Assembly: GCA_030704615.1 (NCBI GenBank)
Contig: CM060732.1
Span: 20,460,001-20,524,000 of the forward strand
Reading direction: 5' to 3'
DNA from: Takakia lepidozioides
Lineage: Eukaryota > Plantae > Bryophyta
Length of the DNA stretch: 64,000 nucleotides
Shown here: positions 1 to 64,000 of the stretch, in pieces
Layout: each line of letters opens with the position of its first letter
Numbering within the stretch: the stretch's first letter is position 1
The notes under the pieces: model-generated
What the model saw: the letters and a program-made list of their open reading frames with translations, nothing else
Database searches by the model: none
Told to the model about the DNA's origin: nothing
Position numbers and translations under genes: made by a program

Positions 1-59
1 TTAGGTTCTCTCTCTCTCTCTTTCTCTTTAGCTTTGTCTCCTCCAGTTTTGTTTGAATT

Positions 60-450
60 GAATGCTAAAACTTTGTCTTGGCTGAGTCTTCCGGTGTTGA
101 CACAGAAACTCAGTATATGTCTGATCCCTCTGTCAGGAATTGATGAAGTCGGTGGGGTGTTACGACATTTCCTGTGATAGAACATATGGCTGATTTTTGC
201 GATTACTCTTAGATTGACCTCCTCAGTTAGAATACAGCATCTTTTCTGGTTTCTTTCTTCTTCATGTTTTGTTTCCTCTTTATGTTCTGACTGGCTACTT
301 CACTTGATGGTTTGTCCTCTTTTTTGTTGTTTCTTTGCTCGTGCCTTTGTTATCAACTTGGAAAGTTCTCCTTCACCTTAGATGTGGCTTTCTCAATATT
401 TATTTTTGGTATCTTTTAACTGTGAGCTCAGAGTTTGGTAGGCTCTCACA
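60..450. repeat. Dispersed intronic repeat next to a (CT)n microsatellite; second copy at ~20885-21170
   Basis: aaaactttgtcttggctgagtcttcc...ccctctgtcaggaattgatgaa...tagattgac...gatgtggct...tgtgagctcagagttt aligns colinearly with 20890-21160. Both copies follow a (CT)n run. Confidence 0.7.
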
Positions 451-607
451 TATATACATATACATATATATATATATATATATTTTCTTCACCTTAGATG
501 TGGCTTTCTCAATATTTATTTTTAGTATCTTTTAACTGTGAGCTCAGAGTTTGGTAGGCTCTCACATATATACATATACATATACATATATATACATATA
601 TATATAT
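371..607. repeat. ~117-bp tandem duplication, each copy ending in an (AT/ACAT)n microsatellite
   Basis: cttcaccttagatgtggctttctcaatatttattttt..tatcttttaactgtgagctcagagtttggtaggctctcacatatatacat occurs at 371 and at 487. Confidence 0.9.
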
Positions 608-680
608 TTGTATGAATGGGTACACCTAGATTTAGCTGAAGTTGCAAAGCAATGATTTCTGAGGAGCACTTTCTACGCAG

Positions 681-3600
681 GGTGACAATGTTAGATGCTG
701 TCTCTATTGGTTGACATACCAAAAGGTTCTAAGTGTATCACGGCCTTTTCTCTTTGCTGCTAATTTGATGGATATTTATGTGGAGGTGCAGCGGGAGACC
801 ACAATGGGGCAGAGGGCAATGCAGTACCTGCTGGGGCTTGCTTCATTTGGGAACAACCGGCCTACATCTTCTGGTATCACCTCTTTTCTCTCTGTTCAAA
901 GCTTTACAAGCCAACTATGGAAATTACTGAAGTTACTGAATATACTTCCATGCAGTCACCTGGTAGTGTAACATTCCTTGTTTTAGCATACCTATGTCAG
1001 GCTGAGCTGTGAAATGTTGCAAGGAGAACTTGACAAACAATAGATCTTATGCCATTATCAGTCAGTAATTCGGTGGGGTTGCCCATAAGTGATGATAGAG
1101 ACAGAAGAGAGTCCAGAGAAGCTCCGAGGGGCCTAATTCTAATGCTCTGCCAGATTCATGAAGTGTTTGCCTTGCTATGTCCGGAGACGGAGTGCCTTAT
1201 GCAGGCATGCAGCTAACCATTTGGACTGACGACCTTTGGCAACAAGCAGTCTCTGAAAAGACAGTAGCTCCTCGTTACTGTGCAATATATTGGACAGGAG
1301 AAATAGAATTGGTCTTATGTCTGCCCTTCATCTCACATATTGGACTAGTCCTTTTTGTTGAGATAAACTATGTCACCTGCTTGTGTCAAACCAGAGATTT
1401 TGTAAACTAACTCTCAACGGCCCAACACCTGCTGGGGGAATGTGGAAATGTGGTGAACAATCCAAAAGCGATGAAAATGCTATAGTAGGGTTGTGAAGGA
1501 GAATCACAGAGAGAAAGCGCAAGGGTAAAAAATATGAGATAAATGCATTGCATGGAATCGTACTGTTATTTCATTGTATGGGAGTGGTCCAGCAGGAAGG
1601 ACAGGTGGCAGACATGGAAGAGGGGAGGTGTGGCAGTCCGCCTACAAAAGGCTCTCCATCCAACCTGCCAAACCTGGGCAGGAGCTTGCTGGGCTCTGGA
1701 GTGGAATATATGGTCCGCATGGCCTTGAAATTGTCACTGTTTCCTACACCAATGAGCACATAGTTGCTACTAAGGTTTTGGGTATATACTCTCTCTCCTC
1801 TCTTTCTATCTCCAGTCTCTCCCTGCCCACTAGGTAGTCTACTAAATGGGTGAACTTGATATGGGAGTAGATTAACGTCTCTGTGACCAAATGCGGGCCT
1901 TGTGACCCCTCGCCTATGTTTGTTTGACCTGAAACAGTTTGCGGTAGTGCCTTGTGATTTAGAGAAGGGGTCCCCTCCTTACACAGGCCATTCCCTGCAG
2001 CTCCTATGGAGTGATTATCCCTGAATGGTAACGAGCGAATCCCTACCGCTTGGGGGCAGCTTCAGTCAAAGTGGGCAGGTGCATGCTCTGGCTTGCATGC
2101 TGCTAGGGTATGCCCGTGTTTAAATCTCTTAACTGCTATAAATACATATCATTTTCCAGATAATGCTCCTATTCCCCAGGGTGATTGCTGGGAGCTGGTT
2201 ACTTATGCCAAAACTGAGCTTCTTGTGTAGTTTTCGGGGTGAATCTCAGGATGGACATCATGTCCTTAAAAACTACTTTCTCAAGTTTAAGCTTGGAGCA
2301 TCTGGCTGATGGCACCATCTCAAGACTCGGTAACTTGGTGCATTGAAGGTGATTATGTGTCACTAGACTGAAATTTAAACTCGGGGCGGGGAGTCTACCT
2401 TTGACCAGTAAACAGATGCAGAGAATAAAGGGAGATTGTCAATGCCCAATGTGCAGGCAGCCTGAAGACAATATCCATTTTCTGATACCCTTTTCGGATC
2501 GGAGTATTCCCATCTGAGAGCAGCCCTCTTCAGGACCATCGACCCTTCACCTCTGTAGTTCATGTTTCTTTGAGGACTAACAATTGTCTCCTGAGTGCAT
2601 GAAAAGCTACCTAGTTAGACTTGAGTGTTTCCAGGATTTCAATGGCAAATGGTCATGAAACCAGTTGTTTAGCTGTATTTCTGGAAGGATAAAATCCTTT
2701 CATCTTTGCTTCTCATGGCTCTCCTTGGAGCCTCTCTGCTCCACTTTAAGAGGCCTGCTGAGACCTTCACTTCTTTTCTTTCTACTCCATTTTCAATCTG
2801 GAATGCATAAGCTCCAGTGAGTCAAATTCTTTGTTCTGCAATTTTTCCTGCAGGAGATCCCAATGTGCCATGTGGAGAGGTCACATTCAAAGTGAGCATT
2901 GCTTCTGAGTCATTTGACATACCTGCCAACTGGCAGCAAATGGCTGCCTTACTTCCTGTAACCTCTGGCAGCAACAATGCGGTCAAGCTTGCTAAAGTGT
3001 AAGCACAGGCAGCCATTTAGATGATTGGACCAATTGTTTTCTCCTGTTTTCTGAGAAAGTTTAAATCTGAGGTTTTATTGATGGCATGTTGAGAATAGGC
3101 TCTCTTTCTGTGCAAACTTGGGGTGGGGTCTCTGGTCACAAGGCTACAGCAAACGAAGTCTTATTAGTACATTCTCACTCTCTCTCTCTCCCTCTCTCTC
3201 TCGTGCTAATTCCTTTCCATGAGTTCATACCTTTGTATGCAAATCTCCCATAGTCCTGCTCCAGTAGGGTGGGCATCAATTCTGCAGTGACAGTCTCTGC
3301 TTCTCTACCCTCCATTATGTTTTTGTCTTTTCATTGTCTTCCATCAAGGCTCCCCTTGTCCAGTTCTATCTCTCACAGCAACGCCTCTTATGTATTCTCC
3401 TTTACGCACTCTGGTCTCTTCCCTCCACAGCTATTGTATGCAGATAGGTGATATGTCTATTGAGAGACCCTACCATGAGGTTTGCAGGTACCAAGGGCAG
3501 GGACGCATTGCGGGCTTTAATTTTCAGGATCCAGAGTGGGTTTCAGGGCATCTCCTGGTGGACAATAGAGGGAACATGTCCCTTATGTGGGAAAACAACT

Positions 3601-3707
3601 TGAATATCCAGTTCCAGCGTTTTGATCTTCCAACCCTGTATGCCACTCAGAAGCATAGGGAAGCTTTGTTCCAAGCACCGGGTCCCAGTGAACTACAAAG
3701 ACCTTAA
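681..3707 (+). CDS. 3' part of a spliced gene for a DUF3506/Cyclin_D1_bind-domain protein (EXECUTER / FBXO31 / plant F-box-type C-terminal domain); 5' end lies upstream of the window
   Basis: Phase-consistent GT-AG exons at 681-725, 792-873, 1593(or 1596, NAGNAG)-1781, 2854-2998 and 3488-3707 (TAA). The spliced product reads ...GLWSGIYGPHGLEIV..IVATKVLG|DPNVPCGEVTF..KLAKV|YQGQGRIAGFNFQDPEWVSGHLL.., the characteristic motifs of this domain. Confidence 0.85.
2340..2640 (+). mobile_element. Decayed 3' fragment of the LINE family at 27.4-33 kb (intronic)
   Basis: cactagactgaaatttaaactcggggcggggagtctacctttga...cctgaagacaatatccattttctgatac matches ~31770-31900. Confidence 0.8.
3090..3200 (+). mobile_element. 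Extreme 3' end of the same LINE family with its CT tail (intronic)
   Basis: ggtcacaaggctacagcaaacgaagtcttattagtacattctcactctctc matches the LINE terminus at ~32200-32250. Confidence 0.75.
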
Positions 3708-5456
3708 TGGTCAAAATTATGAACACTTTATACAGGGATGGCTTAGGGCCTGGACTTGCATATTCTCAACAGCTCTTCATGGGCAACTCAACTCTGTGTA
3801 GCCATTAGGTGGTGGAGCATTTCATTCAAGAATTTGTAGGTGTTGTCTGTGAAAGACGTCCAGCTTTACCGGTGACAGGAATTCCTCTACACATTCGTGT
3901 ACGTTAGGTTTGTGGCTAGAGCTGCTGGAAGGCCAGCTCCAGAAAATTTCTTGACTAGAGTAGCTTTGAGCTGGTGTAGCTAGAAACTGGCATGGGATTT
4001 TCCAAATCAACTGAAACCAGCTACAACCAGAGGGCCAGGCTACTGTATTGCAAGTGAGCAAGCTTTTTGGAGAGCAATGAATTTGGTGGACATTGGTGCA
4101 AGTCAGAAAGCTCAGGGGGTTTGTCGGTTCGAACAGTTTTGGATGGTCAGAAAGTAATCACTGCAATGTTTCATGGCTGGAGCTGGCTTTAGGCTATGGC
4201 TGTGTGGTGGTAGCTTGCAGTTGCATCTTTCACTTTGTCCAGTAATTTTTCTGTATAACATTTTGGTCTTCACTTGGTAAGATGTTTTTGGCCTCCAACT
4301 GGCAGGAGCAGGAGTGTTGCTTTGTGGGAGAGAAAAAAGAAAAAGAAACTTGAAAACTCTCCTGGATGCCCAACAAACGGATGGTGTACCAAGAGGGAGA
4401 AGAACTAGAATTTGTGTGATGACCAGTGGAGGCCCAGCAGACTGCCAAACGGAACTTTGAGATGGCATTGAAAACCACAACAATGTTCGATTGTTACTCA
4501 AAAGTTCGTAAAAGTCTGTGTAAGATGGAGGATGAAGCCCAAGCCAAGGAAGCTATGGGGCCTGTCACAGGACTGCATCACAATCAAAGAAAGCACTACA
4601 ACCACGCCTGAGTTACTGATGAGTGCTGTCGGAGCTTGCTGATCTGCAGCTTGATATATAACTAGTAATCTTTGGGGCGGACCCAAAATCAATCTTCGAG
4701 GTAGTCACCTGAATTGCCAATTGCATAGAGGAAACACTGAAACAGGTGACCAGTTTACTTCTACTATGATAAGTGTCTTCCGTTTGGGTCTTGTAAGATG
4801 TTTCCTGGGGTATAAGCCTCCCCGGCCTTTTGAGTGCTTATTTTGTCCACTCCCTGCAATCTCAGGGCCTCCTCACCCTTATAAAAAAAACAAAGAGAAA
4901 AAAAGATGTTGCCTAGTCGCCAACTTGAGTCTGGCGGGGCAAGATAGTGAATAGTTCTTGGTTTACTAGTCATCACTAGGGCATCACTACCGTTAAAACC
5001 GTTGCAGTTCAAATGCGGAGCCCTGGAAGATCAGGGGAGGAGTAGGGAGTTGGGTTTTTTCTAACTAGTGTTTCCTTTGTGATTGATCTGGGTGTTGTCG
5101 TTTTCCTCGTAGGTGAGGAGAAGAAGAAAAAGAAGACGGCGGAAATCAGTCTACGGAGTGCTCCGAGAGGAAGAATCACACACTGATGTGGGCATTGGTC
5201 ATGTTCCAAGAAGGATAGAATTCTATTACGTCCTCACAGAGACCTAGGCCGAGAGATGGACCGGGGTAGCGGAGGGCCAAAGCCGTCGAAGGACGATTTC
5301 TTTGTCTGGTTTTCCAAATCTTCGTAATAAAGCGCAACGTTAAATGGAACCAACGTGACCTTCACCCATTTGAGATAGCACAGGTTTCTTGCGAGTGACC
5401 GTCCTCCATCCCTGCACATTTGAGCCCCAACCGAGAACTGTCAGTATTTCTGAAGA

Positions 5457-8400
5457 ATGGAGTTCTCATCTCGGAAGCCTTTGCAGGCCTCTGGGGCGGC
5501 AAATAGTGAACAAGGTAACCTGAGAAGGAAGAAGAAGGGGTCTCTCGGTGGTCTATGTGACGAAGACAAGCGCAAAGTGGCCAATCTCGTTCATCAGGTG
5601 AAGATGAAGAGGAAGTAGATTTGTTGTGCATAAGAAGGAAGCTTGCAAGGCCTAAAGAAAGTTCCAAATGTGGGGATTCTATATCATACTGAGACCCACA
5701 GAGAACAGGGAGATCAGTCCCAACTTTTCTTGTGCTTCCAGTGGTCTTTGAGATTTTCCTCGACATTCTGGGGGTTTGCTGTCTAGAACTCACCTCTTCT
5801 CTCTGTTTCTCCCTGGCTGTCTCCCTCACTGTAATAGGTTGTGGGCTTTGCAGGTGATCTACGCCCTCGGAGAAATAGATCGGTTGTGTAAGTTGCTAGA
5901 AACCGAACGTGCAATACATGCATCACAAATGACCAAGCTACGCCTTCAGAACCATGAAATTGCTGCAGAGGTTTCCAATATCCTTCAAATCACGTTTAGT
6001 TTACATACGTACTGGGCATTCAGGGCAAGAGCAGACTCACAGTGACTTAGTAGAAATCTTTGACCCCGTGTTCTCTTTTGTCCACCGATTACTTCATCGG
6101 TACTCCTGGCAAGAAAACACTTCTAAAACGATATCCCACACACAAAGAGGTAGCTAGAGAGACAGACATGGAGATGGAGGTGCCTATCTGGGTTGTTTTC
6201 CCTCCCCCTCATGAAATGGAAAATAAACCCAGAAGGATTTTCTTGGCTTGCCAAGATATGGCGTTGTACTGAACACACCAATTGTGCAAATATGCTCCTT
6301 TCCTAACTCAAAATGAAATCATCACACACTAGTTCTTTTAGTCTCTTGATGTGATTTCTCTCTAAAGTGAATGAGAAACGAAATGAACTGGTACTGTATA
6401 ACCCCCGTGAAAAGAAAGATAGAAAAGAAGGAGAAGCACACTGTATTGTCCACAGGAAGAAAGAATTAGGGGTTGGTGCAAAAGACATAAACTTAACCTG
6501 GCAGCATCAGTACATCTGCGGTTGAAAGTCTCGAGTCTCCAATATCTTCCTCCAGGCCACCATGCCAGAGTAAACCCACTGCTCTATACCTGGTATAGTC
6601 ATCACACTGTTGCTTTCTTGGCTCTGCCTTTATATTTGCTGTTTGTTAGTCAGCAAATGTATGTTTCTCTCTCACACCCTCTTTCAACATGAATTCTGAA
6701 AGTTTTGATTTTCAGCTGAATTCTTCACCATCGTCACTGGTATGATGCCTGCCAGGTGTCCTCCCTTCAAGGGTATCGTATCTCGCCCCTTCTCTCTCCA
6801 ATCCAGGAAGACAAAGACCAGGAGCCTGAGAATGAGACACCATGCAATTCAACATGCGCAGCAGATGCCAAGCAGACGAAAGCAGTCGACACAGCTCATG
6901 CAAACAGAGAAAATGAGCTTGCAAGGTTGCAAGAAATGTTCGGGAACATGGAAAGGGAGATCTTGGGAGAGATTACCAATGAATCTGTTCAATCAGACCA
7001 GAGGGAGTTGATAACCATGGAAAGATTTCCCGTGGAGCAAGCATGCACTTCAGGAGCAGACTTGAGAGAGAGAAATGTCTCACCCAATTTGAGGTTTCGG
7101 CTCAAACAAAAAGAAAATTTGAACCCTGAGAGAATTGGACAGGGGGGCAGTGGCAGGAAGACAGTGGAGAGGGGGAGTGAAGCAGATACGGCTACTCGGT
7201 CACCATGGTCATCACCCCCAAGGAACATGGGCATCCCACTTGAAGCATCTGGAAACCACGTCCTGTCCTCTTCCCAATCAACAAACCCTTCTCAAATTCC
7301 TCCAGTTCTTGAGTTTAGCTCGAGTGCCTTCTGCCCGGTGGTAAGCAAGTCAGCACCCATGGAGACTTTGAAGACTCCATGCAATACCATGTACACAGAG
7401 GATGCACAGAAGGTGAAATTTTCAGCAGTTGCCACAGGTCATAAAAACACAGTCAATGAGCTTGCGAGGTTGCAAGAGATATTTGGAAACATAGGGCAGG
7501 GAATCTTGGGAGAGATTTCCAATGAATCTGCTCAGTCAGATCAAGGCAGGAGAGGGAGCATGGAGAGATATGCTGCGGAGCTACTGAGCACTTCCAGGAC
7601 AGACTTGAGGGCCAGTGGCAAGAAGGAAGTGGAAAGGGGGTCTGAACCAGTTCCAGGCATCCAATCCCAATGGTCCTCGGCCCCAAGAACTACTAGCATC
7701 CTACTGGATGCCCAACAGAGTCAAGTGGTGTCCTCTTCAAACCCTCCTATTCAGCATCCAGCTCCTCATTTTTGTGTGAGTGACCAGACCCCTGTCATGA
7801 ACGAGTCACCACCCATGGGAACTCCTTTACAACAGCCAGTAGGCGCAACCTCTGTTCCCCTTAAAGCTGTGGTGTCACAAGGGAATGCATCAGTTGCCAA
7901 ATTGAGGTTTGATCCATCTATGGGGGAAGATGGTGTTTTCTACTACACCTCCTGCAAGGATCAGCCAGAGGAGCATAGCGACCCAAAGAAGAAGGAAAAT
8001 CAGAATGCAGCTGGGCAGAGCTGGGAAAGAAGAGAGAGGCTGGAGAGGGGACCTGATATCAATCATTCTACAGACAGACGAATTGAGAGAGATGAGCAGA
8101 AGATATTGCAGCCAGGCGGATCTATTGCTAAGACTTTGGCAGGTCAGAATTCTTCCCAGTGCCAAGGAGATATCTTCAAGGATCCTCCCATTGATGACTA
8201 TCCCGGGTTTGCCACAGATGTCTCTAACAACATTGACTTTGACTACCTTGACTTCGACTACCCTGTAGAGAGCAATGTAGAGAGCAATGAACTTGGGATG
8301 CATGACGTGGCCTTACACAGGGATTTAGGAAGGAGTTTCATTTTCCCTATCGTCTTGCCTAAGTCCCACCAGGGGATGGGCCTCAAATGCAATACTTGTG

Positions 8401-8771
8401 GGGCTCCAATGGATACACGGGAGGCAAAGCAAGAGCAGCAACCAAGAGCAGGTAATACAAAACCCCATAAAAACCAAGATGTCCATGTAGTATCAAGCAG
8501 TAATCAAAAATATTCCGAGTGCCATGCGACAGTCCAATCTGTAAGGCATGGGCGGGCCATAGCAGGTTTGGGAGAACCAAGACTCCAGAACCTGTATGAC
8601 ATCTCTCTCCTTGACCTTGTCAATGAGCTGGAGATGGAGAGAACAAATGGGGTATCTGAGAAGAAAATTCTTGGCAGTGGTTCCATATCAAAAGCCAACA
8701 TGGGTGAGAGAGCTTCCAGTGGGAGTAAAACATCCATGAAGGAGCAGAGGTTGGTTGATGGGTTCCGATAG
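5457..8771 (+). CDS. KIAA1328/hinderin-like protein (N-terminal coiled coil, long low-complexity body with an internal duplication)
   Basis: Proposed exons 5457-5597, 5854-5970 and 6756-8771, all phase 0 and GT-AG. The N-terminus reads SLGGLCDEDKRKVANLVHQ|VIYALGEIDRLCKLLETERAIHASQMTKLRLQNHEIAAE and the C-terminus contains YDISLLDLVNEL. Both resemble hinderin motifs recalled from memory ([20 protein letters not shown]...; YETSLLDLV). The 671-codon last exon is open. Confidence 0.65.
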
Positions 8772-10193
8772 ATCGGATGTGTGAACCTTCACGTGGGCCC
8801 TGGCTGTTGGTTCTTATGGCCCGGTCTGTATGACATTTTCCGTGGATCTGAACCAGTTCAAGATCTAACCACAGCTTCAAAATTGGTGACTACCTACACT
8901 TGTTGACAACCTGCATTCAGATGAGAGTAGGCTGATTACTCCAATTTCACATAAGACAGTTCTCGGTAGTTCCCTATTTCACGATTAGGTACTACCAATC
9001 TTACTAGGGTCCAAAAGCAATTCATAATTCATTCTCAAAACATGATGCAAGGCCTTCACATTCCAATTTGATGAGTGAGAGGCTCCTTGGCACAGAGCAG
9101 ACACTAGCAAAAGGAATTTACTGATTGAAACTAGCGAAACAGTTCAGCATGACAAGGGTCAGTAGTAGGGCCAGTTAAAGAAACTCAAGTGAACATAGAA
9201 TGCCAAAATCGGCCGTGAAGACTTCCAAAGACAGTTTGGGGACTTCATACCTTGGTTGTTGCAAGGTCAAGTGGTAGAGTGATACCACTCAACCATGATG
9301 TCAAATGTAAAACAGGACGTGGACTATCTTGGTCATGCTCTCACCAGGATGTCCTTCTTAACACTTCCCATAATTGCATAGCAACTAATGATCAACAACA
9401 GCAAACAAAGCCACTGAAAAACCTGCAAATGGAAGAATTTTATCTCTGATGACAAGCACCCAGCGTTGTGTTCGCATCCTTCCTCATGTGGTTTCCATTG
9501 AATTTGAAGGAGACTCGCATTGCTCGTGACTAAAATTTCTGCAAAATTTCTGCAAAACTCCCAAGAAAAAGTACGCTCGCAAGCTCGGGCTGCAAATGGA
9601 AGTGCAACTCCTCCACTACACGAAAGTAACACCAAAGGCAGTTGCCCGGTGATGCTGACAACTTCCAAGTAGAAACTAATGGTCTCTTCTCTACCTATAT
9701 TTTTTCAAGCCCGATTAGACAACCCGGCGCCCTCTCTAGGTGTCCCTAGCATATTCGCATCATAGGATTTGTACATAAAACACAATGTGGCGAACGACTG
9801 CATTTCGTCATGAGAGGAGACCGCCTGTCAGAAAAGCTACTGCAGGAAATCTCGCGCACCCTGAAAGCCACAAAATGATACATAGAAAGAGAATGTTGCT
9901 GTCTTCATGTTTCAGATACATACAACAGAAGAGAAATTTTCTCCTTAGATCGTCAAACCAAACAATACAGTTGTTACAATTGTATAGTGCACTTTAATGT
10001 TTTCCACATTCTACACATCCCGTAAGGTCGCACCAAAACAGCCGAGCGGGTTCGAGTGTAACCGGCCCTCAGCTTCGACAGTGGAAAGACCGCACAGCGG
10101 CATTCAGCTCTAAACATCAGTGAAGGACCGATCTCTTGCCCTGCAAGCTACCAGATCTATAGAAACCATTCTTTTGAGATTTGCAAGAAAGAC

Positions 10194-10787
10194 CTAGTAT
10201 CTGGACATTTCCTGTGACGGGGGTGGCGCGATTTCACGTGGATTTATCTTTCCATCCCTCTTGTCCAGCTCCAACTTGTGCTGCGTCTGAATGCAGGCGC
10301 ACACAGTACAGTAAGAGATGTCCGCAATACGGTCCGTGACCAAGGCAGCCTCATCGATGAAAGGTACATTCGTCAGCGAAGCCACCAGCCAGCAGATGCA
10401 GTTGAGATACTGCGCATAGAACATACTCGCAATAATGCAGTTATCACATTTGGTGTTCTGGATCTGCATCGCATCCTGCAGCATGAACCTGGTGGCCGAT
10501 ACCGACAAGGTGAAACACAATGTGGCCTCCACTATAGCGCAGAATTGTGGGCAGCTCTGCTCCCCACACGACCCACTGCAGGGCATCCCCCCTCCACAAC
10601 ATTGGTACCGCGACCAGTCATTGTACAACACCCTCCCCCGCAGCCCATAAGCCGCACAGCAGGGGCACAACATGCTGTACAAGCAGAAGAGCGTGTCGTC
10701 GACTGGCGCACTCATCAGCGGCGAATGCCACATGTTTGGCAAGCCCTTCCTTGCCTCAAACACCTGTGCATTCTTCGAATACGCCAT
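10194..10787 (-). CDS. PLAC8-family cysteine-rich membrane protein, intronless (197 aa from the ATG at 10787)
   Basis: NMWHSPLM...LCPCCAAYGLRGRVLYNDWSRYQCCGGGMPCSGSCGEQSCPQFC...RFMLQD..IQNTKCDNCII...YCTVCACIQTQHKLELDKRDG closely matches the conserved plant PLAC8 subfamily. Confidence 0.92.
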   Translation of the reverse strand: MAYSKNAQVFEARKGLPNMWHSPLMSAPVDDTLFCLYSMLCPCCAAYGLRGRVLYNDWSRYQCCGGGMPCSGSCGEQSCPQFCAIVEATLCFTLSVSATRFMLQDAMQIQNTKCDNCIIASMFYAQYLNCICWLVASLTNVPFIDEAALVTDRIADISYCTVCACIQTQHKLELDKRDGKINPREIAPPPSQEMSRY

Positions 10788-12339
10788 CGCCCACCCCTCC
10801 CACAGCGAGATCTTACTTAGCCCCAGGAGGGATTCTTCCCTCTCTCTGTCTCTCCCTCGCTCTGTCTCTCTCACGATCGCTTCATGCGGTTTAAAGAAAA
10901 GGATCGGAGGTGGATGAAGAGCTCCTCGGATGCATCAGCGTGGATGAACAAAGAACGATGTAGAGGAGAGAATGGATGCCATGTAGGTGAGCGTAAGAAG
11001 GATGAACCTCTGTAATCGTGGACGGCATAGTCGAATGAACGTGATTCTGTGATGGATGGATTCACGACAGTATTTGTCGCCTTGCGACACTCTGCTAACG
11101 CGTCTTTGCGTAGCTAATCTATCTTCATCCTTCAAAGGCTGGGATTGGATGAAGGTTTGCATCCGACGATCAGGATCACAGAGACCGAAGCGTCCGCTTC
11201 GCCGACACTTTCAATGGCGGGAACCCTCCGGTCCGAAGATAATTCTTTCGCATGACATTGTGAGACCTTCGGTTAGTGGTAATAGTCGGTGGATAAACCA
11301 GCGCACTGATTGTCTATAGTGTAGGAGGCTAGGTATGGTGCACTACGATGATTTGGACAAGTTGGTGCGAAAGTCCCTATTGCCTAAGGACTGAGTTAGG
11401 ACGCGGTGGGATGAGCCCACTCTGCCTCCTCTCTTGCAACGGTGGGGCTCAACGTTGTGCATGTTTCCCACAAATTGTTTTGCGTGAAGTGTGGTAGCGC
11501 CCCTAGTCGGTAACGAAGGTGAGCGACTATGAGTAGTAGTGGGACCCACGTTGGTGGTAGCGAGAAAGATGACTATGGAGCGGCGCATGTAGAGGTGCCT
11601 TACGAAGCCCGGAAGATTGCGGTGGGCCCTTCTCCTTCTCCTGGAGTAAACATCGAGAAGAGGCAGCGACGGTAATAGCCACTAGGCAGCAGTGACGGTA
11701 ACAGCCACAAGGCAGCAACGACGAAGGAGAGCGCAATCCAATGACAGCACTCCGATCCAGCGTCGAGCGAATAGGGTCGACATAGCAACTTCAGCAACCA
11801 TGTTAGCATACGACCAGCCAGGACAGGAAGATGCTCCCGCATACGTACTGCACGTACCAGAGATAATGTTTTCGTGCGATCCCCAGTGTCGAGGTCATGT
11901 TCTCCCTTAGGAGTAGCAGCAGTGTCTATAGCTTGCCCCAGCTGGTGGTATCACCCTCACCCCAACCCCATCAGCAGGCCAAACTCCAGTGGTGGTGACG
12001 GACAACGGTTTGCCACAACACCAGTCGAAACGCGTTTGTCTCCTTTAGCAACCATCCATCTCCGACCCTCTCCAATAGGACCACTTGCTTGCGCCTGAAG
12101 ATCAAACAGAGGTGCATAGTCCCAACACTGCCTTACTTCCACTCTATCTCTGGCTACGTTTGGAGTCCCACAGAAGCCACCTTACCACCGGTTATCCACT
12201 TGGCTTAAGACAACTGGTCCATGCTCACCCTCCTTCTGCCCCTGGACCTTCCATTTTGTCGATTCCTCCAGCTGTGTCACCCGGCCCTCCCACGGCTCCA
12301 CCCTTTCCACAACCACCAGTTGGTCCTACTACAGAACGT

Positions 12340-14110
12340 ATTTCATGCTTGACTTGTGGTCGCCTTTTGCCCAAAGCAGTGGTTTGGCTCGCCATCAACG
12401 CACTTGCACAACTTTTTGGGCAAGCTAACTTTTCTGTGCACACTCCCCTCAGTGTCTAGACTCCTCCTCCATCCGTTGCATGGATGAGGCTCTCCTCATT
12501 TGATGTACTTAGAGCATTTCATTTGGGGTTGCCTCACATCCCTGCCGAGCTACACACGCATCGGGCTTGCCCTTCGTCAGGAGCACTCCTCACAATCAGG
12601 CTCTTCTGCTCACAGACGGCTTCGGCACAGCCTCATGTTGGGACATGTAAGCGAGTATTCTCGTGCAGCTCGCACTCTCACACCATTTGTTCCCGCCCCA
12701 CCTTCTACAGACATTATTGCCGCTCTGTAGGCTCTTCATCATGAGGCAGACAACATCCTTCCAACTTTTGACTTTCATGACTTCGAGCCGGATCAAGACT
12801 TTCAGCTGGATCTGTCTATGTTCACCAAGGCTTTTATCCGAAGTTTGCATCTTTCCGCACCAGGACCATCTAGTATGTTATACGAACATTTTGTGTGACT
12901 GTTTTTATCCAAAAGACTCTGCTAGCGGCTTCTCCCAACTTTTTCAAGTCTATTAATACATCGCCGCTGGCTGCATCCCCACTCCAGTGCCACGTCTTCA
13001 CGGAGCCTCCTGACTACTAGCCATGACCAAACACTTTGGAAACAACATCCATCCCATTGCCCTCGGGGAAATTTTGTATCGTCTTGTCAGTCATTCCCTG
13101 GTCATAGTGTTGTGATGCATTATCTACCCATCTCTTCCCACATCAATTTTGTATCGCCACTCTAGGCACAGTGTGAGGCTGCAATACATAGGATTTGGGC
13201 TATTCTCGATCTTCACCCGGGCTCGGTTGTGTTTCAAGTTGAGGTAGCAAACTTCCTCAATCCCATCTCCCGGCCCGCAGCGCCATCTTCCAAGAACTTT
13301 GCTCTGCTGGAGGGGATTTCCACCAACTCAATATCCATTTTATCAGACTGTTCTATATTGCATCTGTCGCCCCCCTTTTTTACAGTCACCGTTCTTGTAT
13401 ATGCGATTATACCGTCATCCGGTCAGAGGTTGGCACCCGATAGGGCGATCATTGGGAGGGACTTTTGTTTGCCATGGCACATCTGCGCACCCTTACATCA
13501 TCTGCAATAGCATTCCCAACTTGTCAGTTCCCTCAGTTGCTGACGACACTCACATGATCATTGGCCTGGCCAGCTTCGAGGTACTTCCAGCGTACTACCA
13601 CTTCGCCGCTCAGCTTCAGGGTGTAGGGCTATTGGTTCAATCTTGCAAAATGTGTTGCATGGTCTCCAAACGCCTTGACCCAGACTTTGTACCTCCCATT
13701 GTAGATGAATGTTTGATGTATGGATAAAAGACCCTCAAATATTGAAAGACTGAAATTTACAATGTTTCATGCCAGTGATGACAAAACTCTTCGCATCTTA
13801 GTTTATAAGGTGTTGATGTAAACTCAGAACTATCATCAATTATTCTATTGCAAATGAAAAAAAAAACCCCTTTAGCCAAAGTTGGCACAAACAAATATCA
13901 TTTCACCATTCGGCTACCATCGACCTCTTATTGGAGATACACCATTTCAATTCTCCTACAATAAAAGTGGACAAGCCATTGTCCACTTTTAACGAATAAA
14001 GTGTTCACACACTTCATCACACCATATGACGGCATTCGCGTCTTGGGCGTCCCTGTTGGTACCACCTCTTCCACTTCATCTTTTTTGGAGAATGTTCCTG
14101 ATCAGAATGT
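12340..14110 (+). mobile_element. Degenerate CRE-type (restriction-like-endonuclease group) non-LTR retrotransposon
   Basis: Frameshifted remnants lie in the expected order: zinc finger CLTCGR..SSGLARHQRTC (~12346-12410), HPIALGEILYRLVS (~13050), CEAAIH..LDLHPGSVVFQVEVANFLNPISR (~13170-13275), TR*GD (QGDP box, ~13435), ADDTH (~13540) and GIRVLGVPVG (~14030). An AT-rich interruption lies at ~13700-14025. Confidence 0.75.
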
Positions 14111-14527
14111 CATTCATTCCTCGCCAACCTAATTTAGGCAATAGGTTTGGATGACTGATCAGTGTAAATAGCTTAGTTTACCTTGCTTCTCTCTCCTCGT
14201 TTTTTTGTCATTTCCCAAGTTTGGGGTTTTTCTATCCTGTGTTCAAATTCCTTGTGTTTCTTGTAAATAAAGTTGTACATGCAGATTTCATCATACTCCC
14301 TACCCTGAAGGACACGGCCAATAAAATGAGATTTCACATCTTTGTTCATGAGAATTGGTCTTATGTCTCAACTCCGAACATCAGTCTAATTTTGCAGCAA
14401 GGGAATTGGTTTCTCAGAGATTATCCCCCAATCTGACCATTTCCAATGTGAGCATTTCTCGTAAGAGTGGGGCAACCAGGAGTTGCAGTCAAGTCAAATA
14501 TTATCTAGGAGCTTTTAGAGATGTTAA

Positions 14528-15294
14528 CCCTTAAGTGTCAAAACTCATTTTCACCCTCTCGTGGAAAAACATGACCTTGGCCCACAAAAAAACATTTATC
14601 TATAGAATCTTTGTGTCCCTGTAAAACTGACCGTTGGAATTACTTCCCACCTACCCCACCTCCTACCACAAAAAAGTTTAACCAAAATCCAACTACCAGA
14701 TCTGAAGATTATGAAGTGTAGAGTGGGGACAAAAAAAAATCTCCACTAAGAACTAGGTGCCAAAAAAAGCAGTTTTTTGCTCGTATTTGACCCTCAACCC
14801 TCTCAAACCCCCGCCCTAGGTTTGGCCCACCCCTTGTGGCGTTTTTCTCGAGCCCCGAGCTTTGCCGCCATCGCGGCTGCCCCGCCCTGCATGGCGTTAG
14901 CCGGAGCTGCCATCGCCGTGGATTCAGGCTAGGGCCCAGCCCTGGGAATGCCTAGACCTGCGTTGGGCGCCATGCCCCTGCCGGGCAATCAAGGGGTTTG
15001 GGGGAGCGTGCCGCCCTAACCTTTATGGGGTATCTTTCAGTCACCCTAACCTGACCGCAGTTGCCATGTCAGCAACTTGGGCCAAATTGGCCTCAAAAAG
15101 CTGAGTGTGCCCCCTTCCAATTGGTCCAGACCCATACCCCTTCGGGCATTGACCAATTGGCCAATGCCATATGAAGGGGGACCCGATTATCTGTCGATTG
15201 AGCCAAAAAAAGGCCAATCAGCCTTAACACATGAAGTTATAGCTGGTTAAAGAAACCTAACCAACCCAAAACGGGTCGGTTTGACACTTAAGGG
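14528..15294. mobile_element. Non-autonomous piggyBac-like element (MITE), 767 bp
   Basis: TTAA at 14524-14527 and 15295-15298 flank perfect 15-bp terminal inverted repeats CCCTTAAGTGTCAAA / TTTGACACTTAAGGG. No internal ORF. Confidence 0.8.
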
Positions 15295-17818
15295 TTAATG
15301 TTAAGTGAGTATAGGTTTGAATATGTAGGCAGGTGTAACAACCTTGTGGATGCACGGAAAATTCGTATACGCACATGGATGAGATGTTGTCGAATTTGTG
15401 CACGGAAGGAGAAGCTGAGAGGATAAGTTTCCGGTCTGCATAACTAACAGTTGTAAACGGAGGCATTTGGATAGGTTTCAGCTGAGCCTCTATAGGAATA
15501 ACTTTACCAGCTACAGATGCAAAAGAATGGACTGGAATTTCTTCCCCACTAGGCTCCAAAGTATTGTATGAGGTTTCATTGAGGAGTTTCAAAATTTCTT
15601 GCTCTGTACGCTCATGTCTTAGTTGATCTGCAAAGTCTTGGTCTGCTCCTCTAGTTTCAACACCGCCACTTCGCACAACAATGTCTGCCAAGAGCTCCTG
15701 GCACCTCATCAGTTAGACACATTGCAGGCACAATTGGTGCCTAGAAAAGAAAATTAAACAGAGAGAAACACCTACACAATAGCAGGAGATGAATAATTTA
15801 AGAAGCTATTCTGCAAGAAGTATCTCATTGGAAGATGACATGCAAAGCCTAACAGAGCTCTAATGGCACATTACATAGCCCTTTCAAATGTTATATGCAA
15901 TTCCACTTGCTCCTATGAATACCTGCACACATTTTTTCATCAGCTCCACGCTAAACTGTGGCCCAGGGAGAGAGAAGAAGCAACCAATCCATGCAAAAAT
16001 AACCACCCAACATCACCAAAAAGAAATAAAAACAAGCGGCTAGTCGCGTAATGGCTCCACCCTAAAACTCCTAAAACTCTAAGTAGAAAATTTCCTTAAA
16101 AATGTTATTGAGATAAGATAATTACGTATTCACTACTTGGTAAACAAGGGGCAGAAGCCCTCTATTGAACTTTATTACAGATTATTTGAAGGGAAAAAAA
16201 TTAAAACCCTTGATTGTAATTTACATTTTAAGCATGTTCTGCATAAGAGCATGTTTTGCATGTTCTATTTTTTTTTTATATATTTTAAACATGTTCTGCA
16301 TAAGAGGAACAATTATTTATTTATTCATTTATAAAGCCGGGAACAGACTCAGGGCCTGGCAGAACTTTATTGATGTATGAATTAAGTAATCATGTATGAT
16401 AATGCAAAAATGATATTAAATTATTAAATTATTGAAATGATAGTTGAAATACTAACTAAAATATTGAGAATAACTAGCTGAAATATTAAAATACTTGCTG
16501 AAAATCTGGCTGAAATACTGAGATACTGAAATATTGAAATACCAATGTCTTCCCAATAATAATTCTGTCAACAGTCCAATGCTCTCTCTGCAATGGTGGC
16601 AGCAAAACAGATAGTGATGGCTGGTCCAACCATAACAAACCACAAGCAATTCAGAGAGGGGGTGTCTATCCATAATTTAGAGAGCCCACACAAAATGAGG
16701 TGCTAGCAAAGAGCGCCCCATTGCTTTCCATTTGTGGAGGCTGCCCCTGTTCTGTCGATATTATCACCTCTTGCCGCAACTTGGGTGTAACATCTGCATG
16801 AATGACTTCATTGGATAATTGATCTCTCAAATTCAAGGTTACATCCCTGAAATCTTGTATAATTAACTTTCCATTGGACGTCTGGCTAGTTCCGAACATA
16901 CCGCTCATCATTGGATATCAAGCAGTTATGGTAAAATGAGGTACTGAAGACCTACCACCTCATGTTGACTCCCCATTTCCCCACTGTTATGCAACTTTTC
17001 GATGCTAAATCCTCCGATACAGATACAAACATACAAACATATATACAGACACTGCTTGACACGATTGTTGGAGTATTACACATCCTGCAATCCGCCAAAG
17101 TAGAAGATTTGCAGGGACTCACCGAAAGGACAATATAGATCAACACACACAACAATAACTTGGACAAAATAGAAACCTAGGTCTTGCAGGCTGCCCTAAT
17201 TTGGAGGGTTTCAGATATAACTTATAACGGAGGTCAAACTTCGCAGCGGCATCGGACCACTCCCAGCCCATTACAAGTGTAGAGAAGGTAGACAGCAACA
17301 CAAAGGCTGACCATATCAACAACCACAGGAGGAAGCTACTTACTGTGCACAAGTTGTTGGCCTCGCACCGTCGCTCAAGTCTTCCTGCCAAGCGTTCCGC
17401 CCTTTCCTCCTTTAAGAAGTCCAAAGGCCAGGCTCCTCGCACAAACTGTACATATGGCACCATCTCTGCTCCCAGGGGTAGGACGACGAAGGCCAACGAA
17501 GGCCAGGGTTTTGCTAACATGAGAGCAGGGAGGAAAGGGAAGAAGTTTTCACTGGTCTCCAACCATTTCCCAATGGTTGTTACTGGTTAAGAATATATTT
17601 CAAAAATAAATAAATAAATACAAATCAATATTTGATGCTCATTAATATCAATAGCAATGTTAACTAGTGAAGGTATGTATGTGAAGTTTGGGTGTTTTCC
17701 GGTGAAGGCATATCAGGATCTTCACCCGTTTTGGCACTGATGTGATGCGTGGTCTCCTCTTGAGGGAGGAGCCAATAAAATTGGCAAAGTCTTTCAACAC
17801 AAGGAATGGAGTCTCAAC

Positions 17819-18569
17819 CAGTGTTGGCCGGGTATGGCATCTGGACATGCATACCCGGCGGTTATTTGCCGGTTATGCACATATGCATACCCGGAAAGTG
17901 CAGCCCCCGGAGGAACTGGCTATGGAAGGGAACCGGCAAAAGCCATCGAGCTTCCCTAACCGGCTAGAGAACTGGCATTGTGATTATAAGGGTGTTATAC
18001 CCGGAGCAGGATCCGGAGCAAATGGGGATGGCGTAGAGGCGGTTCTAGATAATATAGGTATAGGGGTTGGTGATGGTAGGGTGATGGTAGTTAAGATTAG
18101 GTGCACAACATTGAGGATGCCCAAGTAAATAGGAAATTAATTAGTTAGGCATTTGGCTAAACAATAGTTATAAACTTGGTGTATTACAGGGGCAGCCTGA
18201 AGGCAATAGATAGATGATAGGGGTTGAATGTTTGAACCCGAGACCCACAGGCCAATCCACGAGTGGCTTACCACCAGGCCACATCCCTCTTGTGTACTTT
18301 CACACACATACACAAAAATGCTAGAGAAAGTAAAAATATAAAATGGATGAATCCCATAGCCGGTACCATGGAACCGGCAATTTTTAAGATGGCATAACCG
18401 GTAGATTGAGAACCGGACAAGAAAAAATTCATGTGTTTAATGAGAACCTGTAACCGATATGTTTTTCAAACCTATTGATATACCCTGCTCCGGCCATCCA
18501 TTTTTTTCAAGGAGTAGGCCATAACCGGGACCGGAAGAGGGCTCAAAACATGGTACCCGGCCAACACTG
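17819..18569. mobile_element. Non-autonomous hAT-type element, 751 bp
   Basis: 16-bp TIRs CAGTGTTGGCCGGGTA / TACCCGGCCAACACTG. The 8-bp TSD is GTCTCAAC (17811-17818) versus GTCTGAAC (18570-18577). Many sub-terminal (A)ACCGG motifs. Confidence 0.88.
18226..18288 (-). mobile_element. Possible tRNA-derived SINE head inside the hAT element
   Basis: The minus strand reads gggatgTGGCCTGGTGGtaagccactcgtggattggcctgtgggtctcgGGTTCAAACattc, i.e. Pol III A-box and B-box-like motifs at tRNA-like spacing. Confidence 0.4.
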
Positions 18570-19554
18570 GTCTGAACCCACTTTCTCTTGCAATTCAGAC
18601 CGCTCTACAAGTCTCTCAAATGTCTTGCTGATTTTTAGATCACGTGAACCTGCAACACCCTGCCGACAAAGCCAAATCAGTGTGCAAGGATGACTTTGTT
18701 TGCATTCCATCCCACCTGAAGCACACAAGGCTAATGAACGTAATTTTTTTATTTAAAAAAATTAGATACAAACCAGTCATTAGTGTATTCAGGGTTGCAA
18801 TCTACTACCTATAGTAAAATAAAAGAAAAAGAAATCTAGCTTTCTAGCTTTTCAATATGTTTGAGAACATGCTTGCATAAAACCTAGTAACAAAGGCAGT
18901 CCTTATGAAAGCTTTGCAGGGTTACAACATTAAGAATGCTACACTGCAAAGCTCAATTTCGAATTGAAGAGATGAAGATCAAGACACGAAAAGGATGTAG
19001 GCCCTCTTGAGGGGGTGCCATATGTTCAAACTTTTCCATGAGGCAAGCCTTTGAGGCTGAAGAGTGAAGAGTGTCGGCCCTTGTGCTCCTTGTGAGCCTG
19101 CTTTGGTATTGTGCTGTACATATCCACCTTCTTATGAAGTCCACATAATGCAAACCCAACTTCCAAACTGTTTGTGGCACTTGTATCTACACACCACCTC
19201 CCTCCCCCAAACCATTATAGCAGCCGTAGCTGAAAATCCTGCAGAACCGGTATAGGTATCAGAGAAAGTTGCAGGTATTTGATGGGATCCATGGTCTCTT
19301 TGCGATACTGGAAATTTTGCATGTGAGTGATTTGTCAGGAGCGAACCGTTGTGTATTTGAGATGCACTGGCTTACAATAGATTCGCTTTCATGCAGGTAC
19401 AGAATCTAAATGCGTGCAATCATGGTGCCAGAGCAATCTGGGCTTGCAGAAGTTTCAGGGTTTATCAATCGAGACTGTGGGTGGCAAATTATGAGTTTCT
19501 GATCACATGTTTTCTGCAACATCGAACTAGTGTTTGCGGGGATATTTCTGAGAA

Positions 19555-20796
19555 ATGCCGCGGCCACTATATGCCGGGCTCTTCCACAGATTCCGGTGGT
19601 ACCGAACATCACCATGGCTCTTCCCCCTTCAGGCCAGCAGAATGTCCACCTTGAGTTGCGCCAGTGGCTCTGCTCCGTGTCCTCCAGCTGATCAAAGCTT
19701 CTCAGCGAGTCATGTAGGTAAAGACGGTAGGAGATTTCGGTTTGCAACTGTGGTGGTGCGATCTATGAAGGAGGGAGATTCAGCTTTGGGAGCATGGGCT
19801 CATGCCTGCTCTCTCATTGGCACTGCCTCTCCCACCCTGGCAGTCGTCTTCATCTCCAAGCCAACCAAATCGGCCCTCCGAGCAGTCCAGGAGCTAGCCG
19901 GGCAGCTATCTAGTGTGGATCCCAATTCTGGAACTGTCTCGCAGAAGTTGGATACCAATTCTGGCTGTAAAAGTTCTGGAACTGTTGGTGCCCCTGTAGA
20001 CAACTCTCTCATAGACAAGGCTGGATCTGCTGAAATTGCACCTTTCATAGGTTGTGTTTCTGAAGGACTGGTTGATGAATTTGGGGATGATTGGCAATCT
20101 ATTCGGCAGCTTCATGATACCAAGAGTGAAAAAGCTCTACAGTCTGAGGGAGAAAATTCTTCCAGCACCTTAGGCTCAATGGTGGGAAGAGATCCAGATT
20201 GTAGGGCTGCCGAGCTTAAAAAGAGAACAAATACACCTGCTCCGCAAGTGGAGGCGTCAGGGCGACAAAGTGACGCATTTTTAGGGTTCAAATACGAAGG
20301 AACACGAGGAGGGGCAAGTGTATCCCAAGCACATTGCATGTCAGATTTTGAGAGAGCACAGGGGACCTGTCAAACGGCACTTAGAACCTCCGGTAAGCAG
20401 AAGGCAGATTTAGGATTTGAGGCTCCGGTTAGGGCTTTAAGTGGGAAAGAGGACACAGAAATTGAGGATGAAGGGAGCATCTCAGATTGGGAGGAGGTGT
20501 TTGTTGAGTATGCTGACATGAAAGGGGAAGATATTTGCACCCAGGAAGGCCAAGAGAATGGAGAAGTGGACGGCAGGGATGTAGGTGATCATGTGGAGGT
20601 GGACATTACTGTGGGATCTGAAAAGGGGTCTGAAGTGTCGAGGCAAGGATTGATGGGGTCTTTGAATGATTTGCCTGAATCATCTTTAAAGCATGCAATG
20701 AATACTATCTTGCAACCTCCTGCTAGGCAAAATGCCACAGATAAGGTTTTGCCCATGGACAATGACCCTCATGGAGGTAAGCACATGGTGATGGAA

Positions 20797-20831
<35 letters not shown>

Positions 20832-23800
20832 TAAATGTAGCTAAGTTGTTGTAACAACATTCAAGAACTGTTTGATCTCTCTGCTCATGCAAAACTATGT
20901 CTGGGCTGAGTCTTCCTATGTTGACATAGAATCTCAGTACGGCTGCCACCCTCTGTCAGGAACTGATGAAATCAGTGGGAGTTATAATAGTCATGGTTGT
21001 TGATTTGTCTCATAGATTGACTCTCTCAGTTATGAGACAGCATTGTTCATGACTTCCCTTGATGTTATGTCCCATTGACTATGTTTTGAAAACTCTTCCT
21101 TGCCTTGGATGTGGCTATTTTATCTTTGGTTACCTCTCGATTGTGAGTTCAGAGTTTACTAAACTCTAACATTGCTATGTATACCTGTTGATATTTATCT
21201 TGCTGTGAAGTTAGTTCTTGTTATCTTCTCCAATTTCATGCATCTTACCTGCCTGAATTCGTCAGTGGCACCCAGACAAGGCCAGGTTGTGTTCCTTACA
21301 GAGTTATGTATGTCTCGTTGGCTGAGCTTTAAGGTTCCAACCTTTATTCTATTAGTAAAGGCTAAAGGTGTTGATATCAGTTACTCTTGATGTTTTTTTC
21401 TCATCTGTGTGCTGCACATTAACAAAACCAAGCTCATTGGGAAAGGGCTGCAAACAGAGTACATCGTTAGAGATAAAGAAGGGATAAAAAACAGAACTAC
21501 GCTGCATGGGTCAATTGTAGTTGGCAATTACCAACGCTCCTCAGCACTCTTACCTATGTATAAACGGTTGGGATGTAGGTACCGAGATAGCAGCTGCAAT
21601 CCCTGGAGAGGAGGAAGGTCTAGAAAGACAGACGGTTGTTGGGGGCCGAGAGGTCACCATTCCATTGAAGGACATGATCCAAGCACCGGAGATCACTTCA
21701 GGGAATAGGGGTATTACTGGGTCAACCTTAGGCAAAGATGAAGATGAAGAGTTTACGCTAGTGCTTTGTATGGGACATCTGCCAGGGGCACGGGCAGTTG
21801 GCTTTGTTTCACCCACAACTGGACTGCCATACCTACCTGACATGGAAAGGGCAGTCACTGTCAACAATCCGCATATTGTCATGTTGGGTGCCCCAGGTTA
21901 ATTTTCTTCCCTCTATCTCTTTTGACCTTGGTAGGTGGAGAACAAGCGGCGAGTTGTGAGTGTCTCTACCCTACCCATGAGGGACGTGTGACCATATATG
22001 ATCTCCTAATAATATATTGGGAACCTCCTGGTAATGTGGGATCAAATTGATTCCAAGACCGTAGTCTCTCCCTTGTAGGATAGAGAACTCTATGTGACCC
22101 TTAGACCGCTGTTATCTGTGGCGGTATTTCTTTTCAAGCTTGCTCGTGGAACACTACGTGACTCTCTTTCTCTGGTTATGTGTATGTATCTCTCACTCCC
22201 GGCTTTATAGGATGAGTCTTATTCAGCATGTTTTCGATATTGCAGGTTTTGAGTTTCCAGAATTCAACCGGAGACTCTCCACAGTCTTCCCAAAAAGCTG
22301 CAGGTGGGATATGGATGGATTTCTGATTGGTGATTTGTATTTTCTCTTCCATCTCACGCAAGAAAGATGCAGGGCTTTTGGATGGCCTTGGAGCTGCTGA
22401 TCTCTCACCCCCCATCTAGAACCTTATGATTGAACTTTATTTTGCATTAGGTGGAACTTTTTCTAGCCAATGTTGATAGATAGTCATTGAATTTACTTAA
22501 GAAGGGCTTGGATCCCATGGGTCACACTACAAGAGAGAGAGAAGGTAGTTTATTACATCCTGGGAGTCCCAAAGGGCCCAAACGTGTGGAGAGAGATAGA
22601 AGAGAGTTTTATAACTTTCACAAAGTGACACAAAGTAGATCCACAAGAAACCACTTCAAAAAGCATCAAAAAATGTTTGAAGGAGAGGGACAGAAAAAGT
22701 GAAATCATGGGTTTGCAGCCGGAACTCTATTAGGTGAGCTGCCATGTGAATAGAACTGATTGTGGCTCGCTCATAGTGGACACTGTCTGTTTGAATAATC
22801 TAGCTTCACTCTAGCTGGTCTGAAGCAGAGTTGGACACTAGTAGTGAGGCACAGCTCTTATATCGGTTGGCTGTGTAGTCAAGTCAGAATCATCACCACT
22901 GCTCAAATATACTCCTCACATGATATCATGCCCCTGTTTTTGGGTTTAAAACCCACCAGGGTTTCAAGGCAGCTTGAGATGAAGGCACTTGTCCTATCTC
23001 AGGACAATGCGGTGACAGCGTTTCCAGTGTTGAGTTAAGGTCTACATGATAATAAGAGGCCTTTGTTAATTTTACACTGCCAATGTAGCCCTGTACCTTA
23101 ATCTGCCTGCAGTCACATGCCACACAAACTGTAAAACAGCAGAGCCGAGAGCGGATGAGATCTTGAAGGTGACTTCGGAGTGTTGCCGACTTCTGAGTGT
23201 TGCCGCCTTGGTTGCAGAGCAGGTGCATTTCTAGCACCTTTGTTTAGCTCCACTCGCAACCAATCGAGCAAACTTGCTGAACAGAAGACTGGCCCTCTCT
23301 TCTACGGCCTTCAGAATACTATGAAGGGTGTCGTTGGCCTTGCAGTCTCTTCTGAAGGTATTACCATCATCAATCTCATCATGTTTGAGTATTTTGAGTT
23401 CTCCAACAAACTGCCCCAACAGAAGGAATGGCTGTCCATTTACCGGTTTGCATTCTTGTTGCGGTTTCGATCTCAATGGAGTGTAGGTTTTTGTGATGGA
23501 TGAAAGGACCTGATGGATCCTTTGCATCCATGACAAGATTTGGCATTGGAGCATTGTGAGGACATAGTTGCTTCCATCCATACAGTTGTTGAGTTCTTTG
23601 TGCATGATTTTTGAAAATCAAGTCCTTCAGATGCACAAGAGTGAGCACGAGAGGTATACGTTGGCACTAATGAAATCCGCTTGACTGTGAGGGTGCTGGT
23701 GGATGGGTCAGAGGGAGCAGGTGAGGTACCTGTGGATGCATTTGCTCAGTTTGTGCAAATGTCTCTGGGGATGCCGTGTATACCTGGTTTTATTTTCCTC

Positions 23801-26800
23801 GAGTACTTCCCATCCCCTTATTCCCTGCAGTTCTTCTGTCTAAACTGATTTGAGCACTCTAAGTGTACTGTTGCAATTTGAAAAATCAAGTCTTTCTTCA
23901 GTCAACCGTTCAGGGGCACAAGGCTTATGGCTATGGTACAGCAGATGTAAGGGTGGTGACCTAAACAAGAACTCATGCTAAAGAGAACCACTGTCAGTAG
24001 CTCTGATTTTACCGTTTGCTATCAACACGCAGTGAGGAGGTAAGCAAAAGCCTCTTCCTCCCTCGCAATGTGGTGCTTGACAAACGGCCGGAGTCGGAGA
24101 AGAGAAATCCCCAGACTATCATATCTATTCTGGACCAATTGCGCTCCTACTTATTACGAGCAAGCCCCACACCAGACGCCCGATTGATGCAGAGCATTAG
24201 TGAAGATATGGGGGTTGATGGGAAAGAATCAAATGGGACAGCACTATCGACCCAGGTACCTGTTAATGGAGAACAATCAGAGCACCAGGAACAGCTCAAA
24301 AATAAGCCTGCTATGCCATCACCGAGAAGTCGTGAAGGCAAACAATCAAAGATGCCTTCCCAGCTCGCCGGGGGAGGAAGGATAGGGGGCAAGGTTCCTC
24401 TTGTGGGTGATCAATCAAGGAACTTGGAAAGATTGCCACTTGGGTTCTTTGATGCTGTGTTGTTTCCTGGGTGGTCCATGCCCTTTCATATCTATGAGCC
24501 GTGCTATCGGATGATGGTAGGTGTTCTTTCCACTTTTACCCTTTTCAAAACACCTTGTCTTTAGCCAGGGGTCTCAGATTGGCAGCCAGCAGGCACTGAT
24601 AGGCTGGTCTGTAAACTGCAATAACATGTGGGCCATGACTAGGTGGGTCCTACAGGATTGTCGCTCTATTCTCTGAGAAACTAGACTCCAGCATAGCAAT
24701 GGTGGGGCTCGTTGATGGTTCTTAATCGTCTCTTGCATTCTCTTGGACGGTATCTGAAAAATTTGGTGTCGGGTAATTTGCAGGTACGGCAGTGTTTGGA
24801 GCAAGGAAAGCCGTTTGGATTGTCTAGCATGTGTGCCACTTCCTGGAACTCTTCTGATGTTGACACAGAAGAAATAATTGGCACTGTTGCGGTCTGTTTC
24901 CCGAACCCAGTCACCTCTTTGGTTACTTGGACAGGATGCTGTTGCTTAGTTTTTGTGGATTTGAGGAGAGGCAGAGGGGGGCATTACATGTTTGGGCATG
25001 TTCTCACAATGATAATCCCCACGAAGTACTGGCGTTGAGAATGAATGTTAGTGGGTGATGCTCTGGGATGGCTACCATCAAACCACGGTCTCAATGTAAT
25101 GCATTGTTCAACACAGCTATCAAAATGGGCAGAAGGGTCTTGTATGAATGTGAAGGGTGGCTTTGAGATTATGTTCATTCCAGCCAGCACTCCAAAACAG
25201 CCCTTTCTCAAAAGTGTGACATATTGCTGTGCTTGGTCACAACATCATGGCAAAATGCTTAAATTAGGTCCTGGGTATGGTGGAGGAATGGAAGAGCAGG
25301 AAGAAGACTTGTTGTGTCTAGAGGAAGTGGTGACGAAATGAGAAGAGAGAGACAGAGGTGATGTATCCATTCAGCAGTCGCTTGCTAGAGCCTAGACCCT
25401 GTGCCTGGTTTGGATAAAGAAGAAAAGCAGAGGAGGGAATTTAATTTAGCATCAAGTGGATTTTATAGTCACCCTACATTCTAGAGCCTCAGCTTTTGGC
25501 ATTGGGTCAAGCTGCTTAAGCTCAGTAGAAGGACGGAGCTACACAAGGCACTTTTACTTTGACCTTCATGCTAGTGCCTGGTGCCCTTGGGGATGGGTAT
25601 GAGAGACGTCCCCTGCTATGGATCTTGCTCGTAACTGAATTGTTGTGGGTGTGTGCGAGGGGGCACCAATTCTGACAAGCATAGACGCAGACAAACAGAG
25701 AGACAGAAAGAAATAAAGAAACAAAGGACCTTTACAACATCAGGAAAGGCCCAAAAGAGCTTATAAGACAGCAACGCATAATCATGAAGACCATTGTCTG
25801 TGTGTTGGGAGCAAGAGATAGATGATGTAAGGGCACTTTGTTGCAAGGGCCAGTAAATAGAACGCAAGAGGTTGAAACAGGGATGTTGATGGATGGTGCA
25901 GAACTTAAAGGTGTACATGTTTGAGAGAGATTGCCGGTCGTTCATTATTGCACATGGCATCCGGCGCTTTCGATTGACTGACAAAAGGTACAACCTTTTG
26001 GGAAGCTCCATTGCTGCCCAAAACATATGATTTGCAGTGCCTGTGGAAAATGCCTATATTACGTTTGCAGGCTACAGTGTTGGTTGTTCCTGGGTCTCAT
26101 AATGTGAATGTTGCAAGTTTGAATGCTATTGCTGCCAAATAGGTCTTATTGGCAATGAGTGGGATTTTGAAACCAGTGCATCCATCCCTTGGTCGTTCCT
26201 GGCATTGTCCTTGGTCAGACAATGTTGCAAGGTTCTGTGCCACTCTTTTTCCCCTACTCTTTTCCTTTTCTGTTTTCTCCCTCTCCTAAGACTGCGTGGT
26301 ATATAGCCTGTCTTATATGGTCCCTTGACCTCCGATGGACATAAACCTCTTCCGGTTTGTCTTTCTATAGGGTCCCAGAGGGTAGGCCCTCAGAGCTTTG
26401 TGTGTGACTCATTGTCAAGTCATCATCTATTCATGAATGAGTCTTCTGAGGTACTGGACTTTGTAAGCTTAGGTGACATGGATTCCCTGCTACTGTCTAT
26501 GTGATTGGTTTGGCAGGATTTCAGTACAACCAGGCTCCTTTGGTTTGAATATGGGGCAGGTATACTCTCATTCTCCCACCTCTCCTTGGCACTCTCCATC
26601 CAAACTTGGCAAACTTGTCACAAAGTAAATGGCCAGAAGACAAGCTACGTGTAACCCTCTTCCTTTCCTATCTAGTTTAGTTTCTATGGACTGCTGCAGT
26701 ATCCAAAAAAGTTTTTACACTTCTGTTCTGACGGTTAAATCCTTATTGATTAATTGCCTGGGCTCTTTTTCCTGCAACAAAGTTTCAGATAAGCGTGGTT

Positions 26801-29800
26801 GGTTTCAGGTGGAGTACTTTGATGATGAGCCTTGTGGAACTGGTGTGGACAAAGCGACGGTGCTTAAGCTTGCCAAGCAAGCTGTTGAAATGTGCTGCAT
26901 CGTTGTGCCTGAGGTAAACGGTTTCCTTTCAGCATTTGGTGGAATGGCGTGATTAGCGCATCTACCCCTCCCTCTTCCTCCTTCCCCTTACACCCCATTT
27001 CACCACACAGACCCCCCCTCGCCGGCGCCCTTTTATGCTCATAGCTTGTATTCCATGTAACTAGCCTGTAGCCGAATAGTTTTTAATTTCCTCGTTGAAA
27101 CTCCCCCATAACAGTACTAACCGGTACTGAGGACAAGGCTGAGTTGATTTGACAATGTGGAATGTGGCAGGCGCAGACAGCCCCAGGTCTGGTGGGATCT
27201 ATTCATGACCCGATGTTGGCATCATTTGCTGTGGGCCATCTGCTGGAAGTCCCGGTAATCACCCCGTCCCTAATTTGTCCCATGGACCCTCTGGACCTCC
27301 CGTGGAAGTAAATTCTTGCATGTCTTGCTCTCTCCCTCGGGGCCCCTTGTGGACATCTCTCTCTCTCTCTCTCTCTCTCCTTCCTTGAGAGGAGGCAAGG
27401 AGTTGTTTTATGAGTACAATCTCTCTCTCCTTCCCTGATAACAGGGGTACTTTGAAGGTTGCAATGCCCAAAAATGCTTCTAATAGAGTCTCACATCAAC
27501 TCAATCTCAAAGAAGTTCGTCCCTTGACTGGCTGGAGGGCGGTTTTAGACATTGGTGATTCAATGGGGCGCTCTAGGAAGACAACCAAGGGCAGGGACTT
27601 CAACTTGAGAGTTTCTAATCGGTTTGATGCTCTGGACGAGGTTGAATCCAAGCAGCCTGACGGACAATCTGCCCATAAGTGTACGGAATCTGAACGTCGT
27701 GTATCTGAAGGATTTGGTACTCTGAACGGTTTACCAATCCTCAAAGTTTACACAAGACGTGCAAAATCTATACATGGGGTAATTGTCACTAAGCAGTCAG
27801 ACGGACAACTTGTCCCTAAGTGTGCGGAGTCTGAACGTCGTGTAACTGAAGGATTTGGTACTCTGAATGGTTTACCAATTCTCAAAGTTTACACAAGACG
27901 AGCAAAAGCTACACACGGGGTAACTGTCCCCCCTTTGCAGAACGGTTGGCCGTCCAGGAGCAATCTTAAGCTACCTAGACGACAAACAATTCACATGCAA
28001 AGGGCTGGCTTGCGGCTGGCCACTTTCAACTTCTCAGGGCTGACTAACCAAAGGAAACAACTCGAAGTGGGACAAGTTCTTCGGACTAATGATATTCATA
28101 TCTGTGCTGGGCAAGAAACTTGGGAAACGTCGGATAAACTGGTTGGAGATGTCATTGGTTATAAATGGGCAGGTAAGATGTGTACTCTCAAGGCAGCCTC
28201 TACCAAACGCGGTCAAAAAGGGGTTGGATTCTTTGTCCGTGATTTCTTGTTTGACAATTGTGAAATTATCAACAAGGGGTTGAGGTACAAGCATAGTATC
28301 TGGCTAAAGCTGAAACTGAAGGGCGGCATGAGTACGAAGGACCTCTTTGTGGGTTGTGTTTACATGCCCACAGAGGGGACCCTTAGTGCTGACGCAGACA
28401 AAGCCTTCGAAGATGTAAAGCTAGACTGTGCTTCGTTCCTTGCCAAAGGTCAGGTGATTTTATTGGGTGACTTCAATGCCCGGGTGGGTAAAGGTCTCCA
28501 TCAGGATGATATCATTGGGCCTTTTGGTGAGGACGAGCTGAACTCTAATGGCAGACGGTTAATTAACTGTCTGGAAGAGCTTCAGCTTCTGGCCTTGAAC
28601 AATAGGGCAAAAGTTGACCAAGTGCAGTGGACTCGTGAGAAAGCCCAAACTGGGGAACGTTCCATTGTGGATTATATCATAATGGACAAAAATTTGTTTC
28701 CCCAGAGTGCCAATGTGTTGATCGACAGAACTGATATTGGTACCTCTGACCACTTCCTGGTTTGGACCGAGATCAAAAGGTGTTTTCCCAACACCAAGAG
28801 ATCTGTGAAACGTTCGATTCGGAAGTGGCGCATAGAAAAATTCCATAATGAAGAGGTCAAGGCTGAGTATGTCCAGGCCTTGCAAGAGGCTCTTCCTCAT
28901 TTTGTCCATTCGCTCCAAGACCTTCAGTCTTGCACAGACAATGCAACAAATGAAGTCGAAAGAGCAGTGGATTCTTGGGAGAGTTTCGTCTCCTCTGCGG
29001 CTGACAAGATCATTGGGAGGAAACTAATTGTCTGCGGTAGAGCTGTTAATTGGTGGACCAATGAGATTAAACTCAAGATAGCTGAGAGACGAGTCCTTTA
29101 TAAAGAGTGCTGCAATTTGAAAACCAACAAAGAATTGTGGGCGAGGTACTACCAGATCCGTAAAGATATCAATCTGCTTGTAAGGGCTCAGAAGAAATTA
29201 TACTGGGACAAGTTATACAGTGAAATAAACTCAAACCACCATGGTGGTAATGACAAGAGATTCTGGTTGGCCCTTCAACGCTTGTACAAGCCGAAAAGCT
29301 GTCAGCAAGTACAAGCGCTGAAGACTACTAAGGGTGCAGTGGTAACTTCATCGGTTGACATTGTCAAAACCTTTGAAACCCACTACAGTATCCTTGGCAG
29401 AACTTTTAGGTCTAACAGTGAGGGGTCCTCTGATGAATGGAAGGACACAGTTGGTAAAACTGTATGATTCAAAACAGCCCTGATGAACTGGAGTATATTT
29501 CAAAAGCCTACAACGCTCCCATTAGTTCTTCTGAGATTGTGGAAGCAATTGAACATCTAAATGGATATGAAGCAGGTGGTCCTGATGGCATAGTCAACGA
29601 GCTTATCAAGCACGGTGGCGATCCCATGACAGAGGCCCTAGTTCTCCTTTTTAACCTTATCTGGAAGACTGAAATGATCCCCTTTCGCTGGCGACAGGGG
29701 GTCATTGTCAATCTATATAAGAAGGGTGACAGAGAAGACCCGGGGACTATCGTGGCATCACGCTCCTCAATGCTGTTGGCAAGATATTTTGCAGAATTAT

Positions 29801-32800
29801 AAGTACTCGTCTCGAGGTTGATCTGGAATCTAGAGGTTGTTTTCACGAAGGCCAAGCTGGCTTTCAGCGAAACAGGGGCTGTGTGGACCATATCTTCACT
29901 CTAAGCCAGATTATCCAGGGAAGGAAAAAAGAAGGGAAACCCACTTATGTTTTTTTCTTGGATGTCAAAAAGGCTTATGACACAGTGTGGAGAGATGGTC
30001 TGTGGCTCCGCCTCTGGTCTTGCGGAATCAAGGGAAAAATGTGGAGAGTTGTCCATAACTTGTATGCCCACACCAAAAGCTGTGTCACTGTTAATGGACA
30101 GAAGTCTAACTTCTTTGACATAGACCAAGGTGTAGCTCAAGGATGTACCCTCTCCCCTCTGCTCTTCAATGTTTTCATCAATCAACTCCTCGAGGATGTG
30201 GAACGTGAGGGATTTGGGTTAAGGGTGGGTGATGCCACCTTTCCAGCCCTTATGTTTGCGGATGACTTCGCAGGCATAGGGGAGACTCCTTCCAACCTCC
30301 AGGAATTGATTGATTGCACGAAGAGATACTTTGATCTTTGGGGGCTAGAGGCTAAGGTCAGTAAATGTGCAGTGGTGGCATTCAACGACAGAGGAGAGGG
30401 AGGAAGTGATCTTAAGTGGCAGTGGGGTAGCCAAGAGATCCCAGTCCTCCCTTCCTACACATACCTGGGCGTTGAGTTTTCCTCCAACTGTAACTGGGAT
30501 GCACACATCCAGAAAGTTGTTCAAACTGGCAAGGGCAAAGCGCTGAGTCTCACTAAATTTTTTCACTGCAGAGGGATTAACTCTGAGGTCAAGAAAACCT
30601 TGCTTTGCCGCGTTATTAGACCTGCCTTGGAGTACGGATCTGTTATATGGGTTGATAACTCCAACCAGGCTAAGTCTCTAGAATCCATTCAAGTGGGGGT
30701 GCTTAAGGAGTGTATGTCAGCATGCTCCAAAACAGCCAATGTGGCTGTTCGGGGTGAGTTTGGCATCCCTTCCTTAAGCTCCCGACGAGATGAATTCAAG
30801 GTCAGATGGCAGTTGCAACACATGTCCAACACCAGATACCCTAAGGTTAATCGACTCTATATCTTGGAAACAGGACCGCCCTGTCAAACAGGCTAAGTCC
30901 TGGCAGAAGAGAGTAGAAGAGATTCTCAAGGATCTGAATCTGGACCGGCAAGTCTTGACCTTGCTGGATAAATCTGACTTAGAGACTGTAGTGTCCAAAG
31001 CCATGTCTGTTACCAGCAAATTGTCTGATGCAAATGAAGTTAGGCAGAAAACTTCCCTGAACCTGTTTCCAGTCTGTGACATGGGGGAGGATATCATGGA
31101 TGACCTCAAGGGTCTACCCACTCTCGGCACCAGACAGGGCAGGAAGCCTACCTTTGAACAGTAAACAGAAGCAGAGAGGAAAGGGAGCGTGCAATTGCCC
31201 GTTGTGTGGGCAACCCAAAGACAATATTCATTTTCTGATTCACTGTCCGGGGTACTCTCACCAGAGAGAAGCTCTCCTCCAATCTATCAAGAGAATTGTG
31301 CCTGTACCTCTGTTTACCAACTTTGAAAGTCTCGAGGCTGAGCCAAAAGCCCAGGCCCTTCTGAGGCCTAGTTTTTGGGCAAATCACACATAGATGTGTG
31401 AAGGGATTTCTAGAGGATATCTGGAAATCCCGAATTAATTCTATTTATAAAGGTAAGTCTTACTACCAATGTCAGCCCCTGACAGAGGTAGGTTCTGTCC
31501 CTTTGGTTTCCGCTCAAACGGTCAATGGCCACAAGGCTACGGCAAACAACGTCTTATGAGTACATTCTCTCTCCTTCCCTGTCTTGACCCTGCAGGATAA
31601 ATCTGACTTAGAGACTGTAGTGTCCACTGTAGTGTCCAAAGCCATGTCTGTTACCAGAAAAATTGTCTGATGAAAATGAAGTTAGGCAGAAAACTTCCCT
31701 GAACCTGTTTCCAGTCTGTGACATGGGGGAGGACATCATGGATGACCTCAAGGGTCTACCCACACTCAGCACCAGACTGAAATTTAAACTCAGGGCAGGA
31801 AGCCTACCTTTGAACAGTAAACAGAAGCAGAGAGGAAAGGGAGAGTGCAATTGCCCGTTGTGTGGGCAACCCGAAGACAATATTCATTTCCTGATACACT
31901 GTCCAGGGTACTCTCACCAGAGAGACGCTCTCCTCAAATCTATCAAGGGAATTGTGCCTGTACCTATGTTTACCAACTTTGAAAGTCTCGAGGCTGAGCC
32001 AAAAGCCCAGGCCCTTCTGGGGCCTAGTTACTGGGCAAACCACACACAGCAGGTTGATGCTTGTGTGAAGGGATTTCTAGAGGATATCTGGAAAACCCGG
32101 ATCAATGTTCTTGACCAAGGTAAGTCTTACTACCGACGTCAGCTCCTGACAGAGGTAGGTTCTGTCCCTTTGTGTTCCGCTCAAACTGGGCGCTGGGTCA
32201 ATGGCCACAAGGCTACGGCAAACAACGTCTTATGAGTACATTCTCTCCTTCCCTGCCCCTCACAAAGGTAATGTCTGTTCCCTTTTGTTCTCCCCAAACT
32301 GAACGCGGGGGTCTATGGCCTCAGGCTACAGCAAACAACCTCTCATGAGTTGGGGCAGACATTACCTTTGGCATACAACTTCCCTGAACTTGTCATCAGT
32401 TTGGGACTTGAGTGAGGTCCTAAGGATGATTTGAAGGGCTGACCTACCCTCGGCAGTAGACTGAAATTTAGCTCGGACGGGGAGTCTACCTTTGAACAAT
32501 AAACAGATTCAGAGAAATGAAATGAAATGAAATGGAGCTTTATAACGAGAGAAAAGGGAGATTGTCAATGACTGATGTGCGGGGGACCTGAAGACAATAT
32601 CTCTTTCCTGATATTATGTCTGGGGTATTATCATCAGAGAGCGACCCTGTTCAGGACCATCAAGAACATAGTCCCTGCACCTCTGTTCACCAACTTTCAA
32701 ATCTCGAGGTTGAGCCTAAAGCCCTGGCCGTGTTGGGGTCTAATTGCTGGGCAGCTCACACATAGCAGATTGATGTGTGTTAAGGGCCCTAGAGGAAATC

Positions 32801-33485
32801 TGGAAAGCCCGAACCAATTGTTTATACCAAGGTTGTCCCACTACTGGAGTGAGCCCCTCACAAAGTTAGTGTCTGTTCCCTCTTGTTCCACCCAAACTGG
32901 GCATGGGGTCTATGGTCACAAGGCTACAGCAACAAAGGCATGTGAGTACCATCTCTCTCTCCCCGGGCAAACATCTTGGGTCGGCATAGGATCTTTGCCA
33001 GATGCTTTTGGTCTAACCTCTTATCAATTTTGGTAAGGCAGTATACCATGGTGTCCATGCCCTTGAGGGTATGCTGTAGTCATCTCTTGCAGGGAACAGT
33101 GAGTGGTAGAACTCTATCGGCTTTTTGTGTAATGTTTCTTTCTTTCTTTCTTCCTTTACCCTCTTTCTTCCCCTCTCTATCAATTCCTTTTGACTTCCTT
33201 GTGCCGTCCAGCAGGGATAGCACTGTGGTTTAATGTGTTTTAATAGCGTTTATGGTTCATCACTGTGTTTCAATTGTCATGGACAAGACTGTCTGAATTT
33301 CTATACATCAGAATGTATGTATGTGTGCATGTGTAAATTCTTGCATCTCTAGAGATTCGTATCTATTTAGACGAATGTGTTTGTGAATGCAGAACCGGGT
33401 GAAAAGGAGGTGGTTAGGAATGGTAAGCACCAAGCGTCGGCTAATGGAGCAACTTCAGTTCTTGGAGGCCCAGACCAGGTTGTGA
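19555..33485 (+). CDS. 12-exon gene: FIST N-terminal-like domain (with a large insertion) fused to a LON peptidase substrate-binding (PUA-like) domain
   Basis: Phase-consistent GT-AG exons: 19555-20776, 21579-21896, 22246-22303, 23218-23357, 23721-23802, 24033-24516, 24784-24891, 25902-25987, 26517-26559, 26809-26913, 27171-27254, 33393-33485 (TGA). FIST-like motifs: PTLAVVFIS, PFIGCVSEGLV, LVLCMGHLPG, LSTVFPKSCRAGA, GVVGLAV. LON-N motifs: LPLGFFDAVLFPGWSMPFHIYEPCYRMM|VRQCLEQGKPFG..IGTVA..GIRRFRL..VEYFDD..SFAVG..KRRWL..STKRRL. The start codon is uncertain. Confidence 0.85.
20800..21170. repeat. (CT)n microsatellite plus the second copy of the dispersed repeat seen at 60-450
   Basis: Colinear similarity to 60-450; lies in intron 1 of the FIST-LON gene. 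Confidence 0.7.
27410..31580 (+). mobile_element. LINE (APE endonuclease + RT + C-terminal CxxC..H..C finger), near full-length ORF2, frameshifted, in the last intron of the FIST-LON gene
   Basis: APE motifs ATFNFSG, QETW, GDFNARVG, IVDYI, SDH. RT motifs GPDGI, QAGF, FLDVKKAYD, GVAQGCTLSPLLF, FADD, YTYLG. C-terminal CPLCGQPKDNIHFLIHC. Frame breaks near 29464, 29745, 30810 and 31135. Ends ..ttatgagtacattctctctccttccct. Confidence 0.95.
31581..32965 (+). mobile_element. Three further 5'-truncated copies of the same LINE, head-to-tail (31581-32254, ~32260-32350, ~32375-32965)
   Basis: Each repeats the 3' region and ends in the aaggctac(g/a)gcaa...tgagt terminus. The first copy is near-identical to 30950-31580 and the last is more diverged. 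Confidence 0.9.
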
Positions 33486-35539
33486 GACTTGGGCCTTCAG
33501 GGTTTTGACAAGCATTTCATGCTGGAGCATGACGGATAGTTTCAGTTAGAGCCCCCATTGATCTAGCCATTTTTTGCTATTTTCTGCAGATGTCTCCTTT
33601 TGGTAACCTTGCCAAGTAATGCAACGGATCCATTTTACTCCCACTAAGTCTTGAAACCTCCTTGTGCAACCAACAGGTGAGGTCGTCTGCAATTGTCTCA
33701 AGAAGAAATCTTTCTATAATGGTCTCTTTTGTGGCACAGATTGGGTCCAACCCTTGACGGATAGACATGAATGCAGTTTGTTAGTGGGCGTATGATTTGG
33801 AACAGGCGGCAGATTAGGCCTATCCACTTACAAACTTATTAGCCCTTGAATCATATTCAAGAGCCTATTTAGCTTGAGCTCTAGTGCCTTTGAAATCCCG
33901 AAATACTGGCGGCAGGACAAGCTCAAATATAAGCAGCTATCTTGATCCATGTCTAGGGCAGGGGCTCACCGTACCTATTTGTGCTGCTGCTGCCTCCAAA
34001 TGCAAACACACATACATTGAACAAATATTTGACTATGTGCAGTTTGCAATGCTACAGATGAGGTAACAGAATACCTGCAAGTGCAAGTGGGGTTGATGGC
34101 GCTTGACCTTGAAGAGAAATTCTACAGCTCCCTTTAAATTTCAGTGTGATGCTTACAGTGTGCCGCACACCTACAGTTATTTGCGAGTGCTAATGGAACT
34201 TTAATGTTATTAGTTTTCATCATGCACCATTCATTCACCTTTATTGTGCTTCAACAGGTGCGCCCCTTCCACCTTGAAGATTGAAACACGGGATTTTGGC
34301 TGTCCCAAAAACTTGTTCCCACCAATGTGGCATCCATCCTTTCAATGTTTTGGCAATCACACAAATACCCTTGCACCAAAATGACTGCTGAGCTTTAATT
34401 GGGCCCTTCAAAGCACCCACGTGTGCAGTCTACTAACTGCCCCATTTCATTTTGCGCCCTTTGCTCGCTTCTCATTCAGGGTGTTTTTCCATCCACATTC
34501 ATCCATGGAAAGTATTCCGTGGATGAAAATGGCTACACACATGCAGCACCTGCAGACCACGCACACACCAGAGTCAATGAATAGTCCCTTAAGAACCCTC
34601 CTCCCTCACATACAACAGGCACTGAACACGCAATGAAGTAACCAAAGCCTACACCTTGCCTGTATCTGGTGGGTAACACGCCAACAATCCCCCCAGGCTC
34701 CATGACAATGGGACAGTAAAAGTAAGTCCTCCTATGGCACCTTTGAACACAACTGCCAAATAGAGGAGGAATGAAGGTACTGATGCACATGGGCACTGCG
34801 GTCAGCTTCAAAATACTCGGTGATGACATGGCCTACAAAACGTGGCAACGATGATGACAGAGATGATGTATTTTTTCAGGCAATCCGGGCGGCTTCAGAA
34901 ATATGCGTTGATGATGTGGCCTACGGAATGTGGCAAGGATGACGTCAAAAACATTTTCATTTTTTTGGGCAATCTGGGCAGTTAAGAAAAACATTGATGA
35001 CATGGCCTACGAAACTGACAACGATGATGTGGCGACAAAACGTGAAAATATATTCAATCAATTAATGGTCCTAATTTATAATAGAGATTTCAAGAAAAAA
35101 AAAAAAAAACTCCTCCTAGAGCTGATGTAACTGGTAGCCACTTCATTATATGGCTACTGCTCTTTGTCAAGGTGGGTTCCATAAAGGGAAACATTTAAAA
35201 TATTTAAACATAGAGGCTAAACACATTTTAGCGACCACCGAAGGTCTGAAGCTAGTTTAGCGTAGAGCAGGAATAGGGTGCCATAGTGCCACGTTTTGTC
35301 GCCACGTCATCGTCGCCACGTTTCGTCGTCAAATGTTTTCAATCTGCCCAAACTGCCCGCCGGAAATACACCAATAGAAATTGCCGCGCCAACGTTTTCG
35401 GAACTGCCCGAAATGCCCGGATCTTGATCTGCGTTTTCCGCCATCGTTCACCTTGCAAGCTGCAAGCTCTCAACGAATTGAGGAAATCCATGCTGAGCTG
35501 AAGACTTGCTGAAGAGATTGTCTTGGTAGATGAAGGATC

Positions 35540-35620
35540 AAGCAAATGATGGGGAAGGGTGTCGCTTTTTCTTAATGTACGATCTGAAGAAGTTTGTCCA
35601 TCCTGCAAAGGTGGGCTCTT
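35540..35620 (-). pseudogene. Possible decayed ubiquitin-like domain fragment (related piece at ~43310-43395)
   Basis: The minus strand reads LQDGQTSSDRTLRKSDTLPHHL here and LHDGKTSSHGTLSKSHTLRLRL in the second piece, reminiscent of ubiquitin [20 protein letters not shown]. Confidence 0.3.
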
Positions 35621-35957
35621 GGCTCCTGTCAGTACCATGATTTGGTATTCTTCCTGATGTTTGCAAGGTTCTTGGGAGAGTCAGCTTGGTCTTAGCAGGC
35701 CGTGTTCAATCTCTACCTGCTCAGATGCACCGTGGTGGTTCTCACAGATCAATCCGACATTACCTGACTACAGACACAAACAGCACACACAAGAGGTCCT
35801 TTTGGGTTGATGGTCGGTCAAATCCTCCATGGGTCATGACACAAGGTCAAGGACAGTCTGGTGAGGGCACCTTCTTCTTCGACCTATTTCGGCTTGTTCC
35901 ATTCAGATCCTGGGTGCACTCCAGATTCCACGAAAAAGTCACTGCGCACAGCTGCAT

Positions 35958-36061
35958 TGGGGAATGCCCTATCAGGTATCCGTCAACTTACTCCAGGGGC
36001 TCGAATGTGGGAATGCCCTATCAGGTATCCGTCAACTTACTCCAGGGGTTCGAATGTGGGA
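35958..36061. repeat. ~49-bp tandem duplication
   Basis: gggaatgccctatcaggtatccgtcaacttactccagggg(c/t)tcgaatgt occurs twice. Confidence 0.9.
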
Positions 36062-36593
36062 ACTGGTGAAAGTGATCTGCATGATGAGGATAACATTTGT
36101 GCCATGAATCTCACCCGCATCCACTGGGCTGATTGTTGTGAAAGTCCATGCGTAGACTAGAATCAACATGTTCAATGTTGAGATGCCCCCGAGTTTCCTG
36201 TCACCAACTAGCATACCTGGCAATCTGTAATGACCAATAGAATCCATTTTTCAGCATTTGAAAGGAGAGGCATCCATCTCTGTGGCCCACAATTCCACTA
36301 GAAATTGCTCTACTACTTTCAACAATTCACTGAGCTTCCAGCCAATCATGATAGGAGGGATACAAATTGCTCACATATACAGGGGCTCAGATGGTCCAGG
36401 GCTGGCTTCATATGCGCTGAACTCTAAGCCAAATTACTTGGGGTAAAATTCTTATATATAGAGGCCACATTGGAGGGTTGCAGATGGTCCAGGGCTGGCT
36501 ACTCCACCCGCAGTCTCTACAATTGCCCACTTCGTCATCTCACTTCCACCTCTGTCTCTCTCATTCTTAACTCCCTCCTGACCCTCACAGCTA

Positions 36594-36730
36594 CCTGAAG
36601 ACAATATTCAATTTTTGACTCACTGTGCTGGGTACTCTGACCAGACACCCTCTTCAAATCCATTCAAGGATAAACTTGTGCATGTACCTTTGTTTACCAA
36701 CTTTGAATATCTCGAGGCTGAGCCAAAGCT
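36594..36730 (+). mobile_element. LINE 3' fragment (same family as 27.4 kb)
   Basis: cctgaagacaatattca..cactgtgctgggtactct..tttaccaactttgaatatctcgaggctgagccaaagc matches ~31215-31350. Confidence 0.8.
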
Positions 36731-36879
36731 CAGCCCCTTTCACACTCCAGTAGTGGGACTTACTTTGATAGAGCAATTCGTTTAGGCTTTCCAGATTTCC
36801 TCTAGAAAGCCCTTCTTACAAGCATGAATCTGCAGTGTAAGAGCTGCCCAGAAATTAGAACCCTGACATGGCTGCCAGA

Positions 36880-37560
36880 GCTTGTGGGTTGGACTCCAGA
36901 CTTGCATCCTTTATGCTCCCACATTTTGCATGTGTCCACAAGGGTATTTTCTAAATTAATATATGGAGCAATCCCAACTCTTATATTGTCCGCATGGACC
37001 TGCTTGCCTCTTTCCAGGGCTTGTATACTGGCACATGCATTGAGAGCACAAATGAATGTGACCCTGTCCGGGGTCACCCATTCCCATTGCATTTGCTCAT
37101 AGATTTTTAAGGCCTCATTGGGATGCCCATGTTTCACACATCCTGCCATCAGCATTGTCCAAGTGACTGTATCTCGGTCAGGCATCTCCTCAAACATTTG
37201 TTGGGCATCCACCGTGCTCCGACACTTGGCATACATGTTGACAAGGGTGTTGCCGACAAAGGTGTTTGGCTTGAATCCACTTTGGATAATGTGGGCATGC
37301 ACCTGCTTTCCCTCTGCCAGGGTTTTCATGTTGATGCACCTTTGTAAGAGACAGATATACATATTGTAGTCTGCCCGGATGCGTCTAGAATGTGCAGCAC
37401 CTCTTTCATTTTTCCCTGCTTACACAGTGCCGACACAATCTCATGCCTGCCAGACAAATTGTTGACTTCCTGTCTTGGCCCTTTATTGTAGAAGTGGTTA
37501 TAGTGGATTTGCCACACCAGCTGCCTATTTGATGTCCAACAAACAGTTGTATCCAATGCA
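36880..37560 (-). pseudogene. N-terminal part of a PLS-class PPR gene, frameshifted and truncated
   Basis: LCKQGKMKEVLHIL / YICLLQRCINMKTLAEGKQVHAHIIQSGFKPNTFVGNTLVNMYAKC..DTVTWTMLMAGCVKHG..PDRVTFICALNACAS. Confidence 0.9.
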
Positions 37561-38259
37561 AACCTGGCACCCTGCATGACTAAACTTCCAGTTGAAAGCA
37601 TTGTGTTCAAAATATCTACAAACTTCAAAATATTTCATAAGGATAGGCCTTTCAAATTTTCTAACAGGGTACATACTTCCTGGATTGATTATCTGCAATT
37701 GACTCTTTAAAAGATTTGTCTTGCTCATTTTAAGTTGAGGATATTGCTCATTCTGCATCTTGCTTTCCTTTGGTGAGTTCCTGAGAAGTTCTGAGCTTCA
37801 CACTGTCCTGGTAATCCAGGCCCATTTGGCCCTGCATGACAGATGGGGCCACAACGGAAGAGGGCAACTCCTTAGTTTCTTGCGAGAGTGGCAGCAATAT
37901 TCCCACTGCCAGTTCTGTTCTGTTCTGTTGTGGTCTTCGTCATAGCATCTCTCCGTTTTGGTTTTATATTATAGTCCTATGCCCATGTAGCTCTCCTAGG
38001 AAGCTAATAAGTTTAACCTACTTACGAAGGGCATAGCTCTATTCCAGAGTTTGTTGAGCCTGTCACAGGCTGTCATTGTCAGCTGCTAGCAGCAAGGCAA
38101 GGATGTATGCATGATTTGTGCAGAGGCATGGATAGCTGAAGGAGTAGGGATAGAGTGTGGGTCCAGATTCATCCAAGGGGACCGGACTTGAAGCTCCAGA
38201 TTACCTATGATTCCCTGTTGGTCAATAGCTACAAGGAACCTGCATGGGTAGATGGTCAA

Positions 38260-39268
38260 CTAAAGGCACATTTGTTTGCATTTGCAGTGCGTGTGCAAGC
38301 CTGGCAGCCCTGGAAAAGTGGAAAGAGGTCCATGGTGACATCGTCAAATCTGGAACTGTACCAGATGTCATTCTGAACACTGCCCAACGCGATGCTTGCA
38401 GGGTATACACAGCAGGGGCACGGGATGGAGACTTTGGAGACCTATGAGCAAATGATGTGCGAAGGGGTGAAGCCCGACCACATCACGTTTGTGTGTGTTT
38501 GCAGTGCGTGTGCAAGCCTGACTGTCTGGAAAATGGCAAAGAGGTCCATGGTTGCATCGTCAAAGCTGGAATTGTACCAGATGTCATCCTGAACACTACC
38601 CTGGTGGACATGTATGCCAAATGTGGGAGCATTGAGGATGTGGAGGGAGTTTTCCACACTATGGCTGAACGAGATTTGGTGTCATGGAATGCCATGCTTG
38701 CAGGGTATGCACAGCAGGGGCGTGTGATGGAGGCCTTGGAGACCCATGAGCAAATGATGTGCGAAGGGGTGAAGCCCGAGCACATCACGTTTGTGTGCGT
38801 TTGCAATGCGTGTGCAAGCCTGGCAGCCCTGGCAAAGGGCAAAGAGGTGCATGGTTGCATCGCCAAAGCTGGAATTGTACCAGATGTGATTCTGAACAAT
38901 ACCCTCGTAGACATGTATGTCAAATGTGGGAGCATTGAGGATGTAGAGGGAGTGTTCAACGGTATGGCTGGACGAGATTTGGAACGCCATGCTTGTAGGA
39001 TATGCACAGCAGGGGCAGAGGAATTGTACCAAATGTCATTCTGGAATTTTCTCTTTGCCACCACAGTGAGAAGCTGGCCATTGGTTTTGGGCTGATTAGC
39101 ACAACCCCTAGGACATCTCTCCGTCTCATCAAGAATCTTTGAGTGTGTGGTGACTGCCACACCTCCACCAAATACATCTCAAAGATTGCTGGCAAGCAAT
39201 TGTTGTACGGACGCTAACCACTTCACCACTTTGAAGATGGGATTTGTTCTTGTGGTGATTACTGGTGA
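38260..39268 (+). pseudogene. PLS-PPR-DYW pseudogene 1 (E domain and start of DYW deleted)
   Basis: About 2.5 P-L-S triplets with frameshifts, then [14 protein letters not shown]...IKNL*VCGDCHTSTK...CSCGDYW* (stop 39266-39268). Confidence 0.92.
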
Positions 39269-39760
39269 AAGGATGTTTTCTCCGAAAGATGCAAGTGTCT
39301 TGCTTCATTCATTGACCTGTGTAGCTACTCAGACCATCCACCATTTCCTGAGAATATTGACCATCATGTACTGTTCAGTGCATTTCCTATCCTAATTCTG
39401 GGTTTGGGTGGTGGAGCTTCTCCAAGGCTTGAAGATGGAAGTGAATACAAATTTTAATGAGCTTGATGAGAGGCGCTGCCCTGTGCACAAGTTTGTTCAG
39501 CATCTTAAATTTGGACATGTTTGTTTGTTTCTCGTGATGTGTCTTTGGATGGAGCCCTTGTCGAACTTGCATGAATATTGTCAAAAGCTAGCCTTAACCC
39601 ACCAAGATCCAATCCCATGGTGGCTGCTTGAAAGTTCATACAGTGAATGTAAGGGTATTTGGGTATGTTGTTATTGGTTGATGCAGCTTGTGAAAATTGA
39701 ACATTGACATGCAGATCCGCCATTTTTCTTCCAGAAAAAAACAAAACACGGGATCTCTGC
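39269..39760. repeat. Post-DYW 3' flank, duplicated at 42123-42661
   Basis: Near-identical sequence through to aaaacaaaacacgggatctctgc; the second copy has a different ~80-bp segment at ~42205-42290. Confidence 0.9.
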
Positions 39761-42122
39761 CCGACCACATCACATTTGTGTCCATTTGCGATGCGTGTGC
39801 AACGCTGGCAGCTCTGGAAAAGGGCGAAGAGGTCCATGGCGACATTGTCAGAGCTGCGATTGTACCTAGTGTCATTCTGAACAATACCCTCGTGGACATG
39901 TATGAAGGGAGTTTTTGACAGTATGGCTGAATGAGATGTGGTGTCGTGGAGGGTGATGATTGCAGGATATGCACAGCAAGGGCGCGGGATGGAGGCTTCG
40001 GAGACCTATGAGCAAATGACGGGGAAGGGGTGAAGCCCAACCGCCTAACGTTTGTTTGCATTTGCAATGCGTGTGCAAGCCTGGCAGCTCTGGAAAGGTG
40101 CAAGGTGGTCCACGGTGACATCGTCACATCTGGAATTGTACCCAATGTCATTCTGAACACTGCCCTGCTGGACATGTATGTCAAATGTGAGTGCATCGAG
40201 GATGCAAGGGGAGTTTTCGTGGCTGAACGAGATGTGGTGTTGTGGAGGGCGATGATTGCAGAATATGCACAGCAAGGGCGCGGGATGGAGGCTTCGAGAC
40301 CTATGAACAATTGATGTGCGAAGGGGTGAAGCCCAACCGCATAACGTTTGTTTGCGTTTGCAATGCGTGTGCAAGCCTGGCAGCCCTGGAAAGGTGCAAT
40401 GAGGTCCATGGTGACATCGTCAAAGCTGGATTTGTACCAGATTTCATCCTGAACACAGCCCTGCTGGACATGTATGTCAAATTTGAGTGCATCGAGGATG
40501 CAAAGGGAGTTTTCGACAGTATGGCTGAAAGAAATGTGGTGTCATGGAGGGCGATGATTGCAGGATATGCACAGCAAGGGGGGGGATGGAGGCTTCGGAG
40601 ACCTATGAGCAAATGATGGGGAAAGGGGTGAAGCCCGACCGCATAACGTTTGTTTGCATTTGCAATGCGTGTGCAAGCCTGGCAGCTCTGGAGTGCAAAG
40701 TGGTCCATGGTAACATCGTCACATCTGGAATTGTACCCAATGTCATTCTGAACACTGCCCTGCTGGACATGTATGTCAAATGTGAGTGCATCGAGGATGC
40801 AAAGGGAGTTTTCGACAGTATGGCTGAATGAGATGTGGTGTCGTGGAGGGCGATGATTGCAGAATATGCATAGCAAGGGCGCGGGATGGAGGCTTCGAGA
40901 CCTATGAGCAATTGATGTGCGAAGGGGTGAAGCCCAACCGCATAACGGTTGTTTGCATTTGCAATGCGTGTGCAAGCCTGGCAGCTTTGGAAAGGTGCAA
41001 TGAGGTCCATGCAGGTGACATCGTCAAAGCTGGATTTGTACCAGATGTCGTCCTGAACACTGCCCTGCTGGACATGTATGTCAAATGTGAGTGCATCGAG
41101 GATGCAAAGGGAGTGTTCGACAGTATGGCTGAAAGAAATGTGGTGTCGTGGAGTGCGATGATTGCAGGATATGCACAGCAAGGGGCGGGATGGAGGCTTT
41201 GGAGACCTATGAGCAATTGATGTGCGAAAGGGTGAAGCCCAACCACATCACATTTGTTTGCGTTTGCAATGCTTGTGCAAGCCTGGCAGCCCTGGAAAGG
41301 TGCAATGAGGTCTATGGTGACATCGTCAAAGCTGGATTTGTACCAGATGTCATCCTGAACACTGCCCTGCTGGACCTACATGTCAAATGTGAATGCATCG
41401 ATGATGCAAAGGGAGTGTTTGACAATATGACTGAACGAAATGTGGTGTCGTGAAGGAAGACGCTACTTCGATTCCCTGAGTCAAGGTCATGGTGTCACCC
41501 CGCCAGTGAAGCACTTTGGCTGCATGGTGGACCTTCTGGACGTGCGGGACAACTACATGAGGCAGTGGACCTGATTAATAAATGCCAATCAATCCAGATG
41601 TTGTGGTGTGGAAGGGCTTGCTTGGTGCTTGCAGAATCCATGGCAATGTGGAGATGGCTGAATGTGTGCCAACATCTATCCTCAAGTGGGATGAACAGGA
41701 TGCCGCGACTTATGTGTTGCTATATCAATATCTATGTTGCAGCTGGCAGGTGGGATGATACTGCAAAGGTGAGAAGAATGATGAAGGTCAGAAGGGTTAG
41801 AAAGGAGCCAGATCACAGAATTAAGGAAATCCATGCTGAGCTGAGTAGATTGTCTGGGCAGATGAAGGAGGCGGGGTATGTGCCTGACACACGCTTTTTA
41901 CTGCATGATGTGGAGGAAAGGAATTTTCTCTTTGCCACCACAGTGAGAAGCTGGCCATTGGTTTTGGGCTGATCAACACGACTCATCAAGAATCTTCGAG
42001 TGTGTGGAGACTGCCACACCTCCACCAATCAAAGATTGTTGGCCGAGCAGTTGTTGTATGGGACGCTAACTACTTTCCACCACTTTGAAGATGGGATTTG
42101 TTCTTGTGGTCATTACTGGTGA
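39760..42122 (+). pseudogene. PLS-PPR-E-DYW pseudogene 2
   Basis: About 5.5 tandem ~300-bp triplets (PNRITFVCVCNACASLAALE / VPDVILNTALLDMYVKC / ERNVVSWRAMIAGYAQQG). These are followed by E-domain remnants, KEPDHRIKEIH (internal deletion), a frameshifted H-SEKLA, IKNLRVCGDCH and CSCGHYW*. Many frameshifts and stops. Confidence 0.92.
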
Positions 42123-43689
42123 AAGGATGTTTTCTTGGAAAGATGCTAGTGTCTTGCTTCATTCATTGATCTGTGTAGCTACTCAGACCATCCACCATTT
42201 CCTGATAGTGGGGTCTACCCGGCATAGGTGGGAAGTCAGCCCACAATTGCACTTGACTGAAGGGGTGATTTTTGACTGATTCTGGTGCTGTCCTAATTCT
42301 GGGTTTGGGTGGTGGAGCTTCTCCAAAGCTTGAAGATGGAGGTGAATACGAGTTTTAATGAGCTTGATGAGAGGGGCAGCCCTGTGCACAAGTTTGTTCA
42401 GCATCTTAAATTTGGACATGTTCGTTTGTTTCTTGTAGTGTGGCTTTGGATGGAGCCCTTGATGAACTTGCATGAATATTGTCAAAAGCTAGCCTTAACC
42501 CACCAAGATCCAATCCCACGGTGGATGCTTGAAAGTTCATATAGTGAATGTAAGGGTATTTGGGTATGTTGTTATTGATTGATGCGGCTTGTGAAAATTG
42601 AATGTTGAAATGCAGATCCGCCATTTTTCTTCCAGAAAAAAACAAAACACGGGATCTCTGCATGTAACATCGTGGGGATGACCCACCCCTTTTTTTGTGA
42701 AAAATTGAACATAGTTCTCAGAATTCGTCGCTAGTAGTGCGAAGCAATGCGAAGCCCTAGTTCTAGCGACGATCGAAGGTCGGAAGCTAGTTTAGCGTAG
42801 AGCAGGAATAGGGTGCCTTAGTGTCACATCATCATCGCCACATTTCGTAGACACGTCATCGTAGCCATGTCATCGTCGTCGCCAAAATTTTATATCTGCC
42901 CGGACTGCCCGCCCGAAAATCCCAAAGCGCCAAGTTTTTTCGGAACGTGCCCGGATTGCCCGGTTCTTGAAGTTCTTGAACTGCAGGAGCTCTGCGTTTT
43001 CCGCCATCGTTCACGTTGCAAGCTGCAAGCACTCAACAGTCTCGCTGCTCAATGCAAGCCGTGGCTTTTCCCTCAACGATCTTTGATCACGTGGAATATA
43101 ATGTTGGCAGGATTTACCGAGCATGGGATGCTTTGGAGACCTATGAGCAAATGAGCGCGAAGGGGTGAAGCCCAACCACATCACGTTTGTTTGTGTTTGC
43201 AATGCGTGTGCAAGCCTGGGAGCCCTGGAAAAGGGGAAAGAGGTCGGATTTTCGAGCACAAACGTCTACCTTGGAGCACGGAGCAGAGCTGGCATGAGTT
43301 TCTTAAACATCCTTCACGATGGTGGGACAACCGCAATCGCAAGGTGTGACTTTTGCTTAATGTACCATGTGAAGAAGTTTTTCCATCGTGCAGATGCTCA
43401 ACGATCTTTGATCACGTGGAATATAATGTTGGTCGAACCCTCCTTGGGTGAAAGCGGAGCTAGCGACCTTTATACCTTGTCAAACATATTCTGCTTATGA
43501 TTCTACTGTTGATGTACACCTCGGCGCTCAATGTCAGGAATCCAAAAGGTATTGTCTTTGAGATTTCCAACTAAAACAGATGGAATTGCTACAAAATGTT
43601 TTCAAAACATTTTTAAGAAACCCGCACTAGAGATCATTCATTTGAGTATTTGAGTATTTTGGATCGGGCTCAATTGTTTGCTGGACATC

Positions 43690-46600
43690 TGACTGCTAAG
43701 AGGGGTAGGACCTTCACTATGACCACTGCTTTGGAAAGAGGACCAAGAGAGGAAGTCAACAAGGGCTTTCCGGGCACTTGTGGGTATGTAAGGACCCTAT
43801 GTAAGGCAGGACAATTGAAAGAGCTGCACATTTTGCACCAACAAGGCATTGTGGCCAATTCAAATACTTACATCTGTCTCTTGTAGGAGTGCATCAACCT
43901 GAAAAAACTAGAAGAGGGAAAGCAGGTGCATGCCCATATTATTCAAAGAGGACCCAAGCCAACCATCTTTCTACTCAACAACGTTATCAACATGTACATC
44001 AAGTGCGGGAGCCTGGTGGACGCACACCAAGTATTCCATCAAATGCTGAATGAGACATTCATATATGGACGAAGATGATGGCAGGTTGTGTCAAGCATGG
44101 ACATGTTGAGGAGGCTCTCAAAATCTATGAGCAATTGCGACACGAAGGCATGACACCAAACAGGGTCACATTCATTTGCGTCCTCAATGGTTGTGCCAGC
44201 ATAGGAGCCCTGGAAAGGGGCAAAGAGGTTCATGCTGATATCCTTAAAGCTGAAATTGCATCTGATATCATTTTGGAGAATACCCTTGTTGACAAGTATG
44301 CCAAATGTGGGAGCATGAATGATGCACATCAAGTGTTTGATAATACGGCTGAACGGAGTGTGGTGTCATGGAGTGCGATCATTACTGGATGTGCCCAGCA
44401 TGGTCATGGTATTGAGGCCCTGCATCTCTTTGAATGCATGCAACAGTAGGGCATGCAGCCAAACAGTATCACTTTTATATCTCTTCTCTCTGTGTGTATT
44501 CATGTGGGCCTAGTGGATGAAGGCCTTCACTACGGTTGTCTGTCTCTTGCTTAAGTGCATCAAGATGAAAGGTCTGGAAGCTGGAAAGCAGGTGCACACT
44601 CACATTATCCAAAGTGGATTCACACCAAGGATGCGAAGGGTTTCAACACTATGGCTGGACAAGATGTTGTGTCGTGGCACGCGATGCACAGCAGGGACGT
44701 GGGATGGTGGCTTTGGAGACCTATGATCAAATGATGGGGGAAGGGGTGAAGCCCAACCATTGTGCGCATTTGCAAGCCTGGCAACCCTGGAAAAGGGCAA
44801 AGAGGTGCATGGTTGCATCGTGAAAGCTGGAATTGTACCAGATATCATTCTGAACAATACCCTCGTGGACATGTATGCCAAATGTAGGAGGCATTTCAGC
44901 AGATTCAGATACGTTTGTCTGTCTCTTGCTTAAGTGCATCAAGATGAAAGGTCTGGAAGCTGGAAAGCAGGTGCACACTACATTATCCAAAGTGGATTCA
45001 CGCCAAGTGTTTTTCTCCTCAACACCCTTGTCAACATGTCAAACCTGGGAGCTCTGGAAAAGGGGAAAGAGGTCCATGGTGACATCGTCAAAGCTGGAAT
45101 TGTACCAGATGTCATTCTGAACACTGCCCTGGTGGACATGTATGCCAAATGTGGGTGCATTAAGGATGCGAAGGGAGTTTTCAACACTATGGCTGAACGA
45201 GATGTGGTGTCATGGAAGACGATGCTTGCAGGGTATGCACAGCAAGGACGTGGTATGAAGGCTTTGGAGACCTATGATGAAATGATGGGGGAAGGGGTGA
45301 AGCCCGACCACATCACATTTGTGTGCATTTGCGATGCGTGTGCAAGCCTGGCAGCTCTGGAAAAGGGCGAAAGAGGTCCATGGCGACATACACTGCCCTG
45401 CTGGACATGTATGTCAAATGTGAGTGCATCGAGGATGCAAAGGGAGTGTTCGATAGTATGGCTGAATGAGATGTGGTGTCGTGGAGTGCGATGATTGCAG
45501 GATATGCACAGCAAGGATGCGGGATGGAGGCTTTGGAGACCTATGAGCAATTGATGTGCGAAGGGGTGAAACCCAACCGCAACACATTTGTTTGTGTTTG
45601 CAATGCGTGTGGCAGCCTAGGAGCTCTGGAAAAGGGGAAAGAGGTCCATGGTGACATCGTCAAAGCTGGATTTGTACCAGATGTCATCCTGAACACTGCC
45701 CTGGTGGACATGTATGCCAAATGTGGGTGCATGAAGGATGCGAAGGGAGTTTTCAAATGGCTGAACAAGATGTGGTGTCGTGGAACGCGATGCTTGCAGG
45801 GTATGCACAGCAGGGGCGTGGGATGGAGGCTTTGGAGACCTATGAGCAAATGATGGGGGAAGGGGTGAAGCCCGACAACATCACGTTTGTGTGCGTTTGC
45901 AATGCGTGTGCAAGCCTGGCAACCCTGGAAAAGGGCAAGAGGGGCATGGTGCATCGCCAAAGCTGGACCTGTACCAGGTGTGATCCTGAACACTGCCCTG
46001 GTGGACATGTATGCCAAATGTGGGAGCATTGAGGATGCAGAGGGAGTGTTCAACAATATGGCTGAACGAGATTTGTTGTCGTGGAACGTGATGCTTGCAG
46101 GATCTGCACAGCAGGACGTGGGATGGAGGACTGGAGACCTATGAGCAAATGATGGGGGAAGGGGTGAAGCGCGACCACATCACGTTTGTGTGCGTTTGCA
46201 GTGCGTGTGCCCTAGAAAAGGGCAAAGAGGTGCATGGTTGCATCGCCAAAGCTGGAATTGTATCAGATGTGATTCTGGACAATACCCTCGTGGACATGTA
46301 TGCCAAATGTGGGAGCATTGAGGATGCGGAGGGAGTGTTCAACAATATGGTTGAACGAGATTTGGTGTCATGGAACGCCATGCTGGCAGGATATGCACAG
46401 CAGGGCGTGGGATGGAGGACTTGGAGACCTATGAGCAAATGATGGCGGTAGGGGTGAAGCGCAACAACATCAAGTTTGTGTGCGTTTGCAGTGCTTGTTC
46501 AAGCCTGGCAGCCCTGGAAAAGGGCAAAGAGGTGCATGGTGACATCCTCAAAGCTGGAATTGTATCAAACGTCATTCTGGACACTGCCCTGGTGGACATT

Positions 46601-47400
46601 TATGCGAAATGTGGGTGCATTGAGGATGCAAAGGGAGTATTTGACAATGTGACTGAACAAAATGTGGTGTCGTGGAATGCGATGATCGCAGGATATGCCC
46701 AGCATGGTTGTCATAGGGAGGTCCTGCAACTATTTGAAGGAATGTAAAAGAACGGCTTGAAGCTGGATAGTATCACCTTATCTGTGTTCTATCTGCATGC
46801 AGCCACACTAGCCTACTGAATGAAGGAAGACGCTACTTCGATTCCCTGAGTCAAGATCATGGTGTTACTCCGACAGTAAAGCACTTTGGCTGCATGATGG
46901 ACCTTCTTGGACGTGCAGGACAACTGGATGAGGCAGTGGACCTGATTAATAAAATGCCAATCAATCCAGAGGTTGTGGTGTGGAAGGCCTTGCTTGGTGC
47001 CTGCAGAATCCATGGCAATGTGGAGATGGCTAAACGTGCAGCAACATCTATACTCAAGTGGGATGAACAGGATGCCACGACCTATGTATTGCTATCAAAC
47101 ATCTATGCTGCAGCTGGCAGGTGGGATGATACTGCAAAGGTGAGAAAAATGATGAAGGTTAGAGGGGTTAGAAAGGAGCCAGGTCGCTTCGGCATTGAGG
47201 TTGGCAACAGGGTGCACACCTTCGTTGTAGATGACAAGTTGCATCCCAAAATTAAGGAAATCCATGCTGACCTGAGAAGATTGTCTAGGCAGATGAAGGA
47301 GGTAGGGTATGTGCCTGATACACGCTTTGTATTGCATGATGTGGGGGGGGAGGAAAAGAAATTTTCTCTTTGCCACCACAGTGAGAAGGTTTTGGGCTGA
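43690..47400 (+). pseudogene. Composite PLS-PPR-E-DYW pseudogene 3 (PG-box type; DYW truncated after HHSEK)
   Basis: An N-terminal PPR block (43690-44520) is followed by about 6 disrupted triplets. Then comes an intact E region MMDLLGRAGQLDEA..WKALLGACRIHG..YVLLSNIYAAAGRW..KEPGRFGIEVGNRVHTFVVDDKLHP..GYVPDTRFVLHDV..LCHHSEK. Confidence 0.92.
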
Positions 47401-47649
47401 TCAGCACGACCCCTACGATGCCTCCTCCTCCACTGAATTTACAATTGCTATCAAACATCTATGCTGCAGCTGGCAGGTGGGATCCATCTGAGTAGCAGAA
47501 TGTTCTCTCTGCATTTTACTAGCGCCTAACAATAAGCTGTATGTCCCATCACATTTCACATGAGCTTGTTCTTCTTTGTACACCAATTTGACACATAGAA
47601 TAGTTTATATAACTACCTGTTATGTGCTACCCTCTTTCTCAAAAAGATG

Positions 47650-47940
47650 AGAGGAAAGGAGATTGTCAATGCCTAATGTGAGGGTGGCCTGAAGACAATA
47701 CCCATTTTCTGCTACAATGTCCGGGGGTATTCTCATCAGGCTGAGCCTGAAGCACTGACCCTCTCTGAACTTGTTTCCAGTCTGTGACATAGGAGAGGCC
47801 ATCATGGATAACCTCAAGGGTTTACGGCACTAGACTGAAATCTAAACTCGGGGCAGGAAGCCTACCTTTGAACAACAAACAGATGCAGTGAGGAAAGAGG
47901 GATTGCAATTACCTGTTGTGTGGGCAACCTGAAGACACAA
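47650..47940 (+). mobile_element. Rearranged LINE 3' fragments (same family)
   Basis: ctgaacttgtttccagtctgtgacat..atcatggataacctcaaggg..actagactgaaatctaaactcggggcaggaagcctacctttgaac matches ~31700-31880. Confidence 0.8.
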
Positions 47941-49399
47941 GGATAGCATTGTGGCCGTGCCCCCAGTCTGGGCGGAACAAGAGCAAACCTTTGTGAGGGA
48001 CTCACTCCAGTAGCAATATCCATCAACATGACTCGAATATTCATCAATGTGAGTAATACGAGCACACTTAAAACGGAAGTTGGGGGCTTAGGAAATAAGG
48101 TCTGCGTCACTGATAATGTTGCCTTGTCTGTACTTCTTAGTTCTTACGGATCAAAGTCCTTCAGAACAGTCTAATCTAGGAAGATAGTAACAGAAACTGG
48201 ATAAAGAACCTGTATGGTAGTTTAGAGCAACTCTTACTTTGTGTAATTATGAAAAGAACATTATGAAGGCCAGCCTTGAGATCCTAGTAACGAATGAAGA
48301 AAGAAAGTAGGTGGGTCTCTTTTGAACATGTTCATGAAAGCTCATAGAACAAACTACCTTCGAAGAGAAATATCCATATCCACATCGGTACTTTTTATCA
48401 AGACAGATTTTGTTCAAAACAATAGTATTTGTCACTGAGCTTATGTAGGCAACTATTTTTTTTAAGAATGCATCTTTGAATATACGGTCGTTATCTATTA
48501 TATCAAAATGCTAATGTCCACCCTAAACAATAAAAACTTGGGCATGTGTATAACTTCAAGTAATATGGAAAAACAAAATGTTAAAGCGGAGAGGCAGACA
48601 AAATAAACGATGTACTCCAGAACAAACATGCATTAAATAAAAGACCACCAAGATTTTTCATGAAACCGTGGCATTAAATAAAAGTCCAAACTATTTGAAA
48701 TCTACACCAATTGCAAATAAAGATGAAAAAAAGATATCATATAAACAACATTCATAATCCAAATCCAAATCTGCTTGTTGTATCAAAATGAGCCACAATC
48801 ATTACACTGGTCAAATGAATCTTGAAATGAAATTGAGAGAAAAAAAATACAGAAAAGAGAAAAATACAGAAAAACAGAGAAATACATAATAGGGGTTCCA
48901 CTCCCACACTTTGTGGGCATAGATAGAGGTAGCTACATCAAACAATGAAATACAGAGATGTGACATACAGAGATGTAAGACCATGGGATGACCCCCCCCT
49001 TTTTGTACCAATTGAATGTAGTTCTCAGAATTCGTCGCTAGGAGTGCGGAGCAACGCGAAGCCCTAGTTCTAGCGACGACCGAAGGTCGAAAGCTAGTTT
49101 AGCGTAGAGCAGGAATAGGGTGCCATAGTGCCACATCATCGTCACCTTGTTTTGTTGCCAGGTCATCGTAGCCAGGTCATCGTCGTCATCAATTTCTTTG
49201 GAACCTGCCCGAAATGCCCGAAAAGCAGCGCGGGGAAGGACCGCCCCCGCGTGCTCGAGCTTTTGAAAGAGGATCGAGAGAGGGAGTCCACAATGCCTCC
49301 TCTAGTACTTCTGCGCATGTGAAGATGCTTTGTGAGGTAGGCAAACTAACAGAGGTGAGGGCACCTTCTTCTTCGACCTATTTGCATATTGAATTCTGC

Positions 49400-51802
49400 A
49401 AGTTAGGTCGTTGGGTAGATGGTCAACTGGAAACAGCAGCGGCAGCGGCACAAATGATAGATGCAAATGAGCGTCATAGTGTTTGGCGTCACACCTGCCG
49501 CTCTCATTTGCTTATAGATCTCAAAGGCCTCCTTCTTAGACCCATGCTTGGCATATCCTGTCACAATATATTCCACATGAACACATGTCATTCAGGCATC
49601 TTGTGCCCACACTACCACCCTTGACATAAATGTTGAGAATGTTATGGTGCAAAAAGATGTTCGGCTTGAATCCACTTCTAATGATGTGGGCGTGCAGTTG
49701 CTTTCCCTTTGCCAAGCCTTTCATCAAGTCCATGGAGAGCAGGGTAACGAAACACACTAGCCCGGATTCTGGACCGAACGAGGTTAGGTCCACCACCTTT
49801 CCATCATTGCACTTGTCCCCTTGAAATTGTTGTACTTGTTTTGAAGCTGCTTCTGGACATTGGCTGGAACATCTTGGTTGTGGAGAGACTTGTGGAAGGA
49901 TATGGCTCAAGGTCTCCAAAGTCTCCATCCTGCACCCTTGCTGTGCATATCCTGCAATCATCGCACTCCCCGACACCACATCTCGTTCAGCCATACTATT
50001 GAACACTCATTTGCATCCTCGATGCACCCACATTTGCCATACATGTCCACCAGGGCAGTGTTCAGAATGACATCTAGTACAATTCCAGCTTTGACGATGT
50101 CACCATAGACCTCTTTGCACTTTTCCAGGGCTGCCAGGCTTGCACACGCATTGCCAAATGCAAACAAATGTGATGTGGTTGGGCTTCAACCTTCCCCCAT
50201 CATTTGTTCATAGGTCTCCAAAGCCTCCATCCTGCGCCCTTGTTGTGCATATCCTGCAATCACCACATCTCATTCAGCCATACTGTCGAACACTCCCTTC
50301 ATACATGTCCCTGACGGTATTGTTCAGAATGACATTTGGTACAATTGCAGCTCTGACATATTGCCATAGACCTCTTTGCCCTTTTCCAGAGCTGCCAGGC
50401 TCGCGTTCCATGACACCACATCTAGTTCAGCCATAGTGCTGAAAACTCCTTAATGCACCCACATTTGACATATGTCCACCAGCAGTGTTCAGAATGACAT
50501 ATGGTACAATCAGCTTGGACGATGTCACCATGGACCTCTTTCCCCTTTTCCAGAGCTCCCAGGCTTGCACACGCATTGCAAACACAAACAAATGTGATGT
50601 GGTTGGGCTTTACCCCTTCACGCAGAATTTGCTCATAGGTCTCCAAAGCATTCCTACCACACCCATGCTTGGCAAATCCTGCCAACATTATATTCAACGT
50701 GATCAACGATCGTTGAGGCATTCTGTTGAACACTTGGTGAGCATCCATGATGCTCCCGCTCTTAACATACATGTTGACAAGGGTGTTGAGTAGAAAAACA
50801 TAATCCACTTTGGATAATTATGTGAGTGTGCACCTGCTTTCCAGCTTCCACACCTTTCATCTTGATGCACTTAAGCAAGAAACAGACATAGGTATCTGAA
50901 TCTGCTGAAATGCCTCCTTGGTTTAAAGTCTGTAGAGCCTCAGTAAGTCTGCCTGCCTCACAAAGCATCTTCACATGCGCAGAAGTGCCAGAAGAGGCAT
51001 TGTGGACTCCCTCTCTTGAGAAGTTGTGGTCATCGTTGAGGTGCCTGATTTTATCAACTGTGCCGCTGCTGCTGCGGCTTCCAGTTGACCATTTACCCAT
51101 GCAGGTTTCTTGTAGCTATTCATCCACAGGGAATCATAGGTAATCTGGAGCTTGAAATCCGGCCCTCTTGGATGAATCTGGACCCACACTTTCTCCCTGC
51201 TCCTTCAGCTATCCATGCCTTTGCACAAATCATGCGTACATCCTTGCCTTGCTGCTAGCAGCTGACAATGACAGCCTAGAATTATTCCAGCAAACACCCC
51301 AACCCTACTTCAATTCCAGCTTTGACGATGTCACCATGGACCTCTTTCCCCTTTTCCAGAGCTCCCAGGCTTGCACACACATTGCAAACACAAACAAATG
51401 TGATGTGGTTGGGTTTCACCCCTTCGCGCAGAATTTGCTCATAGGTCTCAAAAGCATTCCTACCACACCCATGCTTGGTAAATCCTGCCAACATTATATT
51501 CCACGTGATCAAGATCGTTGAGGCATTCTGTTGAATGCTTGGTGAGCATCCATGATGCTCCCGCCCTTAACTTACATGTTGACAAGGGTGTTGAGTAGAA
51601 TAACATTTGGCGTGAATCCATTTTGGATAATTTGAGTGTGCACCTGCTTTCCAGCTTCCAGACCTTTCATCTTGATGCACTTAAGCAAGAGACAGACATA
51701 GGAATTTGAATATGCTGAAATGCCTCCAAGAAGTCTGTAGTGCCACTGTAAGTCTGCTTGCCTCACAAAGCATCTTCACATGCGCAGAAGTGCCAGAAGA
51801 GG
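49400..51802 (-). pseudogene. Series of minus-strand PLS-PPR fragments, inverted relative to the 38-47 kb arrays
   Basis: LCEAGRLTEALQTL..YVCFLLKCIKMKG.EAGKQVH, NTLVNMYVKSGSIMDAHQVFNRMPQRSLIT, PNHITFVCVCNACASLGALEKGKEVHGDIV. The same N-terminal block occurs twice (~50520-51000 and ~51310-51802). Confidence 0.9.
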
Positions 51803-52839
51803 TGTCAAGTTATTTTACCACTAGTGTAAAACTAGCTAGGAAATAGATAGCTTTTATATATTGACATTTGGGATTGGCCCAAGTGTCAATCCAGGGGTCA
51901 AGGCAGATTTAGGCCCTGGAGTGGTTATCTTCACGGCAAGCGCGGGAGGCTCATCTTTCTCGAGTTGAGCCTCACCGCGCCTAGCTATGGCGCCGTAGTG
52001 TGGATTCCCCATGGCGTGGGGTGCACTTGGCTTGACTTGTATTTGAGTGATGAGTTTATATATGCATGAGTTTATGCTTCAGCTTTGTGAGCTCGCATGA
52101 GCTTGTGCTTGTATTCTTCTATTTTATCACTCGAGAAAGATGAGCTCGTATCTGTGAGTGCCAGATACGAGTTAGTTGTAGCACTTGTGGTTTTTGCTTG
52201 AGAATGAGAGAAACCAGGTTGTTATGCAAGGAGCACCGTGGAGCTCTTGGTTGTTAGAAGCGGAGGCGATGTGGGTTACGAGGTGGTAGACCTTGGCATT
52301 CGATCTTCAGCTTCAAAGATGAAAGCACCATGCCGCAGGTAATTCCAGAGCACCTTGATGGTTTCAAAGTGTGTACATGCATGAGCAAGCACGATTGGGA
52401 AGAGGACCAGTCAAGAGCAGGTTATAGTGGCTTTGGTGGCAAAGCTGAGAACTGGACTTGGGAATGCGAGCTTTCATTTTGTGAAGGATTGCAAAACCAA
52501 GCGAAAGGGCTGATTTGGCTTGGGGCAAATCAGTGCACTTTGTGGAGTATGTTGAGATTGGGTTTCAATCTCGAGCTTCAGCATCGAGAGAGCTCTTGTC
52601 ATGGCAAGAGCAGGGCTGGAACATGAGCTAAGAGGTGCGGCAAGGCCATGGAATCTGCACCTAGGGTTTCAGAGCTTGAAAGAAGAGCTCTTGCACCACA
52701 AGAGGAGTGTCTTGTGGCTGGAAATGTAAGCCTTAGGGTTTCAGGAGCTTGGCAAAGGCTATGGAGTGCTTAGTCTTGTCTTAGAGAGTATCAAGGAGCC
52801 AAGGAGCCAAGATAGGGGGCTGATACCTCTTGTGTGAAG

Positions 52840-53345
52840 AGGATGCATGTGTGGAGCATGTATTCAGCTCATTGAAGCTTCCATCTTCAAGCTTGGAGGG
52901 CAAGCAAAGAAGAGGGAAGGGCTGACTTCCCTTATGTGAGGGCATTGTATGTGTGGAGCATGTTTTCAGCCTGTTGAAGGCTTGTACTTTCAAGTTTGGG
53001 AGTGCAAGAAAGGAAGGAAGGGGCTGGTTTTCCTGTAGGGCATGTGTGGAGCATGCTTCCAATGGTCGGCACCAACCATCGCATCCACCCCAATGCCAAA
53101 TGTCAAAAGCCACCTTAAATTTATTTTATTTAAAAAAAAAAAAATTGGAAAGTGATGATCGGTGGCACCGATAGAAGTGATTGTCGGCACTGACCATCAC
53201 ATCCACCCAAATGCCGAATGTCAAAAGTCAAAAAACCAAAAAAAAAAAAAACAGAAAGTGATGATCGACGATATTGACAGAAGTGATGGTCTGCACCGAC
53301 CATCGCATCCGCCGTAATGACGAATGTCAAAAGCCAAAAAAAAAG
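52840..53345. repeat. Two adjacent degenerate minisatellites (3 x ~90-105 bp gcatgtgtggagcatg unit; 3 x ~105-120 bp gcacc.accatcgcatcc..aatgtcaaaagc..poly-A unit)
   Basis: The units are visible at ~52845/52950/53040 and ~53065/53185/53290. Confidence 0.75.
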
Positions 53346-54004
53346 ATCGGCGGCTGGGGGAACGACATCTGAAAAAAGAACGTGTACTACAGGGATGACG
53401 GTTAGTTAGGAAAGCGGTTAGAACAACTTGTAGGTAAAAAAAAAGCGAAGAGCGGGGACGTCTGGGGATCACTTCTTGGGGGGGGGACTTCTGGCATCAC
53501 GGCTTGGAAATAGAGGGGAGAGCGCATCTCTAAGTGGAAAGATGAAGAGCACGGAGTAGGAGAAGTGACGATCTGTTGTTACTTGATGAAGGCAAGCTGT
53601 AGAATTGTAATGTAGAGTAGATTAGAGACACCATGGCTTCAGCCTGATACTTGATAGATATTAATCTGATACATACTTCATACTCACACTGTGTAGAGAG
53701 ACCTGAGTGAAGCTGTGGAATGAATGGATGGAACTTGATAGATTTCTGAAGCAATCTGATACTTAATTGCAGACAGTAAGGTAACTTGCTAACATGAATG
53801 CGGGAAGGAGTACAAATAGGAAACACCCCCATGATACACTAGCTGTAGGTCATGACTGATTGTTCTGAGCGGGCTGAGTGCTTAGAGATTTCCAACTCTT
53901 CTATCTTGGAGGTCCCACCTCGGATAGCGAAGGGATGGGTGAATAAAAGCCGCTCGACACCGCCCAAAATGGGCAGTTGCATGCTCTGTCTAGCATGCTC
54001 GGCA

Positions 54005-55740
54005 CTTGGGCGCTCTAGGAAGACAGTCAAGTGTGGGGACTTCAACTTGAAAGTTTCTAACCGGTTTGAAGCCCTGGAAGAGATTGATACTAAGCAGCCA
54101 GACAAATTAGTTGGTCCTTATGGTTTACTCTAGAAGAATTAAATATTCGCCTGAAGGATTTGGCACTCTGCATGGTTTGCCAATCCTTAAGGTTTACTCT
54201 AGGCGCCCAAAATCTACACATGGGGCTATTGATCCCCCTTTGCAGAGTGGTTGGTCGTCCAGGAGCAATCATAGGCTCCCTAGACAAAAACAATGTGAGG
54301 GATTTCAGTAAAGGGTGGGTGATGCCACCATTCCAGCACTTATGTTTGCGGATGACTTCGCAGGCATAGGGGAAACTCCTTCCAACCTCCAGGAATTCAT
54401 TGATTGCGCGAAGAGATACTTTGATCTTTGGGGGCTAGAGGCTCATGTCAGTAAATGTGCAGTGGTGGCATTCATCGACAGAGGAGAGGGAAGAAGTGAT
54501 CTTAAGTTGTAGCCAAGAGATCCCAGTCCTCCCTTCCTACACATACCTGGCCGTTGAGTTTTCCTCCGACTGTAACTGGGATGCACACATCCAGAAAGTT
54601 GTTCAAACTAGCAAGGGCAAAGCGCTGAGTCTTACTAAATTTTTTCACTGCAAAGGGATTAACTCTGAGGTCAAGAAAACCTTGCTTTGCCGCGTTATTA
54701 GACCTGCCTTGGAGTACGGATCTGCTATATGGGTTGATAACTCCAACCAAGCTAAGTCTCTAGAATCCATTTAAGTGGGGGTGCTTAAGGAGTGCATGTC
54801 AGCATGCTCCAAAAACTGTATGGAAGAGCTTCAGCTTCTGGCCTTGAACAATAGGACAAAAGGTGACCAAGTGCATGGACTCGTGAGAAAGCCCAAACTT
54901 GGGAACGTTCCATTGTGGATTATATCATAATGGACAAATATTTGTTTCCCCAGACTGCCAATGTGTTGATTGACAGAACTGATATTGGTACTTCTGACCA
55001 CTTTGTGGTTTGGACTGAGATCAAAAGGTGTTTTCCCAACACCAAGAGATCTGTGAAACGTTCGATTCGGAAGTGGCGCATAGAAAAATTCCATGATGAA
55101 GAGGCCAAGGCTGAGTATGTCCAGGCCTTGCAAGAGGCTCTTGCTCATTTTGTCCATTTGTTCCAAGACCTTCAGTCTTGCACAGTCAATGCAAGAAATG
55201 AAGTCGAAAGAGCAGTGGATTCTTGGGGTATCCTTGGCAGAACTTCTAGGTCTAACAGTGTAGGGTCCTCTGATGAATGGAAGGACATAGTTGGTAAAAC
55301 TGTTCCTATGATTCAAAACAGCCCTGATGAACTGGAGTATATTTCAAAAACCTACACTATTATCCAGGGAAGGGAAAGAGAAGGGAAACCCACTTATGTT
55401 TTTTACTTGGATGTCAAAAAGGCTTATGACACAATCTGGAGAGATGGTCTATGGTTGTGCCTCTGGTCTGGGATGCACACATCCAGAAAGTTGTTCAAAC
55501 TAGCAAGGGCAAGGCGCTGAGTCTCACTAAATCTTTTCACTGCAGAGGGATTAACTTTGAGGTCAAGAAAACCTTGCTTTGCCGCATTATTAGACCTGCC
55601 TTGGAGTACGGATCTGCTATAAGGGGTGCTTAAAGAGTACATGTCAGCATGCTCCAAAACAGCCAATGTGGCTGTTCGGGGTGAGTTTGGCATCCCTTCC
55701 TTAAGCTCCCGACGAGATAAATTCAAGGTAAGATGGTGGG
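54005..55740 (+). mobile_element. Scrambled copy of the 27.4-kb LINE
   Basis: Six blocks match the long copy out of order: ~27566-27985, ~30207-30733, ~28565-28980, ~29388-29511, ~29910-30020, ~30494-30810. Confidence 0.9.
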
Positions 55741-56749
55741 GTCAGTTGATGGAAACTACATTCTGGGCACTGTTGGGGCTAGGATGCGGCTCGGGCAACT
55801 GCCAGCTAAGTTTTACTGTTGCAGATGCACGGTTACTGGCTAGTCATGATTGTGTCAGATGAATTTAGCTCTGGTTGGTGGATGGAAGAAACAACCTATG
55901 TGGGCTAGTCATGCTCGTCATATGCATTTAGAAAGTCCCGTTTCTTGGATGCAGATTTTCCAGCTTTACGAAATGATTTTGGTGAGAGATGGGCTAATGC
56001 TGGTAGGCAATTCGTATGGGGCCAAGACAGAGTGCTACAAAGTCTAACTTTTTCTCTTCTTTGGTAAGAAGGAAGGGCCAACATCTAAAAGGCCCTGCTA
56101 CTTTCCTCATGTAGTCCTAAGTGCGAGTATTAAAGCAGCAGTTGTCCAGTCAGAACTGCTATAATGTGCATGTAATGCTAGGCAACCAAACACATGGACC
56201 TTACATTCCATATTCTTGTTACCTCAGTCTCAAATATTCTCCTAGTAACCGAGGCACTATTTGCAACTTTCTGAGTTATATCATAATTTTGTAACTTTAA
56301 CAATAAAACACAAGCTATGTGAAATAGGGCAAAGGACAGAGGAGAAGTGCCTTTTGTGAGAGCGTCTAGTACACCACTTGCTTGCGGATACTTTTGGAAT
56401 GCTTCCTTCTGTGATTTACTTGCCTACACACACATGTCATCATCTGATTGGTGTGATTTCCTTGTTCGATATACATTTGTGTCCAACAACATGTTTGTTT
56501 GTTTTTTTCTTCTTGATCTTGCCATATGACACAACTGTATTTGTTTTCTAGTACCTCTAAAGTGTCATGACAGACATGACAGGTTTGTTATAGTTTCTTT
56601 GTGGGTACCAGGGATGTCTGCCTGTCTCAGGTAGTGGCCACATCACAAACAGATGTGAGCCTGGACAACACCACCACAATCTCAGCATTGACTGGTGAAT
56701 TACTGGTGGTGTCCAAGTGGAATTGTAAGTGCTGAGAACTTCGGACTAG

Positions 56750-58655
56750 CTAGTTCAAGGCCCACACTCAAATCATCAAAAGCTGAATTTTTATGTACCA
56801 GGATAAGCTGGATTTTAGTGTACCTATTGTTGATCCACTTGTTCCACTTCCAAGAGCCGATGCAAATTGATGGTGTACAATGCTTGGTGTAAAAATGGTT
56901 GGGCTGCCACAGGGTAGAATGTAAACAAGGTGGTTCCATGTTTGTTAATGTTGTGAACAAGAGAGTTGGACACAATACTTTTCTCATGTGTGGATTTTCT
57001 TTAATGACAGGTGGAATTTGAAAACTGGTTGAAGCAAGGAGATATAAAGAGTACGATATGCGAGGAAGTTCAAAGAGAGTGTCCTGATATCTTGGTCATG
57101 GGAAGCCATAGCACATTGGTCATGGCTTTGGCACATTGCAACGAATTGCATACTCTATGCACTGGTAGCCATAGTGTTTGAACAGTAATCAATACAGCTT
57201 GGCGTCTATATATTTCTGGCAGGATATTCACAAACTGAAAAGTTTCCTAAGCATTGCTGTCAGAATTTCTACCAATTGTGGCATGAAGGCATTTGCATTC
57301 TTATTAACCGTGGGAAAGAAATATATTTTTTGGATTTACTATGAATTTTTTACGATCTATCATAGGTATGCCTATAAGAGTTTCTAAAGTGGGTTCATAA
57401 GACATAACAGGGATGGAGGATGCCTAATCTGGACTTTGTCAATGCCCATGCAAGTGAATGAAGAATCCAAATGTGACAAGAGTAGGATGTTATTAGTGTC
57501 GTAGGACTCAAGGTTCACATAAGCATTTTGATTGGTTCAACTTTGGCAACACTCTGCCATTCTTCTTGCGCGAAACAACGAAACAGGAGATGTGTATGTT
57601 ACATTTTTGTTTGATCCCTGCCCGGACTGCCCGCCCGAGAACGCCCAAAGCACCAAATTTTCCCAGAGCGTGCCGGGTCTGCCCAGTTCTTGAAGTTGTT
57701 GCGGTTATTGAAGTTGTTGCAGTTCTTAAACTACAGTTTTCCGCCATCGTTCACTTTGCAAGCTGCAAGCTGTCACCGAGAACCGTGGTTTTCCCTCATT
57801 TTGTCATTGGTAGAACGAACGTTGATAATCCTTGTGAAGCTTAATTAGGCGGCTTTCGAATCACTAACAACGTTTCTTCTTCGATTTGACTCTCCTGGTA
57901 AGACCAAGCATTTCTGATCCTCCTAGTGGGAAACCTCGTAAGCTCCATAGATCATAAACAACATTTCAAACATTTTTGTGTATCAACAGCCCTCTTATCT
58001 GCTGCAATGGCTGTTTGAGTGCAGCAAGTTCTTGAAGTTGTTGCAGTTCTTGAACTGCAAGAGCTCTGCGTTTCCCGCCATCATTCACCTTGCAAGCTGA
58101 TAGCTCTCACCGAAGACCGTGGCTTTCCCTCATTTTGTCATTGGTAGTACGAACGTTGATAATCCTTGTGAGGCTTAATTAGGTAGCTTCCCAATCCCTG
58201 ACGACGTTGCTTCTTCGATCTGACTCTCCTGGTAAAAGTAAGCATTTCTAATCTTCCTAGTGGAAAACTTCTTAAGCTCCATAGATCATAAACAATATTT
58301 CAAATATTTAGGTCTGAGTTCAGCAAGCAGTTATGCGAATGTTTGCTTGTAATAGGAAAGAGAATGGGAAAAACCAACACCAAAAGAAATGTGCAAATGC
58401 TTCTTGTTTCAATATGATTGAGGGAGCTTGTGTGTGTGTTGTTTTATGTTAACAAACATGGAACCACTGGAACCACCTTGTTTACATTCTACCCTGTGGC
58501 AGCCCAACCATTTTTACACCAAGCATTATACACCATCAATTTGCATCGGCTCTTGGAAATGGAACAAGTGGATCAACAATAAGTACACAAAAATCCAGCT
58601 TATCCTGGTACATAAAAATTCAGCTTTTGATGATTTGAGTGTGGGCCTTGAACTT
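56750..58655. repeat. ~200-bp inverted repeat (56750-56948 versus 58449-58655) enclosing tandem duplications (~57686-57972 / ~58026-58305)
   Basis: The arms are reverse complements (the ORF track shows the same peptide EPPCLHSTLWQPNHFYTKH on both strands). The enclosed units contain the ccgccatcgttcac.ttgcaagctg motif also found at ~35440 and ~43000. Confidence 0.88.
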
Positions 58656-60411
58656 GGTAGTCTGAAGTTCATAAACAGCATTTCAAACATTTATGTCTGA
58701 GTTCAGCAAGCAGTTATGCAAATGTTTGCTTGTAATAGGAAAGAGAATGGGCAGAACCAACACCAAAAGAAATGTGCATTCTTCTTGTTTCAATACGATT
58801 GAGGGATCTTGTGTGTGTGTTGTTTTATGTTAACCAGCTTCAGCAGAGAAATTGAGTCAGTGAATTTTTTCACTGTACTTCCATGCGCCCAAGTTCGACC
58901 AAAGGAGAGGAAAAACGTTTCGGTGAAAAAGGAGCACAATGTGGATTACTAAATTCCCTAAGAAGATGCTCCAGTCATGCGGACCCGTGATCAAAGAAGC
59001 TGGGCACAAAATAATCAATTGGCCTATGTGGACCATAAACTCCATGTGGAAAAAAAACACACAGGGAGTTTTGCTAACTAAAAAGATGTCAGCATCAGCC
59101 TCAGAACTAACCAGGGCATGATCTGCACTTTGCATGCTGTACAATTGGGCAAATTAACTTATGTTTGGAAATTACTTTTGGTCCCCTGGACCGCTCGGGC
59201 ATACAGTGGACATTTTATACCTTATTCTCCCCCCCCCCCTCTCTCATAGGTTTAGCTACTACAAGATCTCATCAACATGCATACTCCAATCCTACATCCA
59301 CTACATGTTAATTATTTCAAATCATTTTGTGGTGTGGACTAACATTCAGGACTGTGTGAAAAATGGAACTTGTATTAGCTTATAACTTAGGCATACTCAA
59401 TCTTATAGGAAGACAACAGCAGATAATGACATGTGGTACAATTTCAGATTTGACGATGTCACCATGGACCTCTGTCGACTTTTCCAGGACTGCTAGGCTT
59501 GCACACACAAGCCAACTTGTAGCAGAATTCAACATGACAATTTAGGGGCGACTCTGATAACAGGGAAAAACAGAGTGAAATGTGTTGAAGAAGGTACCTT
59601 CAATAGCAGTGTCTTGTTCTATCAATTGTGCTGTTGCCGCTGCTGTTTCCAGTTGACCATCTACCCACGTAGAATCTAGACCTCTATCCTGGTCTTTCAG
59701 CTATCCCTGCCTGTGTACAAATCATCAATACATCCTCAGCCCAGCCTTGCTGCTAGCAGCTGACACTGAAAAAGTAGTTTGGAAAACTATAAAACTTAAA
59801 AGCACATCTCAAACCAACCCAGTTCCAAACAAGAAGAACCATTCTAGATGGTACCTATTTTGTTTGCCACGTCCAAGGCATCATAATTAGCTGTCTGCAG
59901 CCTGACATAAGCCTTCTCCAGTCCATCAGGCATGTTGCACAAAATTGCAGCATGAGTATTTGAAGCCCAGAGGTAAGCATATAGGTGATAAACACCCAAA
60001 GGAGAACAGTCCATGCTCTACCACGCCAGCCTTGACGTTCCATTCGAAGCTTGAGATTGCAACTTGACACAGCTAACGGCAATCCTGTCAGTCGATTGAG
60101 TGTTCCTGAAGAACTTCAAAATAATTAATCATGGTAATCTCAGACTCTCATCCACATCATAAGAGAGTGTGTGATGGTAACTCAAGCAGGGCTACTCCGA
60201 CCCTACATGACAAGTGGATTCTGTTAGCATTCTGGCAGGCAAAGAAATGGTATGGTCTTGAGAAAACGAGCGGTATACTATGTGAGCGACTGCTTTTTAT
60301 CTAAAGGCACTACAGCTTGTGGATGACCATTATGCCTACCAAGACAAAGAGGTGAGAATCTATGAAAAGACTCACGGCAGCCATGATGACAACATATGCA
60401 ATCCAGATCGT

Positions 60412-60643
60412 ACCTTATCAAGAAAATTACTTTCTTTCTGGATTTCGTATATCTTCTTCACTGCATCCTTGATCTTCTTCTTGTCAGCCCGCACATCCAC
60501 AATGAACACCAACGTGTTGTTGTCCACAATCTTCCTCATGGCAGACTCTGTCGTTAGGGGATACTTGAGGACCTCATAATGATGAAGCTTATTCCTGGCA
60601 AGGGGCTGAGGCGAGGATACTTGGGCGTACGGGCTCTCTTCAC
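60412..60643 (-). pseudogene. RPL23A: 60S ribosomal protein L23a (uL23) exon fragment, frameshifted
   Basis: [12 protein letters not shown] / [53 protein letters not shown] / KKV..LIR followed by a GT donor. No other exons are recognisable. Confidence 0.9.
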
Positions 60644-60789
60644 CTGTGTACAAACCATGAATACAACCTCAGCTTTGCTGCTAGCAGCTGAAGCAGCTGA
60701 GACTGACGGCGTGAAGTTCTTCCAGCAAACACCCCAACCCAACCTATAGTAACATATCAAAATCACTACAAAACACCATAGATCGACCA

Positions 60790-61415
60790 AAAAGCTTCTC
60801 CTCATCTATGTTATCTGTTTTTGGATACTTTCCTGCTGCCACATCGGCAGTAACTTGTCAAAGTCACTCCTAACCACAACAGATCCACCCAACGAGCTAA
60901 CTTACAAAATTCAATATGCATCTCAGGGCCGAGTCTGATGAGAAGGTAAAACAAGGACCTCTTGTGTCTGCAACTTGTGTCTGCAGCGTTCAGAATGACA
61001 TCTGGTAATCTGACAGGCATTCACCTTTTTGCCTCGGTTGTCCCACCATTGACTGGGGTCAGAAAAGTATTGACACCACAGCTTCTCCTCATCTCTGTTA
61101 CTTGTTTAATTTGGATACTTTCATGTTGTCACATAGGCTATATCATGTCAAAGTCACTCCAAACTACCAAAGGTTCACTCAACCAGCTAACATGCAGAAT
61201 TCAACATGGAAATTTAGGGCAAATTCTGATAAGAGGGGAAAACAGGGTGAAATGTGTAAAGAAGGTGCCTTCTCGTCATCCATATTATCTGTTTTTGGTT
61301 ACTTTCCTGCTGCCACATCGGCAGTAACTTGTCAAAGTCACTCCTAACCACCACAGATCCACCCAACGAGCTAACTTACAGAGTTCAATATGCATCTTAG
61401 GGCCGAATCTGATGA
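60790..61415. repeat. Local duplication (~60790-60945 and ~61283-61415, with a diverged copy between)
   Basis: ttatctgtttttgg.tactttcctgctgccacatcggcagtaacttgtcaaagtcactcctaaccac..agatccacccaacgagctaacttaca occurs twice. An inverted related piece lies at ~49385-49420. Confidence 0.85.
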
Positions 61416-61418
61416 CAG

Positions 61419-62142
61419 TGTCGCGGCCCTTTGCCTTGAGGGCAGGGGGTCGGGACACATGAGGGGCTGCCCCTGTGGTGGGGGCAGCGGCAGCGATAGG
61501 TATGGGGGGCTGAAGCACCCTTGAGTGCCCAAGGCACTCAAGGAGGCGGAGGCGCTCACTAGGTGGAGCCCCGCACACCGGGTTGCGGTGGAGGTGGCTC
61601 CACAAGGGGTGGTGGTAGCTTAGTGGGACTTATTGGGGGTGGCATAGGACTCACCATGGGGTGGAGACCTCGAGGTGGGAGTCGTGGGGAGTCTTGGGAC
61701 TCATCACGGTCCATTGGGGCCGCGGTGAGTGGGCCAAGACTCACCGCGACTCACCACCGGGAGTCGAGGGTTTTCGTGGTGGTTCGCCATAAAATGGCAT
61801 GGCTGGTTATGAAACCCCCGCGGACAGCTACAGAAGTATATATAGGGAGTAGTAACCCCGAGAACGGTGCAAGCCTGTTGGTGACCAAAAACTAGTGAGT
61901 AAGCGAACGAGCCGGAAAGCGACCAAAGAGTGGGGAGCTGTTCCGGACTGCCATCTACCAAAGGGAATTCTCCTAGTCCCAAATAGGTGGAGGGTTTAGA
62001 GGGAAGCGGAAGGGGACCGTTATGTCCCGGTGAGCAGCCGAAACTCCAAGTTGGCCCGGCGGCCAGGTTGGGAGTCAGGCGCGCGCATCAAAGCGAGTAA
62101 CTATGACTTGAAGGGGAGTTTACCGAACTAAGGTGTGCGACA
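61419..62142 (+). mobile_element. 5' LTR (724 bp) of a Ty3/gypsy retrotransposon
   Basis: Termini TGTCGC...GCGACA, a TATA-like tatatatag at ~61837, and a PBS 2 nt downstream. Confidence 0.88.
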
Positions 62143-62144
62143 CT

Positions 62145-62156
62145 TGGTATCAGAGC
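62145..62156 (+). promoter_or_regulatory. Primer-binding site complementary to tRNA-iMet
   Basis: TGGTATCAGAGC immediately after the LTR end. Confidence 0.92.
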
Positions 62157-62197
62157 TTAGAGTTCAGTACGCGATCGTCCTTGGGATTGGCCTCATC

Positions 62198-64000
62198 ATG
62201 GGGTCGGGCAAGCCGAAGCGAAAGCGGAACGGCCCAAAAGATGATGATCCCGGTGAGCCCGATGGGGGCGACGTGTCACCGAGGCGGCCGTTTGAGGAAG
62301 CGATTAATGTTTCCGAAAACGAGGCCGCTCAGGAGCGGGAGGAATCCGAGGAGTCGGAGCCCGAGGAATCTTTGAGAGCTCCGACAAACCAAGAGATGCC
62401 TCCCATGCCGGCAGCCTTTTGGGAAGGGTTGTTGGCGCAGTTTGGCGGGACGTTGAAAGACGTGTTGAAGGCGGCTAATGCCACTTCCACCAAGGCAAAG
62501 TTTAAGGTGAAGCCTAAGGAACCCGGCACCTTCGAGGGCGTTCGAAACCGGAAGGCACTCAACACCTGGCTCCTGGAGCTAGAGCAGTACTTCCGGGCGG
62601 CCAAGTTGAGTGACGAGGATCGGGTGGAAGTGGCTCCCACCTATTTGAGGGGCTATGCTCAACAATGGTGGCAGAAACGCCTTCACGACCGAGGCCCAAG
62701 CCCGGAAACCTTGAACTGGAGTGAGTTCAAGGAATTGATGAAGAGACAGTTTGTGCCCCTCAACGCATCCTGGCTTGCCCGGGACAAGATGAGGAATTTG
62801 AAGCAAACAGATGACATTCGAGGGTATGTCCAGGCTTTCAATGTGCTGTTGCTCGAAGTCGCGGACATGGCAGAACCAGAAATGGTCTTCAACTTTGTGG
62901 CGGGACTGGCCCCATGGGCTAGGCGGAAGTTGGAGGAGAAGCCACCCAAGACTTTGAACGAGGCAATTGAGAGAGCTGAATGTTTCTCGGATGTCCCTAG
63001 GGGTGAGAGACAAGGCCGTACGGAGCTGAACCACAAGAAGACCCGGCGGGAAGGTGACTCCTCCCGACCGGAAAAGAAGTGGGATAGGCCACGCGGCGAA
63101 AATGGCACGTGGAAATCGAAGGGAGGTCCTTCACACGTCAAGGCGGCACCCGGTGCTTCGAAAGGAAAAGCGGGTGGAGCGACTTATGGCGGACAGAAGG
63201 CGACCTTTGATGGAGTGTGTTTCAATTGCGGGGAGCCCGGGCACATGGCCAAGAAGTGCACGAAGCCCCGGCAATTGAACATGACTCGGGCGACCACGGA
63301 GCTGTCGGAAGATACCATCAGTCGCTTGGTGGAAGCGGTGGTCGCCAGGACTTGCAAGGTAGGCAAATTTTCTTGTGAGTTGTATCAGGAAACTGGCGCC
63401 TTACGAAAAGGGAGTCAGTTATTGTTCGTGGATGGGATAATATCCGGAACTAATGTGTCGTTGTTGGTGGACACAGGAGCGTCGCACTCCTTCATGACGC
63501 CGGCGGCGGCGCGAAAGTTGGGACTCCCGACAAGTGACGTGGGGGCCTCTATTGAGGTGCGCTCTGCCAAAGGAGAACCTCAGTTGGCGACAAGGTTGGC
63601 GTTTGATGTTCCTCTTCAACTGGGGAGTTGGGAGGGACGTGAGAACTTCACTATCTGCGAGATCGATGGAGTGGATCTCATTTTGGGAATGACCTTTTTG
63701 AGCAAATCCGGAGCGGTCATAGATGGCCGCAAGAGAGTAGTCACGCTGCCATGTGGGAATGGTGGCGAGGTTTTACGAGTGTCGGAAACGCCCAAATCCG
63801 TGGGAGGGCGAATAAACCTTCTATCAGCAAAGGAGTGGGCCGTGGAGGAGACACACGAGTCCCAGTTTTTGCTTTACATTAGAGAAGTGAAAGGAGAAGG
63901 CGATGGGGAGCCGAGCCCAGATTGGATCAAGGGGATTTTGGAGAAATACCAGGATGTGATGCCGGAGGATTTACCAAGCGGCTTGCCACCGCGAAGAGGA
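62198..64000 (+). CDS. Ty3/gypsy gag-pol polyprotein, open to the window end (probably chromoviral branch)
   Basis: Reads as one frame from ATG 62198: gag KPKEPGTFEG..NTWLLELEQYF..YLRGYAQQWW, zinc knuckle CFNCGEPGHMAKKC, protease LVDTGASHSF..DLILGMTFL, pre-RT KYQDVMPEDLPSGLPPRR. Confidence 0.93.
   Translation, partial: MGSGKPKRKRNGPKDDDPGEPDGGDVSPRRPFEEAINVSENEAAQEREESEESEPEESLRAPTNQEMPPMPAAFWEGLLAQFGGTLKDVLKAANATSTKAKFKVKPKEPGTFEGVRNRKALNTWLLELEQYFRAAKLSDEDRVEVAPTYLRGYAQQWWQKRLHDRGPSPETLNWSEFKELMKRQFVPLNASWLARDKMRNLKQTDDIRGYVQAFNVLLLEVADMAEPEMVFNFVAGLAPWARRKLEEKPPKTLNEAIERAECFSDVPRGERQGRTELNHKKTRREGDSSRPEKKWDRPRGENGTWKSKGGPSHVKAAPGASKGKAGGATYGGQKATFDGVCFNCGEPGHMAKKCTKPRQLNMTRATTELSEDTISRLVEAVVARTCKVGKFSCELYQETGALRKGSQLLFVDGIISGTNVSLLVDTGASHSFMTPAAARKLGLPTSDVGASIEVRSAKGEPQLATRLAFDVPLQLGSWEGRENFTICEIDGVDLILGMTFLSKSGAVIDGRKRVVTLPCGNGGEVLRVSETPKSVGGRINLLSAKEWAVEETHESQFLLYIREVKGEGDGEPSPDWIKGILEKYQDVMPEDLPSGLPPRRG

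Follow-up and report, generated by a model that had tools for sequence, protein, structure and literature searches.

A probable head-to-tail array of Helitron2-type elements with PPR-E-DYW pseudogene cargo in Takakia lepidozioides

A 64,000-nucleotide stretch of Takakia lepidozioides DNA (the window) carries, from position 35226 to approximately 51800, what is probably an old and decayed head-to-tail array formed by a non-autonomous HLE2 rolling-circle family. We estimate the probability of this reading at about 0.65. Two units of the array would be complete, and only the beginning of a third would be present; each unit would run from a left end of ∼130 bp through a broken copy of a PPR-E-DYW gene, a type of plant gene for organellar RNA editing, with ∼540 bp of 3′ flank to a right end of ∼100 bp. 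The complete units measure 7535 and 6307 bp, in agreement with the 7.5 and 6.3 kb given in the original prediction for this DNA. If this interpretation is correct, then the element is a new family of a known kind, the Helitron2-type rolling-circle elements.

The reading begins with a composite junction of ∼250 bp that is present in two copies, at 42662-42911 and 48973-49220. These copies are 83-86% identical by blastn, which confirms that the same bipartite junction occurs twice. A third, partial copy (35226-35359) matches only the right-hand half of the junction, from 42761 and 49068 onward, and an nhmmer search lengthens it to 35474, matching 43037. The third copy, spanning 35226-35474 in total, has its start precisely at the second (5′) arm of the 10-11-bp inverted repeat in the junction, to within 0-2 bp. 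The junction is best read as the right end of a Helitron2/HLE2-type element fused to the left end of the next. The original prediction required that the two halves also exist separately at insertion boundaries. This holds for the left half, which is found alone at the predicted terminus. It does not hold for the right end, which is never found alone in the window; the array's right boundary is missing, and no right end follows unit 3 up to the window end.

The features of the ends were read directly off the sequence and then confirmed by pattern search. In both junctions, the right-end arm TTCGTCGCTAG (42724-34 and 49031-41) and the inverse arm CTAGCGACGA (42763-72 and 49070-79) form a perfect 10-bp pair, or 11 bp with one mismatch, and CCCTAG-TT sits between the right end and the left end. 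This is the order that had been predicted: a right end with CTAG, then TT, then a left end opening with the inverse arm. On the plus strand, the right ends of units 1 and 2 span 42662-42762 and 48973-49069, respectively, and both contain CCCTAGTT. Two GCGNAGC motifs lie in the 26-nt interval between the 3′ arm and the element end in both copies (GCGAAGC at 42739-45 and 42749-55; GCGGAGC at 49046-52 and GCGAAGC at 49056-62), and the sole difference between the copies is at the free N position. This sequence is known as an extraordinarily stable DNA mini-hairpin (PMC13037366), and its stability here is taken from that source. The 28 bp between units differ at three positions between the junctions and carry the mini-hairpin motifs; this conserved stretch is therefore part of the element. 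The DNA immediately upstream of the two junctions (42500-42661 versus 48800-48972) is unrelated. The first base of the right-end module has been a rearrangement breakpoint twice, for which the HLE2 model gives no explanation.

The left ends of unit 2 (42763-43037) and unit 3 (49070-49260), also on the plus strand, follow directly, and both contain short repeats of the GCCAC/GTC type detected by TRF; that of unit 2 also includes an interior module. The predicted hairpin CGACC-GAA-GGTCG is indeed perfect at 49077-89, and the GTC/GCCAC repeats are present as described. At 42770-82 the hairpin reads CGATC-GAA-GGTCG, with a G·T pair. The free left end of unit 1 (35226-35474, plus strand) is preceded by CACATTTT and contains TTTT, followed by a degenerate arm, TTAGCGACCA (35228-37), a hairpin with only a 4-bp stem, 13-nt GCCACGTTTCGTC repeats (35288-328) and an interior module that extends to 35474. 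It had been described as a free end in a T-run; the free end is there and starts at the predicted terminus, but the run amounts to only four T residues. It is the one free left end in the window, where both a free right end and an empty site are absent. A 33-mer is identical in all three left ends (35250-82, 42785-817 and 49092-124). Next to the hairpin, a block of 34 columns shows no variation among the three copies although the remainder has diverged by 12-18%; 20,000 column shuffles never produced such a block. By predicted DNA folding energy, the ends do not clearly surpass shuffled sequences (z of −1.4 to −1.8). Positions 129-265 of the left-end model are also found elsewhere in the window without a terminus, and this part is probably cargo or a separate module.

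These ends were compared with the HLE2 criteria of Bao and Jurka (2013; PMC3627910). Helitron2 ends carry an inverted repeat of 8-15 bp, whose 5′ arm lies 0-2 bp from the 5′ end and whose 3′ arm lies 20-30 bp from the 3′ end (PMC3627910). Here the repeat is 10-11 bp long. The free copy matches from TT(C/T)TAGCGAC, 0-2 bp before the arm, a distance given by a single free end. The 3′ arms end at 42734 and 49041 and the elements at 42760-62 and 49067-69, which places the arms 26-28 bp from the ends. A 5′ hairpin overlaps the 5′ arm, its folding energy by itself being not significant, and in both copies the stretch from the 3′ arm to the 3′ terminus contains hairpin-type sequence in the form of the GCGNAGC motifs. 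At its first position the element has T, which fits Helitron2. As judged from the letters, every structural feature of Helitron2 (PMC3627910) that can be read in a sequence is found here, and the assignment of the termini to this type is supported. HLE2 elements occur in land plants (PMC11417382), and Selaginella has Helitron-5_SMo (PMC3627910). Helitrons are also known to form head-to-tail arrays (PMC4067079, PMC5148889). A canonical Helitron (HLE1) was considered and rejected: CTAG and TC are readable (CCCTAG-T-TC), but T rather than A precedes the free end and inverted repeats are present.

The predicted PPR/DYW arrays are present in the units, in which PPR, E, E+ and DYW domains were detected with Pfam and a local profile. 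In unit 1, the first part of the plus-strand cargo (35475-39760) contains a DYW-start fragment (35475-537), a LINE-like fragment (36590-906), a PPR fragment inverted onto the minus strand (36903-37562), a PPR array (38255-39040), a DYW C-terminal fragment (39044-265) and 3′ flank (39266-760). The second part (39761-42661, plus strand) consists of arrayed PLS triplets that are almost identical (39761-41456), an E/E+/DYW region that is frameshifted and ends in HYW and a stop (41467-42132), and 3′ flank up to 42661, a duplicate of 39043-39760. The cargo of unit 2 (43038-48972, plus strand) includes a frameshifted PPR array (43126-46840), an E/E+/DYW region truncated just past its HSEK motif (46837-47391), a LINE-like fragment (47649-48013) and DNA without assignment (48014-48972). 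The remainder of unit 3 (49261-51802) is on the minus strand and consists of inverted, frameshifted PPR arrays.

Both complete units carry the same PPR-E-DYW gene. The DNA between junctions, which had been thought to differ, is actually homologous, with 92% identity across the E-DYW parts. The copies of the cargo are pseudogenes whose reading frame shifts every 100-500 bp. Substitutions since the units split fall 13/11/19 on the three codon positions, and the changed codons comprise 13 synonymous versus 26 non-synonymous cases. After the split, the cargo diverged as neutral DNA. Because the cargo is frameshifted and neutrally diverged, this locus is an amplification of dead gene copies, not a creation of editing factors. 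The ‘other gene fragments’ listed in the original prediction are pieces resembling the 3′ part of the neighboring LINE; nested insertion is a likelier origin for them than capture. Protein searches with the E-DYW open reading frame found no relative above 63% identity over the full length, and the open reading frame adjoining the left end had no relatives. A 430-aa open reading frame elsewhere in the window had one protein match, at 33% identity.

We infer the mobility of this HLE2-like family, its transposase partner and the way in which its array was built up. According to the published model for the group, a RepHel transposase, in this case encoded elsewhere, would nick the left end and peel off one strand. 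Strand transfer would then stop where the 3′ inverted-repeat arm and the mini-hairpins mark the right end. If this stop were read through, or if an element re-inserted beside an existing end, right end-left end units with only TT between them could result. As had been noted, no RepHel gene is visible: stop-free stretches of at least 60 aa in the window gave no match to Helitron_like_N or PIF1. Since termini and cargo have diverged alike (82-92%), the array could also have grown by ordinary unequal crossing-over following a single insertion.

The same observation bears on the first alternative, in which a PPR-DYW pseudogene and its intergenic spacer were simply duplicated in tandem as one segment, with the inverted repeat and hairpins of the spacer being incidental and no transposon involved. 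Homology between the units covers most of their length, spacer and cargo are similarly diverged, all copies are at a single locus, and unequal crossing-over of PPR arrays is clear here from the near-identical PLS triplets. However, the outer boundary of the array would then lie 0-2 bp from an inverted-repeat arm by coincidence. Elsewhere in the window, perfect inverted repeats that are ≥10 bp long and enclose a loop of ≤40 nt number only ∼9, or ∼1 per 7 kb, and we estimate a chance of ∼3% that a random truncation point in the 250-bp repeat falls at such an arm. Moreover, the spacing of both arms from the boundary matches the Helitron2 definition, GAA-loop hairpin motifs are present on both sides of the junction, the 34-nt block is invariant and the two junctions are preceded by unrelated DNA. 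A simple duplication is therefore unlikely.

Retro-copying has been suggested as a route by which the PPR genes, which lack introns, expanded. A second possibility is that the 250-376-bp repeat is the LTR of a non-autonomous LTR retroelement with a retro-copied intronless PPR-DYW gene, in the order LTR-internal-LTR-internal-LTR and with a 5′ truncation of the first LTR. The repeat does begin with (A)TG, and the boundary 42661|42662 is a discrete breakpoint, as a PPT/U3 boundary might be. Against this, a tRNA-iMet primer binding site, the only primer type searched, is absent after every copy (≤2 mismatches allowed), no purine tract directly precedes the repeat, its right boundary varies between copies, and the truncation point of the first copy is the inverted-repeat arm. 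We regard this explanation as very improbable. The only perfect tRNA-iMet binding site in the window belongs to a gypsy element (62145-56).

It is extremely unlikely that each unit is a cut-and-paste ‘Pack’-type element with 10-bp TIRs (CTAGCGACGA...TCGTCGCTAG) and 28 bp of flanking DNA in between, for although the arms are a perfect inverted pair and TAGCG fits a hAT-like YARNG start, the 8-bp flanks of unit 1 (CACATTTT versus GTAGTGCG) and unit 2 (CCTAGTTC versus GGAGTGCG) show no duplication, sequences outside the arms fail to match at any of the lengths compared (2, 3, 8 and 9 bp), and the 28-bp ‘spacer’ with its mini-hairpin motifs is conserved between junctions. A short inserted element (42662-43037, with a 5′-truncated copy) was also rejected; its right boundary differs between copies, and its edges lack a duplication or tail. 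Rfam and tRNA scans of the region gave nothing, and hence no SINE-like origin is indicated.

Searches of the window and of metagenomes for further copies of the proposed HLE2 ends were negative. No dispersed copies are present in the window, where all three copies belong to one array. The invariant 33-mer had no matches in metagenomes, and the inverted-repeat pattern had 10, all of them unrelated long hairpins without the other features. The supplements of Bao and Jurka (2013; PMC3627910) contain no matching ends. A full-text search of one paper collection for Helitron together with DYW returned nothing relevant and no paper proposing a rolling-circle route.

The number of PPR-DYW genes differs greatly among land-plant lineages. 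By carrying a whole PPR-E-DYW gene, a rolling-circle element would provide a concrete, testable mechanism for the multiplication of these genes, and one well-defined non-autonomous family would be added to the few land-plant HLE2 elements described. It is quite doubtful that the family acts, or once acted, throughout the genome as a vehicle for copying and recombining PPR-DYW genes that still functioned, with rolling-circle transposition contributing expressed editing factors to this lineage's very large PPR-DYW family. At this locus the element has multiplied only dead copies, and therefore the immediate value of the finding is in repeat annotation: such arrays should be masked as transposon cargo rather than counted as PPR genes. 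The terminal sequences of the array provide a set with which the genome-wide question can be asked.

In maize and other plants, gene fragments are carried by non-autonomous rolling-circle Helitrons, which copy pieces of host genes, mostly as pseudogenes (reviewed in PMC5148889 and PMC4067079). The Takakia units resemble them in type and in carrying host gene copies as pseudogenes, but those Helitrons are canonical, with 5′ TC, 3′ CTRR, an A/T target and no inverted repeats. Land-plant HLE2 elements identified by HELIANO, such as HelenSM92 of Sphagnum, share HLE2-type ends and a land-plant host, and have TT insertion sites and short terminal inverted repeats (PMC11417382). These families, compared here by description, are defined from RepHel genes, and their reported cargo domains do not include PPR or DYW. 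HINE/DINE-1 elements, the non-autonomous partners of Helentrons (PMC4067079), are similar in that their inverted repeats lie subterminally, a palindrome is located close to the 3′ terminus, short tandem or microsatellite repeats are found internally and arrays tend to form; their target is T-rich, as is putatively the case in Takakia. However, HINEs are short and without genes, whereas the Takakia units are 6-7.5 kb and hold a gene copy. FoHeli1 and FoHeli2 of Fusarium oxysporum (PMC5148889) likewise have a 5′ stem-GAA-stem hairpin that overlaps an inverted repeat (∼12 bp in that case), a 3′ arm tens of base pairs from the end, T-rich ends and joined ends, which were detected there as a circle junction. 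Those elements are fungal, autonomous, 5-6 kb and recently active, whereas the Takakia units are plant, non-autonomous and decayed, and have 7-nt mini-hairpin motifs as their 3′ hairpins. A further close counterpart is the Helitron2 group (Bao and Jurka 2013; PMC3627910), which includes Helitron-5_SMo of Selaginella and the non-autonomous Helitron-1N1_CRe. The Takakia units differ from this group in their PPR-DYW gene cargo and the lack of RepHel in the window. They are likened to it by end structure rather than end sequence. In both, the arms of a short, asymmetric terminal inverted repeat lie at matching distances from their ends, the 5′ hairpin draws on part of the 5′ arm, hairpin-forming sequence separates the 3′ arm from the terminus, and the first base is T. 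Insertion next to a T-run would be a further shared trait, as suggested by the four T residues at the single free end.

The stretch from 35226 to ~51800 is best read, on structural evidence and with a probability of about 65%, as a head-to-tail array of HLE2-type (Helitron2) elements, members of a group of rolling-circle transposons. The two junctions at which the right end of one element copy is joined to the left end of the next (42662-42911 and 48973-49220) are 83-86% identical by blastn within the window. With the same method, 35226-35359, the free left end of unit 1, aligns with the right-hand part of the junctions only (from 42761 and 49068), and a profile built from all three left parts carries the match on to 35474 and 43037 in the first two copies.

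Direct reading of the three sites, together with blastn, reproduced the junction described in the original prediction almost base for base. It consists, in order, of a right-end inverted-repeat arm (TTCGTCGCTAG); 28 nt with two GCGNAGC motifs, terminating in CCCTAGTT; a left-end inverted-repeat arm (CTAGCGACGA); the hairpin CGACC-GAA-GGTCG; a 33-mer without a single difference among all three copies; and 13-nt repeats of the GCCACGTTTCGTC type. The arms form a perfect 10-bp inverted pair, and only ~9 other comparable pairs (loop of at most 40 nt) occur in the entire 64-kb window. The invariant block spans 34 alignment columns, an extent reached in 0 of 20,000 column shuffles.

Segments of the left end also turn up elsewhere in the window, detached from the terminus. 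Positions 129-265 of the left-end model are found again at 57610-57775 and 58044-58109, and positions 67-160 in three inverted tandem copies on the minus strand (34791-35044; ~90 bp, short repeats). Because of these recurrences, the transposon's own left end probably comprises only the first 60-130 bp. Both recurrences of positions 129-265 are enclosed by a 1.9-kb element (56736-58670) that lies between 203-bp inverted repeats (97% identical) and carries no PPR sequence. Between the inverted copies and the free left end, which lies 180 bp further downstream, is an AT-rich stretch that includes an A15 run (35095-35109).

The right-end module has its first base at 42662, the point where the match between the two junctions begins. 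The same base also marks the end of an internal duplicate (39043-39760 and 41920-42661), which the HLE2 reading does not account for. The duplicate is of the DYW 3′ flank and is 94-98% identical across its last 370 bp; at 39760, a 2-bp GC microhomology links this flank to the middle of a PPR motif. A breakpoint has been used twice at one base, between 39760 and 39761 and between 42661 and 42662.

The predicted unit sizes hold, at 7535 and 6307 bp, as does their content of plant organellar RNA-editing genes: Pfam and a local profile detect PPR, E, E+, and DYW sequence. However, the DNA between the junctions does not differ as had been proposed, for the two complete units carry the same gene, with E-DYW parts 92% identical and the same PLS triplets. 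Unit 1 holds two gene remnants in succession. In the first (38255-39760), a PPR array runs directly into the last part of a DYW domain and 3′ flank; the second, a more complete PPR-E-DYW copy, reaches HYW and a stop at ~42132 and has ~530 bp of 3′ flank behind it. In unit 2, the PPR array is 3.7 kb long, and the E-DYW region breaks off just past the HSEK motif. Of unit 3, only the left end is preserved; inverted PPR arrays come next, and the remaining 15 kb of the window contain no further right end.

In all PPR arrays the reading frame shifts every 100-500 bp. Substitutions between the E-DYW regions of units 1 and 2 number 13 at the first, 11 at the second, and 19 at the third codon position, and 13 synonymous stand against 26 non-synonymous codon changes, as is typical of unconstrained DNA. 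The PLS triplets at 39761-41456 and 44118-46840 have a period of 296-305 bp and 86-90% DNA identity. Repeats of ordinary PPR genes are far less uniform, and these triplets seem to have been amplified satellite-like within pseudogenes. Other gene fragments had been noted in the units, and those at 36590-36906 and 47649-48013 are indeed present, but they match the 3′ part of a LINE (27.4-33.0 kb) and look like nested insertions. In this LINE-like element (27389-33036), ORFs encode an endonuclease (Exo_endo_phos) and a reverse transcriptase (RVT_1); downstream of the array there is a fragmentary second copy, 91-95% identical (54008-55700). As the original prediction stated, the window holds no RepHel, the transposase of the group: no stop-free stretch of at least 60 aa matches Helitron_like_N or PIF1.

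Elsewhere in the window, Pfam assigns a stop-free stretch on the minus strand (60375-60668) to ribosomal protein L23 (uL23; E 2e-08); it is a putative exon or processed fragment of an RPL23A-like gene. A 430-aa open frame at 19552-20841 belongs to no Pfam family, and a search of 5.8 billion proteins gave only a single distant relative (33% identity).

Given the similar divergence of termini and cargo (82-92%), the array could have grown by plain tandem duplication. This process, however, does not account for an outer array boundary that coincides with an inverted-repeat arm, or for an anatomy that agrees with Helitron2 on every point. For a cut-and-paste element, target-site duplications of that type would lie outside the 10-bp arms, where the DNA shows no duplication; moreover, the 28 nt that separate the 3′ arm from the next unit show conservation and structure, and therefore belong to the element. 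An LTR element is contradicted by the absence of a tRNA-iMet primer-binding site after every copy, by the absence of a purine tract abutting the repeat, and by a right repeat edge that is not the same in all copies. The only perfect site of this kind in the window (62145-62156) lies in a Ty3/gypsy-type retrotransposon, the first part of which occupies 62132-64000; its open frame after the primer-binding site encodes gag, zinc-knuckle, and aspartic-protease domains and continues past the window edge. Rfam and tRNA scans gave no support for a SINE-like origin.

The proposed role in PPR-DYW expansion finds no support at the present locus, whose cargo consists of dead gene copies that are drifting. 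It is quite unlikely that the HLE2 family helped build the working PPR-DYW repertoire; such a contribution, if true, would be of high interest.

HLE2 elements are known from land plants (PMC11417382) and Selaginella (PMC3627910), and for Helitrons, both gene capture and arrangement in head-to-tail arrays are familiar (PMC4067079, PMC5148889). The kind of element is therefore already known; what is new here is the element family itself and its PPR-DYW cargo. A full-text literature search for Helitron together with DYW returned no relevant paper, and metagenome scans for the element were blank or gave unrelated matches.

By definition, the terminal inverted repeats of Helitron2 are asymmetric and 8-15 bp long, with 0-2 bp outside the 5′ arm and 20-30 bp outside the 3′ arm, which lies upstream of a hairpin (Bao & Jurka, PMC3627910). 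The Takakia arms measure 10-11 bp, the match of the free copy starts 0-2 bp ahead of the 5′ arm, and the 3′ arm ends 26-28 bp ahead of the junction point. Helitron2 starts with a 5′ T and inserts after T-runs (PMC3627910); directly before the one free left end, the sequence is CACATTTT. In both junctions, the interval from the 3′ arm to the element end contains two GCGNAGC motifs, a heptamer described as forming an extraordinarily stable DNA mini-hairpin (PMC13037366), and the sole difference in them between junctions is A to G at the free position N. Since ~10 such heptamers are expected in 128 kb (both strands), two in one 26-nt interval are far from chance. ViennaRNA gives the ends energies only weakly better than for shuffled sequences (z −1.4 to −1.8), and thus the HLE2 case depends on the anatomy of the motifs rather than on computed stability. 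The 5′ hairpin of Helitron2 includes part of the 5′ arm (PMC3627910), and in the Takakia element the last three arm bases lie within the hairpin. Its stem-GAA-stem design is shared with the Helitron2-type FoHeli1/2 of Fusarium (PMC5148889).
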